64,000 nucleotides of DNA from Candidatus Gastranaerophilales bacterium (GTDB taxonomy: Bacteria; Cyanobacteriota; Vampirovibrionia; Gastranaerophilales; Gastranaerophilaceae), in assembly GCA_947624325.1 (NCBI GenBank), contig CANQJT010000006.1, positions 34,147 through 98,146 of the forward strand, given 5' to 3'. The notes beneath the pieces were generated by a model. The model made no database searches and was not told where the DNA came from. It was given only the letters and a program-made list of their open reading frames with translations. How positions within the stretch are numbered: position 1 is the first letter of the stretch; each line of letters starts with the position of its first letter. Below are positions 1-64,000 of this stretch, one piece after another. Both the position numbers and the translations under genes were made by a program.

Positions 1-1371
1 ATTTATAAAATCTTCATCAATATCACAAGCTTCTTCATCGCCTTGTGCCTTTGCTAATGCCTGTGCTTCAAACCTTTCCCTCTGGTCAACGGGATCAGTT
101 AATTCCGAAAACGCATTCGCTAATTCCCAGCCGTTAACTTTAGACTCAAAACGTTCCGTTAAACGAGGATTATTTCTGTGAACTTTTGCTAACGGAGAAA
201 TTTCTCTCGGATAATCAGTTATATGTACAGGTTGAATTATATATGGTTCAACTTTATCTTCAAATACAGCTTCAACGATTTTACCCCAGTTCATATTTTC
301 TTCAAGTTCAATGCCGAGTTCTTTTGCTGCTTTTTCAGCTTCCTCTGCTGTTGTAAATTGCGCAAAATCAACACCCGTAGCTTCTTTTATACTGCCTATC
401 ATGGTTTTTCTGTCCCACGGAGGAGTTAAATCTATTTCATTTTCGCCGTACTTAATTTTTGTTGTTCCTAAAACTTCTTTTGCAACAAATGCGACCATGT
501 TCTCTGTCAGGGTCATCATGTCGTTATAATCAGAATATGCTTCATAAAGCTCTATTGTAGTAAACTCCGGATTATGAAGTGAATCTATTCCTTCATTTCT
601 GAAACAACGGTTTATTTCAAAGATTTTTTCGCTTAATCCGCCTACCATAAGTCTTTTTAAATGGAGCTCGGGTGCTATTCTCATATACATAGGAATATCA
701 AGCGCATTATGGTGCGTTTCAAACGGTTTTGCATTTGCACCGCCTGCTTGTGAGTGAAGCATAGGTGTTTCAACTTCCAAAAATCCTCTTGATGTTAAAT
801 ATTCTCTTATTTTTTGGATTATTAACCCTCTTTTTCTGAAAGTTTCTTTAACTTCAGGGTTCATAATCATATCAACATATCTTTGGCGGTAACGGGTTTC
901 AACATCCGTTAAACCATGAAATTTTTCGGGCAGAGGTTTTAAGGATTTTGTTAATATTTCTAAATCTACCGTTTTTAAACTTAACTCGCCTCTCGGGGTT
1001 CTTCTTATATCGCCCGTAAAACCTACTATATCACCGATATCTATCATTTTTATAAGTTTTATTTTTTCCTCTGATATATTTTGTTTGTGTGAAAAAATTT
1101 GGATTTTGCCTGTATCATCCATTAAATCAATAAACATGCCCGTATTTCTGACTGCCATAACTCTGCCTGCAACACTGTAGCGGTCTTGGGTTTCTTCTCC
1201 AGCAGGTAAATCTTTGTATTTTTCCTGTAATTCTTTTGCGCTTGCCGTTTTAACAAATTTATACGGATAAGGATTTATTCCTCGTTCTCTTAATTCTTCT
1301 ACCTTATGCAATCTGCCTTGTCTGATTGTATCTATTGATGATGTTGTTTCTTTAACATTAGTATCCTGCAT
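1..1371 (-). CDS. lysS: lysine--tRNA ligase, class II; C-terminus cut by window edge
   Basis: Not in the ORF track because it runs off the window. Reverse-strand reading from ATG at 1369-1371 gives MQDTNVKETTSSIDTIRQGRLHKVEELRERGINPYPYKF...RYRQRYVDMIMNPEV...FEINRCFRNEGID..HNPEFTTIELYEAY, the usual LysRS-II OB fold and class II motifs. Confidence 0.9.
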   Translation of the reverse strand, partial: MQDTNVKETTSSIDTIRQGRLHKVEELRERGINPYPYKFVKTASAKELQEKYKDLPAGEETQDRYSVAGRVMAVRNTGMFIDLMDDTGKIQIFSHKQNISEEKIKLIKMIDIGDIVGFTGDIRRTPRGELSLKTVDLEILTKSLKPLPEKFHGLTDVETRYRQRYVDMIMNPEVKETFRKRGLIIQKIREYLTSRGFLEVETPMLHSQAGGANAKPFETHHNALDIPMYMRIAPELHLKRLMVGGLSEKIFEINRCFRNEGIDSLHNPEFTTIELYEAYSDYNDMMTLTENMVAFVAKEVLGTTKIKYGENEIDLTPPWDRKTMIGSIKEATGVDFAQFTTAEEAEKAAKELGIELEENMNWGKIVEAVFEDKVEPYIIQPVHITDYPREISPLAKVHRNNPRLTERFESKVNGWELANAFSELTDPVDQRERFEAQALAKAQGDEEACDIDEDFIN

Positions 1372-1530
1372 ATTACTCTCCAAATTATTCTTTTGGTTAA
1401 ATTTTAACATTAACATTTTTTTATGTCATTAGAAAATTGTAGGGGTAAAAGCAAAACGGAAAAGCCTGATGTTTCCTTTTTAAATTTTCAGCCGAAAACT
1501 ATTATTAAATTTTCATGCAATAATTAGTTT

Positions 1531-2400
1531 ATGAATATTTTAATCCCCGAAGAATTAGCAATAAAAAAGCCTAAAAGTGAACTTTTAAAAATCATAAACA
1601 ATAAAAAGTTTAATGACCGTGTGCTTTTTGAAGTAAATTCCGATTTTCATAACATTAAAGTCGTTGAAAATGAAATTGGGCGGTTTTTGCACTATAAAGA
1701 CACTTATCAGGCAGGGTTTATTGATACGGAGTTTTACAAAGGCAATCTGCCTTATATTAATTACTTTTTAATTTCATACCTGTTAAACCCGAAAACCGAA
1801 AAAATTCTGGTAATAGGTATGGGTTCAGGTAAGCTTATTAATGATATAGAGTTTCTTTTTGACAATTTAAAAACCATTGATGTCGTTGATTTAGAAGAAA
1901 ATATTGCCGATATTGCCGTAAATTATTTTGATTTTAAGCCGTCTGATAAATTTAATTTTATATTGCAAGACGGGATAACCTATCTTCTTAACTGCCATAA
2001 AAAGTACGATTTAATTATAGTTGATGTCGCAAATAATGACGGCATTGATTTAAGATTTTTAAGTGAAGATTATTTTTCAGCCGTAAAAAAATGTTTGAAA
2101 AAAAGCGGAATATTTGTTTCAAATATGTGTGCAAGCCCCGATTTTGAAAATCCTAAAAACTTATTTTTCAAAAAATATTTCCCGATATATAAAAGATTTT
2201 TCAATAATAATATGGTTTTTAAAGGCAATTATTCCGATGAAGTTTACTATAAAGCATTTTTTAATATAGATGAGAGAGTTATCGATATTACAAATGTAAT
2301 AATCTTTTCATCGGATGATAAATTAAAGTTAAACAAATCAAACATAGAAAAATTCAAAAGTTTAAATATTGATATTTCATTATATTTGAGCCCGGTTTGA
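1531..2400 (+). CDS. spermidine synthase-like SAM-dependent transferase-fold protein
   Basis: ILVIGMGSGKL glycine-rich loop, DVVDLEE acidic strand end and DLIIVDV motif, in the order seen in spermidine-synthase-like proteins. The last 7 codons and the stop lie in repeat sequence. Confidence 0.55.
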   Translation: MNILIPEELAIKKPKSELLKIINNKKFNDRVLFEVNSDFHNIKVVENEIGRFLHYKDTYQAGFIDTEFYKGNLPYINYFLISYLLNPKTEKILVIGMGSGKLINDIEFLFDNLKTIDVVDLEENIADIAVNYFDFKPSDKFNFILQDGITYLLNCHKKYDLIIVDVANNDGIDLRFLSEDYFSAVKKCLKKSGIFVSNMCASPDFENPKNLFFKKYFPIYKRFFNNNMVFKGNYSDEVYYKAFFNIDERVIDITNVIIFSSDDKLKLNKSNIEKFKSLNIDISLYLSPV

Positions 2401-2660
2401 GGCATAGGGTGCATAGCACCTTCAAAGTTTGGACTAACTTATTATATTTGAACCCAACTTGGGGCATAGCCCCTTCAAAGTTTTAACTAAGTTTTTATAT
2501 TTGAGCCCAATTTTAAATCGGCTCTGCCGACGCACAACCCCCTGCAACCTCGCTTTAAAAACCTTCGGTTTTTCCGCTCGGTCGGTGGGGCATAGCCCCT
2601 TCAAAGCTTGGTCTAACTTATTATATTCAAGCCCAATTTTAAACCCGCTCTGCGGGCGCA
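2377..2660. repeat. hairpin-linker repeat array, locus A (4 hairpin-linker units plus a tail module)
   Basis: Hairpins GGTGC-ATA-GCACC (2408-2420), GGGGC-ATA-GCCCC (2461-2473), CGGC-TCT-GCCG (2519-2529), GGGGC-ATA-GCCCC (2587-2599) and CCCGC-TCT-GCGGG (2644-2656), separated by conserved linkers of the form TTCAAAGNTTGGTCTAACTTATTATATTTGAGCCCAA. Confidence 0.85.
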
Positions 2661-2687
2661 AAAAAAAAGGAACTTTTTAGGGTTCCT
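2660..2687 (-). terminator. Rho-independent terminator-like hairpin (minus-strand sense) abutting repeat locus A
   Basis: The minus strand reads AGGAAC-CCTAAAAA-GTTCCT followed by T9. It is the second terminator-like element downstream of the 2926..4059 gene. Confidence 0.5.
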
Positions 2688-2871
2688 CTGAAATCTTTTT
2701 CAATTTCCTCGTGTGTTAGTAAAGGTAGTAAGTAAGGTAAGTATGAATATTAAATATTGGTTTTTCTTTTTAGGCTCTCTTAATATCTTGTGTTTATCAT
2801 CTACATATATATAAAGTATATATCTTTTCAATAATTGCCTTTTTTTATTCCCGTTTTTTTTAAAAAAATTA

Positions 2872-2896
2872 AAAACCCTTGCAATGCAAGGGTTTT
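2872..2896 (-). terminator. Rho-independent terminator of the 4633..2926 operon
   Basis: Palindrome AAAACCCTTGCA-A-TGCAAGGGTTTT about 30 nt after the stop at 2926, followed by a T-rich run on the minus strand. Confidence 0.65.
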
Positions 2897-2925
2897 AGTA
2901 GTTCATAAAACTTAATATTTATAAA

Positions 2926-4059
2926 TTAAACGGCAGATTTTACCTTATCCTGCTTATTTTTATAAAATTTTCTTCTGCGCATTAAATCAACAAAAGCTTC
3001 TAACCTCGTTATATATCCTGCCCTGCCTGACTGTTCATCCATTATTAATGTTAATATCGGTATCTCACAATCTTCTCGCATTGATGGAAATATATTCTGC
3101 GACATAATCTCGGGCATGCAGGTAAACGGGCTTATATGAATTATTCCGTCAGTCCCATGCTCATTAGCATATGCTACATCACTAACTGATTCTAATGCAT
3201 CACCGCCAATATCTCGCATTAAATACGGTTTCGCCATTCTAAATGCTCTCTCTAAATGAGTTTCACCCTTTTTAAACCATTTCGGAATAATTGCATCTTT
3301 TAAAAATCCCGATACGGTAAGGCTTCTTCTTGTTTGAACACCCATTTTCCCCAATTCTTTTTCTATATTCTGGTTGGAAAACGGGTCTTGCACCATAAAT
3401 ATTTCGCCTGTTATATCTACTTTTACAACCTCTCTTTTTTCATCTATCGGAGTTTTTTTTATTTCTGCGGATGCCTCTTTTTCCGCTTGTTTTAACTCTT
3501 TTACATTATTTGCATCCAAAATAAGCGATAATGCCCTGTTATAGTTTTTTTCGGCGGTGCCAAATGTTAACTCTCTTGCACGATAGTATGAAAAAAGATT
3601 TTCAATCCTGTCTAATACAAACATCTTTCTTACGGCAATATTTATTGATTTAATAAGTACTATCGGATTTTTTTCTCCCGTTAATTCGGTTAAAAACCTG
3701 TACATGCCTTTAAATCCGTCATATAACTGCAATTCAATATATTTAGATTCATATCCCAAATCTTTTAAAACATTCCTTATACTTTGACCGTATTCGCCAA
3801 GACGGCAAATTCCGGGTGATGATATCATTGCAACATAATCAACATCCTTCTCAAGCGCCTGCATAAAATTTCCCAATATAAGTTTATACGGCAGACAAAT
3901 TGAATCAGGACTGTATTTCGTACCGAGTTCTAATGTTTTTTTACTTGAATACGGCGGTACGAAGGGTTCTACTCCCAATTTTTTAAGCGCAGATGCCCAT
4001 GCTATATACACATTACCCATATGAGGAAATGCGACTTTTATCTTTTTTTTCTCTTTCAT
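2926..4059 (-). CDS. acyl-CoA dehydratase activase-related protein (HgdB / DUF2229-like)
   Basis: KVAFPHMGNVYIAWASALKKLGVEPFVPP...SPDSICLPYKLILGNF...SSPGICRLGEYG...ISPFTCMPE matches my memory of the 2-hydroxyacyl-CoA dehydratase D-component-like family. No BcrAD/BadFG ATPase partner is nearby. Confidence 0.5.
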   Translation of the reverse strand: MKEKKKIKVAFPHMGNVYIAWASALKKLGVEPFVPPYSSKKTLELGTKYSPDSICLPYKLILGNFMQALEKDVDYVAMISSPGICRLGEYGQSIRNVLKDLGYESKYIELQLYDGFKGMYRFLTELTGEKNPIVLIKSINIAVRKMFVLDRIENLFSYYRARELTFGTAEKNYNRALSLILDANNVKELKQAEKEASAEIKKTPIDEKREVVKVDITGEIFMVQDPFSNQNIEKELGKMGVQTRRSLTVSGFLKDAIIPKWFKKGETHLERAFRMAKPYLMRDIGGDALESVSDVAYANEHGTDGIIHISPFTCMPEIMSQNIFPSMREDCEIPILTLIMDEQSGRAGYITRLEAFVDLMRRRKFYKNKQDKVKSAV

Positions 4060-4060
4060 T

Positions 4061-4633
4061 TTATACTTTTAGCATGTATCCGCCATTTTCTGCATTATGG
4101 AGGATATCTTCATTTAATTTACTTCTTAAATTTTTAATATATTTATATACATAATCTCTTGGCAATTCAAGGATTTTTGCCAAATCTTTTGCATATACTA
4201 TTGTATTTTTATTTTCAAGAAAATGATCAAATACCATTTGTTCACGTTCCGTTAAAGATTTTTTAAATGAATAATTAATATTTTGTTCTTTTTCTTTCTT
4301 TATAGGTTTTTCTTCTTTTTTCTTTACCGAAGTTGTCTCGGGTGTTTTCTTTTCTTCTTTTTTAACGGAAGGTTTTACTTCTTTCTTTTCTGTTATTTCT
4401 TTTTCTTTATTAAAAGACCTTAATGCAATTGTCTGTATTTTCTCGGTTTTAGGTATATATTTATCCGTAGACATTGAATTTAAAGATCTGAACATAACAC
4501 TGTCTACCAAACTGTCATCGTGTTTTTCTTCTTGAATTACTTTTCCTAACCTTGCTGCGTATTCTTCTAATGTAATACGTTCTAATGAGCTTCTCCATTT
4601 GCGGATTTCTTCTTTGCTCAAATATTCAGGCAT
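4061..4633 (-). CDS. K/E-rich protein with C-terminal HTH (LuxR/GerE or sigma-70 region-4-like)
   Basis: The C-terminal LTEREQMVFDHFLENKNTIVYAKDLAKILELPRDYVYKYIKNLRSKL fits the LuxR-type HTH pattern. The centre is a low-complexity KKEEK tract. The stop is 1 nt from the start of the downstream gene. Confidence 0.4.
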   Translation of the reverse strand: MPEYLSKEEIRKWRSSLERITLEEYAARLGKVIQEEKHDDSLVDSVMFRSLNSMSTDKYIPKTEKIQTIALRSFNKEKEITEKKEVKPSVKKEEKKTPETTSVKKKEEKPIKKEKEQNINYSFKKSLTEREQMVFDHFLENKNTIVYAKDLAKILELPRDYVYKYIKNLRSKLNEDILHNAENGGYMLKV

Positions 4634-4833
4634 ACCATTAATCTCCTTGACTCTGATTCATAAACTGATGCGGATTAAATATTTCAAAGACTTTTTAAAT
4701 TATTTTTTAATCTATATGTCAATGTATCTATTAATCTGTTCTCTACATTACAAATCTATCACAAATTTTAAGTAAAATCTTAAAATATAAAGTAATTTAA
4801 ATAAAGTTTTACAAATCTAAATTGTACACTTTA

Positions 4834-5520
4834 TTATGAGAAGAAATGTCCTCTTTTGGAATTTAAAGTTATATTATCAAATGAATATAATCTGGCAGGT
4901 CGTTTTGAACCGACTTTTGTATATTCGTTTAATTCCTTTAAAATAGCACCAGTTAAAACTTTTTTACGGAAGTTTCTTTTATCAAGCTTCATATCAAGAA
5001 TAAGTTCATATGATTTTTGAAGTTCCGTCAAAGTAAATTTTTCAGGCAGAAGCTGGAATGCTATCGGACAAAATTCCAATCTTTCTCTCATTCTTTTTAT
5101 TGAATATTCTATAATTTCTTTATGGTCGTATGCCAATGTAGGAAGATTATATACTTCATGCCACTGAACTTCCGTAATCCCCTGTGAATTATCAACAGAT
5201 AATTTAATATCATCGCTTCTTATTAATGCAAAATATGCACAGGTAATAACCCTTGAACCGGGGTATCTTAAAGGATCGCCGAAAGTATATAATTGTTCAA
5301 GATAAATATTATCTACGTTTGTTTTTTCTTTTAATATCCTTAAAGCAGCGGCATCAAGGTTTTCGGATAATCTGATAAATCCTCCCGGGATTGCCCATCT
5401 CCCTTTAAACGGTTCGTTTGCACGTTTTACCAATAGTACTTGCAGTTTATTATTTTTAATTGTAAATATTACTACGTCGGTTGTGATTTCGTGTGTTTTA
5501 ATTTCTTGAAAAGTGCTCAT
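4834..5520 (-). CDS. Nudix-domain protein with C-terminal winged-helix, NrtR-like regulator
   Basis: The Nudix box GGFIRLSENLDAAALRILKEKTN is degenerate (RI instead of RE, EK instead of EE). The C-terminal roughly 80 aa (LDKRNFRKKVL...RPARLYSF) resembles the NrtR wHTH. Confidence 0.55.
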   Translation of the reverse strand: MSTFQEIKTHEITTDVVIFTIKNNKLQVLLVKRANEPFKGRWAIPGGFIRLSENLDAAALRILKEKTNVDNIYLEQLYTFGDPLRYPGSRVITCAYFALIRSDDIKLSVDNSQGITEVQWHEVYNLPTLAYDHKEIIEYSIKRMRERLEFCPIAFQLLPEKFTLTELQKSYELILDMKLDKRNFRKKVLTGAILKELNEYTKVGSKRPARLYSFDNITLNSKRGHFFS

Positions 5521-5524
5521 ATAA

Positions 5525-6118
5525 CTATATTCCCTGGGTTGATAAATATTCCTCTAATATTGCTTGATGCTGATATCTAAAATCTTCATTACTTATATAA
5601 TTTATATCTTTCAAAGCATTTTTATAATCAGCAATTACAGGGTCAGGAGATGATTTTAAACTGTGATAATTTTTTATTATTGAAGAAACAAATCTTCTTG
5701 TTTCGGTAAAAGGGGGAACTCCGTTGTATTTTTTAACATTTCCGGGGCCTGCATTATATGCGGCAAGTGCAAGTTCCATTGAACCGAACATCTTATACAT
5801 CATTTTATAGTATGAAATGCCTGCTTTTATATTGTCTTGTATGTGATAAGGATTATAACCTAATTTTTTGGCTGTTGAAGGCATTAATTGAAATACCCCT
5901 ACAGCACCGTATCTGCTTCTTTTTTCATGACAAAATCCGGATTCCGCTTTAGCTATGCTTAAAGCTATCGCAGGATCTACTCCCATTTCATTTGCATGCT
6001 TTACAATTAATCCCTTTACTGTTGTTGTATTAACAGCACCTTCTGCCATTGCATCTATAGGAAAACTCATCATTGTAAAAAGAGTTAAAATTGTTGTAAT
6101 TATTACTTTTCCAGCCAT
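5525..6118 (-). CDS. secreted lytic transglycosylase (SLT domain)
   Basis: AKAESGF...GVFQLMPSTAKKLG...AAYNAGPGNV motifs and an N-terminal signal-like segment. I prefer ATG at 6116-6118 (GAGGG 5 nt upstream) over the TTG used by the ORF track. Confidence 0.8.
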   Translation of the reverse strand: MAGKVIITTILTLFTMMSFPIDAMAEGAVNTTTVKGLIVKHANEMGVDPAIALSIAKAESGFCHEKRSRYGAVGVFQLMPSTAKKLGYNPYHIQDNIKAGISYYKMMYKMFGSMELALAAYNAGPGNVKKYNGVPPFTETRRFVSSIIKNYHSLKSSPDPVIADYKNALKDINYISNEDFRYQHQAILEEYLSTQGI

Positions 6119-6245
6119 GTAAACCCTCAATGTTTATTTACCACGGTTTTGAAGTTGTTATTACAATTTTATTACGTAAAAATTAAAATTCAACCGTTTA
6201 GGTATACATATCCCCTAATACTTATAATTTAAATAAAAATTAGAA

Positions 6246-6434
6246 TTAATCCAAAAGTTCATCAAGCAATTTTGCATCTGAAGCGGTTTTTTTGGTATCA
6301 AATACGATATTTCTTTTCATGTATGTTCTTAAAGCCTCACGAATTAACTCGCTTCTTGTTCTCTGTTCATTTTGAGCCATTTCGTCTATTTGATTTAAAA
6401 ATTTTTCAGGGATGGATAATAACACTTTTGCCAT
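6246..6434 (-). CDS. ribbon-helix-helix (CopG/MetJ-type) DNA-binding protein
   Basis: MAKVLLSIPEKFLNQIDEMAQNEQRTRSELIREALRTYM is a classic RHH beta-alpha-alpha N-terminus. No adjacent toxin-like ORF. Confidence 0.6.
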   Translation of the reverse strand: MAKVLLSIPEKFLNQIDEMAQNEQRTRSELIREALRTYMKRNIVFDTKKTASDAKLLDELLD

Positions 6435-6518
6435 AACATTTCCTTATTAATTATTTCATATATATATTATATACTATTATTAATATATAGTCTATAATTA
6501 AAAAAACGGGAGAAAATT

Positions 6519-7754
6519 ATGAATAATTTAAGAAGTAAATATAAATTAATTGATATTTTTTGTGAACTGGCTGAAATACCTTCGCCCTCTTTAAAAGAAG
6601 ATAAAGTAATTAATAAGATATTGGAAATTTTTAAAGAAAATAATATCCATGCCCAAAAAGACGGCTACGGGAATATAAAAGCTAAAATAGAAGCAACCGA
6701 TTCATCAAAAAAACCTTTGCTCTTAAGCGCACATATGGATGTTGTAGGAGATGATTCACCCGTTAATATAAAACTAAACGGGAATATCATTGAAACTGAT
6801 AAAACAAGAACATTAGGTGCAGACGATAAAGCAGGTGTTGCTGCGGCTATTATGCTCGCAATTGAATTATCTCAAAATAAAGAACTTAAACATGGCGGTT
6901 TGGAAATTATTTTTACCCGTGATGAAGAACAAAATATGACGGGCATTCATAATGTAAAAACCGATGAAATTGAAGCTGAACATATTCTTGTATTGGATGC
7001 CGATAAAGTCGGGCAGGTACAAATTGCAGGTGCAAGCTATACAAAATTAACAGTTACGGTAAATGCACTAAAAGGCGGTCATTCCGGTATTGATATTGAT
7101 GATAAAACAAGACTTAATGCCGCAAAATTAATAGCGGAACTTGTTAATGAAATTCCTCAAGGTGTTTATAAAAAAGATGATTTCGGAGTTGTAACTTCAA
7201 TTAACCTTGGTGTAATTATCGGGGGCGGTATTGAAACAGCAATAAATAACATTAAAAATTCTGATTTGCCAAACGGTAAATATCTTGACTGTATTATTGA
7301 AAAAGCTGTTACAAATGTAATTAACACAAAAGCAGGGGCTGCTTATTCAATCAGAAGTTCAAGCAGAGAATTTGAAAATAATTTAATTTCCGACATTAAA
7401 GAAATTGTAAATAACTTCAACAAAAAATATGAAGGACTTGCCAAAGCAGAAGTTCAAACAGCTCAGCATCTTCCTCCGTTTGAAAAAAGCGATGATGAAA
7501 CTTTAATAAATATTGCTAAAATTGCAGGGAAAAATTTAAATCTTGATTTGGATATTTCATCTTTCCATGCAGGTGCAGAAACCCATATCTATGCAAATAA
7601 TAAAAATAAATACGGTAAAACACTTAAACCCGTCTTAATAGGAACTGCAGATGTTTATAATATGCACTCTTCTGATGAACAGATGGATTACACATCTTAC
7701 CTTAAAGGTTATGAATTTCTTAAAGAATTCTTTATACAATTTAATAATAATTAA
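6519..7754 (+). CDS. M20-family metallopeptidase (PepT/PepD-like)
   Basis: SAHMDVVG, LGADDKAGVAA and TRDEE metal-ligand motifs in M20 order. Confidence 0.7.
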   Translation: MNNLRSKYKLIDIFCELAEIPSPSLKEDKVINKILEIFKENNIHAQKDGYGNIKAKIEATDSSKKPLLLSAHMDVVGDDSPVNIKLNGNIIETDKTRTLGADDKAGVAAAIMLAIELSQNKELKHGGLEIIFTRDEEQNMTGIHNVKTDEIEAEHILVLDADKVGQVQIAGASYTKLTVTVNALKGGHSGIDIDDKTRLNAAKLIAELVNEIPQGVYKKDDFGVVTSINLGVIIGGGIETAINNIKNSDLPNGKYLDCIIEKAVTNVINTKAGAAYSIRSSSREFENNLISDIKEIVNNFNKKYEGLAKAEVQTAQHLPPFEKSDDETLINIAKIAGKNLNLDLDISSFHAGAETHIYANNKNKYGKTLKPVLIGTADVYNMHSSDEQMDYTSYLKGYEFLKEFFIQFNNN

Positions 7755-7846
7755 TACATGTACTTGAAATATTATTTTCTTCTTACTATTATAATAAACA
7801 AGACTTACCCACCACCAAAGTCACAATATCAAAAAAGGAAAAAAGA

Positions 7847-8122
7847 ATGGCTATAAACTTAAAAAACAAAGCCGAAATAGTTAAAAAATTCGGTAAAAAT
7901 GAACAAGATACAGGCAATGTAGAAACCCAAATTGCACTGTTAACAGAAAAAATAACAGAATTAACAGAACATCTTAAAAATAATCAAAAAGATTTCCAAG
8001 GTCGCAGAGGGCTTTTAATGATGGTTGGTAAAAGAAAAAGACTTTTATCATACTTAAAAGACAGAAATCTTGATGATTACAGAAAGATTATTAAAAAATT
8101 AAACATAAGAGAAACAAAATAG
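7847..8122 (+). CDS. rpsO: 30S ribosomal protein S15
   Basis: 91 aa. TGNVETQIALLTEKITELTEHLK..HKKD-like..GLLMMVGKRKRLLSYL is the S15 signature. Confidence 0.95.
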   Translation: MAINLKNKAEIVKKFGKNEQDTGNVETQIALLTEKITELTEHLKNNQKDFQGRRGLLMMVGKRKRLLSYLKDRNLDDYRKIIKKLNIRETK

Positions 8123-8145
8123 TTAAATTTTAAAAAAATGTTAAA

Positions 8146-8170
8146 GACCGCAATATTTGCGGCCTTTTTA
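8146..8170 (+). terminator. rpsO terminator
   Basis: GACCGCAA-TAT-TTGCGGCC hairpin followed by TTTTT. Confidence 0.7.
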
Positions 8171-8240
8171 TTTGACCATGATATTTTTTGAAGGTACAAT
8201 TACATAAAACGGTTAGAAGAAATCATGAAAGAGAGATAAA

Positions 8241-9512
8241 ATGAGTTCAAAAAAATATTTATTTACTTCTGAATCGGTAACGGAAGGACATCCCGACAAA
8301 GTATGCGACCAAATTTCAGACGCAATTTTGGATGAATTCCTTACAAAAGATTCAAAATCAAGAGTAGCGGCAGAAACCTCCGTTACAACAGGCATGGTTC
8401 TTGTATCTGGCGAAATAACTTCTTCATGCTATGTTGATATTCCGCAAGTTGTAAGGACAACAATAGAAAATATCGGATATACAGGTAAATCATCGGGCGG
8501 ATTTGACAGCAAAACCTGTGCTGTTATAACAAGTATTGATGAGCAATCAACTGATATAGCAGGCGGTGTTAATAAAGCATTTGAAACAAGAGATAATAAT
8601 GCTGCAGTTTCATCCGATGAAACAAATAATATTGGTGCAGGAGATCAGGGAATTATGTTCGGTTTTGCCTGCAACGAAACACCTGAACTTATGCCTTTGC
8701 CTATAAGCCTTGCGCATAAACTTTCATATAGACTTGCTCAAGTCAGAAAACAAGGTATTTTATCTTATTTAAGACCTGACGGTAAATCTCAGGTTACAGT
8801 TGAATACGAAAATGATAAACCCGTAAGAATTGATACAGTTGTTATTTCAACTCAGCATGATGAAACAATAAACGGAATTACCGATAATGCTCAAATTCAG
8901 GAAATTATAAGAAAAGATGTAATTGAACATGTTATTAATTATGTATTTTCACATGAAGAATTAAAACCTGATAATTCAACAAAATATTTAATAAATCCTT
9001 CGGGCAGATTTGTAATAGGCGGCCCTCAAGGTGATGCAGGTTTAACGGGCAGAAAAATTATAGTAGATACATATGGCGGTTACTCAAGACATGGCGGCGG
9101 AGCTTTCTCGGGCAAAGATCCAACCAAAGTAGACAGAAGTGCAGCTTATGCGGCAAGATATGTAGCTAAAAATATTGTAGCTGCAGGTTTGGCTGATAAA
9201 TGCGAAATCGAACTTGCTTATGCAATCGGTGTTGCTCAACCTGTTTCTATCTACGTTGAAACCTTTGGAACAGGCAAAATCTCTGATGATGATATTATGA
9301 TGCTTATTCAAAAGAACTTTGATTTAAGACCGATTGCTATTATTAATCAGTTTGATTTGAGAAATCTTCCTAAGAAAAACGGAGGTAAGTTCTATCAAAA
9401 ACTCGCTGCATACGGACACTTGGGAAGAACTGATTTTGATGTTCCTTGGGAACACACAGATAAAGCTCAACTGCTTAAAGAACAAGCTTCTTCTTTAGCT
9501 GTTGGTGTGTAA
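8241..9512 (+). CDS. metK: S-adenosylmethionine synthetase
   Basis: [25 protein letters not shown] and [19 protein letters not shown] motifs. Confidence 0.97.
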
Positions 9513-9531
9513 ATTAAATCTTAATATTAAA

Positions 9532-9564
9532 AGACTAACAGAAAAAATCTGTTAGTCTTTTTTT
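9532..9564. terminator. bidirectional terminator between metK and cca
   Basis: AGACTAACAG-AAAAAAT-CTGTTAGTCT with a T-run after and an A-run before. The 3-prime arm overlaps the cca stop codon. Confidence 0.7.
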
Positions 9565-10775
9565 AGAAATTTTTTTACAAAATTAATTTCTTCTTCCTTG
9601 GAATTTAATTTCCCGTTTAGCTTTTCTTTCAAGATACTTTCAAATAATTTATTAAAATACGGTGAAGGAATAAAACCTATTTCTTTTAAATCATCACCCG
9701 TTATAAGCACTTCAATATCTTTTAATGCTTTAAGAAATTTAATAACGGCAGGATTTCCCGAAATAACATAATACGAAGCAATGGAAAGATTATTTAACTT
9801 ATTAAACATTTTATAAATCTGAAAATTATCTTTTACTTTAGCATCCTTATTTAAAAGTTCCCGTACTTCCGTTATTACTTTTCTTTCAGATGATGTAATA
9901 TTTAATCTTTTTATTGCATAATCAGAATTGACAATAAGTGCAGTTATATAAATAAACCATATTTCATTTTCATTAAATAAATCAAACTCTTTTAATGAAA
10001 AAAGTCGTTCCTCTTTAAAATTTAAAATAGGTTTATCGGAAATTAATTTGTAAGCTTTTGTGCTTATAATTAAATCATATAAATTCTCTTTTTTAATATT
10101 GAAATATTGATGTAATTCATTCTTTATCCGTTCTAAAGGCATTTTATCATTTATATTATTAAGATATTCTTTCATTAGATTTTCAGTATTTTGTTCAAGT
10201 TCAAAATTAAATCTGACCTTAAATTTTAAAGCCCTAATTATTCTTGAAGGGTCATCAATGAAACTTTTATCATGAAGAATTCTTATTTTTTTATTTAATA
10301 TATCCTGATACCCGCCGCAATAATCTATAAGTGAAAATTTATTATCACCCGTCAATTTTAGAGCAAGTGTATTTATTGTAAAATCTCGTCTTTTAACATC
10401 ATTTTCAAGCGAACAGCCGAAATTATACCCCTGCGGTAAAACTCCCGAATTAATGTATTTTTCTTCCCTTGTAGATGCAAAATCAATAATACTTCCGTTA
10501 GAAAATTGAACTTTTGCGGTCTTTAATTTTTCTTGAATATTTATAATTTTACAATTATAATCTCTCTCAAGAATTACACTGAAATCAACTGCATTACCTT
10601 CCACCGCAATATCAATATCTTTAATTTTATTCTCTAAAATTAAATCTCTTACAACTCCGCCGATAAGAAAAATTTTAAAGTCTGATTTTTCGGCTGCATT
10701 GACGGCAGTCTCAACAGCTAATTTATAATTTTCATTTGCAGATAAATTAAATTCATTACCTAAAAAAACAACCAT
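9552..10775 (-). CDS. cca: tRNA nucleotidyltransferase (CCA-adding) / poly(A) polymerase family
   Basis: GGVVRDLIL..DIDIAVEG and RRDFTINTLA head-domain motifs. Confidence 0.7.
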   Translation of the reverse strand: MVVFLGNEFNLSANENYKLAVETAVNAAEKSDFKIFLIGGVVRDLILENKIKDIDIAVEGNAVDFSVILERDYNCKIINIQEKLKTAKVQFSNGSIIDFASTREEKYINSGVLPQGYNFGCSLENDVKRRDFTINTLALKLTGDNKFSLIDYCGGYQDILNKKIRILHDKSFIDDPSRIIRALKFKVRFNFELEQNTENLMKEYLNNINDKMPLERIKNELHQYFNIKKENLYDLIISTKAYKLISDKPILNFKEERLFSLKEFDLFNENEIWFIYITALIVNSDYAIKRLNITSSERKVITEVRELLNKDAKVKDNFQIYKMFNKLNNLSIASYYVISGNPAVIKFLKALKDIEVLITGDDLKEIGFIPSPYFNKLFESILKEKLNGKLNSKEEEINFVKKFLKKD

Positions 10776-10943
10776 ACTACCTCAAAAGCCAAACTATATT
10801 TTATCATTTAGCCTTTAATTTGTAAATTGTCCGAGAAAATTTCGCAATAAGGAACATGAGCGAAATTTTTGAGTGGCATTTATAAAAGGTAAGCAACTTT
10901 ACGGTTGCGATGAGCAAGCGGAAGGTTGCGACACTAGATTAAA

Positions 10944-12596
10944 TTATTTAAGGAATTCCGAAAATACCAAACTGTCTTTTTTATAATTGTAATTACCTAT
11001 TGTACTTCCGGAAGTATTAATTTGCTTATTCATGTTTTGTTTGGCATTTCTTCTTTTTTCAAGGGTCTTTGTAATACCTATATTTAGTTTAGCAATACCT
11101 ATACCTAAAACAAGACCTGAATATAAATAACCTGCGACTTGTGCAATTCCTGCTTTTCTTACTAAAGATTTAACTGCAGGTTCGGCATTTTTGTATAATT
11201 CTTTAAACGGAATAGCCTTACCGTCTTTAATAATTTCTTTTGCATTCGGAAGAAGTATTTCATCAAAAGATTTAACGGATGCTTTAGTCAGCCAATTCCA
11301 AGCATATTTTATACCTTTTTTAGCACCGTCTTGAACAACAGGGTTATTAATTATTTCTTTACCGCCCAAACCTCTTGCAGCAAGTTTTGAAATAACTCCG
11401 CCCAATATCAGCCAGTTTGTAAAGCCTAATGTATCTTTAATAAAAGATTCTCTAAGTTCATTGCTGTCCCTTGATGCTAAAAATCTTGAACCTATTGTAA
11501 GTCCGTATAAAAATTTAAATTGGTTTAATGTAGGAATCATGCTGTTAAATTGAACATTAGCAGGAAGTTCGGATAATTTTCCTCCTATACTTGATATAGC
11601 AGCGATAGGAAATCCTATTCCTAATATGGTTTTTAAAGTTTTAAATGCCTTTGAATTACTTGCCTTTTTATCCTTAACTCCTACAAAACCGTCTTGTCCC
11701 GTACGTTTTTTAGTTAAATATCTGTTTAGAGGCTGTACTGACATACATAAAGCAGCACAAATTCCCAGCCCTAATGCAGTGCTGAGATTTTTATTATGCG
11801 ACAATTTTTTTGCAAATTCCGGTATCTTATCTATTGATTTTGTTTTAAATGCATTAGATAAAACTACCGCATTATCAACTAATTCTGTTAAATTTGAAGT
11901 AATTACATTTTTAGTATCACCTGCTGAATTTTTTATTACATTTAAATTAAATGTTGTTTGTGCACCCGTGTCTTTAACAATATTATTTATAATAACAGAT
12001 TTAAGCCTATTAACCTCTTTAGCCATATATTTTCTATCCGAACCTTTAAGTTTGGATAATACAGCAGATTTATTAGCTAATTCAACAAGCTTTTCGGTTA
12101 TTTCGGAACTTACATTTTCAGAAATCCCTTTAAATTCCGTACCGTTTAATCCTTTAATATTCTTTAAAAATTCAGCAAAAAATTTATCTGCTTGCCCTTG
12201 GCTGTTCTGCCAAATGTCAGATAAATTCATTATTGTTTTATTATTAGCAAAGATTTTTTGTGCAGTTACACCGTTAACTTTATTGAAATTTTTTGAAATA
12301 AGAGTACTTGCACCAAAACCTATTAATCCGACACAAGCATGTATAAAACAACTTATCCCTTCACGAAACATTGCTTCAATACCTGCCTGCTTACCTCTGT
12401 TTTTCATTTCAATAGCTGTTCTTGGAATAACCATAGAAAATAAATCAACTCCGCAAGCACCAAGTGCTGGTTTTTGATTTATTCCGCGCAAAACACCAAG
12501 CACACCTGTTAAAACAGGTCCCTTAAACGATTGGTTTTTATTTTTCCCTTTTATATTTACTGAATTACTGCTCGGCTGTGTTATTCTATCTATCAT
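10944..12596 (-). CDS. hypothetical multi-pass membrane protein
   Basis: 550 aa ORF with several hydrophobic segments (GLIGFGASTLI, LGLGICAALCMSV, ILGIGFPIAAI, VAGYLYSGLVLGIGIA) around a roughly 170 aa polar central region. No motif I recognise. Confidence 0.6.
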   Translation of the reverse strand: MIDRITQPSSNSVNIKGKNKNQSFKGPVLTGVLGVLRGINQKPALGACGVDLFSMVIPRTAIEMKNRGKQAGIEAMFREGISCFIHACVGLIGFGASTLISKNFNKVNGVTAQKIFANNKTIMNLSDIWQNSQGQADKFFAEFLKNIKGLNGTEFKGISENVSSEITEKLVELANKSAVLSKLKGSDRKYMAKEVNRLKSVIINNIVKDTGAQTTFNLNVIKNSAGDTKNVITSNLTELVDNAVVLSNAFKTKSIDKIPEFAKKLSHNKNLSTALGLGICAALCMSVQPLNRYLTKKRTGQDGFVGVKDKKASNSKAFKTLKTILGIGFPIAAISSIGGKLSELPANVQFNSMIPTLNQFKFLYGLTIGSRFLASRDSNELRESFIKDTLGFTNWLILGGVISKLAARGLGGKEIINNPVVQDGAKKGIKYAWNWLTKASVKSFDEILLPNAKEIIKDGKAIPFKELYKNAEPAVKSLVRKAGIAQVAGYLYSGLVLGIGIAKLNIGITKTLEKRRNAKQNMNKQINTSGSTIGNYNYKKDSLVFSEFLK

Positions 12597-12805
12597 ATTT
12601 TTTGTCTTTTCCTTAAATTTTAAGGCATACCAAAAAATTTTTTGCTACTTTTTTTAATTATTTTTACAAATATTTAACCGTAAAATATTTTATCAAATTA
12701 TATTATTTTTGTAACAAATTAAAAAATATTCTTTACAAAAAAATAAAAAAAATTAAAGTTTAATTAAATTATGCCGATAAATAAAATACAATTATATGAG
12801 GTACT

Positions 12806-13066
12806 ATGTCCGAAAATATTATTAAAAAACCATTTGGATTAAATGTAGCTATCCCCCAAAAGACAGTACAAGAAATCCAAAAAATAGCTAAACAAGAACT
12901 GGAAGAAATTACAGTTAATCCTTTTATAAATTATTTTGAGGAAAACGATAAAGTATTTTCGGGTAAAGTTGCTGACGAAATTGATAAATACCGAGCTCAA
13001 ATGTATTCGGTAAACCAATTAATGAATAAACATCAACCTCGGTCAACATTTAATATTAACATATAG
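12806..13066 (+). CDS. hypothetical small protein
   Basis: 86 aa ORF with GAGG 6 nt upstream of the ATG and its own terminator. No recognisable motif. Confidence 0.45.
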   Translation: MSENIIKKPFGLNVAIPQKTVQEIQKIAKQELEEITVNPFINYFEENDKVFSGKVADEIDKYRAQMYSVNQLMNKHQPRSTFNINI

Positions 13067-13088
13067 ATTAACCAAATTAACTTAAGCA

Positions 13089-13112
13089 TTCCGATAACAT
13101 TATCGGAATTTT
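13089..13112 (+). terminator. terminator of the 12806..13066 ORF
   Basis: TTCCGATAA-CA-TTATCGGAA palindrome followed by TTTT. Confidence 0.6.
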
Positions 13113-13480
13113 GGTGCAGTGCACCTTCAAACTTGGTCTAACTTATTATATTTGAGCCAAACTTGAGGCAAAGCCTCTTTAAAATTAGACTATTCTATTT
13201 ATATTTGAACTCAACTTTAAACCGGCTATGCCGGGGTGCAGCGGCACCTTTATAGTTGGTCTAACTTATTATATTTGAGCCAAACTTGAGGCAAAGCCTC
13301 TTTAAAACTAGACTATACTATTTATATTTGAACTCAACTTTAAACCGGCTATGCCGGGGTGCAGCGGCACCTTTATAGTTAGTCTAACTTATTATATTTG
13401 AGCCAAACTTGAGGCAAAGCCTCTTTAAAACTAGACTATACTATTTATATTTGAACTCAACTTTAAACCGGCTATGCCGG
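13113..13480. repeat. hairpin-linker repeat array, locus B: three tandem 122-123 nt units
   Basis: Units at 13113-13234, 13235-13357 and 13358-13480. Units 2 and 3 differ at one base. Each is GGTGC..GCACC + linker + GAGGC-AAA-GCCTC + linker + CCGGC-TAT-GCCGG. Confidence 0.95.
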
Positions 13481-13542
13481 TCAGGTTGTTGCTCACTCGG
13501 GCTCGTTCGCTATCGCTCAACTCCGCCCTGCGCAAAAACCAT
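13481..13542. repeat. tail module of repeat locus B
   Basis: GTTGTTGCTCACTCGGGCTCGTTCGCTATCGCTC is homologous to 54249-54274 and to the reverse complement of 17509-17530. Confidence 0.7.
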
Positions 13543-13566
13543 AAAAAAAAGGTCGCATCAGCGACC
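13543..13566 (-). terminator. Rho-independent terminator-like hairpin (minus-strand sense) abutting repeat locus B
   Basis: The minus strand reads GGTCGC-TGAT-GCGACC followed by T8. It is the second terminator downstream of rplT. Confidence 0.55.
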
Positions 13567-13691
13567 ACAGTCTTGTTATGGAGAAAAGGAGTGAAGGAAA
13601 ATAAGTAATAAAGAAATTGACTATATTATATTAATTCCCAAAATAAAGTATATATAACATATATACTTTTTATATATTAATATATCTTTAC

Positions 13692-13718
13692 AAAAAAAGA
13701 ACCGTCCAAAACGGTTCT
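13692..13718 (-). terminator. infC-rpmI-rplT operon terminator
   Basis: The minus strand reads GAACCGT-TTTGG-ACGGTTC followed by T7, 25 nt after the rplT stop. Confidence 0.75.
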
Positions 13719-13743
13719 TAATCTTAGTTTTAATACTTTTAAA

Positions 13744-14094
13744 CTATTTAGAAGATTTTGCTGTATCAACAATTATAGAAAATGCATCCGGCTCGTTTAC
13801 AGCTAAATCTGCTAGCATTTTTCTGTTAATTGAAACATTTGATGTTTTTAACGCATTTATAAATCTTGAATAGCTTATACCATGTTGTCTTACTGCTGCA
13901 TTAATTCTTACAATCCACAAACGACGCATATTTCTTTTTAAATGACGTCTGTCTCTGTATTGATATTTAAGTTTTTTCATTACTGCAGTATTAGCAACTT
14001 TAAATATTCTGCTTCTTGCACCTTTAAAACTCTTTGCTAACTTTAATATTTTCTTATGTCTTTTTCTAAGGACATTTCCACGTTTTATTCTCAT
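13744..14094 (-). CDS. rplT: 50S ribosomal protein L20
   Basis: [28 protein letters not shown]...[11 protein letters not shown] is the L20 signature. Confidence 0.95.
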
Positions 14095-14126
14095 TTTTTA
14101 ATTTCCTTTCTTCTTCTTAAATAACA

Positions 14127-14333
14127 TTAATTACACTTCGCATAAGGAAGTTCTTTTAAAACAAGTTTCTTATGTGTAGCAGAAACTTCAATCATAGAAG
14201 AAAGTTTTCTTTTTCTTGAAGCACTTTTGTGTTGAAGCAAGTGTCCTTTGCCTGCTTTTCTTCTTAAGATTTTTCCGCCAGCGGTAATTTTATATCTTTT
14301 TGCACCGCTGCGGTGTGTTTTCATTTTAGGCAT
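14127..14333 (-). CDS. rpmI: 50S ribosomal protein L35
   Basis: MPKMKTHRSGAKRYKITAGGKILRRKAGKGHLL is the L35 signature. Confidence 0.95.
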   Translation of the reverse strand: MPKMKTHRSGAKRYKITAGGKILRRKAGKGHLLQHKSASRKRKLSSMIEVSATHKKLVLKELPYAKCN

Positions 14334-14451
14334 AGTTTTTCTCCTTTTTTATTGACTTATAAAACGGTTAATTATGCGACATGCCTCCGCATTCTTAAAC
14401 CTTGTATATCTATTTTAAAATAAACAAAATTGTATGCAAGTAAATATTTAA

Positions 14452-14970
14452 TTATGGAGCTAAAATAGTAACAATATTTCTGCCATCCATAGCAGGTTTG
14501 CGTTCAATTGTCATTTTTTCACCTTCAAGATCGGTCAAAAATCTGTTGGCAAGGTCATATGCCAAATGATTATGCTGCATCTCTCGGCCTCTTAACATTA
14601 CTACAATTTTTACTTTATTTCCGTTAGCAAGGAATTTCTTTATACTGTTAATTTTAACATTATAATCATGAACATCTATTTTATATCTGACTTTTACTTC
14701 TTTTACATCAACAACATGTTGTTTTTTTCTTGATTCTTTAGCTCTTTTTTCGATTTCGTATTTATATTTACCGTAATCTAAAATTTTAGCAACCGGAGGT
14801 TCTTGGTTAGGCGAAACTATAACTAAATCCAACCCTTTATCTTCTGCCATTATCAGGGCTTTTGTTGTTGCTACTACCCCGTAATTATTTCCTTCATCAT
14901 CTATTAATCTTACTTCTTTTGCTCTAATATTACCGTTTAAAAGTGAATTGGGCTGGTTATCTCTACTAAT
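14452..14970 (-). CDS. infC: translation initiation factor IF-3, ATT start codon
   Basis: The ORF track starts at an internal Met (14850). The frame stays open upstream to ATT at 14968-14970 (ISRDNQPNSLLNGNIRAKEVRLIDDEGNNYGVV...), with GGAGGA 8 nt upstream, an in-frame TAG at 14983-14985 and no ATG/GTG/TTG in between. Confidence 0.85.
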   Translation of the reverse strand: MSRDNQPNSLLNGNIRAKEVRLIDDEGNNYGVVATTKALIMAEDKGLDLVIVSPNQEPPVAKILDYGKYKYEIEKRAKESRKKQHVVDVKEVKVRYKIDVHDYNVKINSIKKFLANGNKVKIVVMLRGREMQHNHLAYDLANRFLTDLEGEKMTIERKPAMDGRNIVTILAP

Positions 14971-15031
14971 TGTCTTATCCTCCTATTTTCTGTCAGAAAC
15001 ATTGTATCAAATATAATTTAACTTTGCAAAT

Positions 15032-15062
15032 AAAAAGCATACAGCAATGCTGTATGCTTTTT
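15032..15062 (-). terminator. terminator of the LysM gene (bidirectional shape), upstream of infC
   Basis: AGCATACAGC-AAT-GCTGTATGCT flanked by A5 and T4. Confidence 0.7.
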
Positions 15063-15078
15063 ACAATTTCTTTTTTTA

Positions 15079-15927
15079 TTATGCATAAAATGAATTATAC
15101 CAATCACTTTTCATTGAATTTAAAGTTGAATTATTTGTAATGGATGATATTGCCTGATAATTTCCATAATCTAATTTTGCATCCAATAAAGCAGAAAAAT
15201 CAACATTTCCTGTTCCCAACTGATTAATATATTCATCCAAGTTCAAATCAGCCATATATAAGAAAGATGCAAATTCACCGGCATTTATATAATCAGCATT
15301 TTCATCAAGATTTAAATTAGCAAACAAATCATCATATAATGCATTAAATTGTGTTTCCGGTTCTTTCGGAATTTCTTCTCCGCCCGATGCCATTTTGATA
15401 AATTCCGATTTATTCATAACTTTATCATTATCTTCATCGTATTTATCCAAATATTCTTGTGCAAAGTTTTTTAAATCTTTTGAATATGTTTTAGCATTAA
15501 AATCAAACATTTCAAACTCATCTACAGGTTTTTCCTCTATGAATTTTTCGTAATTTTCTTCACTGTTAGTCCATTCATCAAATTCATCAATTTTAGATTT
15601 TTCGGGTTCTTCTTTTTCTGCTTGTGCTAGTTCCTCATACAAATCAGGAAGAATTATACTGTTACCGCTATAGATTATACTGGGGTTTTCTATATCATTT
15701 TCTTCAACAACTCGATTTACCATATCCTGTATATCTTTGTTAGAGGTTAATCCGTATTGCTCCTTAACAATATTCCACAAGCAATCACCCTTTTGTATTT
15801 CATATGATTTAGGTTCAGCTTTTGTGAAAACAGATTCTGAATCATTATTAGTTTTCGGTTTATAATCATCTTTAGATTGAGATAAACCATCAATATACTT
15901 CAAATCACTTTGTAGTCTTAAACTCAT
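15079..15927 (-). CDS. LysM-domain protein with EF-hand-like calcium loops
   Basis: LysM: YEIQKGDCLWNIVKEQYGL...IYSGNSIILP. EF-hand loop DEDNDKVMNKSE (DxDxDxxxxxxE) and a weaker loop DENADYINAGEF. Confidence 0.65.
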   Translation of the reverse strand: MSLRLQSDLKYIDGLSQSKDDYKPKTNNDSESVFTKAEPKSYEIQKGDCLWNIVKEQYGLTSNKDIQDMVNRVVEENDIENPSIIYSGNSIILPDLYEELAQAEKEEPEKSKIDEFDEWTNSEENYEKFIEEKPVDEFEMFDFNAKTYSKDLKNFAQEYLDKYDEDNDKVMNKSEFIKMASGGEEIPKEPETQFNALYDDLFANLNLDENADYINAGEFASFLYMADLNLDEYINQLGTGNVDFSALLDAKLDYGNYQAISSITNNSTLNSMKSDWYNSFYA

Positions 15928-16130
15928 AATAACCTCATATTCTTTTACATTCGTATAGTAATTGTATATATACAGTATATAAAAATTTTTTTAGTAAAAA
16001 ATTGCTTAAAAAAATATCTAAATTAATTTATTATGGAAATAAATAGGATTTAATTGTTAACAAAAGTTAACAATTAAAAAATTTACAAAAAAAAGTATTG
16101 ATTATAATTATTTTTTATATAAAATAATTA

Positions 16131-16360
16131 AGAAGCCGTAGAAAGCCGGGAAGCCAGAGGGGCAAAAAACCAAGGGGCCAAAAGAAGGACCAAAAGAAGG
16201 GTAAATGCGAAGGGGCAAATGCAACTGAGGTGAAAGTGACTGAGGCGAAAGCGAACGAGCCAAGTGTAAATGAGGCAAAAGCAAGTAAGCACCCCACCCC
16301 CTTGAGATAATACAAGTAAGCCAAAATCAAAAAAGCTTTTAAAAAACCACCCGACCGAGG
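16131..16360 (+). repeat. purine-rich GC island related to the hairpin-repeat family (locus E), upstream of rplJ
   Basis: About 230 nt of GAAGG/GCGAAAGCG-type purine runs. It shares GCGAACGAGCC (16254-16264) and CACCCGACCGAGG (16348-16360) with loci A-D. Confidence 0.6.
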
Positions 16361-16478
16361 ATTAACATATATTATAAGTCAATTTATGGATTGGTTATTT
16401 ATATTTATTCTTGCAAATTTACGGTTAAACGTAAATTTTTTACGTTATTAAGGTCGATAAAAAAATAAGGAGCAAAAA

Positions 16479-17000
16479 ATGTCAACAAAAGCCTTTAAGC
16501 AAGAAAAAATTGAAGCAATGAAAGAAAATTTTTCAAAGGCTAAGGTTGCCGTTGTTACCGAATATAGAGGCTTTACGGTTGAAGAAATAACAAATCTTCG
16601 CCGCAATCTGCAAAAAGAAAACAGCGACTATATGGTAACAAAAAACACTTTAGCAAAAGTTGCATCAAAAGGAACTCAATTTGAAGTTCTTGCAGACACA
16701 TTAAAGGGCCCTGTTGCTATTGCGTTTGGTTTCCATGATGAAGTTGCACCTGCAAAAATTGTAACTAAATTTATTAAAGAAGTTAAAAAAGGTGAAATAA
16801 TAGGTGCTGCATTAGATGGTAAATTATTAAGCGCAAAAGAAACAGAAGTTCTTGCAAATCTTCCTTCAAAAGAAGAACTTTATGCAAAAATGCTTGGCAG
16901 CATAAATTCACCTGCTACAGGTATTGTCGGTGCTGTTAACGCAGTTATGAGCAGTTTAGTAAGAGCAATGGATCAAGTTGCTAAACAAAAAACTGCATAA
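16479..17000 (+). CDS. rplJ: 50S ribosomal protein L10
   Basis: 173 aa directly upstream of rplL, with [21 protein letters not shown] and GPVAIAF motifs. Confidence 0.93.
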
Positions 17001-17062
17001 AATTTCGTAGGACAACTAGTCCGATAAGTATTACAAAAAAAATAAATAAAAGGAGAAATAAA

Positions 17063-17437
17063 ATGAGCGTAGAATCAATTTTAGAATCAATTGAAAAATT
17101 AACATTAATCGAAGCAGCTGAATTAGTTAAAGCAATGGAAGAAAAATTCGGTGTATCAGCAGCAGCTCCCGTAGCAGTTGCAGCAGCTCCGGCAGCTGCA
17201 GGTGCAGCTCCTGCAGCAGAAGAAGCTTCTGAAGTAACAGTTGTATTAGCATCAGCAGGTGCAAACAAAATCGCTGTTCTTAAAGAAGTTAGAGCTATCA
17301 CAGGTCTTGGCTTAAAAGAAGCTAAAGATTTAGTTGACGGCGCACCAAAACCTTTAAAAGAAGGTGTTAAAAAAGAAGATGCTGAAGCTATGAAAAAACA
17401 ACTTGAAGCAGCAGGCGCTACAGTAGAACTTAAATAG
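17063..17437 (+). CDS. rplL: 50S ribosomal protein L7/L12
   Basis: N-terminal dimerisation helix, Ala/Pro hinge ([22 protein letters not shown]) and C-terminal [28 protein letters not shown]. Confidence 0.97.
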
Positions 17438-17570
17438 CGCCCGCAGAGCGGGTTTCAAGTTGGGCTCAAATATAATAAGTTAGAGTAACTTTAAAGCTGC
17501 CACTACAGCCGAGCCCGAGGGAGCAGCAACCCGACCGAGCGCAAAAAACCAAGATCCGCAGAGCGGAGTT
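17438..17570. repeat. hairpin-linker repeat, locus C (reverse orientation), between rplL stop and its terminator
   Basis: CCCGC-AGA-GCGGG (17440-17452) + TTTCAAGTTGGGCTCAAATATAATAAGTTAGAG + degenerate hairpin GCTG-CCACTA-CAGC + GAGCCCGAGGGAGCAGCAACCCGACCGAGCGC + TCCGC-AGA-GCGGA (17555-17567). Confidence 0.85.
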
Positions 17571-17583
17571 ATTGTTTGAAAAA

Positions 17584-17610
17584 AGAGATTGCAAATGCAA
17601 TCTCTTTTTT
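17584..17610 (+). terminator. rplJL terminator
   Basis: AGAGATTGCA-AA-TGCAATCTCT followed by T6. Confidence 0.8.
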
Positions 17611-17725
17611 ATTACCGTTAAGACCTAGTCCTTTAAATATTTTCTAATTATTCTTTTAAGTAATATTCAAAATCGTTCCGTTATTTAATACTTAATTCGG
17701 TACTAAGTTATAACGGAGAAGAAAC

Positions 17726-18280
17726 ATGAAAAAAATCTATTTTTTATTTTTATCATTTGTTTGCTTAAGCTGTTTATCAGTATTTGCAGACAGTCCCTGC
17801 GACAATGAAATGCCGCAAAAAGCAAAATCTAATTGCTCACCTTGTCAAAAACAGTATAAATACTATACTTATGCGCCTGTTAAAACACAGCCTTGCCAAA
17901 AGCCTTGTGAAAAAATGTACAATCCACCGCCTACACCTTGTTTTGACACCTGTTCTTCAAGTTTTTTATGCACTAAAAGAGACATGAACTCATTATTCAG
18001 ATGTATGAATTTAAGTGAAACTCAAATATGCAATGCTCAAAAAATCCAAAATAAATATGAACAAGAAGTTTTAAGCTTAAATGAAAGAATTAAATGTGAA
18101 AATGAAAAATATTATGAATTAAAAAACAATTGTTCAAAAAACAGTGAACTAAGAAAACAAAAAAGATTAATTAAAAAATTAGAGAAAAAAAGAAAAGAAA
18201 TTTGCAAATGTTATGAAAAGCAATTTGAGGTTACACTTTCAAGCATGCAAAGAAAAGCTTACAGAAAAGCAAAAAAATAA
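17726..18280 (+). CDS. secreted Cys/Pro-rich protein with Spy/CpxP-like LTxxQ-type C-terminal half
   Basis: Signal peptide MKKIYFLFLSFVCLSCLSVFA, about 10 Cys in residues 25-85, then LSETQ...KIQNKYEQE and LSSMQRKAY helices resembling LTXXQ motifs. Confidence 0.4.
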   Translation: MKKIYFLFLSFVCLSCLSVFADSPCDNEMPQKAKSNCSPCQKQYKYYTYAPVKTQPCQKPCEKMYNPPPTPCFDTCSSSFLCTKRDMNSLFRCMNLSETQICNAQKIQNKYEQEVLSLNERIKCENEKYYELKNNCSKNSELRKQKRLIKKLEKKRKEICKCYEKQFEVTLSSMQRKAYRKAKK

Positions 18281-18302
18281 AATATTTGATAATCGAATTA
18301 CG

Positions 18303-18329
18303 GCGCACATATAATATGTGCGCTTATTT
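18303..18329 (+). terminator. terminator
   Basis: GCGCACATAT-A-ATATGTGCGC followed by TTATTT. Confidence 0.6.
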
Positions 18330-18419
18330 GTTAAAAATAATCCAAACAAACGGTTTACTTTGAAAAAAAAATAATTAATATATAATTACGGGTAATTATA
18401 AATATAAGGAGTCATAACA

Positions 18420-18986
18420 ATGACGATATTAAACGGACAATCATTATTGGCAAGTGCAATGGCAGGATTAACCAATACTTATTCAACATTAATGAGTGCA
18501 CACAGTTCCTCCGGTAAAGGTTTAACCTTAGAAGATTTATCTAATGTTTCATCAAATACATTAATGAGTTTAGGGTCTAATTATTCCTTTTTACAGTATT
18601 TAACGACTAATTTCGCATCTTTGGATAAAGACGGAGATGGCGAAATAACAAGTAATGACCTTAATAATATTATGAACACCATGCAGTCTAAAGGTTTAAC
18701 TTATAATGAAATTCAATCTCTTTGCACAACAGGTAATGGGGATACTTCGTTATTATCAACGGTTTTAACATATTTCAACAAAATAGATGCCAACGGTGAC
18801 GGAAGAGTTACCAGTGATGAAATAACAAAATTCAGTTATGATTGCCAAAGGTATGATGTAGAAGCAAAATATAAATCTTTTAAAGCATCTTCTGCAAGTT
18901 TATATTACAGTGAAGGAGTTGAAGATGATACCTCAAGTGTATTAGACAGTCTTCAACCTAATATAACATCAAAATCAAACTCATAG
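18420..18986 (+). CDS. EF-hand pair calcium-binding protein
   Basis: Two canonical 12-residue loops, DKDGDGEITSND and DANGDGRVTSDE. No signal peptide seen. Confidence 0.65.
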   Translation: MTILNGQSLLASAMAGLTNTYSTLMSAHSSSGKGLTLEDLSNVSSNTLMSLGSNYSFLQYLTTNFASLDKDGDGEITSNDLNNIMNTMQSKGLTYNEIQSLCTTGNGDTSLLSTVLTYFNKIDANGDGRVTSDEITKFSYDCQRYDVEAKYKSFKASSASLYYSEGVEDDTSSVLDSLQPNITSKSNS

Positions 18987-19005
18987 ATTTATAATAAAAA
19001 TAAAA

Positions 19006-19040
19006 AGATGGGTTAGCAATGTTTAACCCATCTTTTTATT
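19006..19040 (+). terminator. terminator
   Basis: AGATGGGTTA-loop-TAACCCATCT followed by T5. Confidence 0.7.
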
Positions 19041-19088
19041 TTTGTTAAATTCTTTTATAATCAAATATTTAAGATTATTATAATATAT

Positions 19089-21137
19089 ATGATAAAAAGG
19101 TTTATAATATTCATTTTAATCTATATTTTATCGGTTATTAATATACAAAGTTATAGCCTAATTTCCCGTGCCGAAGATTTAATTCCTCCGCCCGTGCAGG
19201 AACCCCAACAAATAATTAATCCGCTTAAAATAAACAGTATAAATTTTGATAATTCTGATTCCATAATATTTTTGGGAACTTCTGGTTTAAATCAAGAAGA
19301 TAATATCAAGATTACAAAACAAGTACTTAGTGAACCAAACAGGATATTTTTTGATATTGAAAATGCAATTATTACATTTCAGAATTCTTCATTTGAACTA
19401 AAAAACAGCAGATTAACTCAGTTAAAAATTGCACAAAATTCAACCAATCCGAATGTTGTAAGAATTGTAATCTGGAATGCACAAAATTATGATGCATCAA
19501 AAATTAAAATTTTAAGAATAAAAAATAATATTATTATAAAACTTAGCAACGAAACTCCTATTCAACCGTATTTAAGTCAAATATATAAAGAAACCAAAGG
19601 AAGTGCGGTTGAATATAATGATAAAGCAGTTGTAATACCTGAAGAGAAAGCAATTGCGCAAGATGAGATATTTAACAGAGTACAAGAAGCTTTTAAAGCA
19701 GATGACAGCCAGCTTGTAAGACCGAATATAGAACAAAAACAAGCAAAATTAAAATCAAGATTTTTTCTTGAACAAGCAGAGTCCAAAGGCGGTAATTTAT
19801 TTTTATCAGGTATCGGTGTTGTAAATACCGAAAAGCCTTTTATATTAACTGAACCTTCCAGAATTGTTTTTGATTTGCCTAATACTATTGTCAAACAAGA
19901 ACTTAGAGATAAAGAAATTAAACTTAATGATACAGATATAGCGAAAATCGGACAATTTGAACCTTCAAAAGCAAGAATTGTTATTAATACTAATAATATC
20001 CAAAAATATATTCCTATTTATTCGTCAAATCTTCAAACATTAATTATTGCCGGTAATTTATCTTATTTACAAATTTTAGATTCACTTTCGGAACTCACAT
20101 ATTTTAAAGAACAGAATGTAAACAGTTCTACTGATGTTATAAATATAATGTTTTCTAATCCTATTACATACTCAATACAAAGAGCACAAAACAAGTTAAA
20201 TATCATTATTTATAATTTAACAAACTTTGACCCGGCATCGTTTAATTCCGTAGCAATAACAAATAAGACAGGATTTGAAGCAAAGCAATTAAATCCGAAT
20301 ACATACAAAATATCACTTCCCGTTAATTCAAATACACTTGCAGATTGCTATGAAACATTAAACGCAACTCAATTAAGGATTGTTCTTACTCATCTTGAAC
20401 CAACGGCTATAACGAGTCAAAATACACTTCCGATTATACCTCCGGTTAGAGAACAAACTCAACCAAGCAAAACACAAGTTGATAAAGACAGTCCGTTTGC
20501 GGATTTAATGGAACGGTCTAAAAATAAACAGGCAAGACAGCCTGTTAAAAAGAAAAATCCGAAGAAAAAAATGCCTTCCGTTGCCAAAATAAAAAACAAG
20601 GTAATTATTATAGACCCCGGTCATGGCGGTAATGATACAGGCGCAATGCGAGGAAAAATCTTAGAAAAAAATATCACTCTTGAAATAGCGCTTAAAGTAA
20701 GAAATATCTTACAAGAATACGGATTTAATAAAGTAATAATGACAAGAAGCGGTGATACAACAATATCGCTTGCAGACAGAGTTTTAACCGCAAATTCAAA
20801 AAATGCCGATATTTATGTAAGTATTCATATAAATGCCAGTGTAAAAAGCGAAATAAAAGGAGTTGAAACCCACTATTTCACTGATAGGGGATTAGAAGTA
20901 GCTAAGGTTATTCATAAAAAATTAATGGAAAATATTGATGCAGAAGACAGAGGCTTGTTTAAGTCCAAATTTTATGTTATAAATCACACAGAAGCACCTG
21001 CCGTACTACTGGAATTAGGATTTATTTCTAATGAACAGGAAAGAAATTCTTTAATATCCGAAAAAAGACAAAAAGAGTCTGCGCAGGCTATTGCGGAAGG
21101 AATTATTAATTATTTACTGGAGCATAAAAATGACTAA
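19089..21137 (+). CDS. amiC: N-acetylmuramoyl-L-alanine amidase (Amidase_3) with N-terminal AMIN-like repeats
   Basis: C-terminal IIDPGHGGNDTGA...ADIYVSIHINAS...APAVLLELGFISN. N-terminal repeats RIFFDIENA / RIVFDLPNT with ...RIVIWN / RIVINT resemble AMIN domains. Confidence 0.8.
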   Translation: MIKRFIIFILIYILSVINIQSYSLISRAEDLIPPPVQEPQQIINPLKINSINFDNSDSIIFLGTSGLNQEDNIKITKQVLSEPNRIFFDIENAIITFQNSSFELKNSRLTQLKIAQNSTNPNVVRIVIWNAQNYDASKIKILRIKNNIIIKLSNETPIQPYLSQIYKETKGSAVEYNDKAVVIPEEKAIAQDEIFNRVQEAFKADDSQLVRPNIEQKQAKLKSRFFLEQAESKGGNLFLSGIGVVNTEKPFILTEPSRIVFDLPNTIVKQELRDKEIKLNDTDIAKIGQFEPSKARIVINTNNIQKYIPIYSSNLQTLIIAGNLSYLQILDSLSELTYFKEQNVNSSTDVINIMFSNPITYSIQRAQNKLNIIIYNLTNFDPASFNSVAITNKTGFEAKQLNPNTYKISLPVNSNTLADCYETLNATQLRIVLTHLEPTAITSQNTLPIIPPVREQTQPSKTQVDKDSPFADLMERSKNKQARQPVKKKNPKKKMPSVAKIKNKVIIIDPGHGGNDTGAMRGKILEKNITLEIALKVRNILQEYGFNKVIMTRSGDTTISLADRVLTANSKNADIYVSIHINASVKSEIKGVETHYFTDRGLEVAKVIHKKLMENIDAEDRGLFKSKFYVINHTEAPAVLLELGFISNEQERNSLISEKRQKESAQAIAEGIINYLLEHKND

Positions 21138-21930
21138 CAAACCGATAGGTGTATTTGATTCAGGGGTAGGAGGACTTAGTGTTTTCTCCGAGCTTTATAA
21201 ACTTTTGCCCGATGAAAATTATATCTATTTCGGTGATACAATTAATCTGCCATATGGAAGCAAAACTAAAGAAGAACTTATTAAAATAACGGATAATATT
21301 TTTGATTTTTTTAAAAGCCAAAATATAAAAGCTGTTGTAATGGCTTGTAATACCACATCAGCTGCAGCTTATGAGACATTAAAAGACAAATATAATTTTA
21401 AAATATACCCCATTGTTCAAACTGTTTCAAAGGAAATAGCAGTTAAAAATTATAAAAGAGTAGGTGTGTTTGCAACTCAAGCTACAATAAATTCTCATGC
21501 TTATAAAAAAGAAATCCAAAAATATAATCCGAATTGCGAGGTATATGAACATGCATGCCCGAAATGGGTTAATATTGTTGAAAATGAACTTCAAAACGAC
21601 CCTGAAAGCATTAATAATATTAAAATTCAACTTAATCTAATGCTTAAAAACGATATTGAAAAAATTATCTTAGGATGTACTCACTATCCTTATTTAATAA
21701 GTATTTTAAAACAATATGCTCCTGAAGAGTTATTTATTAATCCTGCTAAAGACTTTGCGAGGAACATAGTTTCCGATTTAAAGGCAAATAACCTTATTTC
21801 CGGAAAGAAAGATTATGAACCGATATTTTATGTAAGTTCTAATCCAAATCAATTTATAAGTGCATCAAAGCTTTTTTATAATGTAGAGCAAGCTCGGGAA
21901 ATCGATATTTCAAAATCTTTAATAAAATAA
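21130..21930 (+). CDS. murI: glutamate racemase
   Basis: PIGVFDSGVGGLSV, VMACNTTSA and ILGCTHYP motifs. I prefer ATG at 21130, which overlaps the amidase stop (ATGACTAA), over the track start at 21091. Confidence 0.9.
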   Translation: MTNKPIGVFDSGVGGLSVFSELYKLLPDENYIYFGDTINLPYGSKTKEELIKITDNIFDFFKSQNIKAVVMACNTTSAAAYETLKDKYNFKIYPIVQTVSKEIAVKNYKRVGVFATQATINSHAYKKEIQKYNPNCEVYEHACPKWVNIVENELQNDPESINNIKIQLNLMLKNDIEKIILGCTHYPYLISILKQYAPEELFINPAKDFARNIVSDLKANNLISGKKDYEPIFYVSSNPNQFISASKLFYNVEQAREIDISKSLIK

Positions 21931-22007
21931 TAAATTTTGTAAAAATAGAAATCCGATTATTAAAAAAGAGGATTTGATTTATAAAAAAATATCATTAAAT
22001 AAATAAT

Positions 22008-22505
22008 ATGAGAAAGATATTATTTAGTTTACTGAGTTTAATATGTATAAGTATATTACCTTGTTTTTCGCAGGTAATAGAAGGAAATGTAAGTATGTCC
22101 GACAGAGTTCCGACAGAATTTTTTGGGGACTGGCGAGTAGACTCCGTATGTACAAAATCAACCAATACACACTATTTTGATGCAACAAGTATGGATATAT
22201 GGACACTGTCAAGGCAAGGCGACGTTATAACATTAATGAATCCGCTATCTGGTGCAAAAGCAGAAATAACGGTAAATGATGTTAAAGGTAAAACAGTCAA
22301 ATTTGAAAAAAGAACTAATTATCCTGATGAAGAATCGCTTGAAACACCTATTTTGACAATAAACGGCGATAATTTTACGGGAGTTGACAGAATCAGCATA
22401 AAAACATTTAAAGACGGGAAACTTATTAAAGAAGATTACGTCGAATATCAAGTAAAAGGCACAAAAATATCAGGTTCCCCCGTTTCGGGGATTTTAGGAA
22501 TATAA
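22008..22505 (+). CDS. secreted hypothetical protein
   Basis: 165 aa with a signal peptide (MRKILFSLLSLICISILPCFSQ). No recognisable motif. Confidence 0.5.
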   Translation: MRKILFSLLSLICISILPCFSQVIEGNVSMSDRVPTEFFGDWRVDSVCTKSTNTHYFDATSMDIWTLSRQGDVITLMNPLSGAKAEITVNDVKGKTVKFEKRTNYPDEESLETPILTINGDNFTGVDRISIKTFKDGKLIKEDYVEYQVKGTKISGSPVSGILGI

Positions 22506-22524
22506 TTAGTAAGGGTGAGGGAAG

Positions 22525-23472
22525 ATGACAGATAAAAAAATATTAAATTATGACGTGGTAATTTTAGGCTCCGGGCCTGCAGGGTTTTCATCTGCCATAT
22601 ATTCCGCAAGAGGAAATCTAAAAACTGCAATTTTAGACATAAATATGTTCGGCGGTCAGCCTTCAAATTATCTTGAAATAGAAAATTATCCCGGGTTTCC
22701 TGTTATAAGCGGATTTGAGCTTATGCAAAAATTTGAAGAACATGCGGATAAATTCGGCATAGATAAATATCCTATGGCGGAAATATTAAAAATTAATTTA
22801 ATATCTGAGATAAAAGAAATTGAAACGGCAGATACCATTTTTAAAGCTAAAGCAATTATAATAGCAACCGGAGCTCAGGCAAAAAAATTGAACATAAAAG
22901 GAGAATCAGAATTTATTGGCAGAGGTGTAAGCTACTGTGCAGTTTGTGACGGAGCTTTTTATAAAGATAAAATCCTTGCTGTTGTAGGCGGAGGAAACTC
23001 TGCTTTAGAAGAGGCAATGTATCTGACTAAGTTTGCAAAAAAAGTTTATATAATACACAGAAGAGAAACCTTTAGAGCCGATAAAATTATTTGTCAAAGA
23101 ACCTGCACAAACAAAAAAATTGAATTTATTATGTGTGCTCAGCCGATTGAAATAACAGGTAATAAATGTGTTGAAAAATTAATTTTAAAAGATTTAAAAA
23201 ATAATAAAAATATAGACTTATGTCTTGACGGAGTTTTCCCGTATATCGGATGTACTCCGAATATTGATAAATTTATCGGTCAGATTAAACAAAATGCCGA
23301 CGGATATATTGAAACGGATATAAATATGCAGACATCTGTTGAAGGAGTTTTTGCGGCAGGTGATGTTAGAAATACCCCTTTAAGACAAGTTATAACAGCC
23401 GCTTCAGATGGAGCCGTTGCAGCAAACAGTGCCGCAAGATACATTGAAATATTAACTCAAGTTACGGCATAA
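22525..23472 (+). CDS. trxB: thioredoxin-disulfide reductase
   Basis: VVILGSGPAG, redox-active CAVCDG, GGGNSALEEA and GVFAAGDV motifs. Confidence 0.93.
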   Translation: MTDKKILNYDVVILGSGPAGFSSAIYSARGNLKTAILDINMFGGQPSNYLEIENYPGFPVISGFELMQKFEEHADKFGIDKYPMAEILKINLISEIKEIETADTIFKAKAIIIATGAQAKKLNIKGESEFIGRGVSYCAVCDGAFYKDKILAVVGGGNSALEEAMYLTKFAKKVYIIHRRETFRADKIICQRTCTNKKIEFIMCAQPIEITGNKCVEKLILKDLKNNKNIDLCLDGVFPYIGCTPNIDKFIGQIKQNADGYIETDINMQTSVEGVFAAGDVRNTPLRQVITAASDGAVAANSAARYIEILTQVTA

Positions 23473-23550
23473 ATTGTCCGAACAAAAATCTTTCATTTCT
23501 AATAGCAAATTACACTCGAACAATTTTTTTGATTATGTTATTATACTTAT

Positions 23551-24558
23551 ATGAGTTTTAATAACATTAATAAAATTCTTATTATAAGGTTGGGAGCAAT
23601 AGGCGATGTAGTTCACACTACAAGTCTTTTTCGGGCAATAAAAAAATTTAACCCGAATATTGAAATACATTATCTTACAAATAAATTAACAGAACCAATA
23701 TTAATTTCAGACCCCGATTTAAATAAGGTAATTCCGGTAAAAGAAAAATTACGGCTATTTTCAGACTATACAAAAGAACTTGCCAAAACATTAAAAAAAG
23801 AACAATATGATTTGGCAATAAACCTTCAGCCGTCTTTAAAAATCAAATTATTATTATTTTTTGCAGGCATAAAAAAACAGCTTATTTATAAAAAAACATT
23901 TAAGCTTCATGCCGTAAAAAACTTCTGGCAGACGGGACTTAAGGTATTTCCGGAGTTGAAGGAAGAAAAAGAACTAAAATTATATATACCATCTGATGCA
24001 TCTGCCAAAGCAAAAGAAAAAACGAAAAATTTAAAACATCCCATTATTATAATTAATGCAGGCGGTGTATTTTCTAAAAGGCAGGGAAGAACTTATCCGA
24101 CAGACAAATGGCTTGAACTCGGAAAAAAAATTATTGATAAAATCGGCGGTACAATAATTTTAACGGGAGTAAATGAAGATAAAGAAATTCTTTTAGATTT
24201 AAATCAAATTCCCGGCTCCGTTAACCTTATAGGTGAACTTCCGCTTATTGATTCCTGTGCGGTAATATCTCAAGCAGATTTAATGCTTTCAGGGGACTCT
24301 GGTCCGCTTCACATAGCAACTGCTTTAGGGGTAAAATCCATAGGTTTATATGGTTCCATGCCTGTAAACAGAACCGGATGCTGGTGTAACGGAATAAATA
24401 TCGTTTCTTCTAAGAAATGTGTACCTTGCAACAGAAGAAAATGCAAATATTTAAAAAAATCCAAAAAACTTTTTGCTCCTTGTATGGAAGAGATTTCTAC
24501 AGAAACAATTATTAATACAATTGTAAAGATTTTAACGGGGGCAAAAAATGAAATTTAA
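23551..24558 (+). CDS. glycosyltransferase family 9 (LPS heptosyltransferase-like)
   Basis: ILIIRLGAIGDVVHTTSLFRAIKK N-terminus and GDSGPLHIATALG near the C-terminus are typical of GT9. Confidence 0.75.
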   Translation: MSFNNINKILIIRLGAIGDVVHTTSLFRAIKKFNPNIEIHYLTNKLTEPILISDPDLNKVIPVKEKLRLFSDYTKELAKTLKKEQYDLAINLQPSLKIKLLLFFAGIKKQLIYKKTFKLHAVKNFWQTGLKVFPELKEEKELKLYIPSDASAKAKEKTKNLKHPIIIINAGGVFSKRQGRTYPTDKWLELGKKIIDKIGGTIILTGVNEDKEILLDLNQIPGSVNLIGELPLIDSCAVISQADLMLSGDSGPLHIATALGVKSIGLYGSMPVNRTGCWCNGINIVSSKKCVPCNRRKCKYLKKSKKLFAPCMEEISTETIINTIVKILTGAKNEI

Positions 24559-25708
24559 AAGTAACACCCCTATATCAGATATTATTTTTGCCGCAATATT
24601 TTTTATATTATTATTTATTCCTATGCTTAAAATTGACCAATCAATAAATGCACCCGAAGAAAATAAAACCCTCGCTTCTTTTAAACCTTTAATTAACAGC
24701 AATAAGACAATAAATTATACTTTCGGCTTAGATTTTAATTCTTGGTTCAGTGACAGATTTTTCTTAAGAAAAAAAATGATAGCTATGTATAATTACCTTC
24801 ATTATGTTTTTTTCAAAAAAAATGATCAAGGTATATTTGACAAAGATAATGGTTGCTTTTATTTTGATTTTGAATTTAATCATTTTTTCTTTGCTCATAT
24901 TTATAAAGAATTTGAAAATTTATTTAAATTAAACGACTTTTGTAAAGAAAACAATATTAATTTGTATATTATAATGACACCCCAAAGACCTGATATCTAT
25001 CCGATTAAAAATAATCCGATATATAAAAATTACTCTAACAAAAAATTTATCAAATATATAAAATCAGTTGCTATAGATAAAAACCTTAAAATAATTTTCC
25101 CTTATGAAGAGATTAAAAAAGCATCAAAAAAACAAATTATGTATTATAAAATAGATTATCATTGGACAGACGATGCGGCATTTATTGCTTATAAAGAAAT
25201 TATGAAATTAATTAAAAAAGATTACCCTTTTGTAAAAATATTAAATGAAAATGATTTCGATTATTTTTATGATACAAAATTAAGAATAAACTATAATCAA
25301 TTAAAAGAATACGGCACTGTATTTAATCCTGTAGGAGTGTCAAAAAAAGATTTAAAAAACTTCAACAATGTTAAGTACAAATACTATAAACATAAAAATA
25401 TTGATAAATTACAAGATACATACATTGATGAAATGTATAAACGATTAAATTACTATTACTATCCTGAAGGAGCAGACTTAAGAGCAGCTCTTGTCGGCCC
25501 CAGTACGATTGAAGCTTTAAGTCATTCAATTCCGTTTACCTTTAAAAATGTATTAAAAGTTCGAACGAATGCTGTTAAAGGTATAAATGATTATAAATTA
25601 ATGAAACATTATAAAAAAATAATAATGGATTATAAGCCTGAAATATTAATTTTATGTGTTCCATACCAATCATTATATACATTTGAAGAATATTTTGCGG
25701 AGGAGTAA
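24548..25708 (+). CDS. DHHW/AlgJ-AlgX-like SGNH-fold protein (partner of MBOAT)
   Basis: N-terminal TM anchor, a KIDYHWTDDAAF motif (DxHW) and a position immediately upstream of an MBOAT gene. Confidence 0.65.
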   Translation: MKFKSNTPISDIIFAAIFFILLFIPMLKIDQSINAPEENKTLASFKPLINSNKTINYTFGLDFNSWFSDRFFLRKKMIAMYNYLHYVFFKKNDQGIFDKDNGCFYFDFEFNHFFFAHIYKEFENLFKLNDFCKENNINLYIIMTPQRPDIYPIKNNPIYKNYSNKKFIKYIKSVAIDKNLKIIFPYEEIKKASKKQIMYYKIDYHWTDDAAFIAYKEIMKLIKKDYPFVKILNENDFDYFYDTKLRINYNQLKEYGTVFNPVGVSKKDLKNFNNVKYKYYKHKNIDKLQDTYIDEMYKRLNYYYYPEGADLRAALVGPSTIEALSHSIPFTFKNVLKVRTNAVKGINDYKLMKHYKKIIMDYKPEILILCVPYQSLYTFEEYFAEE

Positions 25709-25710
25709 TT

Positions 25711-27126
25711 ATGCTATTTTCATCAATGACATTTATATATATTTTCCTCCCGATTGTACTTATTTTGTATTTTTCTTCAAATAAAAAATATCATAATATG
25801 ATACTGCTTATATCCAGCATAATTTTTTATGCATTGGGAGCATTAAAATATATACCTCTATTGTTCGGAATAATTTTTATAAATTATATAGGTGCATTAG
25901 CAATACAAAAATATGAAAAGTATAAAAAACTAATGTTGTTATTAACAATAACAATAAATCTGAGTTCTTTAATATATTTTAAATATTTTAATTTCATAAT
26001 AGATAATATTAATCATATTTTAAAATCAGATATAAGCTTTCCTGAAATAATACTGCCTATTGGAATTTCATTTTATACATTTCAGGCAATGTCATATATC
26101 ATCGATGTATACAGAGGTGAAGTTAAAGCACAAAAGAACTTATATAATATTGCATTATATATATGTTTATTTCCTCAGCTTGTTGCAGGTCCTATTATAA
26201 AATATCATGACATATCGGATCAAATAAAATCAAGGGAAATTAATCCCGATAATATTGTATTAGGTATTAAAAGATTTATAATAGGGCTCTCTAAAAAGAT
26301 GCTTATTGCAAACTTTTTAGGAATAACAGCAACTAAAGTATTTTCACAAGATCCATATACAGTCAGTCATTTTCAGGCATGGATAGGCGGAATATGTTAC
26401 GGTTTTCAAATATATTTTGATTTTTCGGGATATTCGGATATGGCAATCGGCTTGGGATTAATTTTCGGTTTTAAATTTATGGAAAACTTTAATTATCCTT
26501 ATATTTCAAGGTCGATGTCCGATTTTTGGCGCAGATGGAATATTTCATTATGTTCCTGGTTTAAATCATATGTATATATACCATTAGGCGGAAGCAGACT
26601 CGGTAAATTGAAAACTATCCGCAATTTATTAGTTGTATTCTTTTTAACCGGTCTATGGCACGGTACTAATTGGATTTTTATTATTTGGGGGTTATGGAAC
26701 GGTTTATTTGTTATTCTGGAAAAAATTATTAATCTTAAAAAAATCGAAGAAAAATATACTCAGTGGTGGGTTAAATTACTTCAACACTGCTATTTTTTAC
26801 TAATTATAATCATTGCCACGGTTATTTTCCGCTCTAACGGACATGATATTGATTACACAATCTCATATATTAAAAATATGTTCGGTTTAATACAAACAGA
26901 TACAAGTGCAATGGTATTTTCAACATATTATTACCTTGGTACAAAGGAAATAGTTATTTTAATAATTGCAACTTTATGTTCAACTCCATTATTTAAAAAT
27001 ATTACAAATGTGAAAAATAAAGTCTTAAGAATATTTGCAAATTTATGGATTTTAATATTGTTTATCCTGTCAACAATTTCAATAGCAGCAACAACTTATA
27101 ATCCGTTTATTTATTTTAGATTTTAA
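25711..27126 (+). CDS. MBOAT-family membrane O-acyltransferase (AlgI/DltB-like)
   Basis: ISFYTFQAMSYIIDVYRG, FWRRWNISL and TGLWHG (catalytic His) motifs, with about 10 TM segments. Confidence 0.85.
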   Translation: MLFSSMTFIYIFLPIVLILYFSSNKKYHNMILLISSIIFYALGALKYIPLLFGIIFINYIGALAIQKYEKYKKLMLLLTITINLSSLIYFKYFNFIIDNINHILKSDISFPEIILPIGISFYTFQAMSYIIDVYRGEVKAQKNLYNIALYICLFPQLVAGPIIKYHDISDQIKSREINPDNIVLGIKRFIIGLSKKMLIANFLGITATKVFSQDPYTVSHFQAWIGGICYGFQIYFDFSGYSDMAIGLGLIFGFKFMENFNYPYISRSMSDFWRRWNISLCSWFKSYVYIPLGGSRLGKLKTIRNLLVVFFLTGLWHGTNWIFIIWGLWNGLFVILEKIINLKKIEEKYTQWWVKLLQHCYFLLIIIIATVIFRSNGHDIDYTISYIKNMFGLIQTDTSAMVFSTYYYLGTKEIVILIIATLCSTPLFKNITNVKNKVLRIFANLWILILFILSTISIAATTYNPFIYFRF

Positions 27127-27174
27127 CAAAATAATATAATCTAGTGTCGCACTTTACCGCAGACTCTTTAAAAC

Positions 27175-27251
27175 TGGGGCGGACAGTGGGATTCGAACCC
27201 ACGCATAATGGAACCACAATCCATGGTCTTAACCGCTTGACGATGCCCGCC
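27175..27251 (-). tRNA. tRNA-His (anticodon GTG), with encoded G-1 and CCA
   Basis: The minus strand reads GGCGGGCATCGTCAAGCGGTTAAGACCATGGATTGTGGTTCCATTATGCGTGGGTTCGAATCCCACTGTCCGCCCCA. The cloverleaf folds by hand: anticodon stem ATGGA/TCCAT with loop TTGTGGT, T-arm GTGGG-TTCGAAT-CCCAC, and G-1 opposite C73. Confidence 0.9.
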
Positions 27252-27263
27252 ATTTGTATAAGC

Positions 27264-27292
27264 AATATAAAACAAACATACCTTTTTTTCAA
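27264..27292 (-). promoter_or_regulatory. candidate sigma-70-type promoter for tRNA-His
   Basis: The minus strand reads TTGAAA-17 nt-TATATT, with the -10 ending 12 nt before the tRNA 5-prime end. AT-rich context, so this could be chance. Confidence 0.35.
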
Positions 27293-27304
27293 CTTTTTTA
27301 TTCT

Positions 27305-27338
27305 TAAAAAAGAGCCTGTTATTCAGGCTCTTTTTTTT
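27305..27338 (-). terminator. glnA terminator (bidirectional shape)
   Basis: AGAGCCTG-TTATT-CAGGCTCT flanked by A6 and T8, 14 nt after the glnA stop. Confidence 0.8.
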
Positions 27339-27351
27339 ATGAATACAAGAA

Positions 27352-28701
27352 TTAGTATCTTTCAAGGTATAAATCAAGCTCATAAGGAGATACTGAAGTC
27401 CTAAATCCGTCCCATTCAATTAGTTTAGATGACATAAATTCTTTAAATATATGTTCGCCTAATGCGGATTTTACAATAGCACTCTTCTTCATCAGCATTA
27501 ATGCATCATATAAACTACCCGGTAAAGTTTCAATTTTAGCACGTTTTCTTTCTCTGTCATCCATTTTAAATATATTTTTATCAATATCTAACGGTGGTTT
27601 TGTTTTCTTTTGAACACCGTCTAATATAGCTTCCAATATTACCGCCAAAGCCAAATAAGGATTACAAGAAGGATCAGGTGAACGAAGTTCAACCCTGGTT
27701 GCATTTCCTCTTTTTGCAGGCACTCTTATTAAGGCTGAACGATTTGCTAATGACCAGGCAAGATATACGGGAGCTTCATACCCCGGCACCAGTCTTTTAT
27801 AACTGTTTACCGTCGGATTTGTTATAGCTGTAAAACTCCTTACATGATCCAGCAATCCGCCTATTGCATATAAAGCGGTTTCAGATAATTGATGAGCTCT
27901 TTTGGCATCATAGAATGTATTTTTTCCGTTTTTAAATAACGATAAATTACAGTGCATACCTGAGCCGTTTATTCCAAATATCGGCTTTGGCATAAATGTA
28001 GCATGCGAGCCGTTTAAATTTGCTATTGCTTTAACTGCATATCTGAAAGTTATTATATTATCAGCACTTGTAAGTGCATCTGCGTATTTAAAATCAATTT
28101 CATGTTGACCGGCTGCTACTTCATGGTGGCTTGCTTCTACTTCAAACCCCATTGAACTGATTGTACGAACAATTTGTTTTCTTAAATTTTCACCCATATC
28201 ATCAGGAGCAACATCATAATATCCTGCCCTGTCATGCGTTTCCATTGTAGGTCTGCCGTTTGCATCTCGTTTAAACAAGAAGAATTCGGCTTCAGGTCCT
28301 ACATTCATTTCATAGCCTAAATCTTTTGCTTTTTTCATCACCCTTTTTAAATTTGCTCTCGGGCATCCTTCAAACGGTGTCCCGTCAGGGTTATGTATAT
28401 CACATATTATCCTTGCAACATTTGTCCCGGTTGTTTTATCTTCTCTGAACGGAAGCAGTGTAAATGTCGATAAATCCGGATAAAAATACATATCTGATGT
28501 TTCTATGTTCCTAAATCCTTTTATTGATGAACCATCCAGCATTGTTTCATTATTTAAAATTTTATCTATTTGAGAACTTGGTAAAGACATATTCTTTACT
28601 TGTCCGTTTATATCGCAGAATTGAAGTTTTATAAATTCAACTTTTTTTTCTTTGATAATTTTTTTAATTTCTTCTTCGGTATATTTTGGTTTTGTACTCA
28701 T
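27352..28701 (-). CDS. glnA: glutamine synthetase type I
   Basis: 449 aa with FCDINGQ, GPEAEFFLF, NGSGMHCNLSL and RVELRSPD motifs. Confidence 0.95.
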   Translation of the reverse strand: MSTKPKYTEEEIKKIIKEKKVEFIKLQFCDINGQVKNMSLPSSQIDKILNNETMLDGSSIKGFRNIETSDMYFYPDLSTFTLLPFREDKTTGTNVARIICDIHNPDGTPFEGCPRANLKRVMKKAKDLGYEMNVGPEAEFFLFKRDANGRPTMETHDRAGYYDVAPDDMGENLRKQIVRTISSMGFEVEASHHEVAAGQHEIDFKYADALTSADNIITFRYAVKAIANLNGSHATFMPKPIFGINGSGMHCNLSLFKNGKNTFYDAKRAHQLSETALYAIGGLLDHVRSFTAITNPTVNSYKRLVPGYEAPVYLAWSLANRSALIRVPAKRGNATRVELRSPDPSCNPYLALAVILEAILDGVQKKTKPPLDIDKNIFKMDDRERKRAKIETLPGSLYDALMLMKKSAIVKSALGEHIFKEFMSSKLIEWDGFRTSVSPYELDLYLERY

Positions 28702-28787
28702 GCTCCGACCTTTCTTTTTAACTTCCGATTTTTATTATAATTTTTTTTGGATAAAATAACAAGCAATTTTTTAAGTTTAAGAAAAAA

Positions 28788-28827
28788 TGCACTAAAAAAA
28801 TGACAAATATGTCATTTTTTTAGTGCA
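28788..28827. promoter_or_regulatory. perfect 18+4+18 bp palindrome between the GT-C gene and glnA (terminator and/or operator)
   Basis: TGCACTAAAAAAATGACA-AATA-TGTCATTTTTTTAGTGCA, followed by a T-run on the minus strand. Confidence 0.5.
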
Positions 28828-28889
28828 AATCGTCTTATTTTTAATACATTTTTCATTAACTTAACACTTTTAACAAAAATTGCACATTT

Positions 28890-30419
28890 TTAATTAATTG
28901 TATGAATTAAAAATATTTCATCAAATTTTTTTTCATTATATTTAATTTTTTTTGAATTCAATATATTTTCAATTTCTTCTATATCACTGCATCTAAAGTA
29001 TGTTTCATTATTTCTTGAATATATCCAAAAATTTATATTTATATTTTCATCGATGAATTTAGCAGAAACTTTACTTGTTTCTTTAAAATCTATATTGCCA
29101 TATGAACGAATATCAATGGGATTAGTATATTTAAAATATTTTTTATAATATTTTACGGCATATAAAAGCCCCTCACAGGCTAATATTTTTTCACCGTCCT
29201 TATAATTTTTTAAAAGTTCATGCGAACATTCTTTTACTTTTTCTCTCAACTCTTTACTTCTTGACCTGTCATACTGCAGTTTATAATCGACCATAGCATT
29301 AAAAGGTATATTATAAAACGGAATTTTTACTCCTAAAATAAAAATCATTAATATAGTTAGAATTACATTAGTTATAAAATTTATACCTTTAATTTTAGTT
29401 TTTATCGGAGAAATATCAAAATTCTTAGCTAACAGCATTATATAAATCGGAATAAAATATAGCATTAATCTTCCGGTAAACGGGTATATTTTCAATACGG
29501 AAGCACTAAATGCAAAGACATAGATTAAACTTACCAAAATTGCTTTTTCTTTGTTATCTTTATATAAAATTCCGCATCCTAAAACCAATAAACCTATTAA
29601 AAATATAACATTTTTAAAATTAAAGTCATAAATAAAATACATACAATTATTTTGCAGATAATAATATAAGAAATTATTATAAAAAACTATACAGCCGTTT
29701 TGGTCAAAATCACACCAGAAATTCCGCATAAAATGAAATACTTGTAAATCATAAAAACATAAAGCTAACCCTGATAAAATAACACCTGATAATATAATTA
29801 ATGCCTTAGGATTTAACTTCCTTCCCGATATCATTTTAGTTATTACTATTGCCGGTATTATGAACATAGATGGAAATGAAAATAATACAAGAATAATTGA
29901 TGCTATAGTGTAAATCAATGTCTTTTTTATGGAAATATTACTTATATCCAACCATTTATATAAAATCAAAAGCATTATACAAATAACTACATCGGAAGAA
30001 TATTGTTTAAATTCGGCGCTGTAATATACAAGACCGATACTAACGGAAAATATAAACATACCGGCAATTATACCGATTTTATTTTTAATAACATCTTTTA
30101 AAAGAATATAAAATAAAAATAATGAAGATATTCCGGATACAACAGGTAATAATCTAAAAGAATATTCATTAAACCCAAACAATTTAACTATCACAAACGT
30201 TCCCAAAAGAAATAAAGGAGGGGATTTTTGGTTTGCTTCCAACGGTAAAAACATTCCCCAAATATCTCTATCTATAAAGGATAAACTAAGCATTATTTCA
30301 TCAAGCCAAAATGGCAATTTTGCAAAGTATAATTTAAACCTTAAATAAATTCCTATTAAAATAATTAAGGTGATAATTATAAAATAAACTAAATTAATTA
30401 TCTTTTTTTTATTATTCAT
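28890..30419 (-). CDS. GT-C-fold-like membrane glycosyltransferase (ArnT/PMT-like), paralog 1
   Basis: 509 aa with about 11 TM segments, PFWLDEIMLSLSFIDRD (DE motif in the first loop), AEFKQYSSD and a C-terminal soluble domain. Clearly paralogous to 30435..31940 and 33797..35324. Confidence 0.5.
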   Translation of the reverse strand: MNNKKKIINLVYFIIITLIILIGIYLRFKLYFAKLPFWLDEIMLSLSFIDRDIWGMFLPLEANQKSPPLFLLGTFVIVKLFGFNEYSFRLLPVVSGISSLFLFYILLKDVIKNKIGIIAGMFIFSVSIGLVYYSAEFKQYSSDVVICIMLLILYKWLDISNISIKKTLIYTIASIILVLFSFPSMFIIPAIVITKMISGRKLNPKALIILSGVILSGLALCFYDLQVFHFMRNFWCDFDQNGCIVFYNNFLYYYLQNNCMYFIYDFNFKNVIFLIGLLVLGCGILYKDNKEKAILVSLIYVFAFSASVLKIYPFTGRLMLYFIPIYIMLLAKNFDISPIKTKIKGINFITNVILTILMIFILGVKIPFYNIPFNAMVDYKLQYDRSRSKELREKVKECSHELLKNYKDGEKILACEGLLYAVKYYKKYFKYTNPIDIRSYGNIDFKETSKVSAKFIDENININFWIYSRNNETYFRCSDIEEIENILNSKKIKYNEKKFDEIFLIHTIN

Positions 30420-30434
30420 TTAGTTTCCTTTTAA

Positions 30435-31940
30435 TTAATCTAATGTATAAATCAGATACATTCCCTCAAAAAAGTTAATTTTATAATCTTTTTTAAGATT
30501 TTCAATTATATAATCACTATCGCTGTCTCTGAAATAACATTCGTAATCTCTGCCCCAGAACCATAATTTATAAAAATCCTCATTCTTTTTAATAAACTTC
30601 TTTGAGGTTTTATTAACTTTAACAGTCCAATCTTTATCATATTCACTAAATGCAATATTTTTTTTATAATTATAATATTTTTTATAATATTTTGTATAAA
30701 ATATAAATTCTTCAGAAGCTAAAATTTTATCTTCAAGTTTAAAATTATCAAGTACAAAAAGAGTATATTCTTTTGCTTTGGATCTGCTTTCCAAAGAACG
30801 AACTCTATCAGTAGGTTTTCTGAAATCAATCATACTTTCGTAAGACACAGTTAAAAACGGAATATTTACTTTTAAAATCGAAAATATAATTATTAATAAA
30901 AATATTCTATATATAAATTTATATTTAGGTAATAAATCACTTAAATCAAATAATTTAACAATCATTATTATAGATACCGGTAAAAAATATAGTGCTAATC
31001 GTTCTGAAAAAGGATATATTTTTAATAAAGAAAAAATTAAAGATAAACAAATTAAAATTATTAATTGAAAAAATCTGTATTTGTTCTCTTTTAGAACCAA
31101 TAAAAAACCGATAATTATTATGGGAGTTATTTGAAAAATAAAATAATGGTGATAATTATACAACAGGTATTTTATTGTTACTAAAAACATTTGAATAAAA
31201 GATTTTTCGCTAAACCAATATTCTTTCATAAAATGACAAACGTTCACATCAAAGAAATATAACCAGAGTCCGGAAAATATAACTCCGCCCAAAATAAAGA
31301 AAGTTTTATTTGTAATTTTCTTTTCTTCAATATATTTGGCAAGAACAATTGAAACTATTATAAACATTGAAGGAAACGATAAAAACACAAATACAACGGA
31401 TAGCAGTGTATACAATATTATTTTTAAATTTGAAATATTTTTAAAACTGATAAATCGATAACTGTATATTAATAAAATAGAAATCAGAACATCAGTTGAA
31501 TAAGGTTTAAATTCCGCACAATAAAAAATAAGAGGGATAGAAAATGCATAAAGAAAAATACCAAAAACTGCACCGATTTTATCCTTAACAAATTCTTTTA
31601 ATAAAAAATAAAATCCAAACATAGACAAAATTCCGGATATGTATGGAACAAATCTAAAAGCATATTCATTAAACCCGAATATTTTAACACTTATAAAAAC
31701 AAGGCATAAAAATAACGGCGGAGCTTTTTGATTTGCCTCTAACGGGAAAAACATTCCCCCAATATCCCTATCTATAAAAGATAAACTCAGCATCATTTCG
31801 TCTAACCAAAAAGGCGCTTTATATAAATTTAATCGTGTTCTGAAATAAATACCCAAAATAAAAATTACTGTAATTACAGTGAAAAAAAGTATATTTCCAA
31901 AATTCTTATTCTTACTAATTTTACAAATATTATTAAACAT
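30435..31940 (-). CDS. GT-C-fold-like membrane glycosyltransferase, paralog 2
   Basis: 501 aa with PFWLDEMMLSLSFIDRD, ANQKAPPLF and AEFKPYSTD. Aligns with paralog 1 along its length. Confidence 0.5.
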   Translation of the reverse strand: MFNNICKISKNKNFGNILFFTVITVIFILGIYFRTRLNLYKAPFWLDEMMLSLSFIDRDIGGMFFPLEANQKAPPLFLCLVFISVKIFGFNEYAFRFVPYISGILSMFGFYFLLKEFVKDKIGAVFGIFLYAFSIPLIFYCAEFKPYSTDVLISILLIYSYRFISFKNISNLKIILYTLLSVVFVFLSFPSMFIIVSIVLAKYIEEKKITNKTFFILGGVIFSGLWLYFFDVNVCHFMKEYWFSEKSFIQMFLVTIKYLLYNYHHYFIFQITPIIIIGFLLVLKENKYRFFQLIILICLSLIFSLLKIYPFSERLALYFLPVSIIMIVKLFDLSDLLPKYKFIYRIFLLIIIFSILKVNIPFLTVSYESMIDFRKPTDRVRSLESRSKAKEYTLFVLDNFKLEDKILASEEFIFYTKYYKKYYNYKKNIAFSEYDKDWTVKVNKTSKKFIKKNEDFYKLWFWGRDYECYFRDSDSDYIIENLKKDYKINFFEGMYLIYTLD

Positions 31941-32031
31941 ACTTATATTATATTATAAGCATATTTAAAATTGAAAAATTTTAGTAATTTTAAACTTTTG
32001 ACATTAAAATATTAAGCAAGATAATAATAAT

Positions 32032-33804
32032 ATGAACAAAATAATAATATCTCAAATTAACACTATCGCAGGGGACATATCATTTAATAAAGAAAAGATT
32101 CTTGAATGCATAAAAAAGGCAAAGAATCAAAAAGCCGATTTAATAATTTTTCCCGAGCTTGCTTTAATAGGATATCCGTTCGGCGATATATTTATAAGGC
32201 ATAAATCAATTATTGAAAGAGAACTGAAAGCTTTAAATGATATTGCCAAAAATACCGAAAACATTACAGCTCTGGTTGGTTTTGCGGAGCCTACAAAAGA
32301 TGCCAACAAGAAACCTTTTTATAATTCTGTTGCAGTAATACAAAACGGAAAAATTATTGATACGGTAAGAAAAAGATTACTGCCAAACTATTCGGAATTT
32401 AATGACTACAGATATTTTGAGCCCTCTGACAAAGTATCAAAAATTTTGGAATTAAACGGTGAAAAATTTGGGATTTTGGTTTGTGAAGATAGTTTTAATG
32501 ATAAATCATTTTTTAAAGATAAATGTATATATAAAATTGATCCTGTTAAAGAATTAATGGAACAAAAGCCTCAAACATTAATAAATTGTTCATGTTCCCC
32601 CTCAAGATGCGGTAAAGAATATATTAAAAACGGATTATTTTCATCTATCGCAAAAAAATACAAAGTAAATTATATATATGTAAATCAAGCAGGATATGCG
32701 GATAATCTTTGTTTTGACGGAGCATCAAGAATATATAATACAAATGGTGAATTAACATTAAGAGCAAAATCTTTTGAAGAAGATTTTGTAATAACAGACA
32801 ATTTCCAAGGAGAAATAAATCCGCTGCCGGAAGGCTCGGATAAAAAATTTGAATTGATTGATTTGAAATCTGATTATGAAAAGGATTTAGACAGGACATA
32901 TAAAAGTATAATTTTCGGTATCAGAGAATATTTTAGAAAGAACGGATTTAAAAAAGCGGTTTTAGGTCTGTCGGGAGGGCTGGATTCTTCTATCTGTGCA
33001 GTACTTCTTTCTGATGCACTCGGCAAAGAAAATGTATGGGGAATATCTATGCCAAGCAGAATAACCTCTAAAGAAAGCAAAAATGATGCAAAACTATTAG
33101 CGGAAAATCTCGGAATAAACTTTTTTGAAATTCCTTTAGCTGATGCTATTGACCCTTTAAAATCAATGTTAAATACTGCTTTTACAAATATAGAAACCGA
33201 AAAGTTTGAAAAATCAACAACAATAGAGAACTTACAGGCACGATTAAGAGCGACTCTTTTATGGAGTATATCAAATGAGCATAAACAAATGCTCCCTATT
33301 GCAACAAGTGATAAATCAGAGGCTTATATAGGTTATGCCACGGTTAACGGAGATATGTCAGGCGGATTTGCACCTATTGCGGATGTAACTAAAACAAAAC
33401 TATTTGCTCTCGGAGATTTTTTAAATAAAAATCGAGCACACAAAAATGCAATTCCGCAGGCAATTTTAGAAAAGCCTCCGGGAGCTGAATTAAAAATTAA
33501 TCCTAAAACAGGTAAAACAGTTTGTGCCGAAGAAGAAAACATGCCTTATGAATTCTTGGACGAAATTATTTGGAATGTTGAAACAAAAGGTTATGGTTTT
33601 GACGAATTAATAAAGCATGAATTTTATTATGAAAAAAATAATAATCTTTCAATTGAACAAAAAAAAGAATGGATTAATAAATTTTATTGGAAATCCAAGT
33701 GTGCTGTCTACAAATGGCATATTATTCCGCCATCGGTTGTTGTTGATGTAAAATCAATTAACTCTGTCGAATACCGCCAGCCGATTATTTCAAAAGTTAA
33801 TTAA
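32032..33804 (+). CDS. nadE: glutamine-dependent NAD+ synthetase
   Basis: N-terminal CN-hydrolase domain (FPELALIGYP...VCED) and C-terminal NAD synthetase domain (LGLSGGLDSS). Confidence 0.9.
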   Translation: MNKIIISQINTIAGDISFNKEKILECIKKAKNQKADLIIFPELALIGYPFGDIFIRHKSIIERELKALNDIAKNTENITALVGFAEPTKDANKKPFYNSVAVIQNGKIIDTVRKRLLPNYSEFNDYRYFEPSDKVSKILELNGEKFGILVCEDSFNDKSFFKDKCIYKIDPVKELMEQKPQTLINCSCSPSRCGKEYIKNGLFSSIAKKYKVNYIYVNQAGYADNLCFDGASRIYNTNGELTLRAKSFEEDFVITDNFQGEINPLPEGSDKKFELIDLKSDYEKDLDRTYKSIIFGIREYFRKNGFKKAVLGLSGGLDSSICAVLLSDALGKENVWGISMPSRITSKESKNDAKLLAENLGINFFEIPLADAIDPLKSMLNTAFTNIETEKFEKSTTIENLQARLRATLLWSISNEHKQMLPIATSDKSEAYIGYATVNGDMSGGFAPIADVTKTKLFALGDFLNKNRAHKNAIPQAILEKPPGAELKINPKTGKTVCAEEENMPYEFLDEIIWNVETKGYGFDELIKHEFYYEKNNNLSIEQKKEWINKFYWKSKCAVYKWHIIPPSVVVDVKSINSVEYRQPIISKVN

Positions 33805-35324
33805 TACTATTTAATTGCAAAGCATAATATAAGCCATAATGAAATTCTTTAAATGTAATATTTTTCTCTTTTAATTTTTGTTTAAAAAAATCTTTTGCAT
33901 ATATTTTTTCTTTATCATCATAGCTGTTTTCAAATGTTATCCAATATTTATAATTTAATGATTGGTTATTAAAAAAATCCGTAAAACTCTTTTCCCATTG
34001 TTCTTTGGAATTAATGTAAATTTCAACTTCCCAATCCACAGTTTTATTAAATTTGTACATTTTTTTATAAAAATTAAATGAATCATAATATATATAGTTA
34101 AATAAAAATTTATCATTATCAGAACAGTTATTAAAAATATCAACGGTTACATTTTTAATATTATTTCTTTCGTCAACAGACATATTTATAATTTTATAAT
34201 AATTGAATTTTTCATCAAATTTTATTTCAAAAATACAAAATAAAATTATAAAAAGTAAAAAGACTTTAAGTACATTAAAAATTATCAAAGGTATTTTTTT
34301 TATAAATACAGGATTATCAGCAGATTTAATAATAAACATTATAAATAAAGGAATTAAATATAATATTATTCTTCCTGTTAAAGGATATATTTTCAAATAT
34401 GAAGCAGCTGATATAACAGCTATAAGAATTATATAAAATATTGTATTTCTTTTTTCAATAATTAAATATAATAATCCTAATAAAATTAACAAAAATGTTA
34501 ATTTAATATAATAAGGCTGTAATACCCCCCCCCGGTTGTATCACAAATAAATAAAAATCTTTAAACGTTGCATATAAAGAAGTTGCCGATGGTTTAATAA
34601 AACCGGTTTGCCAATCATTTTCCAATATTTCTGTTACTCTTAAATCTTTATATACTAAATATAGATATAGACTTGAAGTGAAACTTCCTAAAAATATCAT
34701 TACACCCGGAAATGTTATTTTCTTTTCTTCAATAAATTTTGCAATCATCATAGAAGGAATTATTAATATTGAAGGAAATGAAAATAATATAATTATATTT
34801 GAAATTATCAGATATACTATTACCTTAGCCCATATTGATTTAAATGGCTGTATATTTTTTAAACTCATATATTTATAACTAAATAGTAATAATATACAAA
34901 TTAAAACATCCGAAGAATAAGGTTTAAATTCTGCAGAATAATAAATGAGTACAGGATTAACAGCAAATAAAAATAAACCTGTTAATAAAACCAACTTACT
35001 TTTTATATAATCATTTAATAAAAAATAAAAAGCAAATAATGATAGAATTCCGGATAATAAAGGAATTAATCTTAAACTATATTCATTATAGCCGAAGATT
35101 TTTTGCACTATTAAAACTAATGAACAAAACAAAGGCGGAGCTTTTTGATTATCAACTAAGACATGAAAAAAATTTAAAAATTTTTCATCAATAAAACTTT
35201 GACTTAAAACTATTTCATCTATCCAAAAGGGTATTTTAAATAAATATATTTTAAGTCTTAAAAAAATTCCAAGAACTACAATAAGAATAACAAATATATA
35301 AAAAATAATATTAAATTTTTTCAT
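33797..35324 (-). pseudogene. GT-C-like paralog 3, split into ORFs 34503..35324 and 33797..34492 by a frameshift at a G9 tract
   Basis: The N-terminal half carries PFWIDEIVLSQSFIDEK...AEFKPYSSD and the C-terminal half LKIYPLTGRIILYLIPLF, matching paralogs 1 and 2. Removing one G from the tract fuses both halves into about 508 aa with no stop. Confidence 0.8.
34525..34533 (-). repeat. homopolymer C9 (G9 on the coding strand)
   Basis: Counted directly: aataCCCCCCCCCggttg. Confidence 0.95.
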
Positions 35325-36864
35325 TTACTTTTTCTTGTTCAAATTTTTCAAGTTTTAATGCGACTTGTTTTCTGTTGCTTTGATATCCGTACATAAAGTA
35401 AATTACAATTCCAAGTACCAGCCACAATGGGAATAACATGGCAGAAGTTTTAACTTCTCTTAAAGCAACAAACATAAGTCCAGAGCAGAATAAAACACCT
35501 ATAATAGGGAAAATCGGGCAGCATGGGACTTTAAATGAACGAGGTCTATCGGGTTCTGTTTTTCTCAATATTAAAATTCCTATACAAACTATTACAAAAG
35601 ATGAAAAAGTACCAAAAATAGCGAGTTCTGCCGCAACCTGCATATTAATAAACAATGTACCGATTAAAATTAATATTGTTGAAAGTATTGTAATGACCCA
35701 AGGTGTTTTAAATTTAGGGTGAACTTTTTTCATAACAGACGGTAAAAACCCGTCACGAGCCATAGCATACAAAATTCTTGTAGTACCGAATTGAAGCACT
35801 AAAAGAACCGAAGTAAGTCCTGCCAAAGCTCCGATTGCAATAGCACCTGCGAACCAATCCTGTCCCACAAAGCTCATAGCGGCAGCTATAGGAGCTTTTA
35901 AATCAATCTGCCCCATAGGCATCATGCCTGTTAATACGACAGTTACAAGCCCGTATATAATTGAGCATATAACAAGTGAACCTATTAAGCCGATAGGCAG
36001 GTTTTTCTGCGGATCTTTAGTTTCTTCTGCGGCTGTTGATATTGCATCAAAGCCGATATAAGCATAGAATATTGCAAATGCACCCATTAAAATACCTTTA
36101 ATGCCTGAAGGTGCAAAAGGAGTCCAATTTTCAGGTCTTACATAGAATGCTCCTACACCTATAAATAGGGCAATAACAGCCACTTTAACAAATACCATTA
36201 TTTTAGCAAAGTTAGCGGATTCTTGAATACCTTTAAATAATATCCCTGCAATAACAAGTATAATAAACATGGCAGGCAGATTAACACAAATAGGAATACC
36301 CAGGAAATGGGGTATTACAGCATCAGGGTTGGCTGTAATTGCGCTTTGATAATCATTTACAAGCCAAACTGGCGGATTTTTTATACATTCAGGCAGGAAA
36401 GGAAATCCTTCCAAAAGTTTTATAAGATAACCCGTCCAGCTGGATGCAACTGCAATTGTACCGATTGCATATTCAAGCATTAATACCCAGCCCATCATCC
36501 ATGCAGGAAACTCACCCATTGTAGCAAATGTATATATATAAGCACTTCCTGATACAGGTATCATAGAAGCGAATTCAGCATAACATAGTGCAGGAAAGAT
36601 ACATGCAACAGTAACCAGCAATATGGAAATAACCAAAGCAGGGCCTGCTCCGACACGTTCTGCCGTTCCTATAACAGCTGAGCCAATCATAACAAATATC
36701 CCAGCACCTATAATTGCACTGATACCGAGTATTATTAAATCAAAAGCATTTAGACTCTTTTTTAATCCGCATTTAGCCGATTCTTCCAAAAACTCATCGG
36801 GATTTTTTCTCCTGAGCAAATTGCATACAAAGTTTTCCAGTAAATTTTTTGCGGGTTTTTGCAT
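35311..36864 (-). CDS. APC-superfamily amino acid permease (cationic amino acid transporter-like)
   Basis: 517 aa with 12 or more TM segments and GAGIFV...YAEFASMIPVSGSAYIY...AYIGFDAISTAAEE motifs. Confidence 0.8.
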   Translation of the reverse strand: MQKPAKNLLENFVCNLLRRKNPDEFLEESAKCGLKKSLNAFDLIILGISAIIGAGIFVMIGSAVIGTAERVGAGPALVISILLVTVACIFPALCYAEFASMIPVSGSAYIYTFATMGEFPAWMMGWVLMLEYAIGTIAVASSWTGYLIKLLEGFPFLPECIKNPPVWLVNDYQSAITANPDAVIPHFLGIPICVNLPAMFIILVIAGILFKGIQESANFAKIMVFVKVAVIALFIGVGAFYVRPENWTPFAPSGIKGILMGAFAIFYAYIGFDAISTAAEETKDPQKNLPIGLIGSLVICSIIYGLVTVVLTGMMPMGQIDLKAPIAAAMSFVGQDWFAGAIAIGALAGLTSVLLVLQFGTTRILYAMARDGFLPSVMKKVHPKFKTPWVITILSTILILIGTLFINMQVAAELAIFGTFSSFVIVCIGILILRKTEPDRPRSFKVPCCPIFPIIGVLFCSGLMFVALREVKTSAMLFPLWLVLGIVIYFMYGYQSNRKQVALKLEKFEQEKVNEKI

Positions 36865-36884
36865 TTATTTGTTTCCTTTTTATA

Positions 36885-37775
36885 CTATACATTGCACGGT
36901 TGTTTTTTCAACAAAGGGAAGCCGAGCTCCTGTCTTTGTTCAACATATAATTTTGCAACCATTGCAGCCATTCTTCTAACTCTATTTATATAATTAATTC
37001 TTTCATCACGGCTTATAACACCTCTTGCATCCAGAAGATTAAATGTATGAGAGCATTTCAATACATAGTCATAAGCAGGTAGCACTATTTTAGCCTCTAC
37101 GCAAGATTCAACTTCCGCTTGAAATAAATCAAACATTTTAAATAATCTTTCTGCACTTGAGTATTCAAAATTATATTTTGATTGTTCAATTTCATTTTGC
37201 AGGTATATTTCGCCGTATTTTAATTCTTTATTCCACATAACATCATAAACGGAATCAACATTTTGTAAGTACATAGCAATACGTTCAAGCCCGTATGTAA
37301 TTTCAAGGGCAACAGGTTTTATTTCAAGCCCTCCGACCTGCTGGAAATATGTAAACTGAGTTATTTCCATGCCGTCAAGCCAAACTTCCCAGCCGACACC
37401 TGCAGCACCTAATGTGGGTGATTCCCAGTTATCTTCAACAAATCTTACATCATGCTTGGATAAATCTATTCCCATAGCCTCTAAGCTCTTTAAATAAAGC
37501 TCTTGAGAGTTTTCGGGCGAAGGTTTTAATATAACCTGATATTGAAAATAATGACCGAGCCTATTGGGATTTTCGCCGTATCTTGCATCGGTCGGTCTGC
37601 GGCATGGTTCTACCATTGCGGTATTCCAAGGTTCAGGCCCAAGTGAACGCAAAAATGTTGCAGGGTTCATTGTGCTTGCACCCTTTTCTATATCATACGG
37701 CTGTTGTATTATACAACCGTAATCACTCCAAAACTTCGATAAATTCAATATTAATTCTTGAAACGTTAAACCCAC
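36885..37775 (-). CDS. glyQ: glycine--tRNA ligase alpha subunit
   Basis: [18 protein letters not shown]...[18 protein letters not shown]...[21 protein letters not shown] start. No glyS adjacent. Confidence 0.95.
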
Positions 37776-37932
37776 AATTTTTTTTCCTTTTTATCTGGCT
37801 ATAATATTTTATATCAAACATACAAAAATTTAAATTTAATAATTGTGTTTTTTACACTTTATAAAAATAAAACTTAATAATTTTAATCAGATTTACTTCA
37901 CAATAGAATTAAGTTTATTATAAAATATAAAC

Positions 37933-38958
37933 ATGAAAGTTTGCTGGGAATTATTTAATTCAATAGAAATGGGTACCGACGGCAGTGTATATGTATGCTG
38001 TGAACAGAGAGTTTCTAAATTTTCGTTAGGTAACATATTTAGAGACAAGTTTGAAGATATATGGAACTGTGAGAAATTAATTAAAATGCGTGAAGCTGCC
38101 CTCCAAGGTAAGTATCCCTATTGTAATCATGGGATATGCGAAAAACTGTCACGGGGGGGGGGAAGGAAAAGAAATGAGTTATTTACCAACGTTCTGCCGT
38201 CTTATAAACCTGTAATGTCTTCTTTCCCTACGCATGTAGCATTACCCATTGCTCGTGATTGCAACGCAAAATGTATTTTTTGCAGAGATAAAATTATTAC
38301 TTCCGAAAAGGAACAAATTAAATCATTCAACAACAAGTTTAATAATATCTATCTGCCTATTATGAAAAATGTCAATATTTTTACAGTAAATGATATGGGC
38401 GATGCGTTTGGTTCAAAATTTTCAAGACAAGTTATAGAGAATACTATAAAAAGATATCCTCAAATAAAATTTAAGATAATGACAAATGGAATTTGCGCCA
38501 GTGAAAAATTTATAAAAAAACTTGATTTGGAAAACAGAATAATTGAATTAGCTATTTCCATTAATGCGACTACAGCTAAAACACATTATAAAATTTTTAG
38601 GGTTCGGGGATGGAAGCTATTATTAAAAAATCTTGAATATCTTTCGCAGTTAAACAAAATTGGGGAAATACCTTATTTACATTTTAAATTTGTTGTTTGC
38701 AGTAAAAATTGGAAAGAAATGGCGAAATTCGTAAAATTTGCTTCAAAATATGGTGCAAATGCAGATTTTTGGGAAGTTAGAAATTATTATGCAGTAAAAA
38801 ACAAATACGAAGATCTTGCAGTACATAATGAAACTCATAAGGATTTTGATGCTTTTGTAAAATTACTTGCAAATCCGATTTTTGATGAAAAGCATGTTAC
38901 TCTTTCACCTTTATTGATGAAATTAAGAAAGAAAGCTATTTCGGAAAAAGAAGCATAA
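37933..38958 (+). CDS. radical SAM protein with an N-terminal SPASM/twitch-like Cys motif
   Basis: CNAKCIFC (CxxxCxxC) at residues 110-117. Residues 4-69 carry CWELFNSIEMGTDGSVYVCC...GNIF..FEDIWNC, resembling the normally C-terminal SPASM motif CX9-15GX4C. A G10 tract lies between the two parts. Confidence 0.6.
   Translation: MKVCWELFNSIEMGTDGSVYVCCEQRVSKFSLGNIFRDKFEDIWNCEKLIKMREAALQGKYPYCNHGICEKLSRGGGRKRNELFTNVLPSYKPVMSSFPTHVALPIARDCNAKCIFCRDKIITSEKEQIKSFNNKFNNIYLPIMKNVNIFTVNDMGDAFGSKFSRQVIENTIKRYPQIKFKIMTNGICASEKFIKKLDLENRIIELAISINATTAKTHYKIFRVRGWKLLLKNLEYLSQLNKIGEIPYLHFKFVVCSKNWKEMAKFVKFASKYGANADFWEVRNYYAVKNKYEDLAVHNETHKDFDAFVKLLANPIFDEKHVTLSPLLMKLRKKAISEKEA
38153..38162 (+). repeat. homopolymer G10 inside the radical SAM ORF
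   Basis: Counted directly: tcacGGGGGGGGGGaagg, encoding S-R-G-G-G-R. Confidence 0.95.
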
Positions 38959-39006
38959 TCTACAAAAAGTCTTTGGCTAAAACATTTTAAAATTAAATAA
39001 AAAAAA

Positions 39007-39034
39007 GAACCGCTTCATTAGAAACGGTTCTTTT
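39007..39034. terminator. bidirectional terminator between the radical SAM gene and gap
   Basis: GAACCGCTTC-ATTA-GAAACGGTTC (one mismatch) flanked by A6 and T4. Confidence 0.7.
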
Positions 39035-39053
39035 ATCTGTTTTATTCTGAAAA

Positions 39054-40076
<1,023 letters not shown>

Positions 40077-40188
40077 TCAATCTACCATGATTATCTGTTC
40101 ATGAGTTATTTATAAATTAAACATAAAGTTTAATCAAGTAAATTTTTCTGATATAATTCATCATGAAATCAGATAAAAACAGGTCATC

Positions 40189-40824
40189 ATGACAACTAAA
40201 TTTTCAACAAAAACACCTAAAAGCTTTAATATATGGCGAAAAACCTTTCAGTATATTGCCTGCAATACCGTTATTATCAATATGATTAAATCAAAATATA
40301 AAGTACTAAAAGCTGAGGGGATTGAAAATATTGATAAATCAAAAAAATATATTATAGCAAGCAATCACGTAACAGGATTTGACCCATTTTTTATCGCAAA
40401 TCAATATAAATTAACCATTGCATATATGGCAAAAAAACAATTATTTGAAACCTTCTGGTCAATGGTTTTAATGGATTGGTGCGGAGCTTTTGCCGTTGAC
40501 AGAGATAAAGTAGACGTATCCACAATAAAAACAGCTCTATCCATTAAAAAAACAAATTGGCATCTGGGTTTATTTCCGCAAGGTACAAGAAGCAATACGG
40601 GAAAACTTGAAAATATAACTAAAGGCTTTGCTTCCATAGCAAAGAAAATGGATGCAGATATACTTCCTATTGCAATAATAGTAAAAGATAATCCTAACGG
40701 AAAAAAAACAATGCAGTTAAAAGCAGGCAAACCTATCTCATGCAGCAAAAGCGTTGAAGAAATTGTTGACGAATGGGCGAATTCCGTATGTACTATGGGC
40801 GGATTTGAATATGTTCAATCATAA
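40189..40824 (+). CDS. plsC: 1-acyl-sn-glycerol-3-phosphate acyltransferase family, paralog 1
   Basis: NHVTGFDP (HX4D) and FPQGTRS motifs. Confidence 0.75.
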   Translation: MTTKFSTKTPKSFNIWRKTFQYIACNTVIINMIKSKYKVLKAEGIENIDKSKKYIIASNHVTGFDPFFIANQYKLTIAYMAKKQLFETFWSMVLMDWCGAFAVDRDKVDVSTIKTALSIKKTNWHLGLFPQGTRSNTGKLENITKGFASIAKKMDADILPIAIIVKDNPNGKKTMQLKAGKPISCSKSVEEIVDEWANSVCTMGGFEYVQS

Positions 40825-40842
40825 ATAAGAAAGAGTTTACGA

Positions 40843-41553
40843 ATGGGACAAAAAGACGAAAAAAAGAAAAACTATACAAAAAGAGAAGTTTCTGATTTTA
40901 CCGAAGGTAAATACAAATTTCAGCTTTTTGGCAGGTGGCTTGTACCTAATACTCTTCTGCCTCTGTTTTATAAAATAGAATATATCGGAAGAGAAAATAT
41001 CCCATCTGACAGAAATTTTATTATTGCACCCAATCATATTTCATATCTTGACCCGTTTGTAGTCGGGGAAGCCGTAAAAAAACCCATCGCTTTTATGGGG
41101 AAAAAAGAACTGTTTGAAAATAAAACTCTTGCTTTTTTATTAGACGGACTCGCTTGTTTTGCAGTTAACCGTGAAAAACTTGAAGTTTCCACAATTAAAA
41201 CGGCAATAAATGTTTTCAAAACAAACCGCTGGATGCTCGGTATTTTTCCGCAAGGCGGAATAAGACGCAACAAAAAAATTGAAAAAATAAACAAAGGTTT
41301 TGCCGTAATTGCAAAACAAATGAAAACCGATATTCTGCCTATAGGTATTACCGGCAGTGAAGAATATAATTGGATTCCGTTTAAAGGTAAAATTAAGGTT
41401 ATAATAGGTGAACCCATCTCTTTTAATCAAGAATACGATGACATTATTGATGAATGGGGACAGAAAGTTGCTAAACTTATTAATTATGAATATATTAAAG
41501 ATTCCCAAAACTCTGCCGCTTCTGAAGTAAAAACCCCGATTAATCTGTCATAG
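40843..41553 (+). CDS. plsC: 1-acyl-sn-glycerol-3-phosphate acyltransferase family, paralog 2
   Basis: NHISYLDP (HX4D) and FPQGGIRR motifs. Collinear with paralog 1. Confidence 0.75.
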   Translation: MGQKDEKKKNYTKREVSDFTEGKYKFQLFGRWLVPNTLLPLFYKIEYIGRENIPSDRNFIIAPNHISYLDPFVVGEAVKKPIAFMGKKELFENKTLAFLLDGLACFAVNREKLEVSTIKTAINVFKTNRWMLGIFPQGGIRRNKKIEKINKGFAVIAKQMKTDILPIGITGSEEYNWIPFKGKIKVIIGEPISFNQEYDDIIDEWGQKVAKLINYEYIKDSQNSAASEVKTPINLS

Positions 41554-44500
41554 CTAATTTATTTATAAAATCTTCTTTATTATAATCCGGTATTTTATAA
41601 TATAAATTATATTTGCACTCTCTTAGAGTTTCTTTTAATTCGTATTCGGTTATATTTGAAAATATAATAAGTTTAATTCCGTAATAATTTTCGTCGCTTC
41701 TTAAGTACCTTATAAATCGGAGTATTTCTTCTGAAATATTTGTTATACAGCATATAATAATATCAGTTTCATTTTTTTGAATATAATCATATGAAGAATT
41801 AATATTATTAAATTCAACCAGGTAATCAAAGAAATCAGATAAATCATTTTTTATAAAGTTTAAATTATTATTTCCGTCATTTAAAATTATTACTTTTTTA
41901 TTTTTTAAATTTAATTTTTTATCTTCAATAGAAATATTTTTTATTTCAAATAAAGAATTATAATTATCAATGACGGTATTTCTAACAAGTTCTAAAGGAT
42001 TAATTATTAAACATATTTCACCTGTTGAGAGGGTTGTAAATCCGCTGATATTTTTAATTTTTAATATGGGAGGAACTAATTTTTTATTAAAAATTTCCTG
42101 ATCGCCGATTAATTTATCTACAATATATGCAGCTTGTCTGTCTTGATTTTCAATTATAATAACAGTGAAAAAATTACTGTCTGTATAAATAAATTTATCT
42201 TCACTTAATATTTCAGACAAATAATAAACCGGAACACTATGTTCATTAAATAAAATACAATTTATTCCGTTCTTTTTAAATATATCTTCTTTTTTTATTT
42301 GTTTAACATATTTCACTGAAGCTACAGGAATTGCATATTTTTGATTATTGACAATTAAAATAAATGATTTTAATGTTGACATTGAAATAGGCAGTTTGAT
42401 TGTAACCCTGCAGCCTTTATTTAATTCGGAATCAATAGATAATTCGCCGTTTAAATTTGTGATTTTTGTTTTTACAACATCAAGTCCTATGCCTCTGCCT
42501 GATATTTCACTTATTGACTCTCTGGTTGAAAATCCCGGTAAAAACAATATTTTCATAAGCTGTTCTTGCGGAATATTTTCTGCTTCTTCTTTTGTTAATA
42601 AACCTTTTTTTATCGCCGTGGATTTTATTTTTTCATAATTAATTCCGTAACCGTCATCTTCTATAGTTATTATTACATTATTTTCTGATTGTTTTGCCGT
42701 TAATTTTACAAGTCCCGTCTCTTTTTTATTATTTTGTATTCTTACATTAGGTTCTTCAATTCCATGTGATACCGCATTCCTTAATATATGAATTAAAGGC
42801 ATTTTAATTTCTTCAATAATTTTCTTATCAACCGTAGTATCACTGCCGTTTATTATAAAATCAACTTTTTTATTATTATCCTTTGCTATATCTCTCATCA
42901 TGCGAGGAAATGAATGAAATATAGCAGCCAGAGGTAATACTCTGATTGTTTTTGCTATTGATTCTATTTCCATTACCGTTTGATGAAGTTTGTTATCATC
43001 TTCTGAAATAATATTATACAAATTATTAAAATCTATATTTAACCCCGTAACCATTTCGGTGGTATCCATAAAAAAATTCTGAGTCTTCTTATAGAAAGCA
43101 TTAGTGCTTTCATTGGTTTCGGATAAGAAAAACCCTCTTTTTTCCAAATATTTTAAATAATTTATTATTTTTTTACTTACACTGCCGAGTTTTGATATCT
43201 TTAAATTAATATCTGAAAGTCTTAATAAATGTTCCCTCGTTTTTATTCCGTTTATTAAAAGTTCACCTGTTTGTCCGATTAAATTATCAATTTTTTCAGA
43301 GTCTACTCTTAGAACTTTTATTTCTTCCATATCAAAAGATTTGATATTTTTTTTCAAGTTATCATATTCACCAAGTGAAACCAAAGCAGTATCTTCATTA
43401 TTTTCTATATTTTTTATTGGTTTATTTACTTCTTCAATTGCAGTATTATACATATCTTCTACTAAATTTAACCTTTGGAGCAATAAATCCGTTTTATTTT
43501 GATTTACTTCTTTTTCATTTGCAAGACCTCTTTTAATAAATGCAATACACTGCAATATAACAAGATAACAATCATTATCAAAAGGAAGATTATCCTTTTC
43601 AATCATGTTTAAAATTTGAATAATTTTAGTATAAACACTTTCTAAAATATTCCCCGATACCGCAGGATATACCGTTTGAAGATTATTTATTATATCTTTA
43701 ATAATTTCTTTTTCATTTTTTATTCTTTGCAGATTTGATAATATGAAATCAAATTCTTTCTTGTATTCATTATTTTCATTTTTTGTATTTTTTTCTTCAG
43801 AATTTTCGGTCTTTAATTTATCTTTTTGAAGTTTATTAAAATTATTCTGTTTATTAATGTTTGTATTAATATTTAATACTTTGAATAAATTATAAATTAA
43901 GTTTCTTAAATTTAATATTTTCGATTTTAAATCACTGAAAGAAAAATTATCATTATTATTTGTATATTCAGAAACATATTTTAATTCTTTAATAATTTCA
44001 TCATAATTAGTTTTTGAAAAAATTTCTTCTAATTTTGAAATATTATCATTAATAACAGGAATTATTTCATCAATTGAATAGTCACTTTCCATTTCAAGAA
44101 CAAACATAAGTTCAAGAATAATTGCATTAATATCAACAGTTTTAGATATAAGAAAATTATCTTTAACATCCAGCTCTTTTTTTTCGGGCATCATTCTGTT
44201 GTAGGTAATAAAATTATCAAGTTTATTAATAAAAACCGTAACATTTTTATCATTGTATTCAGATTTATTAGCAACTGATTTATGAATAATTTCAAGAAGG
44301 AAATCACATACATTATAGATTTCTTCAAACATTTCAAGATTAATTACAACATCATCTTGCTCCCAAAAAGAAAGAATATCTTCCAATTTATGAGCAATAT
44401 CCTGAATATTATTAAACCCTATCATTCTGGATGCACCTTTAAGAGAATGTGCAAGGCGAAAAAGTTTTTTTAAGGGTGTTTTATCATTAGGATTTTTCTC

Positions 44501-44599
44501 AAGCAATAAAAAATTATCGTTAAGCTCTTGAATAATTTCTTCACTTTCCGAATTATAAATTTTAAAAATTTCATCCATTTCTTCAGGATTATATTGCAT
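41540..44599 (-). CDS. cheA: CheA-type hybrid histidine kinase (Hpt, long insert, HATPase, CheW-like, receiver-like)
   Basis: Hpt LFRLAHSLKGASRMIGF, N-box LIHILRNAVSHGIE, G-boxes DDGYGIN and GRGIGLDVV, a CheW-like segment and a C-terminal receiver-like fold. Confidence 0.85.
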   Translation of the reverse strand: MQYNPEEMDEIFKIYNSESEEIIQELNDNFLLLEKNPNDKTPLKKLFRLAHSLKGASRMIGFNNIQDIAHKLEDILSFWEQDDVVINLEMFEEIYNVCDFLLEIIHKSVANKSEYNDKNVTVFINKLDNFITYNRMMPEKKELDVKDNFLISKTVDINAIILELMFVLEMESDYSIDEIIPVINDNISKLEEIFSKTNYDEIIKELKYVSEYTNNNDNFSFSDLKSKILNLRNLIYNLFKVLNINTNINKQNNFNKLQKDKLKTENSEEKNTKNENNEYKKEFDFILSNLQRIKNEKEIIKDIINNLQTVYPAVSGNILESVYTKIIQILNMIEKDNLPFDNDCYLVILQCIAFIKRGLANEKEVNQNKTDLLLQRLNLVEDMYNTAIEEVNKPIKNIENNEDTALVSLGEYDNLKKNIKSFDMEEIKVLRVDSEKIDNLIGQTGELLINGIKTREHLLRLSDINLKISKLGSVSKKIINYLKYLEKRGFFLSETNESTNAFYKKTQNFFMDTTEMVTGLNIDFNNLYNIISEDDNKLHQTVMEIESIAKTIRVLPLAAIFHSFPRMMRDIAKDNNKKVDFIINGSDTTVDKKIIEEIKMPLIHILRNAVSHGIEEPNVRIQNNKKETGLVKLTAKQSENNVIITIEDDGYGINYEKIKSTAIKKGLLTKEEAENIPQEQLMKILFLPGFSTRESISEISGRGIGLDVVKTKITNLNGELSIDSELNKGCRVTIKLPISMSTLKSFILIVNNQKYAIPVASVKYVKQIKKEDIFKKNGINCILFNEHSVPVYYLSEILSEDKFIYTDSNFFTVIIIENQDRQAAYIVDKLIGDQEIFNKKLVPPILKIKNISGFTTLSTGEICLIINPLELVRNTVIDNYNSLFEIKNISIEDKKLNLKNKKVIILNDGNNNLNFIKNDLSDFFDYLVEFNNINSSYDYIQKNETDIIICCITNISEEILRFIRYLRSDENYYGIKLIIFSNITEYELKETLRECKYNLYYKIPDYNKEDFINKLAMTD

Positions 44600-44610
44600 C
44601 TTATACCTTA

Positions 44611-45648
44611 TTAATTAGAAATATTATCTTTAATATTAGTCGATATTTCAGAGAATGCCCTTATATTTTCAATATTTTCTTCAAGAGTATTAAGGGTTTC
44701 AGTAATACCTTTCTGCATATTTTCTATAACTTCCAGAACATCATTTGTAATAACTTGCTGATCTATTGAAGATGTAAGTATATCATTTAAGTCATTACCC
44801 AGTTCATTTATTTTATTGGTAATACCTGAAATATTTTCACTTATATCATAGGCAAGTTTAACACCTGTTTCAATTTCTTTAGCCCCGTCTTCGGTAGCCA
44901 TAACGGTTGAAGATGTTGTTTGTTCAATTTCACCTACTAAAGAAGTAATCCTGTTTGTAGCCTGTTTGGATTCATCTGCAAGTTTCCTGATTTCACCTGC
45001 AACAACAGCAAATCCTTTACCGTATTCTCCTGCTCTTGCAGCTTCCACTGCCGCATTTAAAGCAAGCATATTTGTCTGTTCGGAAATATTTTCAACTATA
45101 TTTACCGTAGAACCTATTTGCTTTATGTAATCGGTTAATTCAATAATTAATTCGGCAATAATTTGTACTTTATGTTTTAAAGTCTGCATGGAGGTTATGT
45201 TATCTGATATTAATTTTATTTCATCTTCTGATTCTTCTCTTGTTATTTGAACTTTTGATGACAAATTTTGAGTTTTTTCTTTAGTTTTAATAGCATTATT
45301 TTTAAACTGCTTTGTTGTTTGTACAACATTATTTAACATCTCCGTATATTTATGAGTTAATTGTCTTTCTTTTTCACTTAAATTTAAAACTTTTACGGAT
45401 ATCTTTTGAAATTCTTTTAATTCATTATCTATTAATTTATCAATTGATTTTAAAAGCTCATTTTTAGAAATTTGATATTGAGCGAAATATGCAAATAATG
45501 CCGCAATTGTTGAAAGCACCATTACTGTCTTATTCTCAACAAATATTACTATAGCAACTATAATTATGGTCGCTATCCCTAAAATAATTGTATCCTTTAT
45601 ATTTTTTTTCGCTAATCTGTTAATCAGTCCTATATTGTTACCTGCCAT
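44611..45648 (-). CDS. methyl-accepting chemotaxis protein (short, two TM)
   Basis: Signalling hairpin [35 protein letters not shown]. Confidence 0.88.
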
Positions 45649-45736
45649 ATTTTACTCCTTCATATAAGATTAATTATAGTCTATATTTTGGATTTAATAA
45701 TCATTAATTTATAGTATAATCATTATAAAGGTTAAT

Positions 45737-46774
45737 ATGAAAATGAACAACAATTATGAAATTTCAATATCTTCACCTGTAAATAGCTTGCAAGATTATT
45801 ATCTTATTTTTCAAATTAATGATAAAAAATATGCAATTAATATTAAGAATATTATTGAGGTTATAAAATTAGAACAAATTCATATTCCCGAAAATACCCC
45901 ATTGGGAATTATAGGTTATATTAATTATAATAATAAGTCACTCAATGTTATCGACTTATACTCTCTTCTGGGATTTGAAATCCCAAAACTGTCAGTAAAT
46001 AATCAATTAATAATTATTTCTTTTGAAGATGAATTTTTTACAATTAATACAGATAAAATCTTTACCGTAAAATATATTCCCAATTCGGATTTAGAACCTT
46101 TTCCTTATGAATCAGATTATTCATTGGTGAAAGAGATTTATAATAATCAAGATGACTCTGTTCATATCATTAACATTGCAAATTTAAAAAAATTAATTGA
46201 ACTTAACAAATCAAAAGCAATTTATAAAAATTATTCTGATTTACTTCCCACTGATGAAAAATCACTTAAAATATTGCAAGTCAGAGCTGATTTAAATAAC
46301 AAACATAATAATTCTTTTTCATTCCCTATACACTATAACTCAACAAATCAATATATATTATTTAAACTGGGTGAACACAATTATTACCTTGATTTAAAAT
46401 ATGTAAAAGAATTTGTGTCTTTAAAAAGATTAAATATAACAAAACTTCCCTATACAAAAGAATTTATCAAAGGATTGATTAATATAAAAGGCGATTTCCT
46501 TGTTGTAATTGATTTAAAAAATTTCTTAAATGATGAAAAAACAGAAATCAAAGAAGGAAGCAAAATCATAATAACTCAAGGTAAAAATTTCAATATCGCA
46601 TTTTTAGTTGATGAAATAAAATATATAAAAAATTTAAAAGATATTCCAAATTTAAATTATAACTATAATAACGAATACATATCATACGAATTTACCGAAG
46701 AAAACGAATTATACAGCATAATAAATTATGAAAAAATCATAAATGATGAAAAAATTTATATAAATCAAAGTTAA
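45737..46774 (+). CDS. cheW: tandem CheW-domain coupling protein
   Basis: Two CheW-like units: YYLIFQINDKKYAINIKNIIEV...LGIIGYINYNNKSLNVIDL and QYILFKLGEHNYYLDLKYVKEF...IKGLINIKGDFLVVIDL. Confidence 0.85.
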   Translation: MKMNNNYEISISSPVNSLQDYYLIFQINDKKYAINIKNIIEVIKLEQIHIPENTPLGIIGYINYNNKSLNVIDLYSLLGFEIPKLSVNNQLIIISFEDEFFTINTDKIFTVKYIPNSDLEPFPYESDYSLVKEIYNNQDDSVHIINIANLKKLIELNKSKAIYKNYSDLLPTDEKSLKILQVRADLNNKHNNSFSFPIHYNSTNQYILFKLGEHNYYLDLKYVKEFVSLKRLNITKLPYTKEFIKGLINIKGDFLVVIDLKNFLNDEKTEIKEGSKIIITQGKNFNIAFLVDEIKYIKNLKDIPNLNYNYNNEYISYEFTEENELYSIINYEKIINDEKIYINQS

Positions 46775-47178
46775 TTTTTTGAAGCTGCTTTAAGTCTTGC
46801 CATAGCTCTTGCAATAGCAGCATTAGCTATTTTGACGTCTCTTGGAGTTTGAGCGGAGGATAAACTTGCTTCAGCTCGTTCTTTTGCCAGTTTAGCTCTT
46901 TGAGCATCAATATCGGAACTTATTTCAGCCGCTTCCGTTAAAATAATTGCTTCATTCTGTTTAAATTGAAAAGCACCTCCGATAATTGAAAATATAATTT
47001 TATTTCCATCTTTTAATACTTCGGCAGTATCAACATCAAGAGCTGCCATAAACGGTATATGATCAGGTAATATACCGAAACTTCCGTTCACACCTTGTGC
47101 CGTTATGGAGTCAACATCATTTTCAAAAACAATTTTCTCGGGAGTAATTATTTTTAAATGTATTTTTTTATCGCTCAT
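46771..47178 (-). CDS. atpC: F1 ATP synthase epsilon subunit
   Basis: 135 aa immediately downstream of atpD, with LKIITPEKIVF...GILPDHIPFMAAL. Confidence 0.9.
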   Translation of the reverse strand: MSDKKIHLKIITPEKIVFENDVDSITAQGVNGSFGILPDHIPFMAALDVDTAEVLKDGNKIIFSIIGGAFQFKQNEAIILTEAAEISSDIDAQRAKLAKERAEASLSSAQTPRDVKIANAAIARAMARLKAASKN

Positions 47179-47189
47179 AATATTACCCG

Positions 47190-48596
<1,407 letters not shown>

Positions 48597-48642
48597 TCAC
48601 CTTTTTCCATAATCTGATAAATTTATTATACAATTAATTTGA

Positions 48643-48672
48643 ATAAAAAAAAACTCTCAAATTTGAGAGTTT
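48643..48672 (-). terminator. terminator of the 48697..49584 gene
   Basis: Palindrome AAACTCTCAAA/TTTGAGAGTTT flanked by A/T runs. Confidence 0.65.
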
Positions 48673-48696
48673 TTTATTTTCGTTCTTTCCCGTAAT

Positions 48697-49584
48697 TTAT
48701 TTATTCATATCAACACAATAATCGATTAATTTGCCTTCTGTATTAAATTGATAATCTTTACTAAATCTATGTTCATACCTTGGATTTTGAACTATATTTT
48801 CCATAACAAATGACAAAGTATTACTGTTTGGGTCAAATCCATATCTTTTATCAATATTAACAAAACATCCGGGCCATCTATATGTAAAACTCTTATATTC
48901 AAAATTAATTCCTTCGGTAATATATTTAACATTATCGGGTTTATTTACATCCCAGCTGAAACTTCTGTCTGCGGATTTCTTTATTTTACTCTTTTTTACA
49001 TTTTCACTAAGAGTATATAAAACTAAATCTTTTTTTGTTTTTCCGAGCGGGATACCATATTTATAAACTTTTTCAGCTTCATATCCATCTTTAAAACTGC
49101 CTTTAAATCCTTTATATACTTTAAATCCGTTTTCACTATCCAAAATTATGTTTTTTTCACCGTTTACCGCTGTAACTTCTATAACGGATTCGGCATAGCC
49201 TTTTGAATTATTTTTAAATATTACATCTATTTGATTATTATTTTTATCAGTCCAAGAATATATTTGATGATTATCCTCTTCAGTTTGTGTTATTTTCTCA
49301 GATTGATTTTTTATAGCTGATTGACAATATTCAAAAAATTCTTGTGTCTGCTTTAGAACATCATATCCTTCTTTTTGTAGTTTTACTGCATCATTTTTAG
49401 CTGTTTTTGTACAGTACTTTTTTAACTCTTCAGCACGGTTTAATACATCCTTATCAAATTTTGGTTCGTTTGAATAAGGTTTTTCAGTTTGAAATAAACC
49501 GTTAAAGGAAACTTTTTTACCGGAATTCATTCTAAAAGATTGCACTTTTTGTTGACTAAAAGTATTAATTGCAGAAATTTTCAT
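48697..49584 (-). CDS. hypothetical protein
   Basis: 295 aa ORF with its own terminator. No recognisable motif, TM segment or signal peptide. Confidence 0.55.
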   Translation of the reverse strand: MKISAINTFSQQKVQSFRMNSGKKVSFNGLFQTEKPYSNEPKFDKDVLNRAEELKKYCTKTAKNDAVKLQKEGYDVLKQTQEFFEYCQSAIKNQSEKITQTEEDNHQIYSWTDKNNNQIDVIFKNNSKGYAESVIEVTAVNGEKNIILDSENGFKVYKGFKGSFKDGYEAEKVYKYGIPLGKTKKDLVLYTLSENVKKSKIKKSADRSFSWDVNKPDNVKYITEGINFEYKSFTYRWPGCFVNIDKRYGFDPNSNTLSFVMENIVQNPRYEHRFSKDYQFNTEGKLIDYCVDMNK

Positions 49585-49671
49585 TTTTACCTCGCTTTTT
49601 AATTAAAAACATGTATATCAAACCCTCTCAAAAATAAATTTGCTAATAATTTTTATAAATTTTTATATTCT

Positions 49672-49710
49672 GAAAAAATACAAAGAACTCCCAAAAATTG
49701 GGAGTTCTTT
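49672..49710 (-). terminator. terminator of the infA...rpsI operon
   Basis: AAAGAACTCCCA-AAAAT-TGGGAGTTCTTT 20 nt after the rpsI stop, then a T-rich run on the minus strand. Confidence 0.7.
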
Positions 49711-49730
49711 TGAAATATATTTGAAAAGTA

Positions 49731-50126
49731 TTAACGTTTTGAGAATTGAAATCTTTTTCTTGCTCTCTTGCGTCCGTATTTTTTACGTTCTTTAACTCTT
49801 GCATCACGAGTTAATAAACCTTCAGCTTTTAATACTGATTTATATTCTTCATTATATTTTAATAAAGCTCTTGAAATACCGTGTTTAATAGCACCTGCTT
49901 GAGATGTAACACCGCCGCCGACAGTTTTAACTCTTACATCAAATTTTTCCTGATTATCGGTTAAAGCAAGCGGTTTATAAACCATCATTTCTAAAGCTGC
50001 ACGATTTCCAAAGTAATCAGCAAAAGTTTTACCGTTAACAAAAACTCTGCCTTTACCTTTTACAAGTTTAACAACTGCAATAGCAGTTTTTCTTCTTCCG
50101 GTTGCCATAATTTCTTTATCTGCCAT
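49731..50126 (-). CDS. rpsI: 30S ribosomal protein S9
   Basis: GRRKTAIA...GGGVTSQAGAIKHGISRAL...RKKYGRKRARKRFQFSKR. Confidence 0.96.
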   Translation of the reverse strand: MADKEIMATGRRKTAIAVVKLVKGKGRVFVNGKTFADYFGNRAALEMMVYKPLALTDNQEKFDVRVKTVGGGVTSQAGAIKHGISRALLKYNEEYKSVLKAEGLLTRDARVKERKKYGRKRARKRFQFSKR

Positions 50127-50566
50127 TATTTAGCCTCCGTTTCATTATAAACTACAGGTTTTTGAGCAGCATGAGGATGCTCGGAGCCTGCATATACTTT
50201 TAATTTATTGAATTGTTCCTGTCCTAAAGTATTGTGCGGTAACATACCTTTGATTGCTTTTTCAATAACTTTAGTAGAATCTTTTTCCATTAATTCTTTA
50301 AAAGATGCTGATTTTAAACCACCGGGATAACCTGTGTGGTGATAATAAATCTTACCTGTTTCTTTTTTACCTGTTACTGTAATTTTATCCGCATTAATAA
50401 TAATTACAAAATCACCTGTATCAACGTTAGGTGTGTATTGCGGTTTGTTCTTACCTCTTAAAATGTTTGCAGCTAATACTGCTAATCTGCCTAAAGTTTG
50501 ACCTTCGGCATCAAGCAAATACCATTTCCTTTCTACTTCAAGAGGTTTAGCTGAATATGTTTTCAT
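50126..50566 (-). CDS. rplM: 50S ribosomal protein L13
   Basis: [15 protein letters not shown]...[20 protein letters not shown]...[10 protein letters not shown]. Confidence 0.96.
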
Positions 50567-51342
50567 AAGCTTTCTCCATTTATATTATTATATATTACTT
50601 CTACTAATGTTAAGCCCTCAGGGCTTATGGTCGAACCTGCTTTTGTTTTATCCTTCGAATCTAAGATATCTTTAAGTGTTTCAGGGGCTAAAGATTTTCT
50701 TTGAATCATCAGGAGAGTTCCGACGATCGATCTGATCATATTGTACAAAAACCTGTCTGCAATAAAGTCAATGTATATAAATTCGCCGTCTTTTACGGCA
50801 TGCGCTTTATACATTTTGCATATTTTAGCCGGATTAGCTGTTTTTACTTTCTTAAATGAAGTAAAATCATGCTCACCTACCAGATATGAAAGTGCTTTAT
50901 TCATACTTTCAACATCCAAAGGATATTTGACTAATAAACAATTTTCGTCCCACGCACTTCGTTGAGTTCTGTTCACAATCGTATATCTGTAATGTCTTGC
51001 TTTAGCACTCTTTTGTGCGTGAAACGGCTTTTCTACTTTTATTAATTCTTTTACACTGATTGTTTTAGGTAAAATCCCGTTTAAAGAATTAACGAACTTA
51101 CTCGGATTTAGTTCAAACTCAGTATCAAAGTGGGCGGTCTGCCCTTTAGCATGAACACCGGCATCGGTTCTGCCTGAGAAAATTGTTTTGGTTTTTGTTT
51201 TTGTCAACGTACTGATTGCTTTTTCCACTTCCGTTTGTATTGTTTTAACGGATTTATTCGTGTTAGGCATGTTTTGCGGCTGCTTTTGGCTGCCCTGATA
51301 GTCTGTACCTATATACTCAATTGTTATTAAGTATCTTTGCAT
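50563..51342 (-). CDS. truA: tRNA pseudouridine(38-40) synthase
   Basis: [18 protein letters not shown], catalytic GRTDAGVHA and [14 protein letters not shown] motifs. Confidence 0.9.
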
Positions 51343-51770
51343 TATACTAACTGGATTAATGCCATTTCTACGCCGTCGCCGCGTCTTGGCGGTAAGTGAA
51401 ATATTCTTGTATATCCGCCGTTTCTGCTTTCATATTGTTTGCCGATTTCAGAAAATAATTTCTTTAAAACAGTTTGAGGTATTAACTTTTTACCTTCTTG
51501 AAGGCTGTCAAATATTTCACCTGTTTTGCTGTCGACAAATTTTGATGTTTCAACATCAAATATGAACTTAGCAGCCTGTCTTCTTGCATGTAAATCGCCT
51601 CTTTTTGCGAGAGTTATTATTTCTTCGGCATAAGGTTTAAGTGCTTTTGCTTTTGAAATAGTTGTTTTGATTTCGCCATGTAAGAACAGTTCTGTTGCTA
51701 AAGATCTCAACAAGGCATTTCTTTGGTCTTGCGGTCTTGAGAGTCTGTTTCTTGTGCATTGGTGTCTCAT
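51342..51770 (-). CDS. rplQ: 50S ribosomal protein L17
   Basis: MRHQCTRNRLSRPQDQRNALLRSLATELFLHGEIKTT. The stop overlaps the truA ATG (TAATG). Confidence 0.95.
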   Translation of the reverse strand: MRHQCTRNRLSRPQDQRNALLRSLATELFLHGEIKTTISKAKALKPYAEEIITLAKRGDLHARRQAAKFIFDVETSKFVDSKTGEIFDSLQEGKKLIPQTVLKKLFSEIGKQYESRNGGYTRIFHLPPRRGDGVEMALIQLV

Positions 51771-51788
51771 TTTTATTTATCCTTTTAA

Positions 51789-52763
51789 TTAAACTTCCTC
51801 AAGTTCAACACCTTCTGGGTTCGGTTGAAGTTCCAAACCTACTTGGTGTAATTTTTCTATTACTTCATCGGAAGATTTTTTACCGAAATTTTTAATATTC
51901 AATAAATCATGTTCCGATTTTTTAAGCAGTTCAGCTAAAGAATTGATACTTGCTCTTTTTAAGCAGTTATATGCTCTTACGGACAATTCCAAATCTTCAA
52001 TTGAAATACTTGGTGCTTGTGCTTCCTCTTCAACTTCTTCTACTACCTGATGGCTTGGAAGAACAGCCGGCTGACCTGTTATTGAAGCTATTTGCATAAA
52101 GTGTTCAATTAATAAGTTAGCTGCCTGACTTAAAGCACTTGATACATCAATACTTCCGTTTGACCAGATTTCAAGTGTTAATTTATCATAGTCAACTACG
52201 TCGCCTACACGAGTATTTTCTACATTGTAGCTTACTCTCTTTATAGGCATGAATGATGCATCTATAGGTAATAAATCTATAGGAATATTACCTTTATTTT
52301 CTTTTAATACATCAACGGTTCTGTATCCTTTACCTGTTTCAACGGTAATATCTGCAGAAATGCTTCCGCCTTCCGAGATAGTACATATTAACCAGTCAGG
52401 ATTTACAACCTTAACACCTGCAGGCAATTGAAGGTCGCTTGCAAGTACCGGTCCGGGTCTATCAACATCCAATCTTAAATGTTGAGGATTTTTATCCTCT
52501 GTTTTTACCGTTAAACCTTTTAAGTTTAACATGATGTCGATTGCATCTTCAACAATTCCGGGGATTGAAGTATATTCGTGAGTAATACCTTCAATTCTGA
52601 TTGATGTAACAGCAGCACCTTCCAATGATGATAATAATACTCTTCTTAAAGCATTACCGATTGTTGTACCAAAACCTTTTTCCAACGGTTCTACTACGAA
52701 TTTACCGTACTGTGAACCATCTGAAGATGTTGTTGTATTTATACATTTAATTTTTAATTCCAT
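51789..52763 (-). CDS. rpoA: DNA-directed RNA polymerase alpha subunit
   Basis: PLEKGFGTTIGNALRRVLLSSLEGAAVTSIRIEG and C-terminal-domain LELSVRAYNCLKRASI. Confidence 0.97.
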   Translation of the reverse strand: MELKIKCINTTTSSDGSQYGKFVVEPLEKGFGTTIGNALRRVLLSSLEGAAVTSIRIEGITHEYTSIPGIVEDAIDIMLNLKGLTVKTEDKNPQHLRLDVDRPGPVLASDLQLPAGVKVVNPDWLICTISEGGSISADITVETGKGYRTVDVLKENKGNIPIDLLPIDASFMPIKRVSYNVENTRVGDVVDYDKLTLEIWSNGSIDVSSALSQAANLLIEHFMQIASITGQPAVLPSHQVVEEVEEEAQAPSISIEDLELSVRAYNCLKRASINSLAELLKKSEHDLLNIKNFGKKSSDEVIEKLHQVGLELQPNPEGVELEEV

Positions 52764-52782
52764 TGTATTTTATCTCCTACAA

Positions 52783-53385
52783 TTATTTAGAATAATACTC
52801 GATTACAAGCTGTTCTTTTATTTCAGGGTCTAGTTCTTCACGTTCGGGGATTCTGTCAAAAGTAACCTTCATGGCATCTTTATCTATAGTAATCCACTGA
52901 GGTGCTAATGCTAAATCAATTGATTCAGCAACTGATTTAATAAAATCAGCACTGCTTGATTTAAATGTTATAACTTCACCCGGCTTTACGGTATAAGAAG
53001 GAATATCTACTCTTTTACCGTTTACAAGAACATGCCCGTGATTAACAATTTGTCTTGCTTGTTTTCTTGAAATAGCATATCCTGTTCTGAAAATAATGTT
53101 ATCAAGTCTTGATTCCAATAATTGTAAAAGAACCGTACCTGTAACACCTTTATTTCTGCTTGCTTCGTTGTAATATCTAACGAATTGTTTTTCGCTTAAT
53201 AAGTATGTTAAGCGGATTTTTTGCTTTTCATTTAAGTGAATAGCATATTCTGAAAGCTTCTTTCTTGCGGCACCATGCTGACCGGAAGCGTTTTGTCTTA
53301 AGGACGAAACCAGCTTTCTGTTTGATAAATCCGTAACTCCGTAGTTACGAAATAATTTATTTGATGGTCCTGTATACTTAGCCAA
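52783..53385 (-). CDS. rpsD: 30S ribosomal protein S4
   Basis: MAKYTGPSNKLFRNYG...LESRLDNIIFRTGYAISRKQARQIVNHGHVLVNGKRVDIPSY. Confidence 0.96.
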   Translation of the reverse strand: MAKYTGPSNKLFRNYGVTDLSNRKLVSSLRQNASGQHGAARKKLSEYAIHLNEKQKIRLTYLLSEKQFVRYYNEASRNKGVTGTVLLQLLESRLDNIIFRTGYAISRKQARQIVNHGHVLVNGKRVDIPSYTVKPGEVITFKSSSADFIKSVAESIDLALAPQWITIDKDAMKVTFDRIPEREELDPEIKEQLVIEYYSK

Positions 53386-53408
53386 TTTATGACTCCTTAC
53401 TTTTCTTG

Positions 53409-53795
53409 TTATACTCTACGTTTTTTTGGAGGACGGCAGCCGTTATGAGGAATAGGTGTAACGTCCTTAATTAATGTGATTTCGAGTCCTGCAGCTTGAA
53501 TAGCTCTTATAGCTGTTTCTCTGCCTGACCCGGGTCCTTTGATATAAACTTCAACTTTTTTCATACCTTGGTCTATTGATTGTTTTGCAACTTTTTCTGC
53601 TGCAGATTGTGCTGCAAACGGTGTACCTTTTCTTGCGCCTTTAAATCCGCATCCGCCTGCTGATGCCCAAGCAATAGCATTACCTTGAGTATCCGTTGAA
53701 GTTACGATTGTATTATTAAAGGTTGATTGTATATGTACAACACCTTGTAATACATTCTTTTTTTCTTTCTTTTTTGTTTTTACCGGTCTAGCCAT
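53409..53795 (-). CDS. rpsK: 30S ribosomal protein S11
   Basis: [30 protein letters not shown]...[12 protein letters not shown]. Confidence 0.96.
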
Positions 53796-53810
53796 TGTTT
53801 ATATTACTCC

Positions 53811-54182
53811 TTAAATTGTTTTCTTGTTGGCGATTGGGCCTGATTTCTTACCACGTCTTGTTCTTGCATTTGTTTTTGTTCTTTGTCCTCTTGCAGGAAG
53901 TTTACGTCTGTGACGCATTCCTCTGTAAGAATTGATTTCACTCAATCTCTTGATGTTTACTGATTCTTCTCTTCTTAAATCACCTTCGATTGTGTAATGA
54001 GATAATTCATCTCTTAATTGTTTAATATTGTCATCTGTTAAATCGTCTGTTCTTAAGTCTTCAGAGATTCCGCATGCTGCCAATATTTTTGCACTTCTGG
54101 TTGGTCCTATTCCGTAGATATAGGTAAGTGCAACTACCATTCTCTTATTACGAGGTAAATCTACCCCGGCAAGTCTTGCCAT
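53811..54182 (-). CDS. rpsM: 30S ribosomal protein S13
   Basis: [26 protein letters not shown]...[26 protein letters not shown]. Confidence 0.96.
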
Positions 54183-54240
54183 AATTTCTCCTTTTGTTTA
54201 TGTTTTTACTTTGATTGTTTTTGTTTTTTGGTTTCCGCTT

Positions 54241-54641
54241 GGATACGGGTTTGTTGCTCCCTCGGGCTCGTTCGGGTGCAGCGGCACCTTTAAAATTTGG
54301 TCTAACTTATTTATATTCGAGCCAAACTTTAAACCGGCTCTGCCGGCGCCCTACGGAAAATCAGCCTTGAAATTGCTTTTCGCTCGCTGCTGTCGTTGGC
54401 TTCGCTCCGTTGTCACCAACTTCGCTGTCCTGATTATTCGTCCTGCTCGCCCCTTCATTCCGCTTCGGAATTTCATTCCTGTCGCTCCATCGGGACTTCG
54501 CTTTGTTACGGGTTTCGCTTCGCTTCACCCTAGCGAAAATCGTCTTGAAATTGTTTCCCGCTCAAGCCTGTCGTTCGTTCGCCTTTGGCTGTCCTCACTT
54601 CGGCTTTCGCTACCCGGATTATCATCCGTCCGCAATTTCGC
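54241..54641. repeat. hairpin-repeat unit plus about 290 nt of GC-rich degenerate repeats (locus D) between rpmJ and rpsM
   Basis: GTTTGTTGCTCCCTCGGGCTCGTTC + GGTGC-AGCG-GCACC (54275-54288) + linker + CCGGC-TCT-GCCGG (54334-54346) + CGCC. Two degenerate units follow, each opening with CCCTA(C/G)(G/C)GAAAATC..CTTGAAATTG (54349 and 54528), pyrimidine-rich on the + strand. Confidence 0.85.
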
Positions 54642-54755
54642 TCAGCCTTGTCTTTGTTTGTGTTTCGGGTTTTCGCAAATTATTGCTACTCTGCCTTTTC
54701 TTTTTATTACTTTGCATTTATCACAAAGCGGTTTTACTGATGCTCTAACTTTCAT
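54642..54755 (-). CDS. rpmJ: 50S ribosomal protein L36
   Basis: Too short for the ORF track. The minus strand translates to [37 protein letters not shown] plus a stop. Confidence 0.95.
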
Positions 54756-54832
54756 GACTTTTTCCTTTATTTTTATCTTCTGATTTTTTCTTGCGCTAAA
54801 CTGCTTATTCTCTTTCTGACTTTATTGCAGTT

Positions 54833-55048
54833 CTACTTCAATCTGTATGTTATTCTGCCTCTTGTTAAATCATATGGAGTCATTTCTACTTTGACTTTGT
54901 CTCCGGGTAATATCTTAATAAAGTTTTTTCTTATTTTCCCTGAGATATGTGCTAAAATCTCATGCCCGTTCTCAAGCCCTACTCTAAACATAGCATTCGG
55001 CAGTGATTCCAATATCGTTCCTTCGAATTCTATTACGTCTTTTGACAT
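54833..55048 (-). CDS. infA: translation initiation factor IF-1
   Basis: [69 protein letters not shown]. Confidence 0.97.
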
Positions 55049-55340
55049 ATTTTCCTCATTTTTAAATTGTCAATAAAAATATCGTACATGTTAAATTTTT
55101 CAAATCAAGCCCTTTTTTCTTATACTGTTTTATTTTTTAGCTTTTTTATTTTATTTTATTCTTATTGTTTTTTTAATTTAAAGAAATACACACTGATTTT
55201 GCGATTATCTTAATCACCTATTTTCACTATTTTTTAAGTATTATGTAAATTTTTCTTAACATATTCAATGTTTTTTATCTTTATTTAAACAATTGATTAT
55301 CGTTATTTATCTTTATAATTTGCATGTTATTATTTTAAAT

Positions 55341-56291
55341 ATGAAAAAATTATTTCACATTATTAAAATATTAATTTTTAATACACTTTTATTTGCTCTA
55401 TTGATATGTATTTGTGACTTTTTTATATACGGTTATAATTATGTAAATTATAAATATTTATTTAAAAAATCGTGTTTTAAATACATGCTTAAAGCAAACT
55501 ATTTAATAGATTTTAATACATATTTTGACGGTTCTGACAATGTTTATCAGGGTCGCAAACCTGACGGTTTAGAGTATACCAATAAACCTCCGATTGTAAT
55601 TTTTGGATGTTCTTTTGTTCAGGGACAGTTCTTAAATTATTATCAAACCGTCAGTTATAAACTTGCAAATATTCTCAAAAGACCGGTTTACAACAGAGGT
55701 ATTGCAGGCAAAGGAATTCAACATATGTACTGGCAATCCGTCAGCCAAAGTTTTTATAATGATGTTCCGCCTGCCGATGATGTAATTTATATATTTATTG
55801 ATGACCATTACCGACGGTTATATCTTTTCTTTTTAGATATTCTTGATTTACATTTAAACGGTCATTTTTCCGTAAAAAATAATAATATTATTCCGGATAA
55901 TGAAAAAAATTATTTGGGAAATCTTATAAAATCTTCCTACACTTTTAAATTATTAAACTCTAAATATGTTAATTTTTATATTAATAATCCTAAAAATGCA
56001 GAAAAAATAACAGATGATGTTTTAACATATTTTATTAAAACCAGAGAAAATCTTGAAAGTCACTGGCATAAAAAAATTAATTTTACTGTTATTATTTTTG
56101 ATTCTTATATAAAATACGGTGACTTGCTTATAAAAAAATTAAAAGATAACAATTTCAAAGTTATTGAAATTAAAGAATTAACACAAGAAGACTTAACTCA
56201 AAAAGAATATGTTTCCGAAAAAACTAATCATCCGACTGAAAAATGCTGGGATTTACTTGCTCCCTTAATTGCAGAAAAATTAAATTTATAA
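55341..56291 (+). CDS. membrane-anchored hypothetical protein, possibly SGNH-like
   Basis: N-terminal TM segment, VIFGCSFVQGQ (GDS-like block I) and NHPTEKCW near the C-terminus (block V-like). I prefer ATG at 55341 over the track TTG at 55293. Confidence 0.35.
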   Translation: MKKLFHIIKILIFNTLLFALLICICDFFIYGYNYVNYKYLFKKSCFKYMLKANYLIDFNTYFDGSDNVYQGRKPDGLEYTNKPPIVIFGCSFVQGQFLNYYQTVSYKLANILKRPVYNRGIAGKGIQHMYWQSVSQSFYNDVPPADDVIYIFIDDHYRRLYLFFLDILDLHLNGHFSVKNNNIIPDNEKNYLGNLIKSSYTFKLLNSKYVNFYINNPKNAEKITDDVLTYFIKTRENLESHWHKKINFTVIIFDSYIKYGDLLIKKLKDNNFKVIEIKELTQEDLTQKEYVSEKTNHPTEKCWDLLAPLIAEKLNL

Positions 56292-57578
56292 ATTAAATCT
56301 CTTATAAATTTCATTTATATTTTTCAGATAATCCAAAGTGTTAAAGCATTCTTTTATTTCTTCCGTTGAAAGATGCTTTAAAATTTCATTATCTTTTAAA
56401 AGATTATCTTCAAAACTGCCGTTATTATTAAAAGCATCAAGAGCATTTTTTTGAACAATTTTATATGCATCTTCTCGTAAAAGCCCTTTTTCGCAGAGTT
56501 TTAAAAGCACCTTTTGAGAAAAAACTATTCCTCCGAATAATTTTGTATTTTTAAGCATATTATCTTTATGTACAACAAGATTTTTTATGGTTTTATTAAG
56601 TCTTGTCAGCATATAATCAATAAGTATTGTAGAATCAGGGAAGATTATTCTTTCCGCACTTGAATGAGAAATATCTCTTTCATGCCAGAGTGCAATATTT
56701 TCCATTGCCGCAACAGAGTTTGAACGGACTATTCTGGCGAGTCCCGAAAGATTTTCGCCTGAAATCGGATTTTTCTTATGAGGCATGGCTGATGAACCTT
56801 TTTGAGCAGACGAAAAACCCTCTTCTGCTTCAAGAACTTCAGTTCTTTGAAGATGTCTTAATTCAACTGCAACCTGTTCTATTACGCATGCAATTAATGC
56901 TAAAGCCTGCTGGTATCTTGCATGGATATCACGGGCAATAATTTGGGTAGAAAATTTAGCAGGCTTTAACCCCAGATATTCACATGCCAATTTTTCTATT
57001 TCAGGATTAATATTGCTGTAAGTTCCTACAGGCCCTGAAATTTGACCGACATTGGCTTCTGTTAAAGCATTTTCAAAGTTTCTTTTATTTCTTTCAAATA
57101 AATCTATCCAACCGCAAAGTTTCACCCCGAAAGTCATCGGCTCAGCGTGAACCCCGTGTGACCTGCCTATACATATCGTTTCTTTATGTTCTTTTGCTTT
57201 TTCTTTTATTATTTCTACGAGTTCATCAATATCATTTAAAATTATTTTACCTGCATCTTTCATTTGAAGAGCTAATGCAGTATCTATGACATCCGAACTT
57301 GTCATCCCCATATGAATATAACGGGAATTTTCCCCGACATTTTCATTTACGTTAGTCAAAAAAGCAATTAAGTCATGATGAACTTCTTTTTCTATTTCAT
57401 CAATTCTTTCAACATTAAAAGAAGCTTTACTTGTTATATCTTTTAAAACCTCATCAGATATAACCCCAAGCTTGTTATATGCTTTGCATACAGCTAGTTC
57501 GACTTCAAGATAATATTGAAATTTAGAGTTTAATTCCCAAATTTTTTTCATTTCTTCTCTTGAATATCTGTCAATCAT
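56286..57578 (-). CDS. purB: adenylosuccinate lyase
   Basis: MIDRYSREEM N-terminus, SSAMPHKKNP signature loop and HERDISHSS motif. Confidence 0.95.
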   Translation of the reverse strand: MIDRYSREEMKKIWELNSKFQYYLEVELAVCKAYNKLGVISDEVLKDITSKASFNVERIDEIEKEVHHDLIAFLTNVNENVGENSRYIHMGMTSSDVIDTALALQMKDAGKIILNDIDELVEIIKEKAKEHKETICIGRSHGVHAEPMTFGVKLCGWIDLFERNKRNFENALTEANVGQISGPVGTYSNINPEIEKLACEYLGLKPAKFSTQIIARDIHARYQQALALIACVIEQVAVELRHLQRTEVLEAEEGFSSAQKGSSAMPHKKNPISGENLSGLARIVRSNSVAAMENIALWHERDISHSSAERIIFPDSTILIDYMLTRLNKTIKNLVVHKDNMLKNTKLFGGIVFSQKVLLKLCEKGLLREDAYKIVQKNALDAFNNNGSFEDNLLKDNEILKHLSTEEIKECFNTLDYLKNINEIYKRFNL

Positions 57579-57643
57579 AAAACTTCCTTTTTCAACTTTT
57601 TTATTTTACAATAAGTGCATAAAGAGTTCAAGGAAGGTATATT

Positions 57644-59176
57644 ATGAATAAATTGCCCTTTTTCTATGATATTACTTTAAGAGACGGAAATCAGTCATTA
57701 AAAAAACCGTGGAATACTTACGAAAAGGAAATTATATTTAAACACCTTACGGAACTCGGAGTTCAAGGGGTAGAAGCAGGGTTTGCTGCCGCATCCGATA
57801 TGGATTATGAAGCATGCTCCCATTTAGCATCTATAGCACCTGATAATATTGTTATTTCTGCACTTGCAAGATGCGTAGAAAACGATATTACAAAAGCTTA
57901 TGAATCCATTAAATCCGCACCAAAAAAGAGAATTCATACTTTTATTGCCATGAGCCCATTTAATATGGAGTATGTTTTAAATAAAACCCCTGAACAAGTC
58001 AGAAAACAAGCAATAGAAGCGGTAAGTTTTGCTAAAAATATTATGGGAAATGACGGAGAAGTACAATTTTCCGTTGAGCATTTCGGAGATTGCCGTGAAA
58101 ATATAGATTTTGTTATAGATACACTTCAAGAAATTGTTAAAGCCGGCGCAAATGTTATTAATCTGCCTAATACTGTTGAAAGAACAAGACCTAAAACCTT
58201 TATAGAACTGGTAGAGAAAGTATATAATGCACTTCCAAAAGACATTATAATATCCGTTCATAATCATAATGACCTTGGAATGGCAACAGCGGTAACAGTT
58301 GAAAGTTATTTTGCCGGTGCAGTACAATTAGAATGCGCACTAAACGGTTTAGGCGAAAGAGCCGGTAATACAAATCTGTACGAAGTTGCCGTAGCTCTTT
58401 ATAATTCAGGGGTTGAAGTACCTTTAAATCTTTCCAAAATATATGAACTTGCTTTAACTATTTCTGATATGTCAAAAGTTAAAATATACGAAAAAGCACC
58501 ATTGATAGGACCTGATGCTTTAGCGCACAGAAGCGGTATCCACCAAGACGGCGCAGTTAAAACAAAAGATATGCAAAAAGGAGCTTATAGACCTATTCAT
58601 CCTTCATTAATAGGCAGAAAAGATGATGAAAAGCTGGGATTTACTTCCCAATCAGGAAAAACAGCCATATACGAAATTATTACGGAGGCAGGATATCCTA
58701 TTACCCTTCAGGAAGCTCAAAGAATTGCTCCGTTTGCTAAAGAAACTGCGGAAAAAATCGGAGAACTTTCAACTAAAAATATTATCGATATTTACTTTAA
58801 TCAGGTATTTAATGTTCAAGGTGCTTTCACTCTTTGCAGTATGGAAAAACTTCAAGATAATATAAGCCTGCATTTTAAATATAATGACAAAGAATATGAT
58901 ATTAAATTATCAGGTAACGGGCCTGTTGATGCCTGCATTAAAGCTATTCAAAAAGCAGGATTTAACTGTGAACTTTTACACTATGAACAGCAGGCATTAA
59001 ATGAAGAAATTATGGGCTCCGGTGCAACTGCTATGAGTATTATGCATTTTAAAACTCCTAACGGTGATTCAATTATATCAAGAGGACTTGATGAAAGTAC
59101 CGTAAAAGCCAATATTAAAGCTATTTTCAACGGGTTGAATATTATTGAAAACCTTTACTCAAAAACTAAGGGATAA
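57644..59176 (+). CDS. leuA: 2-isopropylmalate synthase
   Basis: DITLRDGNQS, VHNHNDLGMATA, and HRSGIHQDG motifs plus a C-terminal LeuA-dimer-like regulatory domain. Confidence 0.8.
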   Translation: MNKLPFFYDITLRDGNQSLKKPWNTYEKEIIFKHLTELGVQGVEAGFAAASDMDYEACSHLASIAPDNIVISALARCVENDITKAYESIKSAPKKRIHTFIAMSPFNMEYVLNKTPEQVRKQAIEAVSFAKNIMGNDGEVQFSVEHFGDCRENIDFVIDTLQEIVKAGANVINLPNTVERTRPKTFIELVEKVYNALPKDIIISVHNHNDLGMATAVTVESYFAGAVQLECALNGLGERAGNTNLYEVAVALYNSGVEVPLNLSKIYELALTISDMSKVKIYEKAPLIGPDALAHRSGIHQDGAVKTKDMQKGAYRPIHPSLIGRKDDEKLGFTSQSGKTAIYEIITEAGYPITLQEAQRIAPFAKETAEKIGELSTKNIIDIYFNQVFNVQGAFTLCSMEKLQDNISLHFKYNDKEYDIKLSGNGPVDACIKAIQKAGFNCELLHYEQQALNEEIMGSGATAMSIMHFKTPNGDSIISRGLDESTVKANIKAIFNGLNIIENLYSKTKG

Positions 59177-59179
59177 AAA

Positions 59180-61216
59180 ATGAAAAAACTTTTTATATCA
59201 ATTTTAACTTTTATGGTATTTATGAATTTTACCATGCCTGTTTATGCATTTAGCGGACATTTCATAACAAATCAAAACATAATTGATATAATTCAAACCG
59301 AAAATATTGTTTCCCCCGATGTTGAAAAAAAACTCAAATCAGCTATTTCAAAGGTATACGGTGAAAAAAATACAAATGAAATATATGTCAATATATTAAA
59401 AATAATAAAAGAATCAAGAGATAAAAGAGACCCAAAATTAAAACAGGAAGACCTGACTCGTTCGGATGACTGGTATAAAGACGAAGTAATTTATATGTAT
59501 TATGTGGATAGGTTCGGCACAAACAATGAAATGAAGCCTAACACATTTAAAGACTCAATTAAAATGCTCGGCTATTTAAAAGATTTAGGAATAACTACCA
59601 TATATATGCTTCCGTTTGCGGAATCTCCCATGGGTGATGCAGGTTTTGATGTAAAAAACCCAAGAGATGTAAGAAAAGATTTAGGAGGAATGAATGAATT
59701 TATTCAGTTTATAACAGAAGCAAAACGGCAGGGGTTTAAAATAAAAGCTGATTTGGTATTAAACCATTTTTCCGAACAGCACGAATGGTTTAAAGAATTA
59801 CAAAACGGGGATTTATCAAAACTTAATTATTTTGTTGTAACGGAACAGGAACCTGAAAGAATTGTATATAAAGATGAAAAACTCGGTTACGTTGCCGAGT
59901 ACAAAGAACCTGACGGCAAAATTTCCAAAAGAAGACTGATTTTCCCTGATATTACTGATTCTCATTACAGAAAAGTCAATATACAAGGAAAAGATTACTT
60001 TTTTTATCATACATTTTATCCGTTTCAACTTGATATAAATTGGGAAAATCCTGAAGTTTTATACTATAACCTGGAAACGATATCATTTTGGGCAAATCTG
60101 GGGATTGATATATTTAGGATGGATGCCATTCCCTACTTAATAAAAGAAGAAGGAACAACAGGCGAAAATAACCCTAAAACTCATGAAATAATTAAAATAC
60201 TAAGTACATTTTTACAAGAAACGGCACCTCGCTCTGTCATACAAGCGGAAGCATGCCAGCCTCCCAAAAAAATATTAAGTTATTTCGGCAATGACCGAAA
60301 AATTGATGTTGATATAGACGGCAAAACAAAAGAATTAACAAGAACAAACGAAGTTCAAATTGCATATCATTTCCCATATATGCCTGCAATATGGGCAACA
60401 ATAGTATCCGGTGACAGTTCATATTTTTGGCAGACAAAAAAACAAACACCAGAAATCCCTGAAAGTGCAAGCTGGGCTGTTTTTCTAAGAGTTCATGATG
60501 AATTAACTCTTGAAATGGTAAACCAAAAAACAAGGGAATTAATATATGAAAATTTAGCCGATAAAGGTGCTGAATTTAGAAAAGGATACGGGGTAAGCGG
60601 AAGACTGGCAGATTTTCTTGATAATAATCCCGACAGAATTATAATGGCATTTGCCGTTTTACTTTCTATGAAAGGCATTCCGATAATATACTACGGCGAT
60701 GAAATCGGTATAAGAAATAATTTTTCTTATGCGCAAAGGTGGGCAAAAATAAGAGAAAGAAAAAATAAAAAATCTCAAAAAGATGATATGCTCTCATATT
60801 TTGACAGCCGGGATATCCATAGAAACGCAATTAAAAGGGAAATCTTTTATAAAGCAACGGAGCCTTCCAATTCTTTTAAAAACAAAATTTATAAAAACGT
60901 TAAAAGATTAATTGAAGTAAGAAAAAACTACCCCACACTTTCAAGAGGCGATTTTGTTGAAGTTAAATCAAATAAAAATGAAGTTTTTTCATACCTGAGA
61001 ACGGGCAAATCAGATAAAATATTAATAGTTAATAACCTTTCTGATGACAAAGTTTATGCGGAATTAGACAGCTCTTTATTTAACTTCTCATCAGACAGAA
61101 CTTTTATTAAAATGCAGGAATTATTAACAAAACAAGAAAAAAAATTTGAAATAGATAATAAAAAATTAATTATAAAACTTCGTCCGTACGAAACTATGTG
61201 GTTAAGTTTTTACTAA
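59180..61216 (+). CDS. secreted GH13-family alpha-glucan-active enzyme (amylosucrase / TreS-like)
   Basis: Signal peptide, then the GH13 regions DLVLNHFS, GIDIFRMDAIPYL, QAEA and RVHDELT. Confidence 0.7.
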   Translation: MKKLFISILTFMVFMNFTMPVYAFSGHFITNQNIIDIIQTENIVSPDVEKKLKSAISKVYGEKNTNEIYVNILKIIKESRDKRDPKLKQEDLTRSDDWYKDEVIYMYYVDRFGTNNEMKPNTFKDSIKMLGYLKDLGITTIYMLPFAESPMGDAGFDVKNPRDVRKDLGGMNEFIQFITEAKRQGFKIKADLVLNHFSEQHEWFKELQNGDLSKLNYFVVTEQEPERIVYKDEKLGYVAEYKEPDGKISKRRLIFPDITDSHYRKVNIQGKDYFFYHTFYPFQLDINWENPEVLYYNLETISFWANLGIDIFRMDAIPYLIKEEGTTGENNPKTHEIIKILSTFLQETAPRSVIQAEACQPPKKILSYFGNDRKIDVDIDGKTKELTRTNEVQIAYHFPYMPAIWATIVSGDSSYFWQTKKQTPEIPESASWAVFLRVHDELTLEMVNQKTRELIYENLADKGAEFRKGYGVSGRLADFLDNNPDRIIMAFAVLLSMKGIPIIYYGDEIGIRNNFSYAQRWAKIRERKNKKSQKDDMLSYFDSRDIHRNAIKREIFYKATEPSNSFKNKIYKNVKRLIEVRKNYPTLSRGDFVEVKSNKNEVFSYLRTGKSDKILIVNNLSDDKVYAELDSSLFNFSSDRTFIKMQELLTKQEKKFEIDNKKLIIKLRPYETMWLSFY

Positions 61217-61290
61217 ACAAATTATGCTTGTAAAATCTTCTTGAGAATTATAAAATAAAATTACAGTTAGTTTTCAAGGGGTTGTAAATT

Positions 61291-63207
61291 ATGACATATT
61301 GCGATGAACAAAAAAAATCACCGTTCTCAAATGAACAAGCTAAATCAGTTTTAAAAGAAGCTTTAAAAGTTTTAGGTAAAAAGCATCTGGCATTTATTTC
61401 ACATGCAAACAGTTTTCCTGCTGAAACAGGTAAAAATACAGGGTTTGGAACAGTTAATTCAAATTCCGCAAAAAAATTAATAGACTTTTTATCTGGTGTA
61501 TTCACTGATATTCAGCTCGGACCTGCAGGAAAAACTAAATTTATTGATGCATCTCCTTATACGGGTACAATTTTTTCAAATAACCCTTTATTTATTGATT
61601 TAGAACAATTAACAACAACCGAATGGCATAATATTCTTTCTATTGAAACTTATAATAAAATAACCGGAAATAATCCCAATAAAAATACAAACAGAACCGC
61701 ATATTCTTATATATTTCAAGAACAGGAAACTGCTCTAAAAGAAGCTTGGGAAAACTTTAAAAATCTTAACTGCCCCGAATTAAAAGCAGAGTTTGAAAAA
61801 TATAAAGAAAATAATAAATTCTGGCTTGAAAAAGACTCATTATATGAAGCTTTAACTATTGAACACGGCAATGATTACTGGCCTATGTGGAACAGCGAAG
61901 AAGATAAATCGCTTTATAATCCGCAAAATGAAGAACAAAAAGTTCAATATGCAAAAAGAATTGAAGAATTAAAACAAAAATATTCAGATGTTATAAATTA
62001 TTATTCATTCTGCCAATTTATAATATCAATGCAAAATAATAAATCCAGAGAATATGCACAGTCTAAAGGTATGAAAATGATTGCCGATAGGCAAGTTGCG
62101 TTTTCTGACAGAGATAATTGGGCTTATCAATCACTATTTTTAAAAGGCTGGTGCTTGGGTTGTCCGCCGGATTATTTCTCGGAAGACGGTCAAATGTGGG
62201 GTTTCCCCGTTATGGATCCGGAAAAGTTGTTTAATCCTGACGGCTCACTCGGTGAAGGCGGAATTTTAATGAAAGAACTTTATAAAAAGATGTTCACCGA
62301 AAACCCCGGCGGTGTAAGAATTGACCATATGGTCGGTTTAATAGACCCTTGGGTTTATGTTTCAGGTAAAAAACCAAAAATAGAAGAAGGTGCAGGCAGG
62401 CTGTATTCATCACCCGAGCACCCGATTTTATCAAAATATGCAATAGCAACAACCGACGATTTAAACTATGAAGTTGAAGCGGATAAAGAAGAAAGAATTT
62501 TAAAACTTACACCGGAGCAGATTAGAAAATACGGCGCACTGGTTGAAAAAATCGTTATAAGTGCAGCAAAAGAAGTCGGCTTAGATAAAAACTCCATTGT
62601 CTGCGAAGACCTTGGAACTTTAACTTATCCCGTTGTTAATGTTATGAAAGAATATGACCTTCAGGGAATGAAGTTAATTCAGTTTGTAGTACCCGAAAAC
62701 CCTGAACACCCCTACAGATGTAAAAATATTACTCCAAGAAGCTGGGCAATGGTTGGTACTCACGATAATGAACCTATTGCTATGTGGGCTGACCAAACGG
62801 TTAATACGGAAGCAGGCTATTTAAACGGTAAAAATCTCGCAGAAGACTTATGGATTGATGCAAATGATGAAGAGAAAGAACAAATTGCCGTAAGAATTTC
62901 AAAAGACGCACCATTTTTAACACAAACAAAATTTGTTGAGCTGTTTGCGTGCAAAGCGGAAAATATTCAAATATTCTTTACTGATTTCTTAGGGCTTTAT
63001 GATGTATATAACCGCCCCGGGACATCAGGCGATCAAAACTGGTCTTTAAGAATTCCAGATAATTATGAAGAAATTTACTGCGAAAACTTAAAATCAGGAA
63101 AAGCATTAAATCTGCCTTTGATTTTAAAACTTGCAATCGAAGCAAGAGGACACGAATTTAGTTCATTACATCAAGATATAATTAAAAAGCTTGAAGAATT
63201 AATTTAA
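61291..63207 (+). CDS. malQ: 4-alpha-glucanotransferase (GH77)
   Basis: GVRIDHMVGL, CEDLGT and GTHDNEP motifs. Confidence 0.85.
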   Translation: MTYCDEQKKSPFSNEQAKSVLKEALKVLGKKHLAFISHANSFPAETGKNTGFGTVNSNSAKKLIDFLSGVFTDIQLGPAGKTKFIDASPYTGTIFSNNPLFIDLEQLTTTEWHNILSIETYNKITGNNPNKNTNRTAYSYIFQEQETALKEAWENFKNLNCPELKAEFEKYKENNKFWLEKDSLYEALTIEHGNDYWPMWNSEEDKSLYNPQNEEQKVQYAKRIEELKQKYSDVINYYSFCQFIISMQNNKSREYAQSKGMKMIADRQVAFSDRDNWAYQSLFLKGWCLGCPPDYFSEDGQMWGFPVMDPEKLFNPDGSLGEGGILMKELYKKMFTENPGGVRIDHMVGLIDPWVYVSGKKPKIEEGAGRLYSSPEHPILSKYAIATTDDLNYEVEADKEERILKLTPEQIRKYGALVEKIVISAAKEVGLDKNSIVCEDLGTLTYPVVNVMKEYDLQGMKLIQFVVPENPEHPYRCKNITPRSWAMVGTHDNEPIAMWADQTVNTEAGYLNGKNLAEDLWIDANDEEKEQIAVRISKDAPFLTQTKFVELFACKAENIQIFFTDFLGLYDVYNRPGTSGDQNWSLRIPDNYEEIYCENLKSGKALNLPLILKLAIEARGHEFSSLHQDIIKKLEELI

Positions 63208-63216
63208 GGAGTTCAA

Positions 63217-63576
63217 ATGCACGAGTTAAAGGTGGAATGTTCATTTTCGGCTGCGCATCATCTCTTGAATTACAACGGAGAATGCGAAAATCAGCACGGG
63301 CATAACTGGAAAACAGAAGCTTATTTTAGAGGTACGAAACTTGATAAATCTAACTTGCTCATAGATTTTAAAGTTTTAAAAAATGAACTTAATAATATTT
63401 TAGACACACTAGACCATAAAGATATTAATACACTTAAAGAATTTGAGGGAATAAGCCCTTCAAGCGAAATTATTTCAAAATATATTTATAAAAAACTTAA
63501 AGAAAAATTTCCTCAAACTTATAAGGTATCGGTCTGGGAAACAGAAAAGGCATGTGCAAGTTACTTTGAGGATTAA
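63217..63576 (+). CDS. queD: 6-carboxy-5,6,7,8-tetrahydropterin synthase
   Basis: 119 aa with CSFSAAHHL..GECENQHGHNW and VWETEKACASY. Confidence 0.85.
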   Translation: MHELKVECSFSAAHHLLNYNGECENQHGHNWKTEAYFRGTKLDKSNLLIDFKVLKNELNNILDTLDHKDINTLKEFEGISPSSEIISKYIYKKLKEKFPQTYKVSVWETEKACASYFED

Positions 63577-63578
63577 AA

Positions 63579-64000
63579 ATGGGGATAATTCAAGCAATTA
63601 TATTGGGGATAGTACAAGGTTTAAGCGAATTTCTTCCGATTTCAAGCTCGGCTCATCTTGTTATTGCATCTAACTTGTATAAAGTTTTTGTCGGAGATGA
63701 CTTATCAAATAATTCACCTGAAGAAATCTTTCTTGATATTATGCTTCATTTAGGCACTTTAATTGCCGTTTTGATATTTTTCAGAAAAGATATTCTAAAT
63801 ATTTTTAAAGCAATTTTTAACGGGCTAAAGACAAAAGACTATAAAAATGAAGATTGTAAAATAGGACTTTATATTATACTTGGTACGATTGTAACAATTT
63901 TAATTGCGTTTCCTCTGCATCATGTTGCGGAAGATTTAGTATTTTCTCCCGTAAAGGTAGGAATATTACTTATTTTTACAGGGATATTTCTTTTATCAAG
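63579..64000 (+). CDS. uppP: undecaprenyl-diphosphate phosphatase; C-terminus cut by window end
   Basis: Not in the ORF track. ATG at 63579 gives [31 protein letters not shown]..., the BacA/UppP signature. Confidence 0.9.
   Translation, partial: [140 protein letters not shown]

Follow-up and report, generated by a model that had tools for sequence, protein, structure and literature searches.

A tandem hairpin array in a Gastranaerophilales genome as the probable local amplification of a modular, non-coding repeat family

Introduction

What is a block of three nearly identical, hairpin-rich units doing between two converging genes of an AT-rich bacterial genome, and how did it come to be there? 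The block lies in a 64,000-nt stretch of a contig (hereafter, the window) from a member of Gastranaerophilales, an order in Candidatus Melainabacteria (Cyanobacteriota/Melainabacteria group). Members of the order are relatives of cyanobacteria that do not photosynthesise; they have not been cultured, and metagenome bins are the only source of knowledge on them. In lineages without cultured members, new repeat families specific to one clade are to be expected, and the set of copies found here is unusually clean. The explanation that we favor, with a probability of about 0.6, is that the array is a local amplification within a lineage-restricted, non-coding, modular repeat family of REP/BIME- or BOX-like character, which spread first and was then reshuffled locally. 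Below we follow the array from its anatomy to its relatives, its context and its turnover, and weigh the competing readings where the evidence touches them.

Results

Anatomy of the tandem array

Tandem Repeats Finder returned the array at 13113-13480 as the one strong array of the window, with a period of 123, 3.0 copies, 96% matches and zero indels. The initial annotation had described three head-to-tail units, the second and third one base apart, and both points held: the units are 122, 123 and 123 nt long, and the sole difference between units 2 and 3 lies at 13258 (G; A in unit 3). Direct comparison of unit 1 with unit 2 gave 6 substitutions and one 1-nt indel. The proposed three-hairpin anatomy was likewise recovered, with H1 at 13113-13125 (GGTGC-AGT-GCACC; GGTGC-AGCG-GCACC in units 2 and 3), H2 at 13165-13177 (GAGGC-AAA-GCCTC) and H3 at 13222-13234 (CCGGC-TAT-GCCGG). 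Each 123-nt unit is itself a dimer of a basic unit of ~62-72 nt, the first lacking H3 and the second complete, and H2 is the H1-type hairpin of the second basic unit. The array thus contains six basic units, alternating between H1-palindrome (without H3) and H2-palindrome-H3, and what had been called a linker is itself an imperfect palindrome. With a G+C content of only ~30% in the window, the hairpins stand out as GC islands.

A period of 123 nt equals 41 codons; a coding repeat was nevertheless rejected because stop codons occur in all frames of both strands. No ORF of at least 50 aa spans the array (one 61-aa ORF begins in the last unit and exits it), in agreement with the earlier view that this is not a coding remnant. 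The same two observations, stops in all frames and no ORF of at least 50 aa crossing the array, excluded membership of the MIRU family, and a CRISPR array was rejected because the whole 123-nt period repeats and unique spacers are absent.

Independent assemblies from other samples, with an identical 86-aa protein upstream, also carry versions of the array, which is not an artefact of one assembly. The exact copy number in any one assembly is insecure, because the array interrupts many short-read contigs; for rplT, other assemblies yielded only contigs that end at the repeat.

Table 1. Coordinates of the array, its flanking sites and the other family members in the window
Feature	Positions	Strand	Evidence and remarks
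Tandem array	13113..13480	+	Three 122/123-nt units (13113-13234, 13235-13357, 13358-13480); Tandem Repeats Finder, unit comparison, nhmmer/CM matches
Terminator-like hairpin and T-run of the 86-aa ORF (TTCCGATAA-CA-TTATCGGAA TTTT)	13089..13112	+	Context, outside the family; directly before the array
Pyrimidine-rich GC module (TCAGGTTGTTGCTCACTCGGGCTCGTTCG...CCCTGCGCAAAAACC)	13481..13545	+	Adjoins the array
Terminator-like site (GGTCGCTGATGCGACC plus T8)	13551..13566	-	Context; far side of the array
Repeat cluster	2377..2660	+	Sequence, HMM, CM; partial unit, three units and GC module
Single unit, GC modules and H3-like hairpin	17438..17575	-	Sequence, HMM, CM; orthologous in L009 and L002
Repeat mosaic	54230..54641	+	rpmJ-rpsM spacer of ribosomal-protein operon (genes on -)

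A dispersed family of units and modules

The basic unit (62-72 nt) consists of an H1 hairpin, TTYAWAR, an AT-rich imperfect palindrome of ~36 nt, (T/G)AAA and, usually, H3. H1-type stems are 5 bp long (GGTGC, GGGGC, GAGGC, GCTGC, GGTCGT or GGGGT with their complements) and enclose a loop of 3-4 nt; H3 follows the pattern CCSGC-TNT-GCSGG, also with a 5-bp stem and often with CGC next to it. The palindrome (AAGTTTGGaCTAACTTAT joined to TATATTTGAGCCCAACTT) holds a conserved 21-mer core, CTAACTTATTATATTTGAGCC, which matched the window 7 times at up to 3 mismatches compared with 0.01 matches expected. Alongside the units lie GC modules rich in pyrimidines, 25-110 nt long (such as CTTGAAATTCCTTTTCGCTCAAGCCTGTCGTTCGTTCG and GGTTGTTGCTCCCTCGGGCTCGTTCG), which are themselves dispersed, share the orientation of the units and have a pooled composition of C 30%, T 37%, G 21% and A 12% on the unit-forward strand. 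The first part of the module adjoining the array recurs at 54251-54274 and, reversed, at 17510-17535 (24-nt match, 95.8%).

A covariance model run without filters found 11 basic units in four clusters of the window and nothing else, the same units as the HMM; the HMM, built from seven window copies, gave 45 units in the window and ten related loci. In all, 75 unit matches (55 distinct) were collected across the 174 kb examined in seven genomes, strain variants included, and the family is indeed dispersed, as had been proposed. The copies reported outside the array are real (that of the rpmJ-rpsM spacer at 54230-54350), and all listed stem variants were found in the sequences. A permissive self-BLAST of the window was set aside, swamped as it was by AT-rich low-complexity matches.

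The cluster beginning at 2377 opens with a degenerate partial unit (2377-2407) that ends in a half hairpin, GAGGCATAG, followed by units at 2408-2460, 2461-2530 and 2587-2660 and a GC module at 2531-2586; in the last unit the hairpin ends at 2656 and is followed by the CGC tail common after H3. The cluster after rplL carries its unit at 17440-17511, with the H1 variant GCTGT/GCAGC, and an H3-like hairpin TCCGC-TCT-GCGGA at 17555-17567. The mosaic fills a 460-nt rpmJ-rpsM spacer and includes one full unit (54273-54346) between pyrimidine-rich GC modules that recur in the related loci L003-L009.

The family in a narrow clade

An exact core-pattern scan over one genome per prokaryotic species returned 10 loci, all from 'Candidatus Gastranaerophilales' MAGs and from six species-level bins only; the MAG names (Lapin-xxx) suggest a rabbit-gut origin. 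Pattern scans for the core gave 0 matches in JGI metagenome contigs and 0 in viral contigs, and BLAST with the array and its adjoining module found no match among plasmids or phages. From the 80 metagenomic loci gathered around relatives of ribosomal protein S8, the covariance model detected zero units in the 43 closest S8/spc-operon loci (best E = 0.21). Two loci with S8 90-92% identical (L023 and L029) carried pyrimidine-rich modules only, and in more distant relatives the rpsN-rpsH and rplF-rplR spacers measured 18-71 nt and 11-78 nt, respectively, compared with 200-450 nt in the clade. On this evidence the hairpin unit is confined to a narrow clade, and the GC modules extend slightly beyond it.

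The initial annotation had recognised no named family, and the searches agree with it. At the Rfam gathering threshold tRNA-His alone passed in the whole window; at E up to 10 (12900-13750) no match fell inside the array, and two weak ones (E 1.2 and 9.1) touched the adjacent module. A full-text literature search on the core sequence and on Melainabacteria/Gastranaerophilales repeats gave nothing relevant. The family is undescribed, no description of a repeat family having been found for Gastranaerophilales.

Stem pairing and covariation

In an alignment of 25 complete units, H1 was paired in 98.4% of cells, with both-side changes at two positions (GC/AU/CG and UA/GC). H3 was paired in 96.8%; its middle pair was GC in 13 units, CG in 11 and unpaired in one, and its outermost pair showed a single change, CG to UA. 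The AT-rich palindrome was 79.6% paired and almost devoid of covariation. The covariation score reached 0.212, compared with 0.099 in column shuffles (0/500 reached 0.212) and at most 0.079 with partners slid; the independent events behind it are few, because there are few stem types (about six for H1 and three for H3). It had been claimed that the arms of a stem change together while the linkers stay conserved. Co-change was confirmed by both-side changes at columns 4-15, 5-14 and 65-73, whereas linkers were not more conserved than arms (majority frequency 0.82 vs 0.88), stem variation being concentrated in two or three compensated positions.

Paired change had also been taken as the mark of a selected hairpin. 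Pairing and covariation bear this out, yet selection is not required, as template switching could produce a paired change in one step. One could go further and regard all paired stem changes as products of template switching or intrastrand repair and the family as neutral junk. Several sequences look as this reading would predict: the loop of a module hairpin is reverse-complemented between copies (AAAAAC-CTTCG-GTTTTT in the window, AAAC-GAAG-GTTTT in L006 and L010), and the inversion CTTCG/GAAG is a classic template-switching footprint; broken or hybrid stems exist (GGTGC..GCGGC, GGTGC..GTACC, CCGGC..GCGGG), as do half hairpins, which in every case keep the 5' arm and loop (GAGGCATAG, GGGGCATAA); and some copies decay neutrally. 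However, in a genome of ~30% GC the stems have remained GC-rich between species with 14-30% divergence at third codon positions, and the non-palindromic parts of the rplL copy, beyond the reach of template switching, are equally conserved, so that wholly neutral origin and upkeep seem highly improbable. Several stem variants are site-specific and common to orthologues, which indicated that at least some compensation occurred in place: GCTGC/GCAGC after rplL is common to three species, and at the same position TCGGC/GCCGA in the window corresponds to CCGGC/GCCGG in L006.

Folding, terminator and promoter signals

One 123-nt unit folded better than its shuffles as RNA of either strand (z = -3.35 and -2.50) and as single-stranded DNA (z = -3.72). 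Over the 25 units the two RNA orientations were equivalent (-19.3 vs -19.7 kcal/mol, p = 0.44), and for this reason structure gives no pointer to a functional strand. The one structure that an intrinsic-terminator scan picked out in the array was an alternative 5-bp stem, formed across the H3/H1 junction with CCTTTATAGT after it; H1 and H3 themselves have 5-bp stems and interrupted T stretches.

Repeats of 60-70 nt set head to tail, in which a T-rich stretch comes after a GC hairpin, together with the perfect TATAAT that the core carries on its reverse strand, would suit an sRNA gene with its own promoter and terminator in each unit, multiplied in the manner of the NsiR1 sRNA array of Nostoc. 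Promoter-like sites numbered 7 against 4.9 +/- 2.2 in shuffles, however, with no -35 element at the right spacing; 5-bp stems are weak as terminators, a promoter-terminator pair would disrupt the operons that contain units, and no Rfam family matched. We regard such an sRNA array as very unlikely.

The strong folding as single-stranded DNA bears on another reading, by analogy with BIME-1/RIP elements of E. coli, in which two hairpin-forming palindromes flank a conserved protein-bound segment. The units might be DNA sites for a nucleoid protein of the IHF/HU class or for gyrase, managing supercoiling. The AT-rich palindrome is conserved by sequence and not by covariation, which suits binding of a dimeric protein, and clusters are placed both within strongly expressed ribosomal-protein operons and, at 2377 and 13113, in gaps between convergent genes. 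Inspection of the unit and linker by eye showed no match to the IHF consensus (WATCAANNNNTTR), and DNA binding alone needs no fixed orientation to transcription, such as that described below; a role of this kind appears improbable.

Genomic context and orientation

Among 19 clusters, 13 lie between co-directional genes, 5 between converging genes (in the window, those at 2377 and 13113) and 1 in a divergent region. This conforms to the layout of REP-like extragenic repeats, which lie near 3' ends and mostly in co-directional or converging gaps; two clusters abut or contain a stop codon. The TGA (2398-2400) of a spermidine-synthase-like ORF (1531-2400) falls within the first repeat cluster of the window; the cluster after rplL begins at the base that directly follows the rplL stop codon, and a conventional terminator (~17585-17612) comes next. 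In related loci, clusters fill the rplX-rplE, rpsN-rpsH and rplF-rplR spacers.

All 13 clusters between co-directional genes run antisense to those genes. They represent 5 independent sites, all in ribosomal-protein gene contexts, which gives a two-sided p of about 0.06 for the orientation rule. Orientation follows transcription rather than one replication direction, since rplJL (+ strand) and the alpha operon (- strand) run in opposite directions in the window. As the pyrimidine-rich strand of the modules is the template strand, the transcript is purine-rich; by a rough base-composition estimate, CsrA-type GGA motifs were judged not enriched in this transcribed strand. Multi-unit clusters are all uniformly oriented (++++, ++++++, ---), and the lone opposite-strand unit match is a palindrome matching itself.

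A fixed antisense orientation at every co-directional site, with clusters directly at stop codons and one supplying a stop, would be expected of host cis-acting RNA elements that punctuate operons and 3' ends through exonuclease protection, processing sites or weak or regulated terminators, present in many copies because many places require the same signal. A role of this kind, as cis RNA elements on transcripts, has been proposed for REPs elsewhere (PMC3733652), and the transcribed strand of the rpmJ-rpsM spacer folded better than shuffles (z = -2.49), the opposite strand not (z = +0.51). The equal folding of the units in both orientations leaves them without the G-U signature of a functional RNA strand, however, and more distant relatives manage with 11-80-nt spacers. 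The array itself sits between converging terminators, with that of the 86-aa ORF on one side and two minus-strand sites downstream of rplT on the other (Table 1; the second, at 13697-13719, directly after rplT), where little transcription is expected. Conservation and turnover, described next, likewise cut both ways, and we consider it rather unlikely that cis-acting RNA punctuation accounts for the family as a whole.

Divergence and constraint

The rplL copy differs between the window and L009 at 1/138 positions and between the window and L002 at 7/138. Overall it is 0.7-5% diverged, compared with 14-30% at third codon positions of neighboring genes, and the non-repeat spacer adjoining it is 7-11% diverged. 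At other single-copy positions orthologous linkers were 93-100% identical. For the rpmJ-rpsM mosaic, 5.2% divergence against 26.9% at third positions is a whole-block figure, biased by BLAST alignability and by paralogous alignment in arrays; our conclusions on divergence rely on single-copy sites alone. Conversely, the first rpsN-rpsH unit diverges at the third-position rate and has lost its pairing or the whole hairpin in three of four species, and the L007 rplX-rplE copy has decayed to AT. With some copies evolving at the neutral rate or decayed to AT and others far better conserved than synonymous sites, constraint is not general, although the rplL copy and some others appear, by these sequence comparisons, to be under purifying selection. 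The well-conserved copies suit a role in RNA punctuation, the neutrally decaying ones do not.

Turnover between strains and species

Contigs encoding the identical 86-aa protein differed in what follows the gene: three 123-nt units in L013, two in L014, at least three in L021, three with a different 5' junction in L019, and in L022 a single H1-palindrome-H3 unit followed by other modules. The array locus of L009 holds four basic units. A range of 1 to 6 basic units at one site across strains, with neighboring genes unchanged, speaks against a punctuating RNA signal. Elsewhere, the L006 orthologue of the 2377-2660 cluster has a different unit count, an extra 108-nt module at the rplL stop is present in L009 and absent in the window, and the position of the unit among the modules differs between the window and L003.

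The rplX-rplE and rplF-rplR spacers showed further differences in block content. At the former, L007 carries module and unit (both AT-decayed), L001 and L004 the module only and L005 and L008 the unit only, with CTTTGG direct repeats at the deletion edges. At the latter, the spacer measures 51 nt in L001, 208 nt in L005 and 398 nt in L008, and the extra L008 blocks bear hybrid H3 arms. Block breakpoints coincided with hairpins or with short direct repeats. For most units the best match is the same site in another species and not another site of their own genome, indicating that nearly all copies seen predate the species splits; a near-identity between sites was found once, at 97.8%, for two sites within bin58. 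Every recent change seen is explicable by recombination-type events alone, at hairpins and short direct repeats.

Mobilising enzyme and insertion signatures

The statement that the window holds no RAYT or other transposase proved correct: Pfam on its 40 ORFs revealed no transposase, integrase or HUH protein, and by-eye inspection of the L001-L010 ORFs, mostly ribosomal proteins, showed no evident HUH protein or transposase. As evidence against the mobile-DNA reading, this absence of an enzyme covers only the window ORFs (Pfam) and L001-L010 (by eye). At cluster edges there were no terminal inverted repeats, target-site duplication or conserved target motif. A MITE was rejected because the two ends of the unit (GGTGC..., ...GCCGG) do not form an inverted repeat and comparison of filled with empty sites showed no duplicated flank.

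By the definition of Di Nocera et al. (PMC3733652), a REP palindrome bears at one of its ends a GTAG or CGTC tag that stays unpaired. In 51 distinct units the 8 nt 5' of H1 were free of GTAG, CTAC, CGTC and GACG; 3' of units such tags occurred only 7 times, scattered, and GTAG was present in 5 units inside H1. The GC hairpins, at 13-14 nt, are shorter than the 20-40-bp REP palindrome, and the AT-rich center of ~36 nt is an imperfect palindrome, 79.6% paired. Of the resemblance to REP/BIME mosaics seen initially, the mosaic layout stands; membership of REP does not, for the family fails the REP definition in both the end tag and inverted dimers.

Discussion

We propose that the repeats initially moved from site to site as non-autonomous mobile DNA, by means of an activity supplied in trans that would recognise the hairpins. 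The short ancestral spacers, together with the presence of the same blocks at many unrelated sites, point to insertional spread that predates the divergence of the six species. The leading candidate for this activity, suggested by analogy to the REP/RAYT and IS200/IS605 systems, would be a HUH/Y1 enzyme that acts on single strands, like those of RAYT or IS200/IS605 type. Its present evolution would rest mainly on four processes at the hairpins (replication slippage, unequal recombination, template switching and gene conversion), which would explain the 123-nt tandem repeat, its polymorphism in copy number, and the hairpins that are hybrid or halved. Either the mobilising activity or a host function may have required the hairpins to stay paired. 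That the orientation is fixed and some copies are strongly conserved suggests that transcripts or transcription 'see' the elements and that some have gained a role; some copies, such as that after rplL, have probably been exapted, for example as transcript-end or operon-spacer elements. Such copies may work as an RNA 3'-end or operon-spacer element or as a BIME-1-like protein-binding site.

The units and modules might instead constitute a previously unknown, orientation-locked element that colonises operon spacers, a reading that we hold to be unlikely in either of its two versions. If mobile, the element may use a joining reaction within the hairpin loops, as suggested by half hairpins that keep the 5' arm and loop, by hybrid arms and by head-to-tail arrays, all of which rolling-circle or HUH nicking would give. 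If it is operon punctuation, it may be a clade-specific host system, read on the transcript by a putative RNA-binding or processing factor.

The repeat family is of interest beyond this locus. It explains short-read assembly breaks at these sites, and its variable copy number is a marker for strain typing. The family also offers a compact natural case of hairpins kept paired in an AT-rich genome, with filled, empty, decayed and conserved copies all available for comparison, so that the contributions of selection, gene conversion and template switching become separable. The antisense orientation rule calls for explanation. A partner enzyme or an RNA-level role, if one were found, would mean REP/RAYT-type biology in a new phylum or a new form of ribosomal-protein operon spacing.

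The closest described counterparts are instructive in both likeness and difference, and none of the BIMEs or other described families has sequence similarity to the units. The BIMEs of enterobacteria, which combine REP palindromes with extra-REP motifs, are like the clusters here extragenic mosaics, assembled from a few kinds of palindromic unit and of conserved motif without a palindrome; they lie after genes, between converging genes and inside operons, vary in block number by site and can abut or supply stop codons, and BIME-1/RIP shares with the basic unit a conserved middle segment between two hairpins. In contrast to BIMEs, the units here carry no GTAG/CGTC tag and stand in direct orientation, not alternating or inverted; their GC hairpins measure 13-14 nt, the long palindrome is AT-rich, and they occur in a different phylum with no RAYT seen. 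REPIN/RAYT systems of Pseudomonas and other bacteria have in common with this family short hairpin repeats, stems that stay paired across copies and restriction to narrow clades, and REPINs are considered to lack autonomy and to depend on a single-copy enzyme that mobilises them in trans. A REPIN, however, consists of two inverted REPs that form one long hairpin, whereas here two different short hairpins flank an AT palindrome, head to tail. The family is therefore filed among interspersed mosaic hairpin repeats and not as a REP member.

Compared by description, BOX elements of Streptococcus pneumoniae (boxA-boxB(n)-boxC) are likewise modular, with a variably multiplied module and a secondary structure predicted to be stable, and they carry no transposase themselves; their A-B-C order is fixed, unlike the free order here, and they are not known to share sequence modules with this family. 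MIRUs resemble the array as direct tandem repeats (40-100 nt) in operon spacers, with fixed orientation to transcription and strain-variable copy number, but they carry small ORFs that overlap neighboring stop and start codons, whereas the units of this family are hairpin-based with stops in all frames.

Hairpins of the repeat family and other repeats

Across every H3/H1 junction of the three-unit array, an alternative 5-bp hairpin, TGCCG...CGGCA, is possible. Because this predicted junction-spanning hairpin can form, adjacent hairpins of the array could compete for pairing. A hairpin of the GC modules accompanying the repeat units carries a loop that is reverse-complemented among copies (AAAAAC-CTTCG-GTTTTT versus AAAC-GAAG-GTTTT), and this CTTCG/GAAG inversion is the footprint expected of a template-switch mutation at a hairpin.

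In both species examined, the window and the related rabbit-gut locus L006, the repeat cluster contains the end of a spermidine-synthase-like ORF, the C-terminal residues of which are thus encoded by the repeat. The stop codon differs between the two, being TGA at a linker/half-hairpin junction in the window and TAA within an H1 loop in L006.

The long direct repeats D1, D3 and D5 of the repeat scan are due to three paralogous membrane-protein genes with weak matches to PMT_2 glycosyltransferases.

Regions flanking ribosomal-protein genes

Downstream of rplT, two consecutive minus-strand terminator-like sites bound an AT-rich stretch of ~130 nt that includes a 22-nt TA-rich tandem repeat and may represent a small transcription unit. 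A GC-rich island, purine-rich on the + strand (AAGCCGGGAAGCCAGAGGGGCAAAAAACCAAGGGGCC...), lies about 130-350 nt upstream of rplJ, is kept in the related locus L009 and matches the GC modules of the repeat family in strand asymmetry. The orthologous site was its sole BLAST match, so that its membership in the dispersed family is unproven; Rfam reported no L10 leader for this island.

Independently of the repeats, a conserved hairpin, CACCCAAACCTTCTT..loop..AAGGGTTYAT..GGC, lies a short way ahead of the start of L18 (rplR). The S8 gene (rpsH) is preceded by a conserved leader, GCTTTTCTATACTG..GATAAATTT.AATAAGTAGTAAAAAG, and, where rpsN does not precede it, by a longer one, GTCGGACTGCTAAAGAACGCTTTT...AGTAAGCGACGAGTAG; the leader before rpsH may be an S8 autoregulatory RNA.

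Locations of the features described (window coordinates unless a locus is named; L001-L010, related rabbit-gut loci; L023-L050, metagenomic loci around S8 relatives)
Feature	Location	Strand
Alternative H3/H1-junction hairpin	13229-13246; 13352-13369	
Loop-inverted module hairpin	2556-2578; L006 about 4205 and 4420; L010 about 3880	
Spermidine-synthase-like ORF	1531-2400; L006 2953-3828	
Paralogous membrane-protein genes (28890-35324)	28890-30419; 30435-31940; 33797-35324 (split, two ORFs)	
Terminator-like sites downstream of rplT	13697-13719; 13551-13566	-
AT-rich stretch	13567-13696	-
TA-rich tandem repeat	13649-13689	
rplJ-upstream island	16130-16350	
rplR hairpin	Gastranaerophilales-like L001, L005, L008, L023, L024, L025, L030	
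rpsH leader	L001, L005, L007, L008, L023, L024, L029; also L026, L031, L038, L041, L050

Follow-up and report, generated by a model that had tools for sequence, protein, structure and literature searches.

A G9 tract at the break of a split GT-C glycosyltransferase gene in gut Gastranaerophilales: a candidate slipped-strand switch and evidence for related poly-G/C loci

Knowledge of repeat-mediated phase variation comes almost entirely from cultured pathogens such as Campylobacter, Helicobacter, Neisseria and Haemophilus. A different route to variable surface glycans is taken by the gtrABC systems for O-antigen glucosylation in Salmonella and Shigella, in which GtrC is a GT-C-type transferase and phase variation is epigenetic, acting through Dam and OxyR at the promoter without repeat slippage. 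The best described poly-G/C contingency loci form the phasome of Campylobacter jejuni and are found in the LOS, capsule and flagellar-glycosylation clusters (PMC6321876, PMC8437040). Campylobacter tracts are scored from a cut-off of at least 7 nt and switching has been shown for those of at least 8 nt; 53% have a length of 9, 26% a length of 10, and 77% lie inside ORFs (PMC6321876). Helicobacter also carries poly-G/C tracts in glycan genes, some of which switch the C-terminus of the protein (PMC2823697). In the literature searched, no paper was found that connects homopolymer or SSR phase variation to Melainabacteria, Gastranaerophilales or Vampirovibrionia, in keeping with an initial reading of the locus from its sequence only, which had been aware of no such description for this lineage. 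Two papers containing both "Melainabacteria" and "phase variation", one dealing with inverton-type R-M systems and the other with flagellin diversity, were set aside as apparently tangential. The words cyanobacteria and uncultured are absent from a 2025 review (PMC11868660).

The locus described here was found in a 64,000-nucleotide stretch of DNA from a Candidatus Gastranaerophilales bacterium, the whole of which is referred to as the window. Its GlyQ and GAPDH proteins belong to clusters at 90% identity that bear the names Candidatus Gastranaerophilales, Gastranaerophilaceae and Avigastranaerophilus. It is a GT-C glycosyltransferase gene whose frame is broken at a run of nine G, and it is probably a slipped-strand contingency locus caught in the OFF state. 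As in C. jejuni, the G/C homopolymers of this lineage are intragenic, have a modal length of 9-10 and occur far above chance in an AT-rich, gut-associated genome; several can occupy one glycan cluster (here locus L014), frameshifts separate ON from OFF alleles, and lengths differ between near-identical strains. Unlike C. jejuni, these bacteria belong to the phylum Cyanobacteriota (Vampirovibrionia/Melainabacteria), and are uncultured, and the main targets are integral-membrane GT-C enzymes, not soluble GT-A/GT-B transferases. The likeness to gtrABC lies in a dispensable, strain-specific and, here, putatively phase-variable GT-C-type surface-glycan enzyme with several divergent copies per genome, whereas slippage is the candidate mechanism here and no gtrA or gtrB partner adjoins the focal gene in the window. 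Helicobacter differs in lineage and in the gene families concerned. The mechanism is classical; the novelty lies in the lineage and in the family of the main targets, GT-C membrane transferases arranged in a hypervariable island.

The focal gene is made up of the following features:

34525..34533, minus strand: G9 homopolymer (C9 on the plus strand), the frameshift site and presumed slippage tract, encoding the Gly residues of ...QPGG(G)...
34503..35324, minus strand: 5' fragment of the GT-C gene, encoding the presumed 273-aa OFF product, with the W34-x-D36-E37 first-loop motif and a PMT_2-like region
33797..34492, minus strand: 3' fragment of the GT-C gene, a 231-aa ORF in the -1 frame, with the rest of the TM helices and, at the C-terminus, the alpha/beta domain

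On the minus strand, the letters across the tract are ATACAACC GGGGGGGGG TATTACAGCC, with a run of exactly nine G, and the wider flanks read ...GTGATACAACC-GGGGGGGGG-TATTACAGCCTTATTATATTAA... This places a homopolymer of hypermutable length inside coding sequence. The 273-aa ORF terminates in ...FVIQPGGGITALLY, where the Gly codons are followed by six sense codons and then the stop. In silico editing of the tract gave products of 274 aa for G7, 508 aa for G8, 273 aa for G9, 275 aa for G10 and 509 aa for G11; G7, G9 and G10 thus encode truncated products, while G8 and G11 each yield an intact ORF of 508 or 509 aa and therefore restore one uninterrupted gene. These edits confirmed the frames and the G8/G11 rescue that the sequence-only reading had worked out by hand. 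In the restored product, the peptide that spans the junction is …FVIQPGGVLQPYYIK….

The G8 product aligns end to end with two intact paralogs in the window (509 and 501 aa, 35% identity each), as the same reading had proposed, and with 12 database homologs. In the resulting 15-sequence alignment, the restored protein satisfies 26 of 26 invariant columns, located on both sides of the break, and the eight invariant residues downstream of it (S308, Y313, P314, L321, P325, K333, D336 and Y419) are all kept. The GT-C gene contains one frameshift only, at the G9 tract. An exact look-up of the G8, G10 and G11 products in a 15-billion-protein collection found none of them, a homolog search with the focal GT-C product returned no near-identical intact protein, and a JGI metagenome scan with the tract flanks and a variable gap between them gave 0 matches.

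Structural modelling indicates that the gene at 33797..35324 on the minus strand encodes a single integral-membrane glycosyltransferase of the ArnT/PMT/STT3 type, an assignment that holds at the level of the GT-C fold. An AlphaFold2 model of the restored protein, built from the 15-sequence alignment (pTM 0.82, mean pLDDT 77), comprises a helical membrane domain and a small C-terminal alpha/beta domain. In a Foldseek search of the PDB, the 20 top-ranking structures were without exception GT-C enzymes, among them STT3, PglB, ArnT, AftA/AftB, DPY19, Pmt4, Pmt1/2, ALG3 and ALG9, which substantiates the GT-C assignment originally made from the letters; the best matches reach a probability of 1.00 with TM-scores of 0.50-0.57, at no more than 13% identity to any solved structure. 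Used as a profile against PDB sequences, the 15-sequence alignment gave no match, and the GT-C proteins pass no NCBIfam model. Against the 26.1-bit cut-off of PMT_2 (PF13231), the restored protein scores 19.1 bits, the 509-aa paralog 17.7 and the 501-aa paralog 30.4, and many database homologs carry PF13231 or a GT39 name.

An acidic first-loop motif is typical of GT-C enzymes. In the loop that follows TM1, W34 and E37 are invariant and D36 is present in at least 90% of the 15 sequences, while no WWD-type oligosaccharyltransferase motif was seen when the alignment was read by eye. The protein therefore resembles ArnT, PMT and STT3-PglB in its fold, its weak PMT_2 similarity and the acidic D-E after TM1, and resembles ArnT in its length of about 500 aa and in having a small soluble domain at the C-terminus; it differs from all of these in its low identity to the solved structures. 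By analogy with the modelled fold, the enzyme would be expected to take its sugar from a polyprenyl-phosphate-linked donor and to attach it to an envelope acceptor at the periplasmic face. The G9 tract encodes Gly within a low-confidence inter-helix loop of the model (residues 262-269, tract position 267-270).

Long G/C runs are over-represented relative to base composition, both in the window and in its relatives. The window contains only two runs of at least 6 nt, the focal C9 and a G10, just as had been claimed from the sequence. Its run-length counts fall geometrically up to five (11 runs of 5 nt), are zero for lengths 6-8 and then show one run of 9 and one of 10; geometric extrapolation predicts 0.011 runs of at least 9 nt against the two observed, and dinucleotide shuffles of the window predict 0.11 G9 matches. 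A scan of one genome per species yielded 78 loci from relatives, mostly from Gastranaerophilales MAGs. The sources of these MAGs were rabbit, mouse, ruminant and other guts. When counts were restricted to the 58 low-GC loci (637 kb), there were 135 runs of 5 nt, 15 of 6, one of 7, none of 8, nine of 9, five of 10 and one of 11. The distribution therefore has a second peak at 9-11 with no runs of 8, and 15 runs of at least 9 nt were seen versus 0.18 expected.

Seven of these 15 tracts are held by GT-C homologs, which account for 15% of the sequence. The associated binomial p = 6e-4 was calculated with eight GT-C tracts, one of which (the C10 of L015) lies 40 nt past a GT-C stop codon and was later reclassified. 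All seven GT-C tracts are in frame, within open frames of 497-556 aa, where about one third would be expected to be in frame if the tracts were decaying. They map to window residues 162-163, 208, 238-239 and 337-339, and the focal tract at 267-270 occupies a fifth loop position; since the tracts sit at different loop positions, they must have been created repeatedly. The sequence-only reading had proposed a check of orthologous genes for the presence and length of the tract. Tracts of varying length occur in GT-C homologs, and none is at the focal position in the closest homologs aligned (P0001-P0012).

Another seven of the 15 tracts are in genes with surface or modification roles: those for a Caps_synth/Gly_transf_sug glycosyltransferase, a GT9 heptosyltransferase, an FkbM methyltransferase, a PglD-like acetyltransferase and a radical SAM protein, and in two prepilin-type genes, both with the tract at the 5' end. 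Four tracts occur on the single 7.9-kb contig of L014. In the sister strain L089, this cluster runs on into Polysacc_synt_2, DegT, PglD_N, Epimerase_2, NTP_transferase and CTP_transf_3 genes, which are of the nonulosonic-acid type.

Tract length varies at homologous and neighbouring loci, as seen for a GT-C homolog, the FkbM gene, the PglD-like gene and the radical SAM gene of the window. The GT-C homolog P0009 has a G10 tract and is intact (509/525 aa) in L014, L089, L090 and L091; in L086 and L087 the tract is G9 and the gene is split into 176 + 332 aa, and in L088 an A-to-G change leads to the same OFF frame. The contigs that bear P0009 fall into three strain groups with identities of 97.3-99.9%. 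In the group whose members share 99.75-99.9% identity, L086 and L088 have a G9 tract in the FkbM gene (372 aa), whereas L087 has G8 (131 + 142 aa). The PglD-like gene carries G9 in L014 but G8 in L086; its tract is near the 3' end and swaps the C-terminus rather than abolishing the protein, as some Helicobacter tracts do. The comparisons among L086-L091 rest on several concordant assemblies. Some variant contigs have a coverage of 1.3-3.5x, at which slippage during sequencing or PCR could have affected individual tract calls.

The neighbouring variable locus is the second tract of the window:

38153..38162, plus strand: G10 tract, in frame (ON) here, with G9 and G8 alleles, both OFF, in other assemblies
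37933..38958, plus strand: radical SAM gene, 341 aa, with an N-terminal twitch/SPASM domain and the G10 in the linker before the radical SAM core

The match to NF033640, an N-terminal-twitch radical SAM family, runs across the G10 tract, and G10 is therefore the ON state. The placement of SPASM before radical SAM had raised the possibility of a fusion made by the tract, which was rejected because the order matches the known NF033640 architecture across the tract. Orthology with the radical SAM tract at the syntenic site of L006 was also rejected, as the proteins are only marginally similar. The tract is G10 in both the window and L001 (341 aa). L084 does not differ from the window in any other way over 554 nt but has G9 and a 93-aa product, and L085, a 97% strain, has G8 and an 80-aa product; with coverage of about 1.3x for both, either call could reflect slippage during sequencing.

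The focal tract is G9 in all six consensus assemblies that contain the gene: the source contig of 122,304 bp, L001-L003, L004 and L083. There was no length variation among these six and no ON allele. L001-L003 are SPAdes-style ENA assemblies with about 7x coverage, and L004 is a Logan assembly with a contig that four samples are reported to share. Besides the source contig, five contigs from three ENA assemblies and one Logan assembly encode the exact 273-aa product, and all carry G9; two of the five show 11 and 22 SNPs relative to the window, every one of which is outside the GT-C gene. L083 belongs to a strain that is 98.8% identical and has 1.5x coverage. Here, a 1-nt deletion 14 nt downstream of the G9 puts the 3' fragment back in frame. 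L083 was nonetheless rejected as an ON allele: its first 95 nt match no compared sequence and, at this coverage, it is indistinguishable from a chimera or a remnant. The 3' fragment differs from that of L083 by three synonymous and four nonsynonymous changes, too few to give dN/dS any power, and its frame stays open in three diverged strain variants.

The genomic setting of the gene includes the two paralogs:

30435..31940, minus strand: intact GT-C paralog, 501 aa, in the hypervariable nadE-glnA island, PMT_2 score 30.4 bits
28890..30419, minus strand: intact GT-C paralog, 509 aa, in the same nadE-glnA island

One or two GT-C paralogs occupy the nadE-glnA interval. Between genomes with 90-99% identity in the flanking genes, these paralogs share less than 50% identity, and the interval is thus a hypervariable island of the O-antigen or capsule-locus kind. 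L005 is the closest sister genome to the window, with flanks that are 87-91% identical at the nucleotide level and amino acid identities of 98% for GlyQ, 96% for the permease and 99% for GlnA. In both L005 and L006 the permease gene abuts nadE, so the focal GT-C gene is absent there. This makes the focal gene an accessory copy specific to its lineage, and its absence from sister genomes means that it is dispensable and could be decaying.

Three other explanations of the split gene were weighed. A sequencing or assembly consensus error that conceals a true G8 tract and an intact gene would be understandable given that homopolymers are error-prone and that all of the ENA assemblies come from one study and pipeline. 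The same pipeline, however, resolves G8, G9 and G10 at other tracts, and an identical G9 in the three ENA assemblies, the Logan assembly, the source MAG contig and the diverged strain contig makes such an error unlikely, to the point of being scarcely credible. A leaky G9 allele, from which RNA polymerase slippage or -1/+2 ribosomal frameshifting yields some full-length enzyme, is compatible with the other readings. Transcriptional slippage on runs of at least nine identical bases is documented in bacteria as a matter of general knowledge, and the stop is only six codons past the tract; against this, the in-frame state of all seven GT-C tracts in relatives suggests that the frame at the DNA level matters, and we consider such leakage very improbable.

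The most substantial rival is a plain, recently fixed pseudogene, that is, an extra lineage-specific GT-C paralog that gained one base at a mutation-prone G run and is heading to loss without adaptive switching. It is favoured by the presence of G9 in six of six assemblies with no ON allele on record, by the lack of the gene at the syntenic site in L005 and L006, and by L083, whose further 1-nt deletion and unrelated sequence 5' of the tract could mark a decaying remnant. Yet there is no second lesion in 1.5 kb of sequence with 26% GC, where off-frame stops are frequent, and the 3' fragment has stayed open in three diverged strain variants. Neither multiple lesions nor any loss of invariant residues was found. 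The sequence-only reading had taken a fixed G9 combined with further disabling mutations as the mark of a plain pseudogene; the first part was found in the assemblies but the second was not. In addition, the lesion is located exactly in a tract of the length class that varies in sister genes. Such a tract would revert readily, which makes "fixed" hard to separate from "OFF phase", and the two readings differ only in whether the reversion rate is appreciable. On balance, we regard simple decay as unlikely.

The interpretation of the focal gene as a switch caught OFF is preferred because its single lesion sits exactly at a tract of hypermutable length class, because there is a non-random excess of tracts that is enriched in the GT-C family at independent sites, because the tracts of other species are overwhelmingly in frame, and because ON and OFF alleles are seen in a GT-C homolog and at the neighbouring tract. 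The original proposal of a candidate phase-variation switch thereby gained comparative support from the 9-11 nt tracts of relatives, the in-frame GT-C tracts and the ON/OFF alleles elsewhere. According to the proposed mechanism, a hypermutable G tract within the coding sequence would govern expression of the GT-C enzyme, with slipped-strand mispairing during replication altering its length. The G9 state would shift the frame and give a 273-aa product without the last TM helices and the C-terminal domain (OFF), and the loss of one base (G8) or gain of two (G11) would give the 508/509-aa enzyme (ON). Switching of the focal tract would presumably be reversible and occur at a high rate, and the selective agent may be phage, antibody or another factor.

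More broadly, it appears fairly likely that gut Gastranaerophilales independently evolved a Campylobacter-like poly-G/C phasome that includes GT-C, nonulosonic-acid/glycan-modification, radical SAM and prepilin-type genes, with the focal gene as one OFF switch. As one of a set of such contingency loci, it could contribute to mixed surface phenotypes in the gut. Repeat-mediated switching would thereby gain GT-C membrane transferases as targets and a further phylum-level group as hosts, in uncultured commensals that are sister to the photosynthetic cyanobacteria. The signature shared with the cultured pathogens comprises the tract type, the 9-10 length mode and the preference for surface-glycan genes. 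If the phasome is real, host immunity and phages would meet a stochastic mixture of surface glycans and pili on these commensals, and MAG annotation pipelines will systematically label such genes as "split" or "pseudogene". Tract-length counts in existing metagenomes provide a read-level testable handle on Melainabacteria surface variation.

A scan for promoters and terminators around the GT-C gene gave counts equal to the shuffle expectation and was uninformative in this AT-rich DNA. The gene is translationally coupled to the amino-acid permease gene upstream through a 14-nt overlap between its start and the permease stop, and its own stop overlaps the convergent nadE.

The split GT-C glycosyltransferase gene of the window, placed between the permease gene and nadE, adjoins a hypervariable island between nadE and glnA, which was located in the window and in related genomes as follows:

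window 28890..35324, nadE-glnA island with the adjoining split gene
L005 (sister genome) 4117..9034, nadE-glnA island
L006 (sister genome) 3805..7162, nadE-glnA island

The island is also found in two further loci, L008 and L011. The interval holds one or two GT-C paralogs that share less than 50% amino acid identity from genome to genome; GlnA, GlyQ and the permease that flank these paralogs are 83-99% identical across the same genomes. The split gene itself is missing between the permease gene and nadE in both L005 and L006. Over its first ~600 nt, the gene for the 501-aa paralog still aligns with L005, in a block of 79% identity spanning nadE. The remainder of this gene has no such alignment, a pattern suggestive of mosaic replacement. 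Directly upstream of tRNA-His, glnA and the GT-C island is a further gene set:

window 23551..27126, genes in the order GT9 heptosyltransferase, AlgX-like SGNH, MBOAT

The last two genes make up a polysaccharide O-acetylation pair, and the set is additional envelope-glycan machinery close to the island.

A strain variant of the focal tract region was identified in another assembly (ENA ERZ27249567, 1.5x coverage):

L083 1..280, strain variant of the tract region

This sequence is 98.8% identical to the window strain and retains a G9 tract, and features a 1-nt deletion 14 nt downstream of it (TTATTATAT to TTATATAT), so the tract and the 3' fragment now share a frame. In L083, the 95 nt that precede the tract region have no match in the window or the loci, and this contig is either chimeric, a remnant that has lost its 5' end, or a structural variant. 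The assemblies L001 and L002 differ from the window by 22 and 11 SNPs, respectively. All except one of these are concentrated in window 36784..37611, in glyQ and at the 5' end of the permease gene. The other ~9 kb are identical; this cluster resembles a patch of recombination, or a mixture of strains within the assemblies.

Radical SAM genes of the window and of L006 also carry tracts:

window 38153..38162, the window's second long tract, G10, in the linker region of an N-terminal-twitch radical SAM gene (37933..38958, + strand)
L006 391..399, C9 tract (G9 on the coding strand) inside a radical SAM gene adjoining glyQ

The reading frame is kept with G10 in the window. Other assemblies from this species give G9 in L084 (93-aa product) and G8 in L085 (80-aa product), both on contigs of ~1.3x coverage. 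In L006 the gene is out of frame at 194 aa, where a -1 change would give 323 aa. The tract-bearing genes of L006 and the window are syntenic in position, and their proteins are barely alike (BLASTP E = 2e-4 across 70 aa).

In a related species, four G9-G10 tracts fall inside 7.9 kb of a glycan cluster, which is also carried by L086 and L087:

L014 538..7302, glycan cluster with tracts
L089 4295..14475, glycan cluster with tracts

The tracts are located in genes for a Caps_synth glycosyltransferase, a GT-C protein, an FkbM methyltransferase and a PglD-like acetyltransferase, and the cluster adjoins nonulosonic-acid-type biosynthesis genes (DegT, Epimerase_2 and CTP_transf_3). By analogy, the layout strongly recalls the flagellin and capsule glycosylation islands of Campylobacter. 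An ortholog (L017 5953..7620, 85% identity) of P0009, the GT-C homolog in this species, features a ~40-aa in-frame insertion (…NPVSHFTADSSSPYKCSLFKVATPKFRSRSLSRNFLGHYS…) immediately upstream of its own G10 tract, which may be a small inserted element.

Gastranaerophilales-type GT-C genes were also observed in L015 and L031, both labelled 'uncultured Muribaculaceae'; L015 has 33% GC and three tandem GT-C copies with G9 and C10 tracts. Either these MAG taxon labels are wrong or the contigs are mis-binned, probably.

Two other Gastranaerophilales MAGs carry tracts at the extreme 5' end of prepilin-type genes:

L044 3976..3986, G11 tract
L080 3932..3941, G10 tract

These genes are homologous, feature an N_methyl motif (...FTLAEVLITLGIIGVVAA...) and are candidate phase-variable pilins or pseudopilins.

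Follow-up and report, generated by a model that had tools for sequence, protein, structure and literature searches.

A guanine homopolymer as a probable phase-variable switch in a radical SAM gene of an uncultured Gastranaerophilales bacterium

The presence of ten consecutive guanines within the coding sequence of a radical SAM gene raises the question of whether production of the enzyme can be switched on and off by a change in the length of the tract. The gene lies in a 64,000-nt stretch of DNA from Candidatus Gastranaerophilales bacterium, referred to here as the window. Gastranaerophilales are relatives of cyanobacteria that do not photosynthesize, live in human and animal guts, and are uncultured; to our knowledge very little has been learned about their interactions with hosts and phages. 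Random switches of this type are familiar; no published description was found for this bacterial group or this enzyme class, and full-text literature searches for phase variation or contingency loci in Gastranaerophilales or Melainabacteria returned no paper. The analysis adds ON and OFF alleles from two species, shows that the tract falls in a disordered linker, and contributes a result on mismatch repair and a link between the enzyme family and glycans. Taken together, the observations indicate that the G10 tract is probably a slipped-strand contingency locus, which is ON in this assembly.

A first-pass annotation had reported an in-frame G10 run in the radical SAM gene, and both the sequence and the open reading frame (ORF) confirm this (Table 1). 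The codons across the run, TCA CGG GGG GGG GGA AGG, encode S-R-G-G-G-R (residues 73–78) and lie, as had been proposed, between the N-terminal Cys-rich segment and the CxxxCxxC core. When the length of the tract was varied in silico, the full-length protein was obtained at G7, G10, and G13. The products at G8, G9, and G11 all terminate N-terminal to the CX3CX2C motif: the G9 product has 93 residues and ends in SRGGEGKEMSYLPTFCRLINL, the G11 product has 81 and ends in SRGGGKEKK, and the G8 product has 80 and ends in SRGGKEKK. The earlier hand translations for G9 and G11 were thus reproduced exactly, and with them the claim that a change of one nucleotide truncates the protein before the radical SAM cluster.

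Table 1. Features of the radical SAM locus, with positions in the window
Feature	Position	Strand	Basis
Companion tract, G9 on the coding strand (C9 on +)	34525..34533	-	Sequence
Promoter-like site, TTCACA-18 nt-TAAAAT, ending 6 nt before the ATG	37897..37926	+	Consensus match only
Radical SAM gene, 341 aa, N-terminal SPASM/twitch followed by the radical SAM core	37933..38958	+	ORF, Pfam, AlphaFold2
SPASM/twitch-like Fe-S domain, residues 4–65	37942..38127	+	PF13186, 42.3 bits against a cut-off of 21.5, E 9.5e-11
Inter-domain linker RGGGRKR, residues 74–80, encoded by the tract and its 3′ flank	38152..38172	+	AlphaFold2
G10 homopolymer, probable slippage-prone switch in the radical SAM gene	38153..38162	+	Flanked by C and A; in frame
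TGA stop in the +1 frame, used at G8/G11/G14 (products of 80–82 aa)	38175..38177	+	In-silico translation
TAATG, in which TAA is the −1-frame stop used at G9 (93 aa)	38213..38217	+	In-silico translation
CNAKCIFC, the CX3CX2C motif (C110/C114/C117) that binds the SAM-cleaving [4Fe-4S] cluster	38260..38283	+	Sequence
Hairpin flanked by T runs, separating the radical SAM gene (+) from gap (−)	39003..39034		Sequence

By both motif and fold, the protein is a member of the radical SAM superfamily. The three cysteines of the motif are invariant across an alignment of 16 homologs, in which C64 and C69 are further conserved cysteines in the twitch region. The Pfam match to the core (PF04055, Radical_SAM) is weak, covering residues 105–269 with 20.7 bits, below the cut-off of 29.5. 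The SPASM/twitch domain is recognized by PF13186, yet it is N-terminal and not in the classical C-terminal position. The same domain architecture is found in NCBIfam NF033640, a family of N-terminal twitch radical SAM proteins, which aligns to residues 3–293; a score of 51.2 bits against a cut-off of 170 indicates that the window protein belongs to a related lineage and is not a member by the NCBI threshold.

An AlphaFold2 model of the protein, built on 16 homologs, has a mean pLDDT of 88.8 and a pTM of 0.86. The modeled fold is a generic radical SAM core, with several enzymes of sugars or nucleotide sugars among its best matches. Foldseek returned NifB, viperin-like enzymes (including those from Trichoderma, PDB 9DGW and 9DFW), DesII, BlsE, and MoaA, all at a probability of 1.0 and with TM-scores of ∼0.45–0.49. 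In a profile search of PDB sequences, viperins and NifB were matched as well, and BtrN was matched by both halves of the protein in swapped order, with the twitch region of BtrN aligning to query residues 17–81. BtrN, DesII, and BlsE are radical SAM enzymes that act on sugars or nucleotide sugars; the CX3CX2C core is shared and, in BtrN, so is the auxiliary-cluster twitch domain. However, the twitch domain of BtrN is C-terminal, so that the domain order is permuted in the window protein, and the similarity to the three enzymes is limited to 11%–19% identity and TM-scores of about 0.45–0.49.

The only stretch of the model with a pLDDT below 50 is residues 74–80, the RGGGRKR linker. Residues at the position of the tract are present only in the window protein and its closest ortholog; all other sequences in the 16-homolog alignment have a gap of four residues here, which indicates that the tract is an insertion into a permissive inter-domain loop.

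The closest ortholog is found in the nearest species of the genome set, a Candidatus Gastranaerophilales MAG (G014, the sister species), where it has 80% amino acid and 89.7% DNA identity and shares the permease-glyQ-rSAM-gap synteny. Conservation of a tract at this position in related genomes had been proposed as a test of the switch, and the sister species does retain one at the same position, with a different length and also in frame. Its tract is G9 (SRGGVEKND), and a 3′ flank with 2 nt fewer keeps the reading frame open. No tract was seen in the G021 ortholog (57% identity) or in 13 others in the alignment.

Variant alleles were identified through the short members of protein clusters formed at 90% identity and then through their contigs; an exact-match scan of metagenome contigs with the 29-nt left flank gave no match. 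In the window's species, G10 is present in the window and on contigs from five further samples (L042–L046, 99.3%–100% identical). A contig identical apart from the tract carries G9 (L040), and G8 comes from a strain that differs by 20 SNPs over 747 nt (L041, 97% identical). In the sister species, the MAG and L055 have G9 (ON), and contigs from three different samples (L047, L048, and L054) have G10 (OFF). The truncated proteins called on the variant contigs match the predictions (P0021 with 93 aa, P0022 and P0016 with 80 aa) and are accompanied by a downstream ORF of 289 aa; P0022 is the protein encoded by the G8 allele of L041. In all five contigs with an OFF allele (L040, L041, L047, L048, and L054), the tract is the sole indel. 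These contigs have a coverage of 1.2–2.7x, compared with 7–8x for the G10 contigs of the window's species, and given Illumina homopolymer errors a share of sequencing error is possible for single cases. In the sister species, error would hardly account for three independent contigs with one additional G beside two assemblies with G9. The switch implied by the first-pass annotation is supported by a length difference between assemblies in both species, accompanied by the predicted truncations, on OFF contigs of the coverage given.

A further tract was found in a paralog that is only 38%–43% identical (G008:C41). Its coding strand carries a G8 run that again falls in this linker (RCFAI-GGG-NNQDFEKHYDIEYKPIM), and the run splits the gene into two frames. 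Among the 20 fetched congener loci that hold arrays of the family, this is the only member with a long run. The paralog indicates that the inter-domain linker acquired or retained a tract at this degree of divergence.

The genome surveyed (G000) comprises 1.98 Mb in 20 contigs with a GC content of 30.9%, and the window has 30.7%, in agreement with the earlier estimate of roughly 30% for the region. In the 64-kb window, only two G/C runs of at least 6 nt are present, the G10 tract and a companion that had been described as a G9 tract at 34525 within 4 kb. The distance holds, at 3.6 kb; on the + strand the run is C9. A split PMT_2/GT-C-like gene, absent from the sister species G014, has its two halves (34503–35324 and 33797–34492) joined at this run. 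Across the genome, the counts of G/C runs are 19 for 6 nt, 0 for 7 nt, 4 for 8 nt, 33 for 9 nt, 20 for 10 nt, and 5 for 11 nt. Extrapolation from the declining counts of shorter runs gives an expectation of ∼1 run of 7 nt and ∼0.07 of at least 8 nt genome-wide, as against 62 runs of 8–11 nt observed. A neighboring tract within 5 kb was found for 43 of the 62, compared with 16 ± 4.5 when the runs were placed at random (maximum of 34 in 5000 trials). The clustering and the bimodal lengths answer the suggestion that long tracts might be scattered randomly: they are not.

Approximately 50 of the runs are intragenic: ∼23 are in frame in the middle of a gene, ∼10 lie at gene splits, and ∼17 lie a few codons at most from the end of a gene. 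In the ∼10 split genes, two same-strand frames abut exactly where the tract lies. Twelve runs are intergenic, and seven of these are located upstream of a TGGTATAAT-type extended −10 box, six at a distance of 9 nt and one at 12 nt; all seven precede genes for Kelch-repeat proteins. Among the promoter tracts, a spacing of 9 nt to the TGGTATAAT box is the only constant feature. A fixed −35 box was considered and rejected, as the spacing of the candidate −35 hexamer varies between copies. Pfam matches among the 71 tract-linked ORFs include PMT_2 (four), Kelch (four), Hexapep (three), N_methyl pilins (three), Radical_SAM (three), and PS_pyruv_trans (two), together with GDP_Man_Dehyd/Epimerase, TPP enzymes, GT2, and GT92. 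The tally is made up mainly of sugar-nucleotide dehydratases and epimerases, PMT_2/GT-C transferases, hexapeptide acetyltransferases, pyruvyl transferases, prepilin-type proteins, and Kelch proteins, next to the TPP, GT2, GT92, and radical SAM matches. The genome-wide survey of runs of at least 8 nt that the earlier note had called for thus finds them concentrated in surface-glycan, pilin, and modification genes or just upstream of −10 boxes. The tract set bears the signature of a phasome.

Tract richness appears patchy across the Gastranaerophilales. Counted as overlapping matches, runs of G9 or longer number 88 in the window's genome and 61–137 in each of seven tract-rich congeners (G003, G006, G008, G010, G014, G016, and G022), with 3 in G021 and none in G001, G007, and G023. 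Other families of the order mostly have 0–9. In some MAGs, long G runs at contig ends are artefactual. Across the genus, the copy number of the window-gene family ranges from 0 to 14; the idea that fewer radical SAM paralogs are offset by more tracts was rejected, since the two counts bear no visible relation. Loss of mismatch repair was likewise rejected as the cause of tract richness, since MutS_I and MutL_C are found in tract-rich and tract-free congeners alike. In the window's genome, both are in intact frames (PF01624 in a protein of 884 aa and PF08676 in one of 599 aa), and 39 of 41 relatives likewise encode intact MutS (domain I) and MutL. There is thus no Campylobacter-like repair defect that would raise slippage rates.

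The function of the enzyme was approached through its family. An exhaustive HMMER search gave 208 cluster representatives at E < 1e-30, and several homologs are fused to other enzymes: GT2 and GT1 (P0053), GT1 (P0126), polysaccharide pyruvyl transferase (P0054), Sulfotransfer_2 (P0142), and methyltransferases of the FkbM type (P0104) and class I (P0023, P0032, P0098, and P0102). These fusions link the family to the synthesis and tailoring of polysaccharides. DesII, BlsE, and viperin are among the nearest folds, and their substrates are nucleotides or nucleotide sugars. In the congeners, the family occurs in very large arrays that also hold ApbA-like reductases and GDP-mannose 4,6-dehydratase; 20 loci with 260 ORFs contain 85 members of the window-gene family and 99 of a second radical SAM family (∼331 aa). 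Some paralogs of the window gene have in-frame stops. The fusions, the folds of sugar enzymes, and the arrays together point to an enzyme that probably tailors a glycan or a nucleotide sugar.

Other functions were also considered. A role as a viperin-like anti-phage defense gene was rejected, since the window protein has no match in PADLOC; radical SAM proteins of neighboring families gave just weak pVip matches. The glyQ-gap slot, which holds one radical SAM gene in the window, contains five in another Gastranaerophilales genome (GCA_011262095.1), together with a repeat-rich ORF of 268 aa without a Pfam match. Neither precursor-like small ORFs nor peptide-processing genes were seen in the glyQ-gap island of L052. 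A RiPP maturase, as the SPASM domain might suggest, appears less likely; the fusion partners are glycan enzymes.

The proposed mechanism is as follows. The G10 run would be hypermutable, with slipped-strand mispairing at replication adding or removing one G. Length differences of 1–2 bases with untouched flanks are consistent with replication slippage, which is the standard explanation. At G10, and also at G7 and G13, the full 341-aa enzyme would be produced (ON). Other lengths would shift the frame in the linker and lead to a stop after 80–94 residues, ahead of the CX3CX2C motif (OFF). A disordered loop should tolerate extra glycines, in which case all ON-state lengths would be functional. 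The enzyme with its N-terminal twitch domain most likely tailors a surface-glycan sugar, and its stochastic switching, along with that at ∼60 other tracts, may diversify the cell surface within a population. All of the features of contingency loci that were examined are present: a pure run, loss of the full-length product upon a change of one unit, polymorphism between assemblies, and a genome-wide excess of tracts that is concentrated in surface or modification genes. We infer slippage as the cause of the variation, and likewise the reversibility and rate of switching, the glycan substrate, and the adaptive benefit.

The same observations may be read without a switch. If the tract simply encoded a fixed glycine-rich linker, the G8, G9, and G10 variants would be errors of sequencing or assembly. 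The low coverage of the OFF contigs, two of which end or break near the tract, is in keeping with this, as is the G10 in all five 7–8x assemblies of the window's species. Nevertheless, error is an improbable explanation: G10 recurs in three independent samples of the sister species and G9 in two others, the L041 allele is 2 nt off and belongs to a strain set apart by 20 SNPs, and the variant contigs have no other indel despite many A/T runs. Error would also leave the gap at length 7 and the ∼10 genes split by tracts unexplained. Alternatively, the tract could be a mutational hot spot without adaptive value in an accessory gene that is decaying, with the OFF alleles representing pseudogenization. 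The variable content of the glyQ-gap slot, the range of copy number in the genus, and the in-frame stops in some paralogs would fit such decay. However, the tract is pure and uninterrupted in two species that have diverged by ∼10% in DNA, each reference genome is in frame by way of a different flank length, and the OFF contigs carry no secondary lesions. The narrow band of 8–11 nt over 62 loci suggests, moreover, that tracts are maintained, and decay is accordingly given little weight.

The remaining alternatives concern the fate of the products. Long homopolymers cause slippage of RNA polymerase, and transcriptional slippage or ribosomal frameshifting could mix the products at any length of the DNA tract. 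In the window's species, the G9 stop (TAA, 38213–38215) shares one nucleotide with the main-frame ATG of Met95 (38215–38217), which makes re-initiation conceivable. Tuning at the level of RNA or the ribosome is very unlikely to account for the locus, however, and comes last among the readings: the best-documented cases of such slippage involve A/T runs, the sister species lacks the TAATG overlap, and such tuning may add leakiness but would leave the polymorphism in the DNA unexplained. The overlap also allows for a switch with three states, in which G10 would give the fused enzyme, G8 and G11 a twitch fragment of 80–81 aa, and G9 a twitch and a core as separate parts. Gene calling on L040, which carries G9, starts a second gene at the last base of the stop, and coupled re-initiation at TAATG may permit separate twitch and complete core polypeptides, possibly with altered activity. 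The split at G9 would fall at the natural domain boundary. If true, no phase-variable radical SAM enzyme for sugar tailoring would precede this one, which would belong to a repair-proficient phasome of ∼60 loci from uncultured gut Melainabacteria. The lack of conservation of the overlap in the sister species indicates low odds for the split polypeptides, and the three-state switch, together with the claim to be the first of its kind, is put forward as a long shot.

The preferred reading, a two-state switch by slippage, has close counterparts in known systems. The poly-G loci of C. jejuni, which affect capsule, LOS, and flagellar glycosylation, are likewise found in a genome of ∼31% GC and ∼2 Mb with dozens of intragenic runs of 8–11 nt, and in both organisms the runs are clustered in genes for glycan modification, act (here by prediction) as ON/OFF switches by one base, and have bimodal lengths. 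C. jejuni is without MutS/MutL mismatch repair. The absence of MutS1/MutL that marks the repair-deficient phasome of the Campylobacter/Helicobacter type does not extend to the window's genome. We know of no phase-variable gene of C. jejuni that encodes a radical SAM enzyme. Radical SAM genes do occur in its capsule clusters and are not shown there as phase-variable (PMC8743553). With its intact MutS/MutL and its tracts 9 nt upstream of −10 boxes, the window's genome resembles those of Neisseria and Haemophilus. Neisseria meningitidis and Haemophilus influenzae are repair-proficient and have intragenic poly-G/C switches (the lgt genes, siaD, and pilC) as well as promoter tracts (porA and opc). 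They belong to another phylum and switch another set of genes, and rates and reversibility have been measured in them. Among gut commensals, Bifidobacterium breve UCC2003 reportedly has intragenic poly-G ON/OFF switches in pilus genes at a few loci, as detected by deep sequencing in work by Penno et al. from 2022. In comparison, the window's genome has ∼62 tracts genome-wide, and the gene here encodes an Fe-S enzyme.

If the ∼60 poly-G/C tracts are indeed switches, the bacterium would diversify its surface stochastically, as Campylobacter and Neisseria do, with mismatch repair kept. For annotation, where a MAG gene is split or truncated at such a tract, a switchable gene would be a better reading than a pseudogene or an assembly error. 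Through this locus, a large family of radical SAM proteins in which the twitch domain is permuted is also brought to attention as probable glycan-tailoring enzymes.

In the window, the radical SAM gene stands alone between glyQ and gap, outside any glycan cluster, which counts against the preferred explanation. Five promoter-like sites were found in the region, compared with 7.9 expected, and the site directly upstream of the gene is therefore not significant on its own. Downstream, the hairpin that separates the radical SAM gene from the convergent gap gene probably serves as a bidirectional terminator.

Poly-G tracts recur in radical SAM genes of this genome assembly (G000). In each of two further such genes, outside the window, a G9 or G10 tract is present, and their neighbours, hexapeptide acetyltransferase genes, likewise contain tracts; in G000, radical SAM enzymes are thus tract targets more than once. 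Both of these radical SAM genes encode the core motif CTLNCKHC and a Cys-rich tail at the C-terminus. Within the window's own radical SAM gene, shortening of the G10 tract by one G (the G9 allele) leads to a stop that overlaps the Met95 ATG of the main frame in the sequence TAATG, which is possibly a coupling site that would divide the enzyme at its domain boundary.

Coordinates of tract-bearing and related features
Feature	Location	Strand	Remark
Split PMT_2/GT-C-like gene	window 33797-35324	(-)	G9 tract
TAATG	window 38213-38217		just 5' of radical SAM core
Radical SAM gene with tract	G000 C13:5381-7499		outside window
Radical SAM gene with tract	G000 C15:16760-18191		outside window
Intergenic G/C9-11 tract	G000 C4:741-749		outside window
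Intergenic G/C9-11 tract	G000 C6:101655-101665		outside window
Intergenic G/C9-11 tract	G000 C6:103780-103788		outside window
Intergenic G/C9-11 tract	G000 C6:114792-114800		outside window
Intergenic G/C9-11 tract	G000 C6:118262-118271		outside window
Intergenic G/C9-11 tract	G000 C6:120497-120506		outside window
Intergenic G/C9-11 tract	G000 C6:121425-121433		outside window
glyQ-gap slot, other Gastranaerophilales genome (L052)	GCA_011262095.1, JAAGKN010000278.1 5600-13000

The seven intergenic tracts of G000 share one module, in which the tract is followed by TAAAAGTGGTATAAT or TAAAAATGGTATAAT, and the genes downstream encode secreted Kelch-repeat proteins of about 385–412 amino acids. The distance from the end of the tract to an extended −10-like box is 9 nt, and 12 nt in the single copy with three additional bases 3' of the tract. 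These modules look like phase-variation switches of promoter strength. Two of the units (C6:116992-118271 and C6:119227-120506) have the same sequence across the compared stretch of 130 nt that surrounds the tract.

Poly-G/C tract load differs strongly between species of the one genus. Some have 60–137 matches of G9 or longer, and the genus-wide census found none in G001, G007 and G023. MutS and MutL are present throughout the genus, whatever the load. In the metagenome-assembled genomes G018, G024 and G025, long G runs lie at the ends of contigs and are artefact-like.

The split PMT_2/GT-C-like gene is missing from the sister species, where nadE directly adjoins the amino-acid permease gene, and is a species-specific insertion or loss. 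The glyQ-gap slot is a variable island: in the window it contains one radical SAM gene, and in L052 it contains five, together with a 268-aa repeat-rich ORF (no Pfam match) and a 145-aa ORF.

In congeners (G001–G022, loci L056–L075; for example L058, G008:C18:2001-22000), radical SAM genes are grouped in very large arrays that reach about 16 such genes per 20 kb, and a paralog expansion of this kind is unusual. Almost none of the array genes carries a poly-G tract. Their radical SAM genes come from two families: 85 ORFs are homologs of the window's radical SAM protein (the N-twitch family), and 99 ORFs belong to another family, whose proteins are about 331 aa long. Scattered among them are ApbA-like reductases and GDP-mannose 4,6-dehydratase.

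Follow-up and report, generated by a model that had tools for sequence, protein, structure and literature searches.

REP/BIME elements (REPIN-RAYT) are extragenic, transcribed, structure-forming sequences that occur as multi-copy mosaics, often inside operons or just past genes, and whose stems covary. They can stabilize upstream mRNA, as they do for transcripts in E. coli operons and as 3' stem-loops do for the polycistronic transcripts of chloroplasts, and work by Liang, Rudd and Deutscher in 2015 reportedly found an effect on translation of REPs that lie near a stop codon. BOX elements of Streptococcus pneumoniae, built as boxA-boxB(n)-boxC, are modular intergenic sequences with a variable number of internal modules; they are co-transcribed, are predicted to fold into stable RNA structures, and encode no transposase themselves. 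ERIC/IRU and Correia (NEMIS) elements, ~100-150 nt long, are insertions in intergenic DNA that is transcribed and have paired termini. Each is a long imperfect palindrome bounded by fixed terminal inverted repeats; they are co-transcribed and affect mRNA in a way that depends on their orientation, and Correia elements carry a TA target duplication. The alpha operon of E. coli, which has its own promoter, begins with a leader upstream of rpsM that contains an S4-binding pseudoknot (Rfam Alpha_RBS). Finally, in the Ssn (GIY-YIG) system, genome-wide hairpin repeats termed NTS/SRM, each a ~30-nt ATTCCC-N8-GGGAAT hairpin, are clustered around particular genes (PMC11893778).

The locus described here lies in a 64,000-nt stretch of the genome of an uncultured gut bacterium related to cyanobacteria, of the order Candidatus Gastranaerophilales (the window, in whose coordinates all positions are given; G000 denotes this genome, and labels of the form G0xx and L0xx or L1xx denote genomes and loci of its relatives). 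Within a minus-strand operon with the gene order infA, rpmJ, rpsM, rpsK, rpsD, rpoA, a 459-nt spacer (54183-54641) separates rpmJ (L36, 37 aa, 54642-54755, minus strand, with its TGA stop codon at 54642-54644) from rpsM (S13, 53811-54182, minus strand), which heads the rpsM-rpsK-rpsD-rpoA segment downstream; infA, the first gene of the unit, occupies 54833-55048 of the same strand. A first-pass annotation of the window had described a GC-rich insertion of about 460 nt in an operon whose other junctions measure 0-25 nt. The length and composition of the spacer were borne out, its G+C content being ~49% (0.44-0.54 along the spacer) against ~0.30 for the genome (1.98 Mb, 0.29-0.32). The remaining operon junctions are likewise short (15, 23, and 19 nt), but that between infA and rpmJ is 77 nt. 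The mRNA-sense strand of the spacer is, as had been noted, strongly purine-rich (~66%; A 37%, G 28%, C 20.5%, T 14%). Judged from its sequence, the repeat family that fills this spacer behaves like the REP/BIME and BOX mosaics, but it has neither a RAYT nor the short GTAG-footed palindrome by which REPs are defined.

BLAST comparison of the spacer with the whole genome revealed two independent dispersed repeat families inside it. In the direction of transcription, the spacer consists of three to four head-to-tail repeat units, in the number and order given by short-read MAG assemblies, followed by the native rpsM leader. The first unit, U1 (54542-54642, minus strand), is an intact B unit of ~100 nt that runs AGCGAAATTGCGGACGG ... 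ACAATTTCAAGAC, and the last base of the rpmJ stop codon (A, 54642) is its position 1. U1 is detected with 110.4 bits (E = 3e-23) by R1, a covariance model of the B unit built, after an initial profile, from 12 copies in this genome, and with E = 1e-22 by nhmmer; its structure comprises a closing stem (GAAATTG/CAATTTC), a hairpin (CGGA../..TCCG), and a three-tier arm. U1 is followed by a 64-nt fragment (54478-54541, minus strand) from the head of another unit type, recognized by its sequence, its MFE fold, and a head type shared with relatives, in which an alternative head, GATTTTCGCTAGGG, precedes a GGGT..ACCC hairpin and a GCGAA-rich stretch. Its TTTTCGC segment can pair with GCGAAAA at 54375-54381, and the two segments are paired in the MFE fold. 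The latter segment belongs to U2 (54364-54477, minus strand; R1 31.7 bits, E = 4.7e-5; nhmmer E = 7e-5), a decayed B unit running AATGAAATTCCG ... GCAATTTCAAGGC, in which several pairs are broken (non-standard pairs in the R1 alignment) and which contains the small hairpins GGAAT-GAA-ATTCC and TTCCG-AAG-CGGAA. The sequence upstream of U3, about 290 nt long, had been read as two degenerate duplicated units; it is repeat DNA, but its parts are not equivalent, being an intact B unit, a 64-nt head fragment, and a decayed B unit.

The last unit, U3 (54230-54362, minus strand), is a hairpin/linker unit defined by motif positions and found also at the same site in L005, L006, and L014. It carries, in order, a head (GATTTTCCGTAGGG), a hairpin (CCGGCAGAGCCGG, 54334-54346), a 45-nt AT-rich linker, a second hairpin (GGTGCCGCTGCACC, 54275-54288), and a tail (GAACGAGCCCGAGGGAGCAACAAACCCGTATCCAAGCGGAAACC). 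The motifs named in the first-pass annotation were all located in place: the tail motif GTTTGTTGCTCCCTCGGGCTCGTTC at 54249-54273, for which 0 matches are expected by chance, H1 (GGTGCAGCGGCACC) at 54275-54288, H3 (CCGGCTCTGCCGG) at 54334-54346, and the CCCTAnnGAAAATC..CTTGAAATTG openings at 54349 and 54528, which are unit junctions. Between U3 and rpsM lies the native A-rich leader (47 nt, 54183-54229, minus strand), which is conserved in L002, L005, and L006. It bears the rpsM Shine-Dalgarno sequence AAAGGAG at 54188-54194, 5 nt ahead of the ATG at 54180-54182, and both leader and Shine-Dalgarno sequence are unpaired in the centroid fold.

The fold of the B unit was derived with RNAalifold from the 12 copies in this genome. 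It consists of a 7-bp closing stem in which GAAATTN at one end pairs with NAATTTC at the other, a 5-bp hairpin (CGGAC/GTCCG), and the three-tier arm, with compensatory changes in 9 of its 20 pairs. Among 44 copies from the genus, in an alignment that had been fitted to the covariance model, 96.2% of cells are paired versus 79.4% after column shuffling, double changes occur in 18 of the 20 pairs, and pairing drops to 12-59% when the partner is slid by 1-3 columns. Covariation is also evident in the raw B sequences, in the pairs GAAATTCC/GGAATTTC, GAATTTTC/GAAAATTC, GTAATTC/GAATTAC, and GGTTTTTAC/GTAAAAACC. Together, these data strongly support a Y-shaped, three-helix fold of the B unit. The two ends pair as GAAATTN and NAATTTC but covary through C-G, G-C, and U-A combinations and so are not a fixed sequence. 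G-U pairs outnumber A-C pairs on the sense strand of B units (14 versus 6), an excess that points weakly to the sense strand and is compatible both with RNA and with single-stranded DNA. When the whole spacer was compared with shuffled sequences, the sense RNA folded better (z = −2.35), whereas the antisense RNA did not (z = +0.34). Covariation is also kept among B copies at orthologous sites, where it could reflect selection in place.

The family extends well beyond this spacer. Searches with nhmmer detected ~14 full and ~9 partial B copies in the genome, which also holds ~15 hairpin/linker units, and repeated DNA is present in 223 of its 907 intergenic regions. Within the genus, R1 detected B units in 38 of 41 genomes, copy numbers ranging from 0 to 69 and the copies often forming perfect tandem arrays with a period of 100-102 nt. 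Other genera of the same family carry weaker B variants of ~111 nt, and other families of the order are almost without the B unit. A scan of 185,579 bacterial and archaeal genomes, one per species, for an exact degenerate B pattern returned 89 matching stretches, nearly all in MAGs labelled Candidatus Gastranaerophilales, Gastranaerophilaceae, or Avigastranaerophilus that came from the guts of rabbits, goats, deer, and other animals. As far as these sequence searches reach, the repeat superfamily is confined to a single family within the Candidatus Gastranaerophilales (gut Melainabacteria), and a literature search found no paper describing repeats in this group. In gaps between co-directional genes, 17 units are in the sense and 5 in the antisense orientation. 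Some units lie in divergent gaps or are antisense, and some of the antisense ones lie directly against stop codons.

Comparison of the rpmJ-rpsM spacer among 27 relatives revealed rapid turnover. Spacers of congeners measure 19, 22, 69, 98, 134-151, 332, 350, 384, 409, and 665 nt; the array is absent from many of them, and the long spacers, with arrays in six MAGs, are different mosaics of the same module types in one orientation. The proposal that repeat-family DNA has been inserted here is thus upheld by congeners that have spacers of 19 and 22 nt and by six that carry other module mosaics, lengths and content both varying among relatives. Even the nearest relative, G014, which is 97.9% identical over 1.96 kb on the rpsM side, shares with this genome only the 92 nt at 54183-54274 (leader and tail); the rest of its 350-nt array differs. 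Module C (AAATCGGTCGGAGYGCAAAAA...) was considered as a conserved leader and rejected: it is present at the site in L005, L009, L011, and L014 and absent from G000. The perfect tandem arrays and the exchange of modules suggest that, over the short term, recombination or slippage predominates. The array grows, shrinks, and exchanges modules quickly, probably through unequal recombination, slippage, and exchange with other copies.

The units recur directly against stop codons. In this genome, the head AGCGAAATT supplies, with its first base or two, the end of the preceding stop codon (T|AG or TG|A) after rpmJ, rpsN (S14), rplF (L6), groEL, and nusG, and the stops of three other genes, rplL, fusA, and one of the GGGtGRT family, are directly followed by units of the hairpin type or with other head types. 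Seven of the nine upstream genes with stop-adjacent units in G000 are translation or chaperone genes. The same placement was found elsewhere in the genus and among the hits of the public genome scan, after rplL, a probable rplC, a probable dnaK (assigned from its C-terminal sequence only), and several other genes; B units that do not touch a stop usually follow another repeat module or the T-run of a terminator. To these loci may be added the spc-operon segment rplE-rpsN-rpsH-rplF-rplR, which was retrieved from 30 congeners. The rplE|rpsN junction is always tight (11-18 nt), and the other three are variably filled. By inspection, the first unit begins 0-1 nt past the stop in all 37 junctions with a recognizable unit (rpsN|rpsH 14, rpsH|rplF 4, rplF|rplR 13, rpmJ|rpsM 6), many of which are orthologous and do not represent 37 independent events. 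The unit type at a given filled junction differs between species, and the placement at the stop is the same.

The stops that have a unit directly after them in G000 are TAG in seven cases, TGA in three, and TAA in none, versus 77% TAA genome-wide; among congeners, TAG is as common at rplF and rpsN junctions that are unfilled as at filled ones. Models in which TA or T|AA serves as the target were rejected, since the flanks share only a T, carry no duplication, and occur in two registers (TAG|CGAAATT and TGA|GCGAAATT). Stop adjacency and enrichment after highly expressed genes are not predicted by neutral random insertion and hint at targeting or at selection acting on the RNA.

Signals that could interrupt transcription or translation across the spacer were also sought. 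A consensus scan found no promoter-like site on the sense strand of 54183-54641, sense-strand promoter-like sites being present only upstream of infA (55066-55268), and no terminator-like site (a G+C-rich hairpin followed by a U-run) was found on the minus strand of 53700-55300. The Rho_RNA_bind domain was not found in the 98.9%-complete genome, and cyanobacteria lack Rho (PMC12642595). The idea that the purine-rich composition is an 'anti-Rho' adaptation is therefore moot for a genome with no Rho domain. Because the genome appears to be without Rho, a long untranslated stretch should not be polar.

From these observations, we propose that the spacer is probably a fast-changing, co-transcribed array of non-coding repeat units, seated at the rpmJ stop and carried as a passenger of the operon. 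Its rapid growth, shrinkage, and module swapping argue for a passenger rather than a conserved regulator. Co-transcription, as the first-pass annotation had supposed for an element with no internal promoter, is the simplest reading because promoter- and terminator-like sites are missing from the spacer and Rho polarity is not expected. Most likely, the array would lie inside one transcript that runs from the infA promoter through rpsM-rpsK-rpsD-rpoA. Its presence among essential genes would be tolerated through four properties: the units have no intrinsic terminator; the host appears to lack Rho and with it the polarity of untranslated stretches; an intact unit would fold on itself through the closing stem between its two ends; and the strong Shine-Dalgarno sequence of rpsM, in an unstructured A-rich leader, would uncouple its translation from that of rpmJ. 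On such an account, the array would serve no required function.

The anchoring at stops after highly expressed genes keeps a role in RNA stabilization or processing as an option. In such a scheme of functional RNA punctuation, stop-adjacent modules would block 3'-to-5' exonucleases or direct endonucleolytic processing, stabilizing infA-rpmJ and making its level independent of that of rpsM-rpoA. The constant 0-1-nt placement of differing unit types, the preponderance of translation and chaperone genes upstream, the strong conservation of the fold with its G-U excess on the sense strand, the restriction of better-than-shuffled folding to the sense RNA, and the bias toward sense orientation in co-directional gaps all speak for it, but the counts of units are not independent events. 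The presence and content of the arrays vary between close relatives, spacers of 19-22 nt suffice in congeners, units also occur in divergent gaps and in antisense, in part directly against stops, and U2 is visibly decaying. A Rho-less host is expected to rely more on RNA structure to define its transcript ends (PMC12642595), which speaks for punctuation; on balance, we regard this explanation as unlikely. A wider formulation, which we offer with comparable reserve as a doubtful one, would be a lineage-specific 'operon punctuation' in a Rho-less bacterium. Self-folding modules would stand at the stops of the most expressed cistrons (ribosomal proteins, EF-G, NusG, GroEL, and probable DnaK), brought there by stop-homing insertion or by strong selection on placement, and, once in place, would delimit or protect the 3' ends of mRNAs and fix the stoichiometry of cistrons, in the manner of the intercistronic stem-loops of chloroplasts.

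An internal promoter within the array, for example in an AT-rich linker with a TATAAAT box, would make rpsM-rpoA a separate transcription unit. The U3 linker does contain GAATATAAAT on the sense strand. Outside the genus, the rpmJ-rpsM spacer is 88-179 nt long and AT-rich, and in other families of the order it carries a conserved promoter-like block, ACTTGAAT-N17-TAnnnT (L017, L018, L021-L025, L027), that is absent from this genus. However, no −35 element stands at a suitable distance in the linker, the consensus scan detected no site on the sense strand, and where congeners have spacers of 19-22 nt, transcription has to continue from infA, making such a promoter very improbable here.

The first-pass annotation had also suggested a cis-regulatory leader or attenuator for S13/S11/S4 autoregulation, an idea to which the structured RNA and a position matching that of the E. 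coli alpha-operon leader lend some appeal. The array is not conserved among congeners, many of which lack it, nor even in G014; all that is conserved is the 47-nt leader, which is unstructured. It is built of dispersed repeat units, it has no terminator-like hairpin with a U-run, and Rfam returned no match at gathering score and none at E <= 1 on 54100-54800, Alpha_RBS included. The suggestion is abandoned here as having scarcely any chance of being correct. Equally far-fetched is a metagenome-assembly artefact in which units from other loci were misjoined between rpmJ and rpsM, for although units at many contig ends indicate that assembly is disturbed by repeats, the spacer lies within a 122-kb contig whose synteny is conserved to either side of it, arrays stand at the same junction in six independent MAGs, and the three units of the spacer, at most 89% identical to each other and to other loci, are too divergent to collapse easily.

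If the array is a mobile passenger, as our reading allows, an enzyme might be expected to mobilize it, and no such enzyme was found among the candidates searched. PF01797 (Y1/RAYT) has no match in this genome and none in the copy-richest genomes G046 (53 copies), G047 (69), and G008 (47); across the genus, only 11 of 41 genomes have it, without relation to B copy number. RAYT/IS200-type mobilization was therefore rejected. PF05635 (23S-rRNA-IVS-protein) likewise has 0 matches in this genome, and a link to hairpin cassettes was dropped. A 93-aa GIY-YIG gene in G000 abuts or overlaps ordinary genes and has no flanking units, and a small GIY-YIG gene occurs in 38 of 41 genomes, even in those with zero B copies (G009, G017, and G037). 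A link to Ssn was rejected for this near-universal core gene. None of the four ORFs in the spacer matches a Pfam family. When distances from head to tail were scanned crudely in G000 for a gene-carrying parent element, the scan found only units of ~86-143 nt and random larger distances, and genes lying between inverted units are ordinary ones such as purB. No target-site duplication of the kind that flanks a MITE (a non-autonomous DNA transposon) was seen at filled versus empty junctions, for example at rpsH|rplF in L160 versus L159 and L163, or at rpmJ|rpsM. The replication-strand bias of single-stranded DNA transposons was also considered and rejected, 12 of 19 loci agreeing with the local GC skew, which gives no signal.

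Set against the described systems, the family shares with REP/BIME elements their extragenic, multi-copy, structured mosaics but differs in its unit, a ~100-nt three-helix module with a closing stem in place of a single palindrome of 20-40 nt. The GTAG foot of REPs is not conserved here, the bases before the head being NNT with only the T conserved, and in contrast with the REP system, no RAYT gene was found in G000 or in the copy-richest congeners, the family forms perfect tandem arrays, and its units start at a stop codon. The likeness to BOX elements, which belong to another phylum, is architectural only; we know of no report of stop-codon anchoring or enrichment after translation genes as properties of BOX. 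ERIC and Correia elements resemble the units in size and in paired termini, but the termini here covary, no target duplication is visible, and the units form tandem arrays. The NTS/SRM repeats of Ssn are likewise spread genome-wide as hairpins clustered around particular genes, and a small GIY-YIG gene is present here too, but canonical units do not contain ATTCCC-N8-GGGAAT, and that gene is an unflanked core gene. With the alpha-operon leader, the array has its genomic position upstream of rpsM in common; it differs in being unconserved, in consisting of dispersed repeats, and in having no Rfam match.

Taken alone, the spacer is an ordinary outcome, repeat DNA in a gap that would tolerate it. 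The family is of greater interest: it is undescribed in the literature searched, has a well-supported three-helix fold and no recognizable mobilizing enzyme, and recurs at the nucleotide after the stop codon in essential and highly expressed operons of a Rho-less lineage. If the anchoring results from targeting, it would represent a new insertion specificity; if it results from selection, bacteria would have an equivalent of the intercistronic RNA processing of organelles, and with it a ready-made part by which genes in synthetic operons could be insulated.

Among GC islands in gaps between co-directional genes, purine-richness follows the sense strand in 16 cases and the antisense strand in 8, in noisy data. 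In practical terms, MAG assemblies break at these units, which also give rise to spurious ORFs; one is the ORF of 190 aa on the plus strand at 54211-54783, for which a codon model rejects coding. Repeat units are present at many contig ends of the G000 assembly, among them the start of contig C5 and the end of contig C15.

Upstream of rpsM, a promoter-like block with the pattern ACTTGAAT-N17/18-TAnnnT is conserved across the rpmJ-rpsM spacers of relatives in other families of the order (L017, L018, L021-L025, and L027). This block is missing upstream of rpsM in the genus of the present genome, where it has been lost. Because of this loss, we infer that rpsM-rpoA in this genus would depend on the infA promoter as the required source of transcription. 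The repeat array that lies between rpmJ and rpsM is spanned by a 190-aa plus-strand ORF (54211-54783), antisense to rpmJ, which was rejected as a real gene by the codon model and by the absence of any Pfam match. This ORF arises spuriously from the pyrimidine richness of its strand, and naive gene callers may annotate it.

Other ribosomal protein junctions were compared in rplE-rpsN-rpsH-rplF-rplR segments from 30 congeners (L153-L182). In the rpsN-rpsH spacer (C18:9484-9791 in the present genome, G000), a block of ~55 nt directly upstream of rpsH, CTTTTCTATACTGCyrGA..AGTAAGTAGT..AAAGGTAAAGGAA, is conserved in 27/27 congeners independently of the repeats that precede it; it could serve as a promoter or as a site of autoregulation by S8. 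A hairpin upstream of rplR (L18), AAACCCTT-loop-AAGAAGGTTTGGGTGAAAGGAAAGAAAA, is conserved at the end of every rplF-rplR spacer (G000 C18:8289-8496). The “empty” rplF-rplR spacers of segments L165-L169 are 71-72 nt long and open with TAG AAATTAGCGTAG..., resembling a decayed unit head (compare AGCGAAATTCCGTAGGG); to judge from this likeness, their start may be the scar left by a lost array. The rplE-rpsN junction measures 11-18 nt throughout and holds no repeat in any segment.

The whole of G000, which is 98.9% complete, yielded no match to the Rho RNA-binding domain (PF07497), and this gut Melainabacterium thus appears to be without Rho, like the cyanobacteria, from which Rho is absent (PMC12642595). 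A gene for a 93-aa stand-alone GIY-YIG protein (C1:153951-154229, minus strand), between dusB-like and DUF208-like genes, is conserved in 38/41 congeners and shows no link to the repeats.

G+C-rich non-coding sequence is found at several G000 contig ends (C5:1-254, C15:18834-18960, the ends of C2, C7, and C19, and the starts of C3 and C9), and B units, the ~100-nt self-folding repeats, lie at the contig terminus at least at the start of C5 and the end of C15. C5 opens with the groEL stop, after which come B units that match those at the end of C15 exactly; the repeats therefore break the G000 assembly, and the shared sequence suggests that C15 probably joins C5. At C10:34546-34762, the first ~30 nt of a B unit are repeated in inverted orientation ahead of it, and the two together form a long perfect palindrome (GGACTTGCGTCCGTCCGAAATTTCGC...TTGAAATTTCGGACGGACGCAAGTCC).
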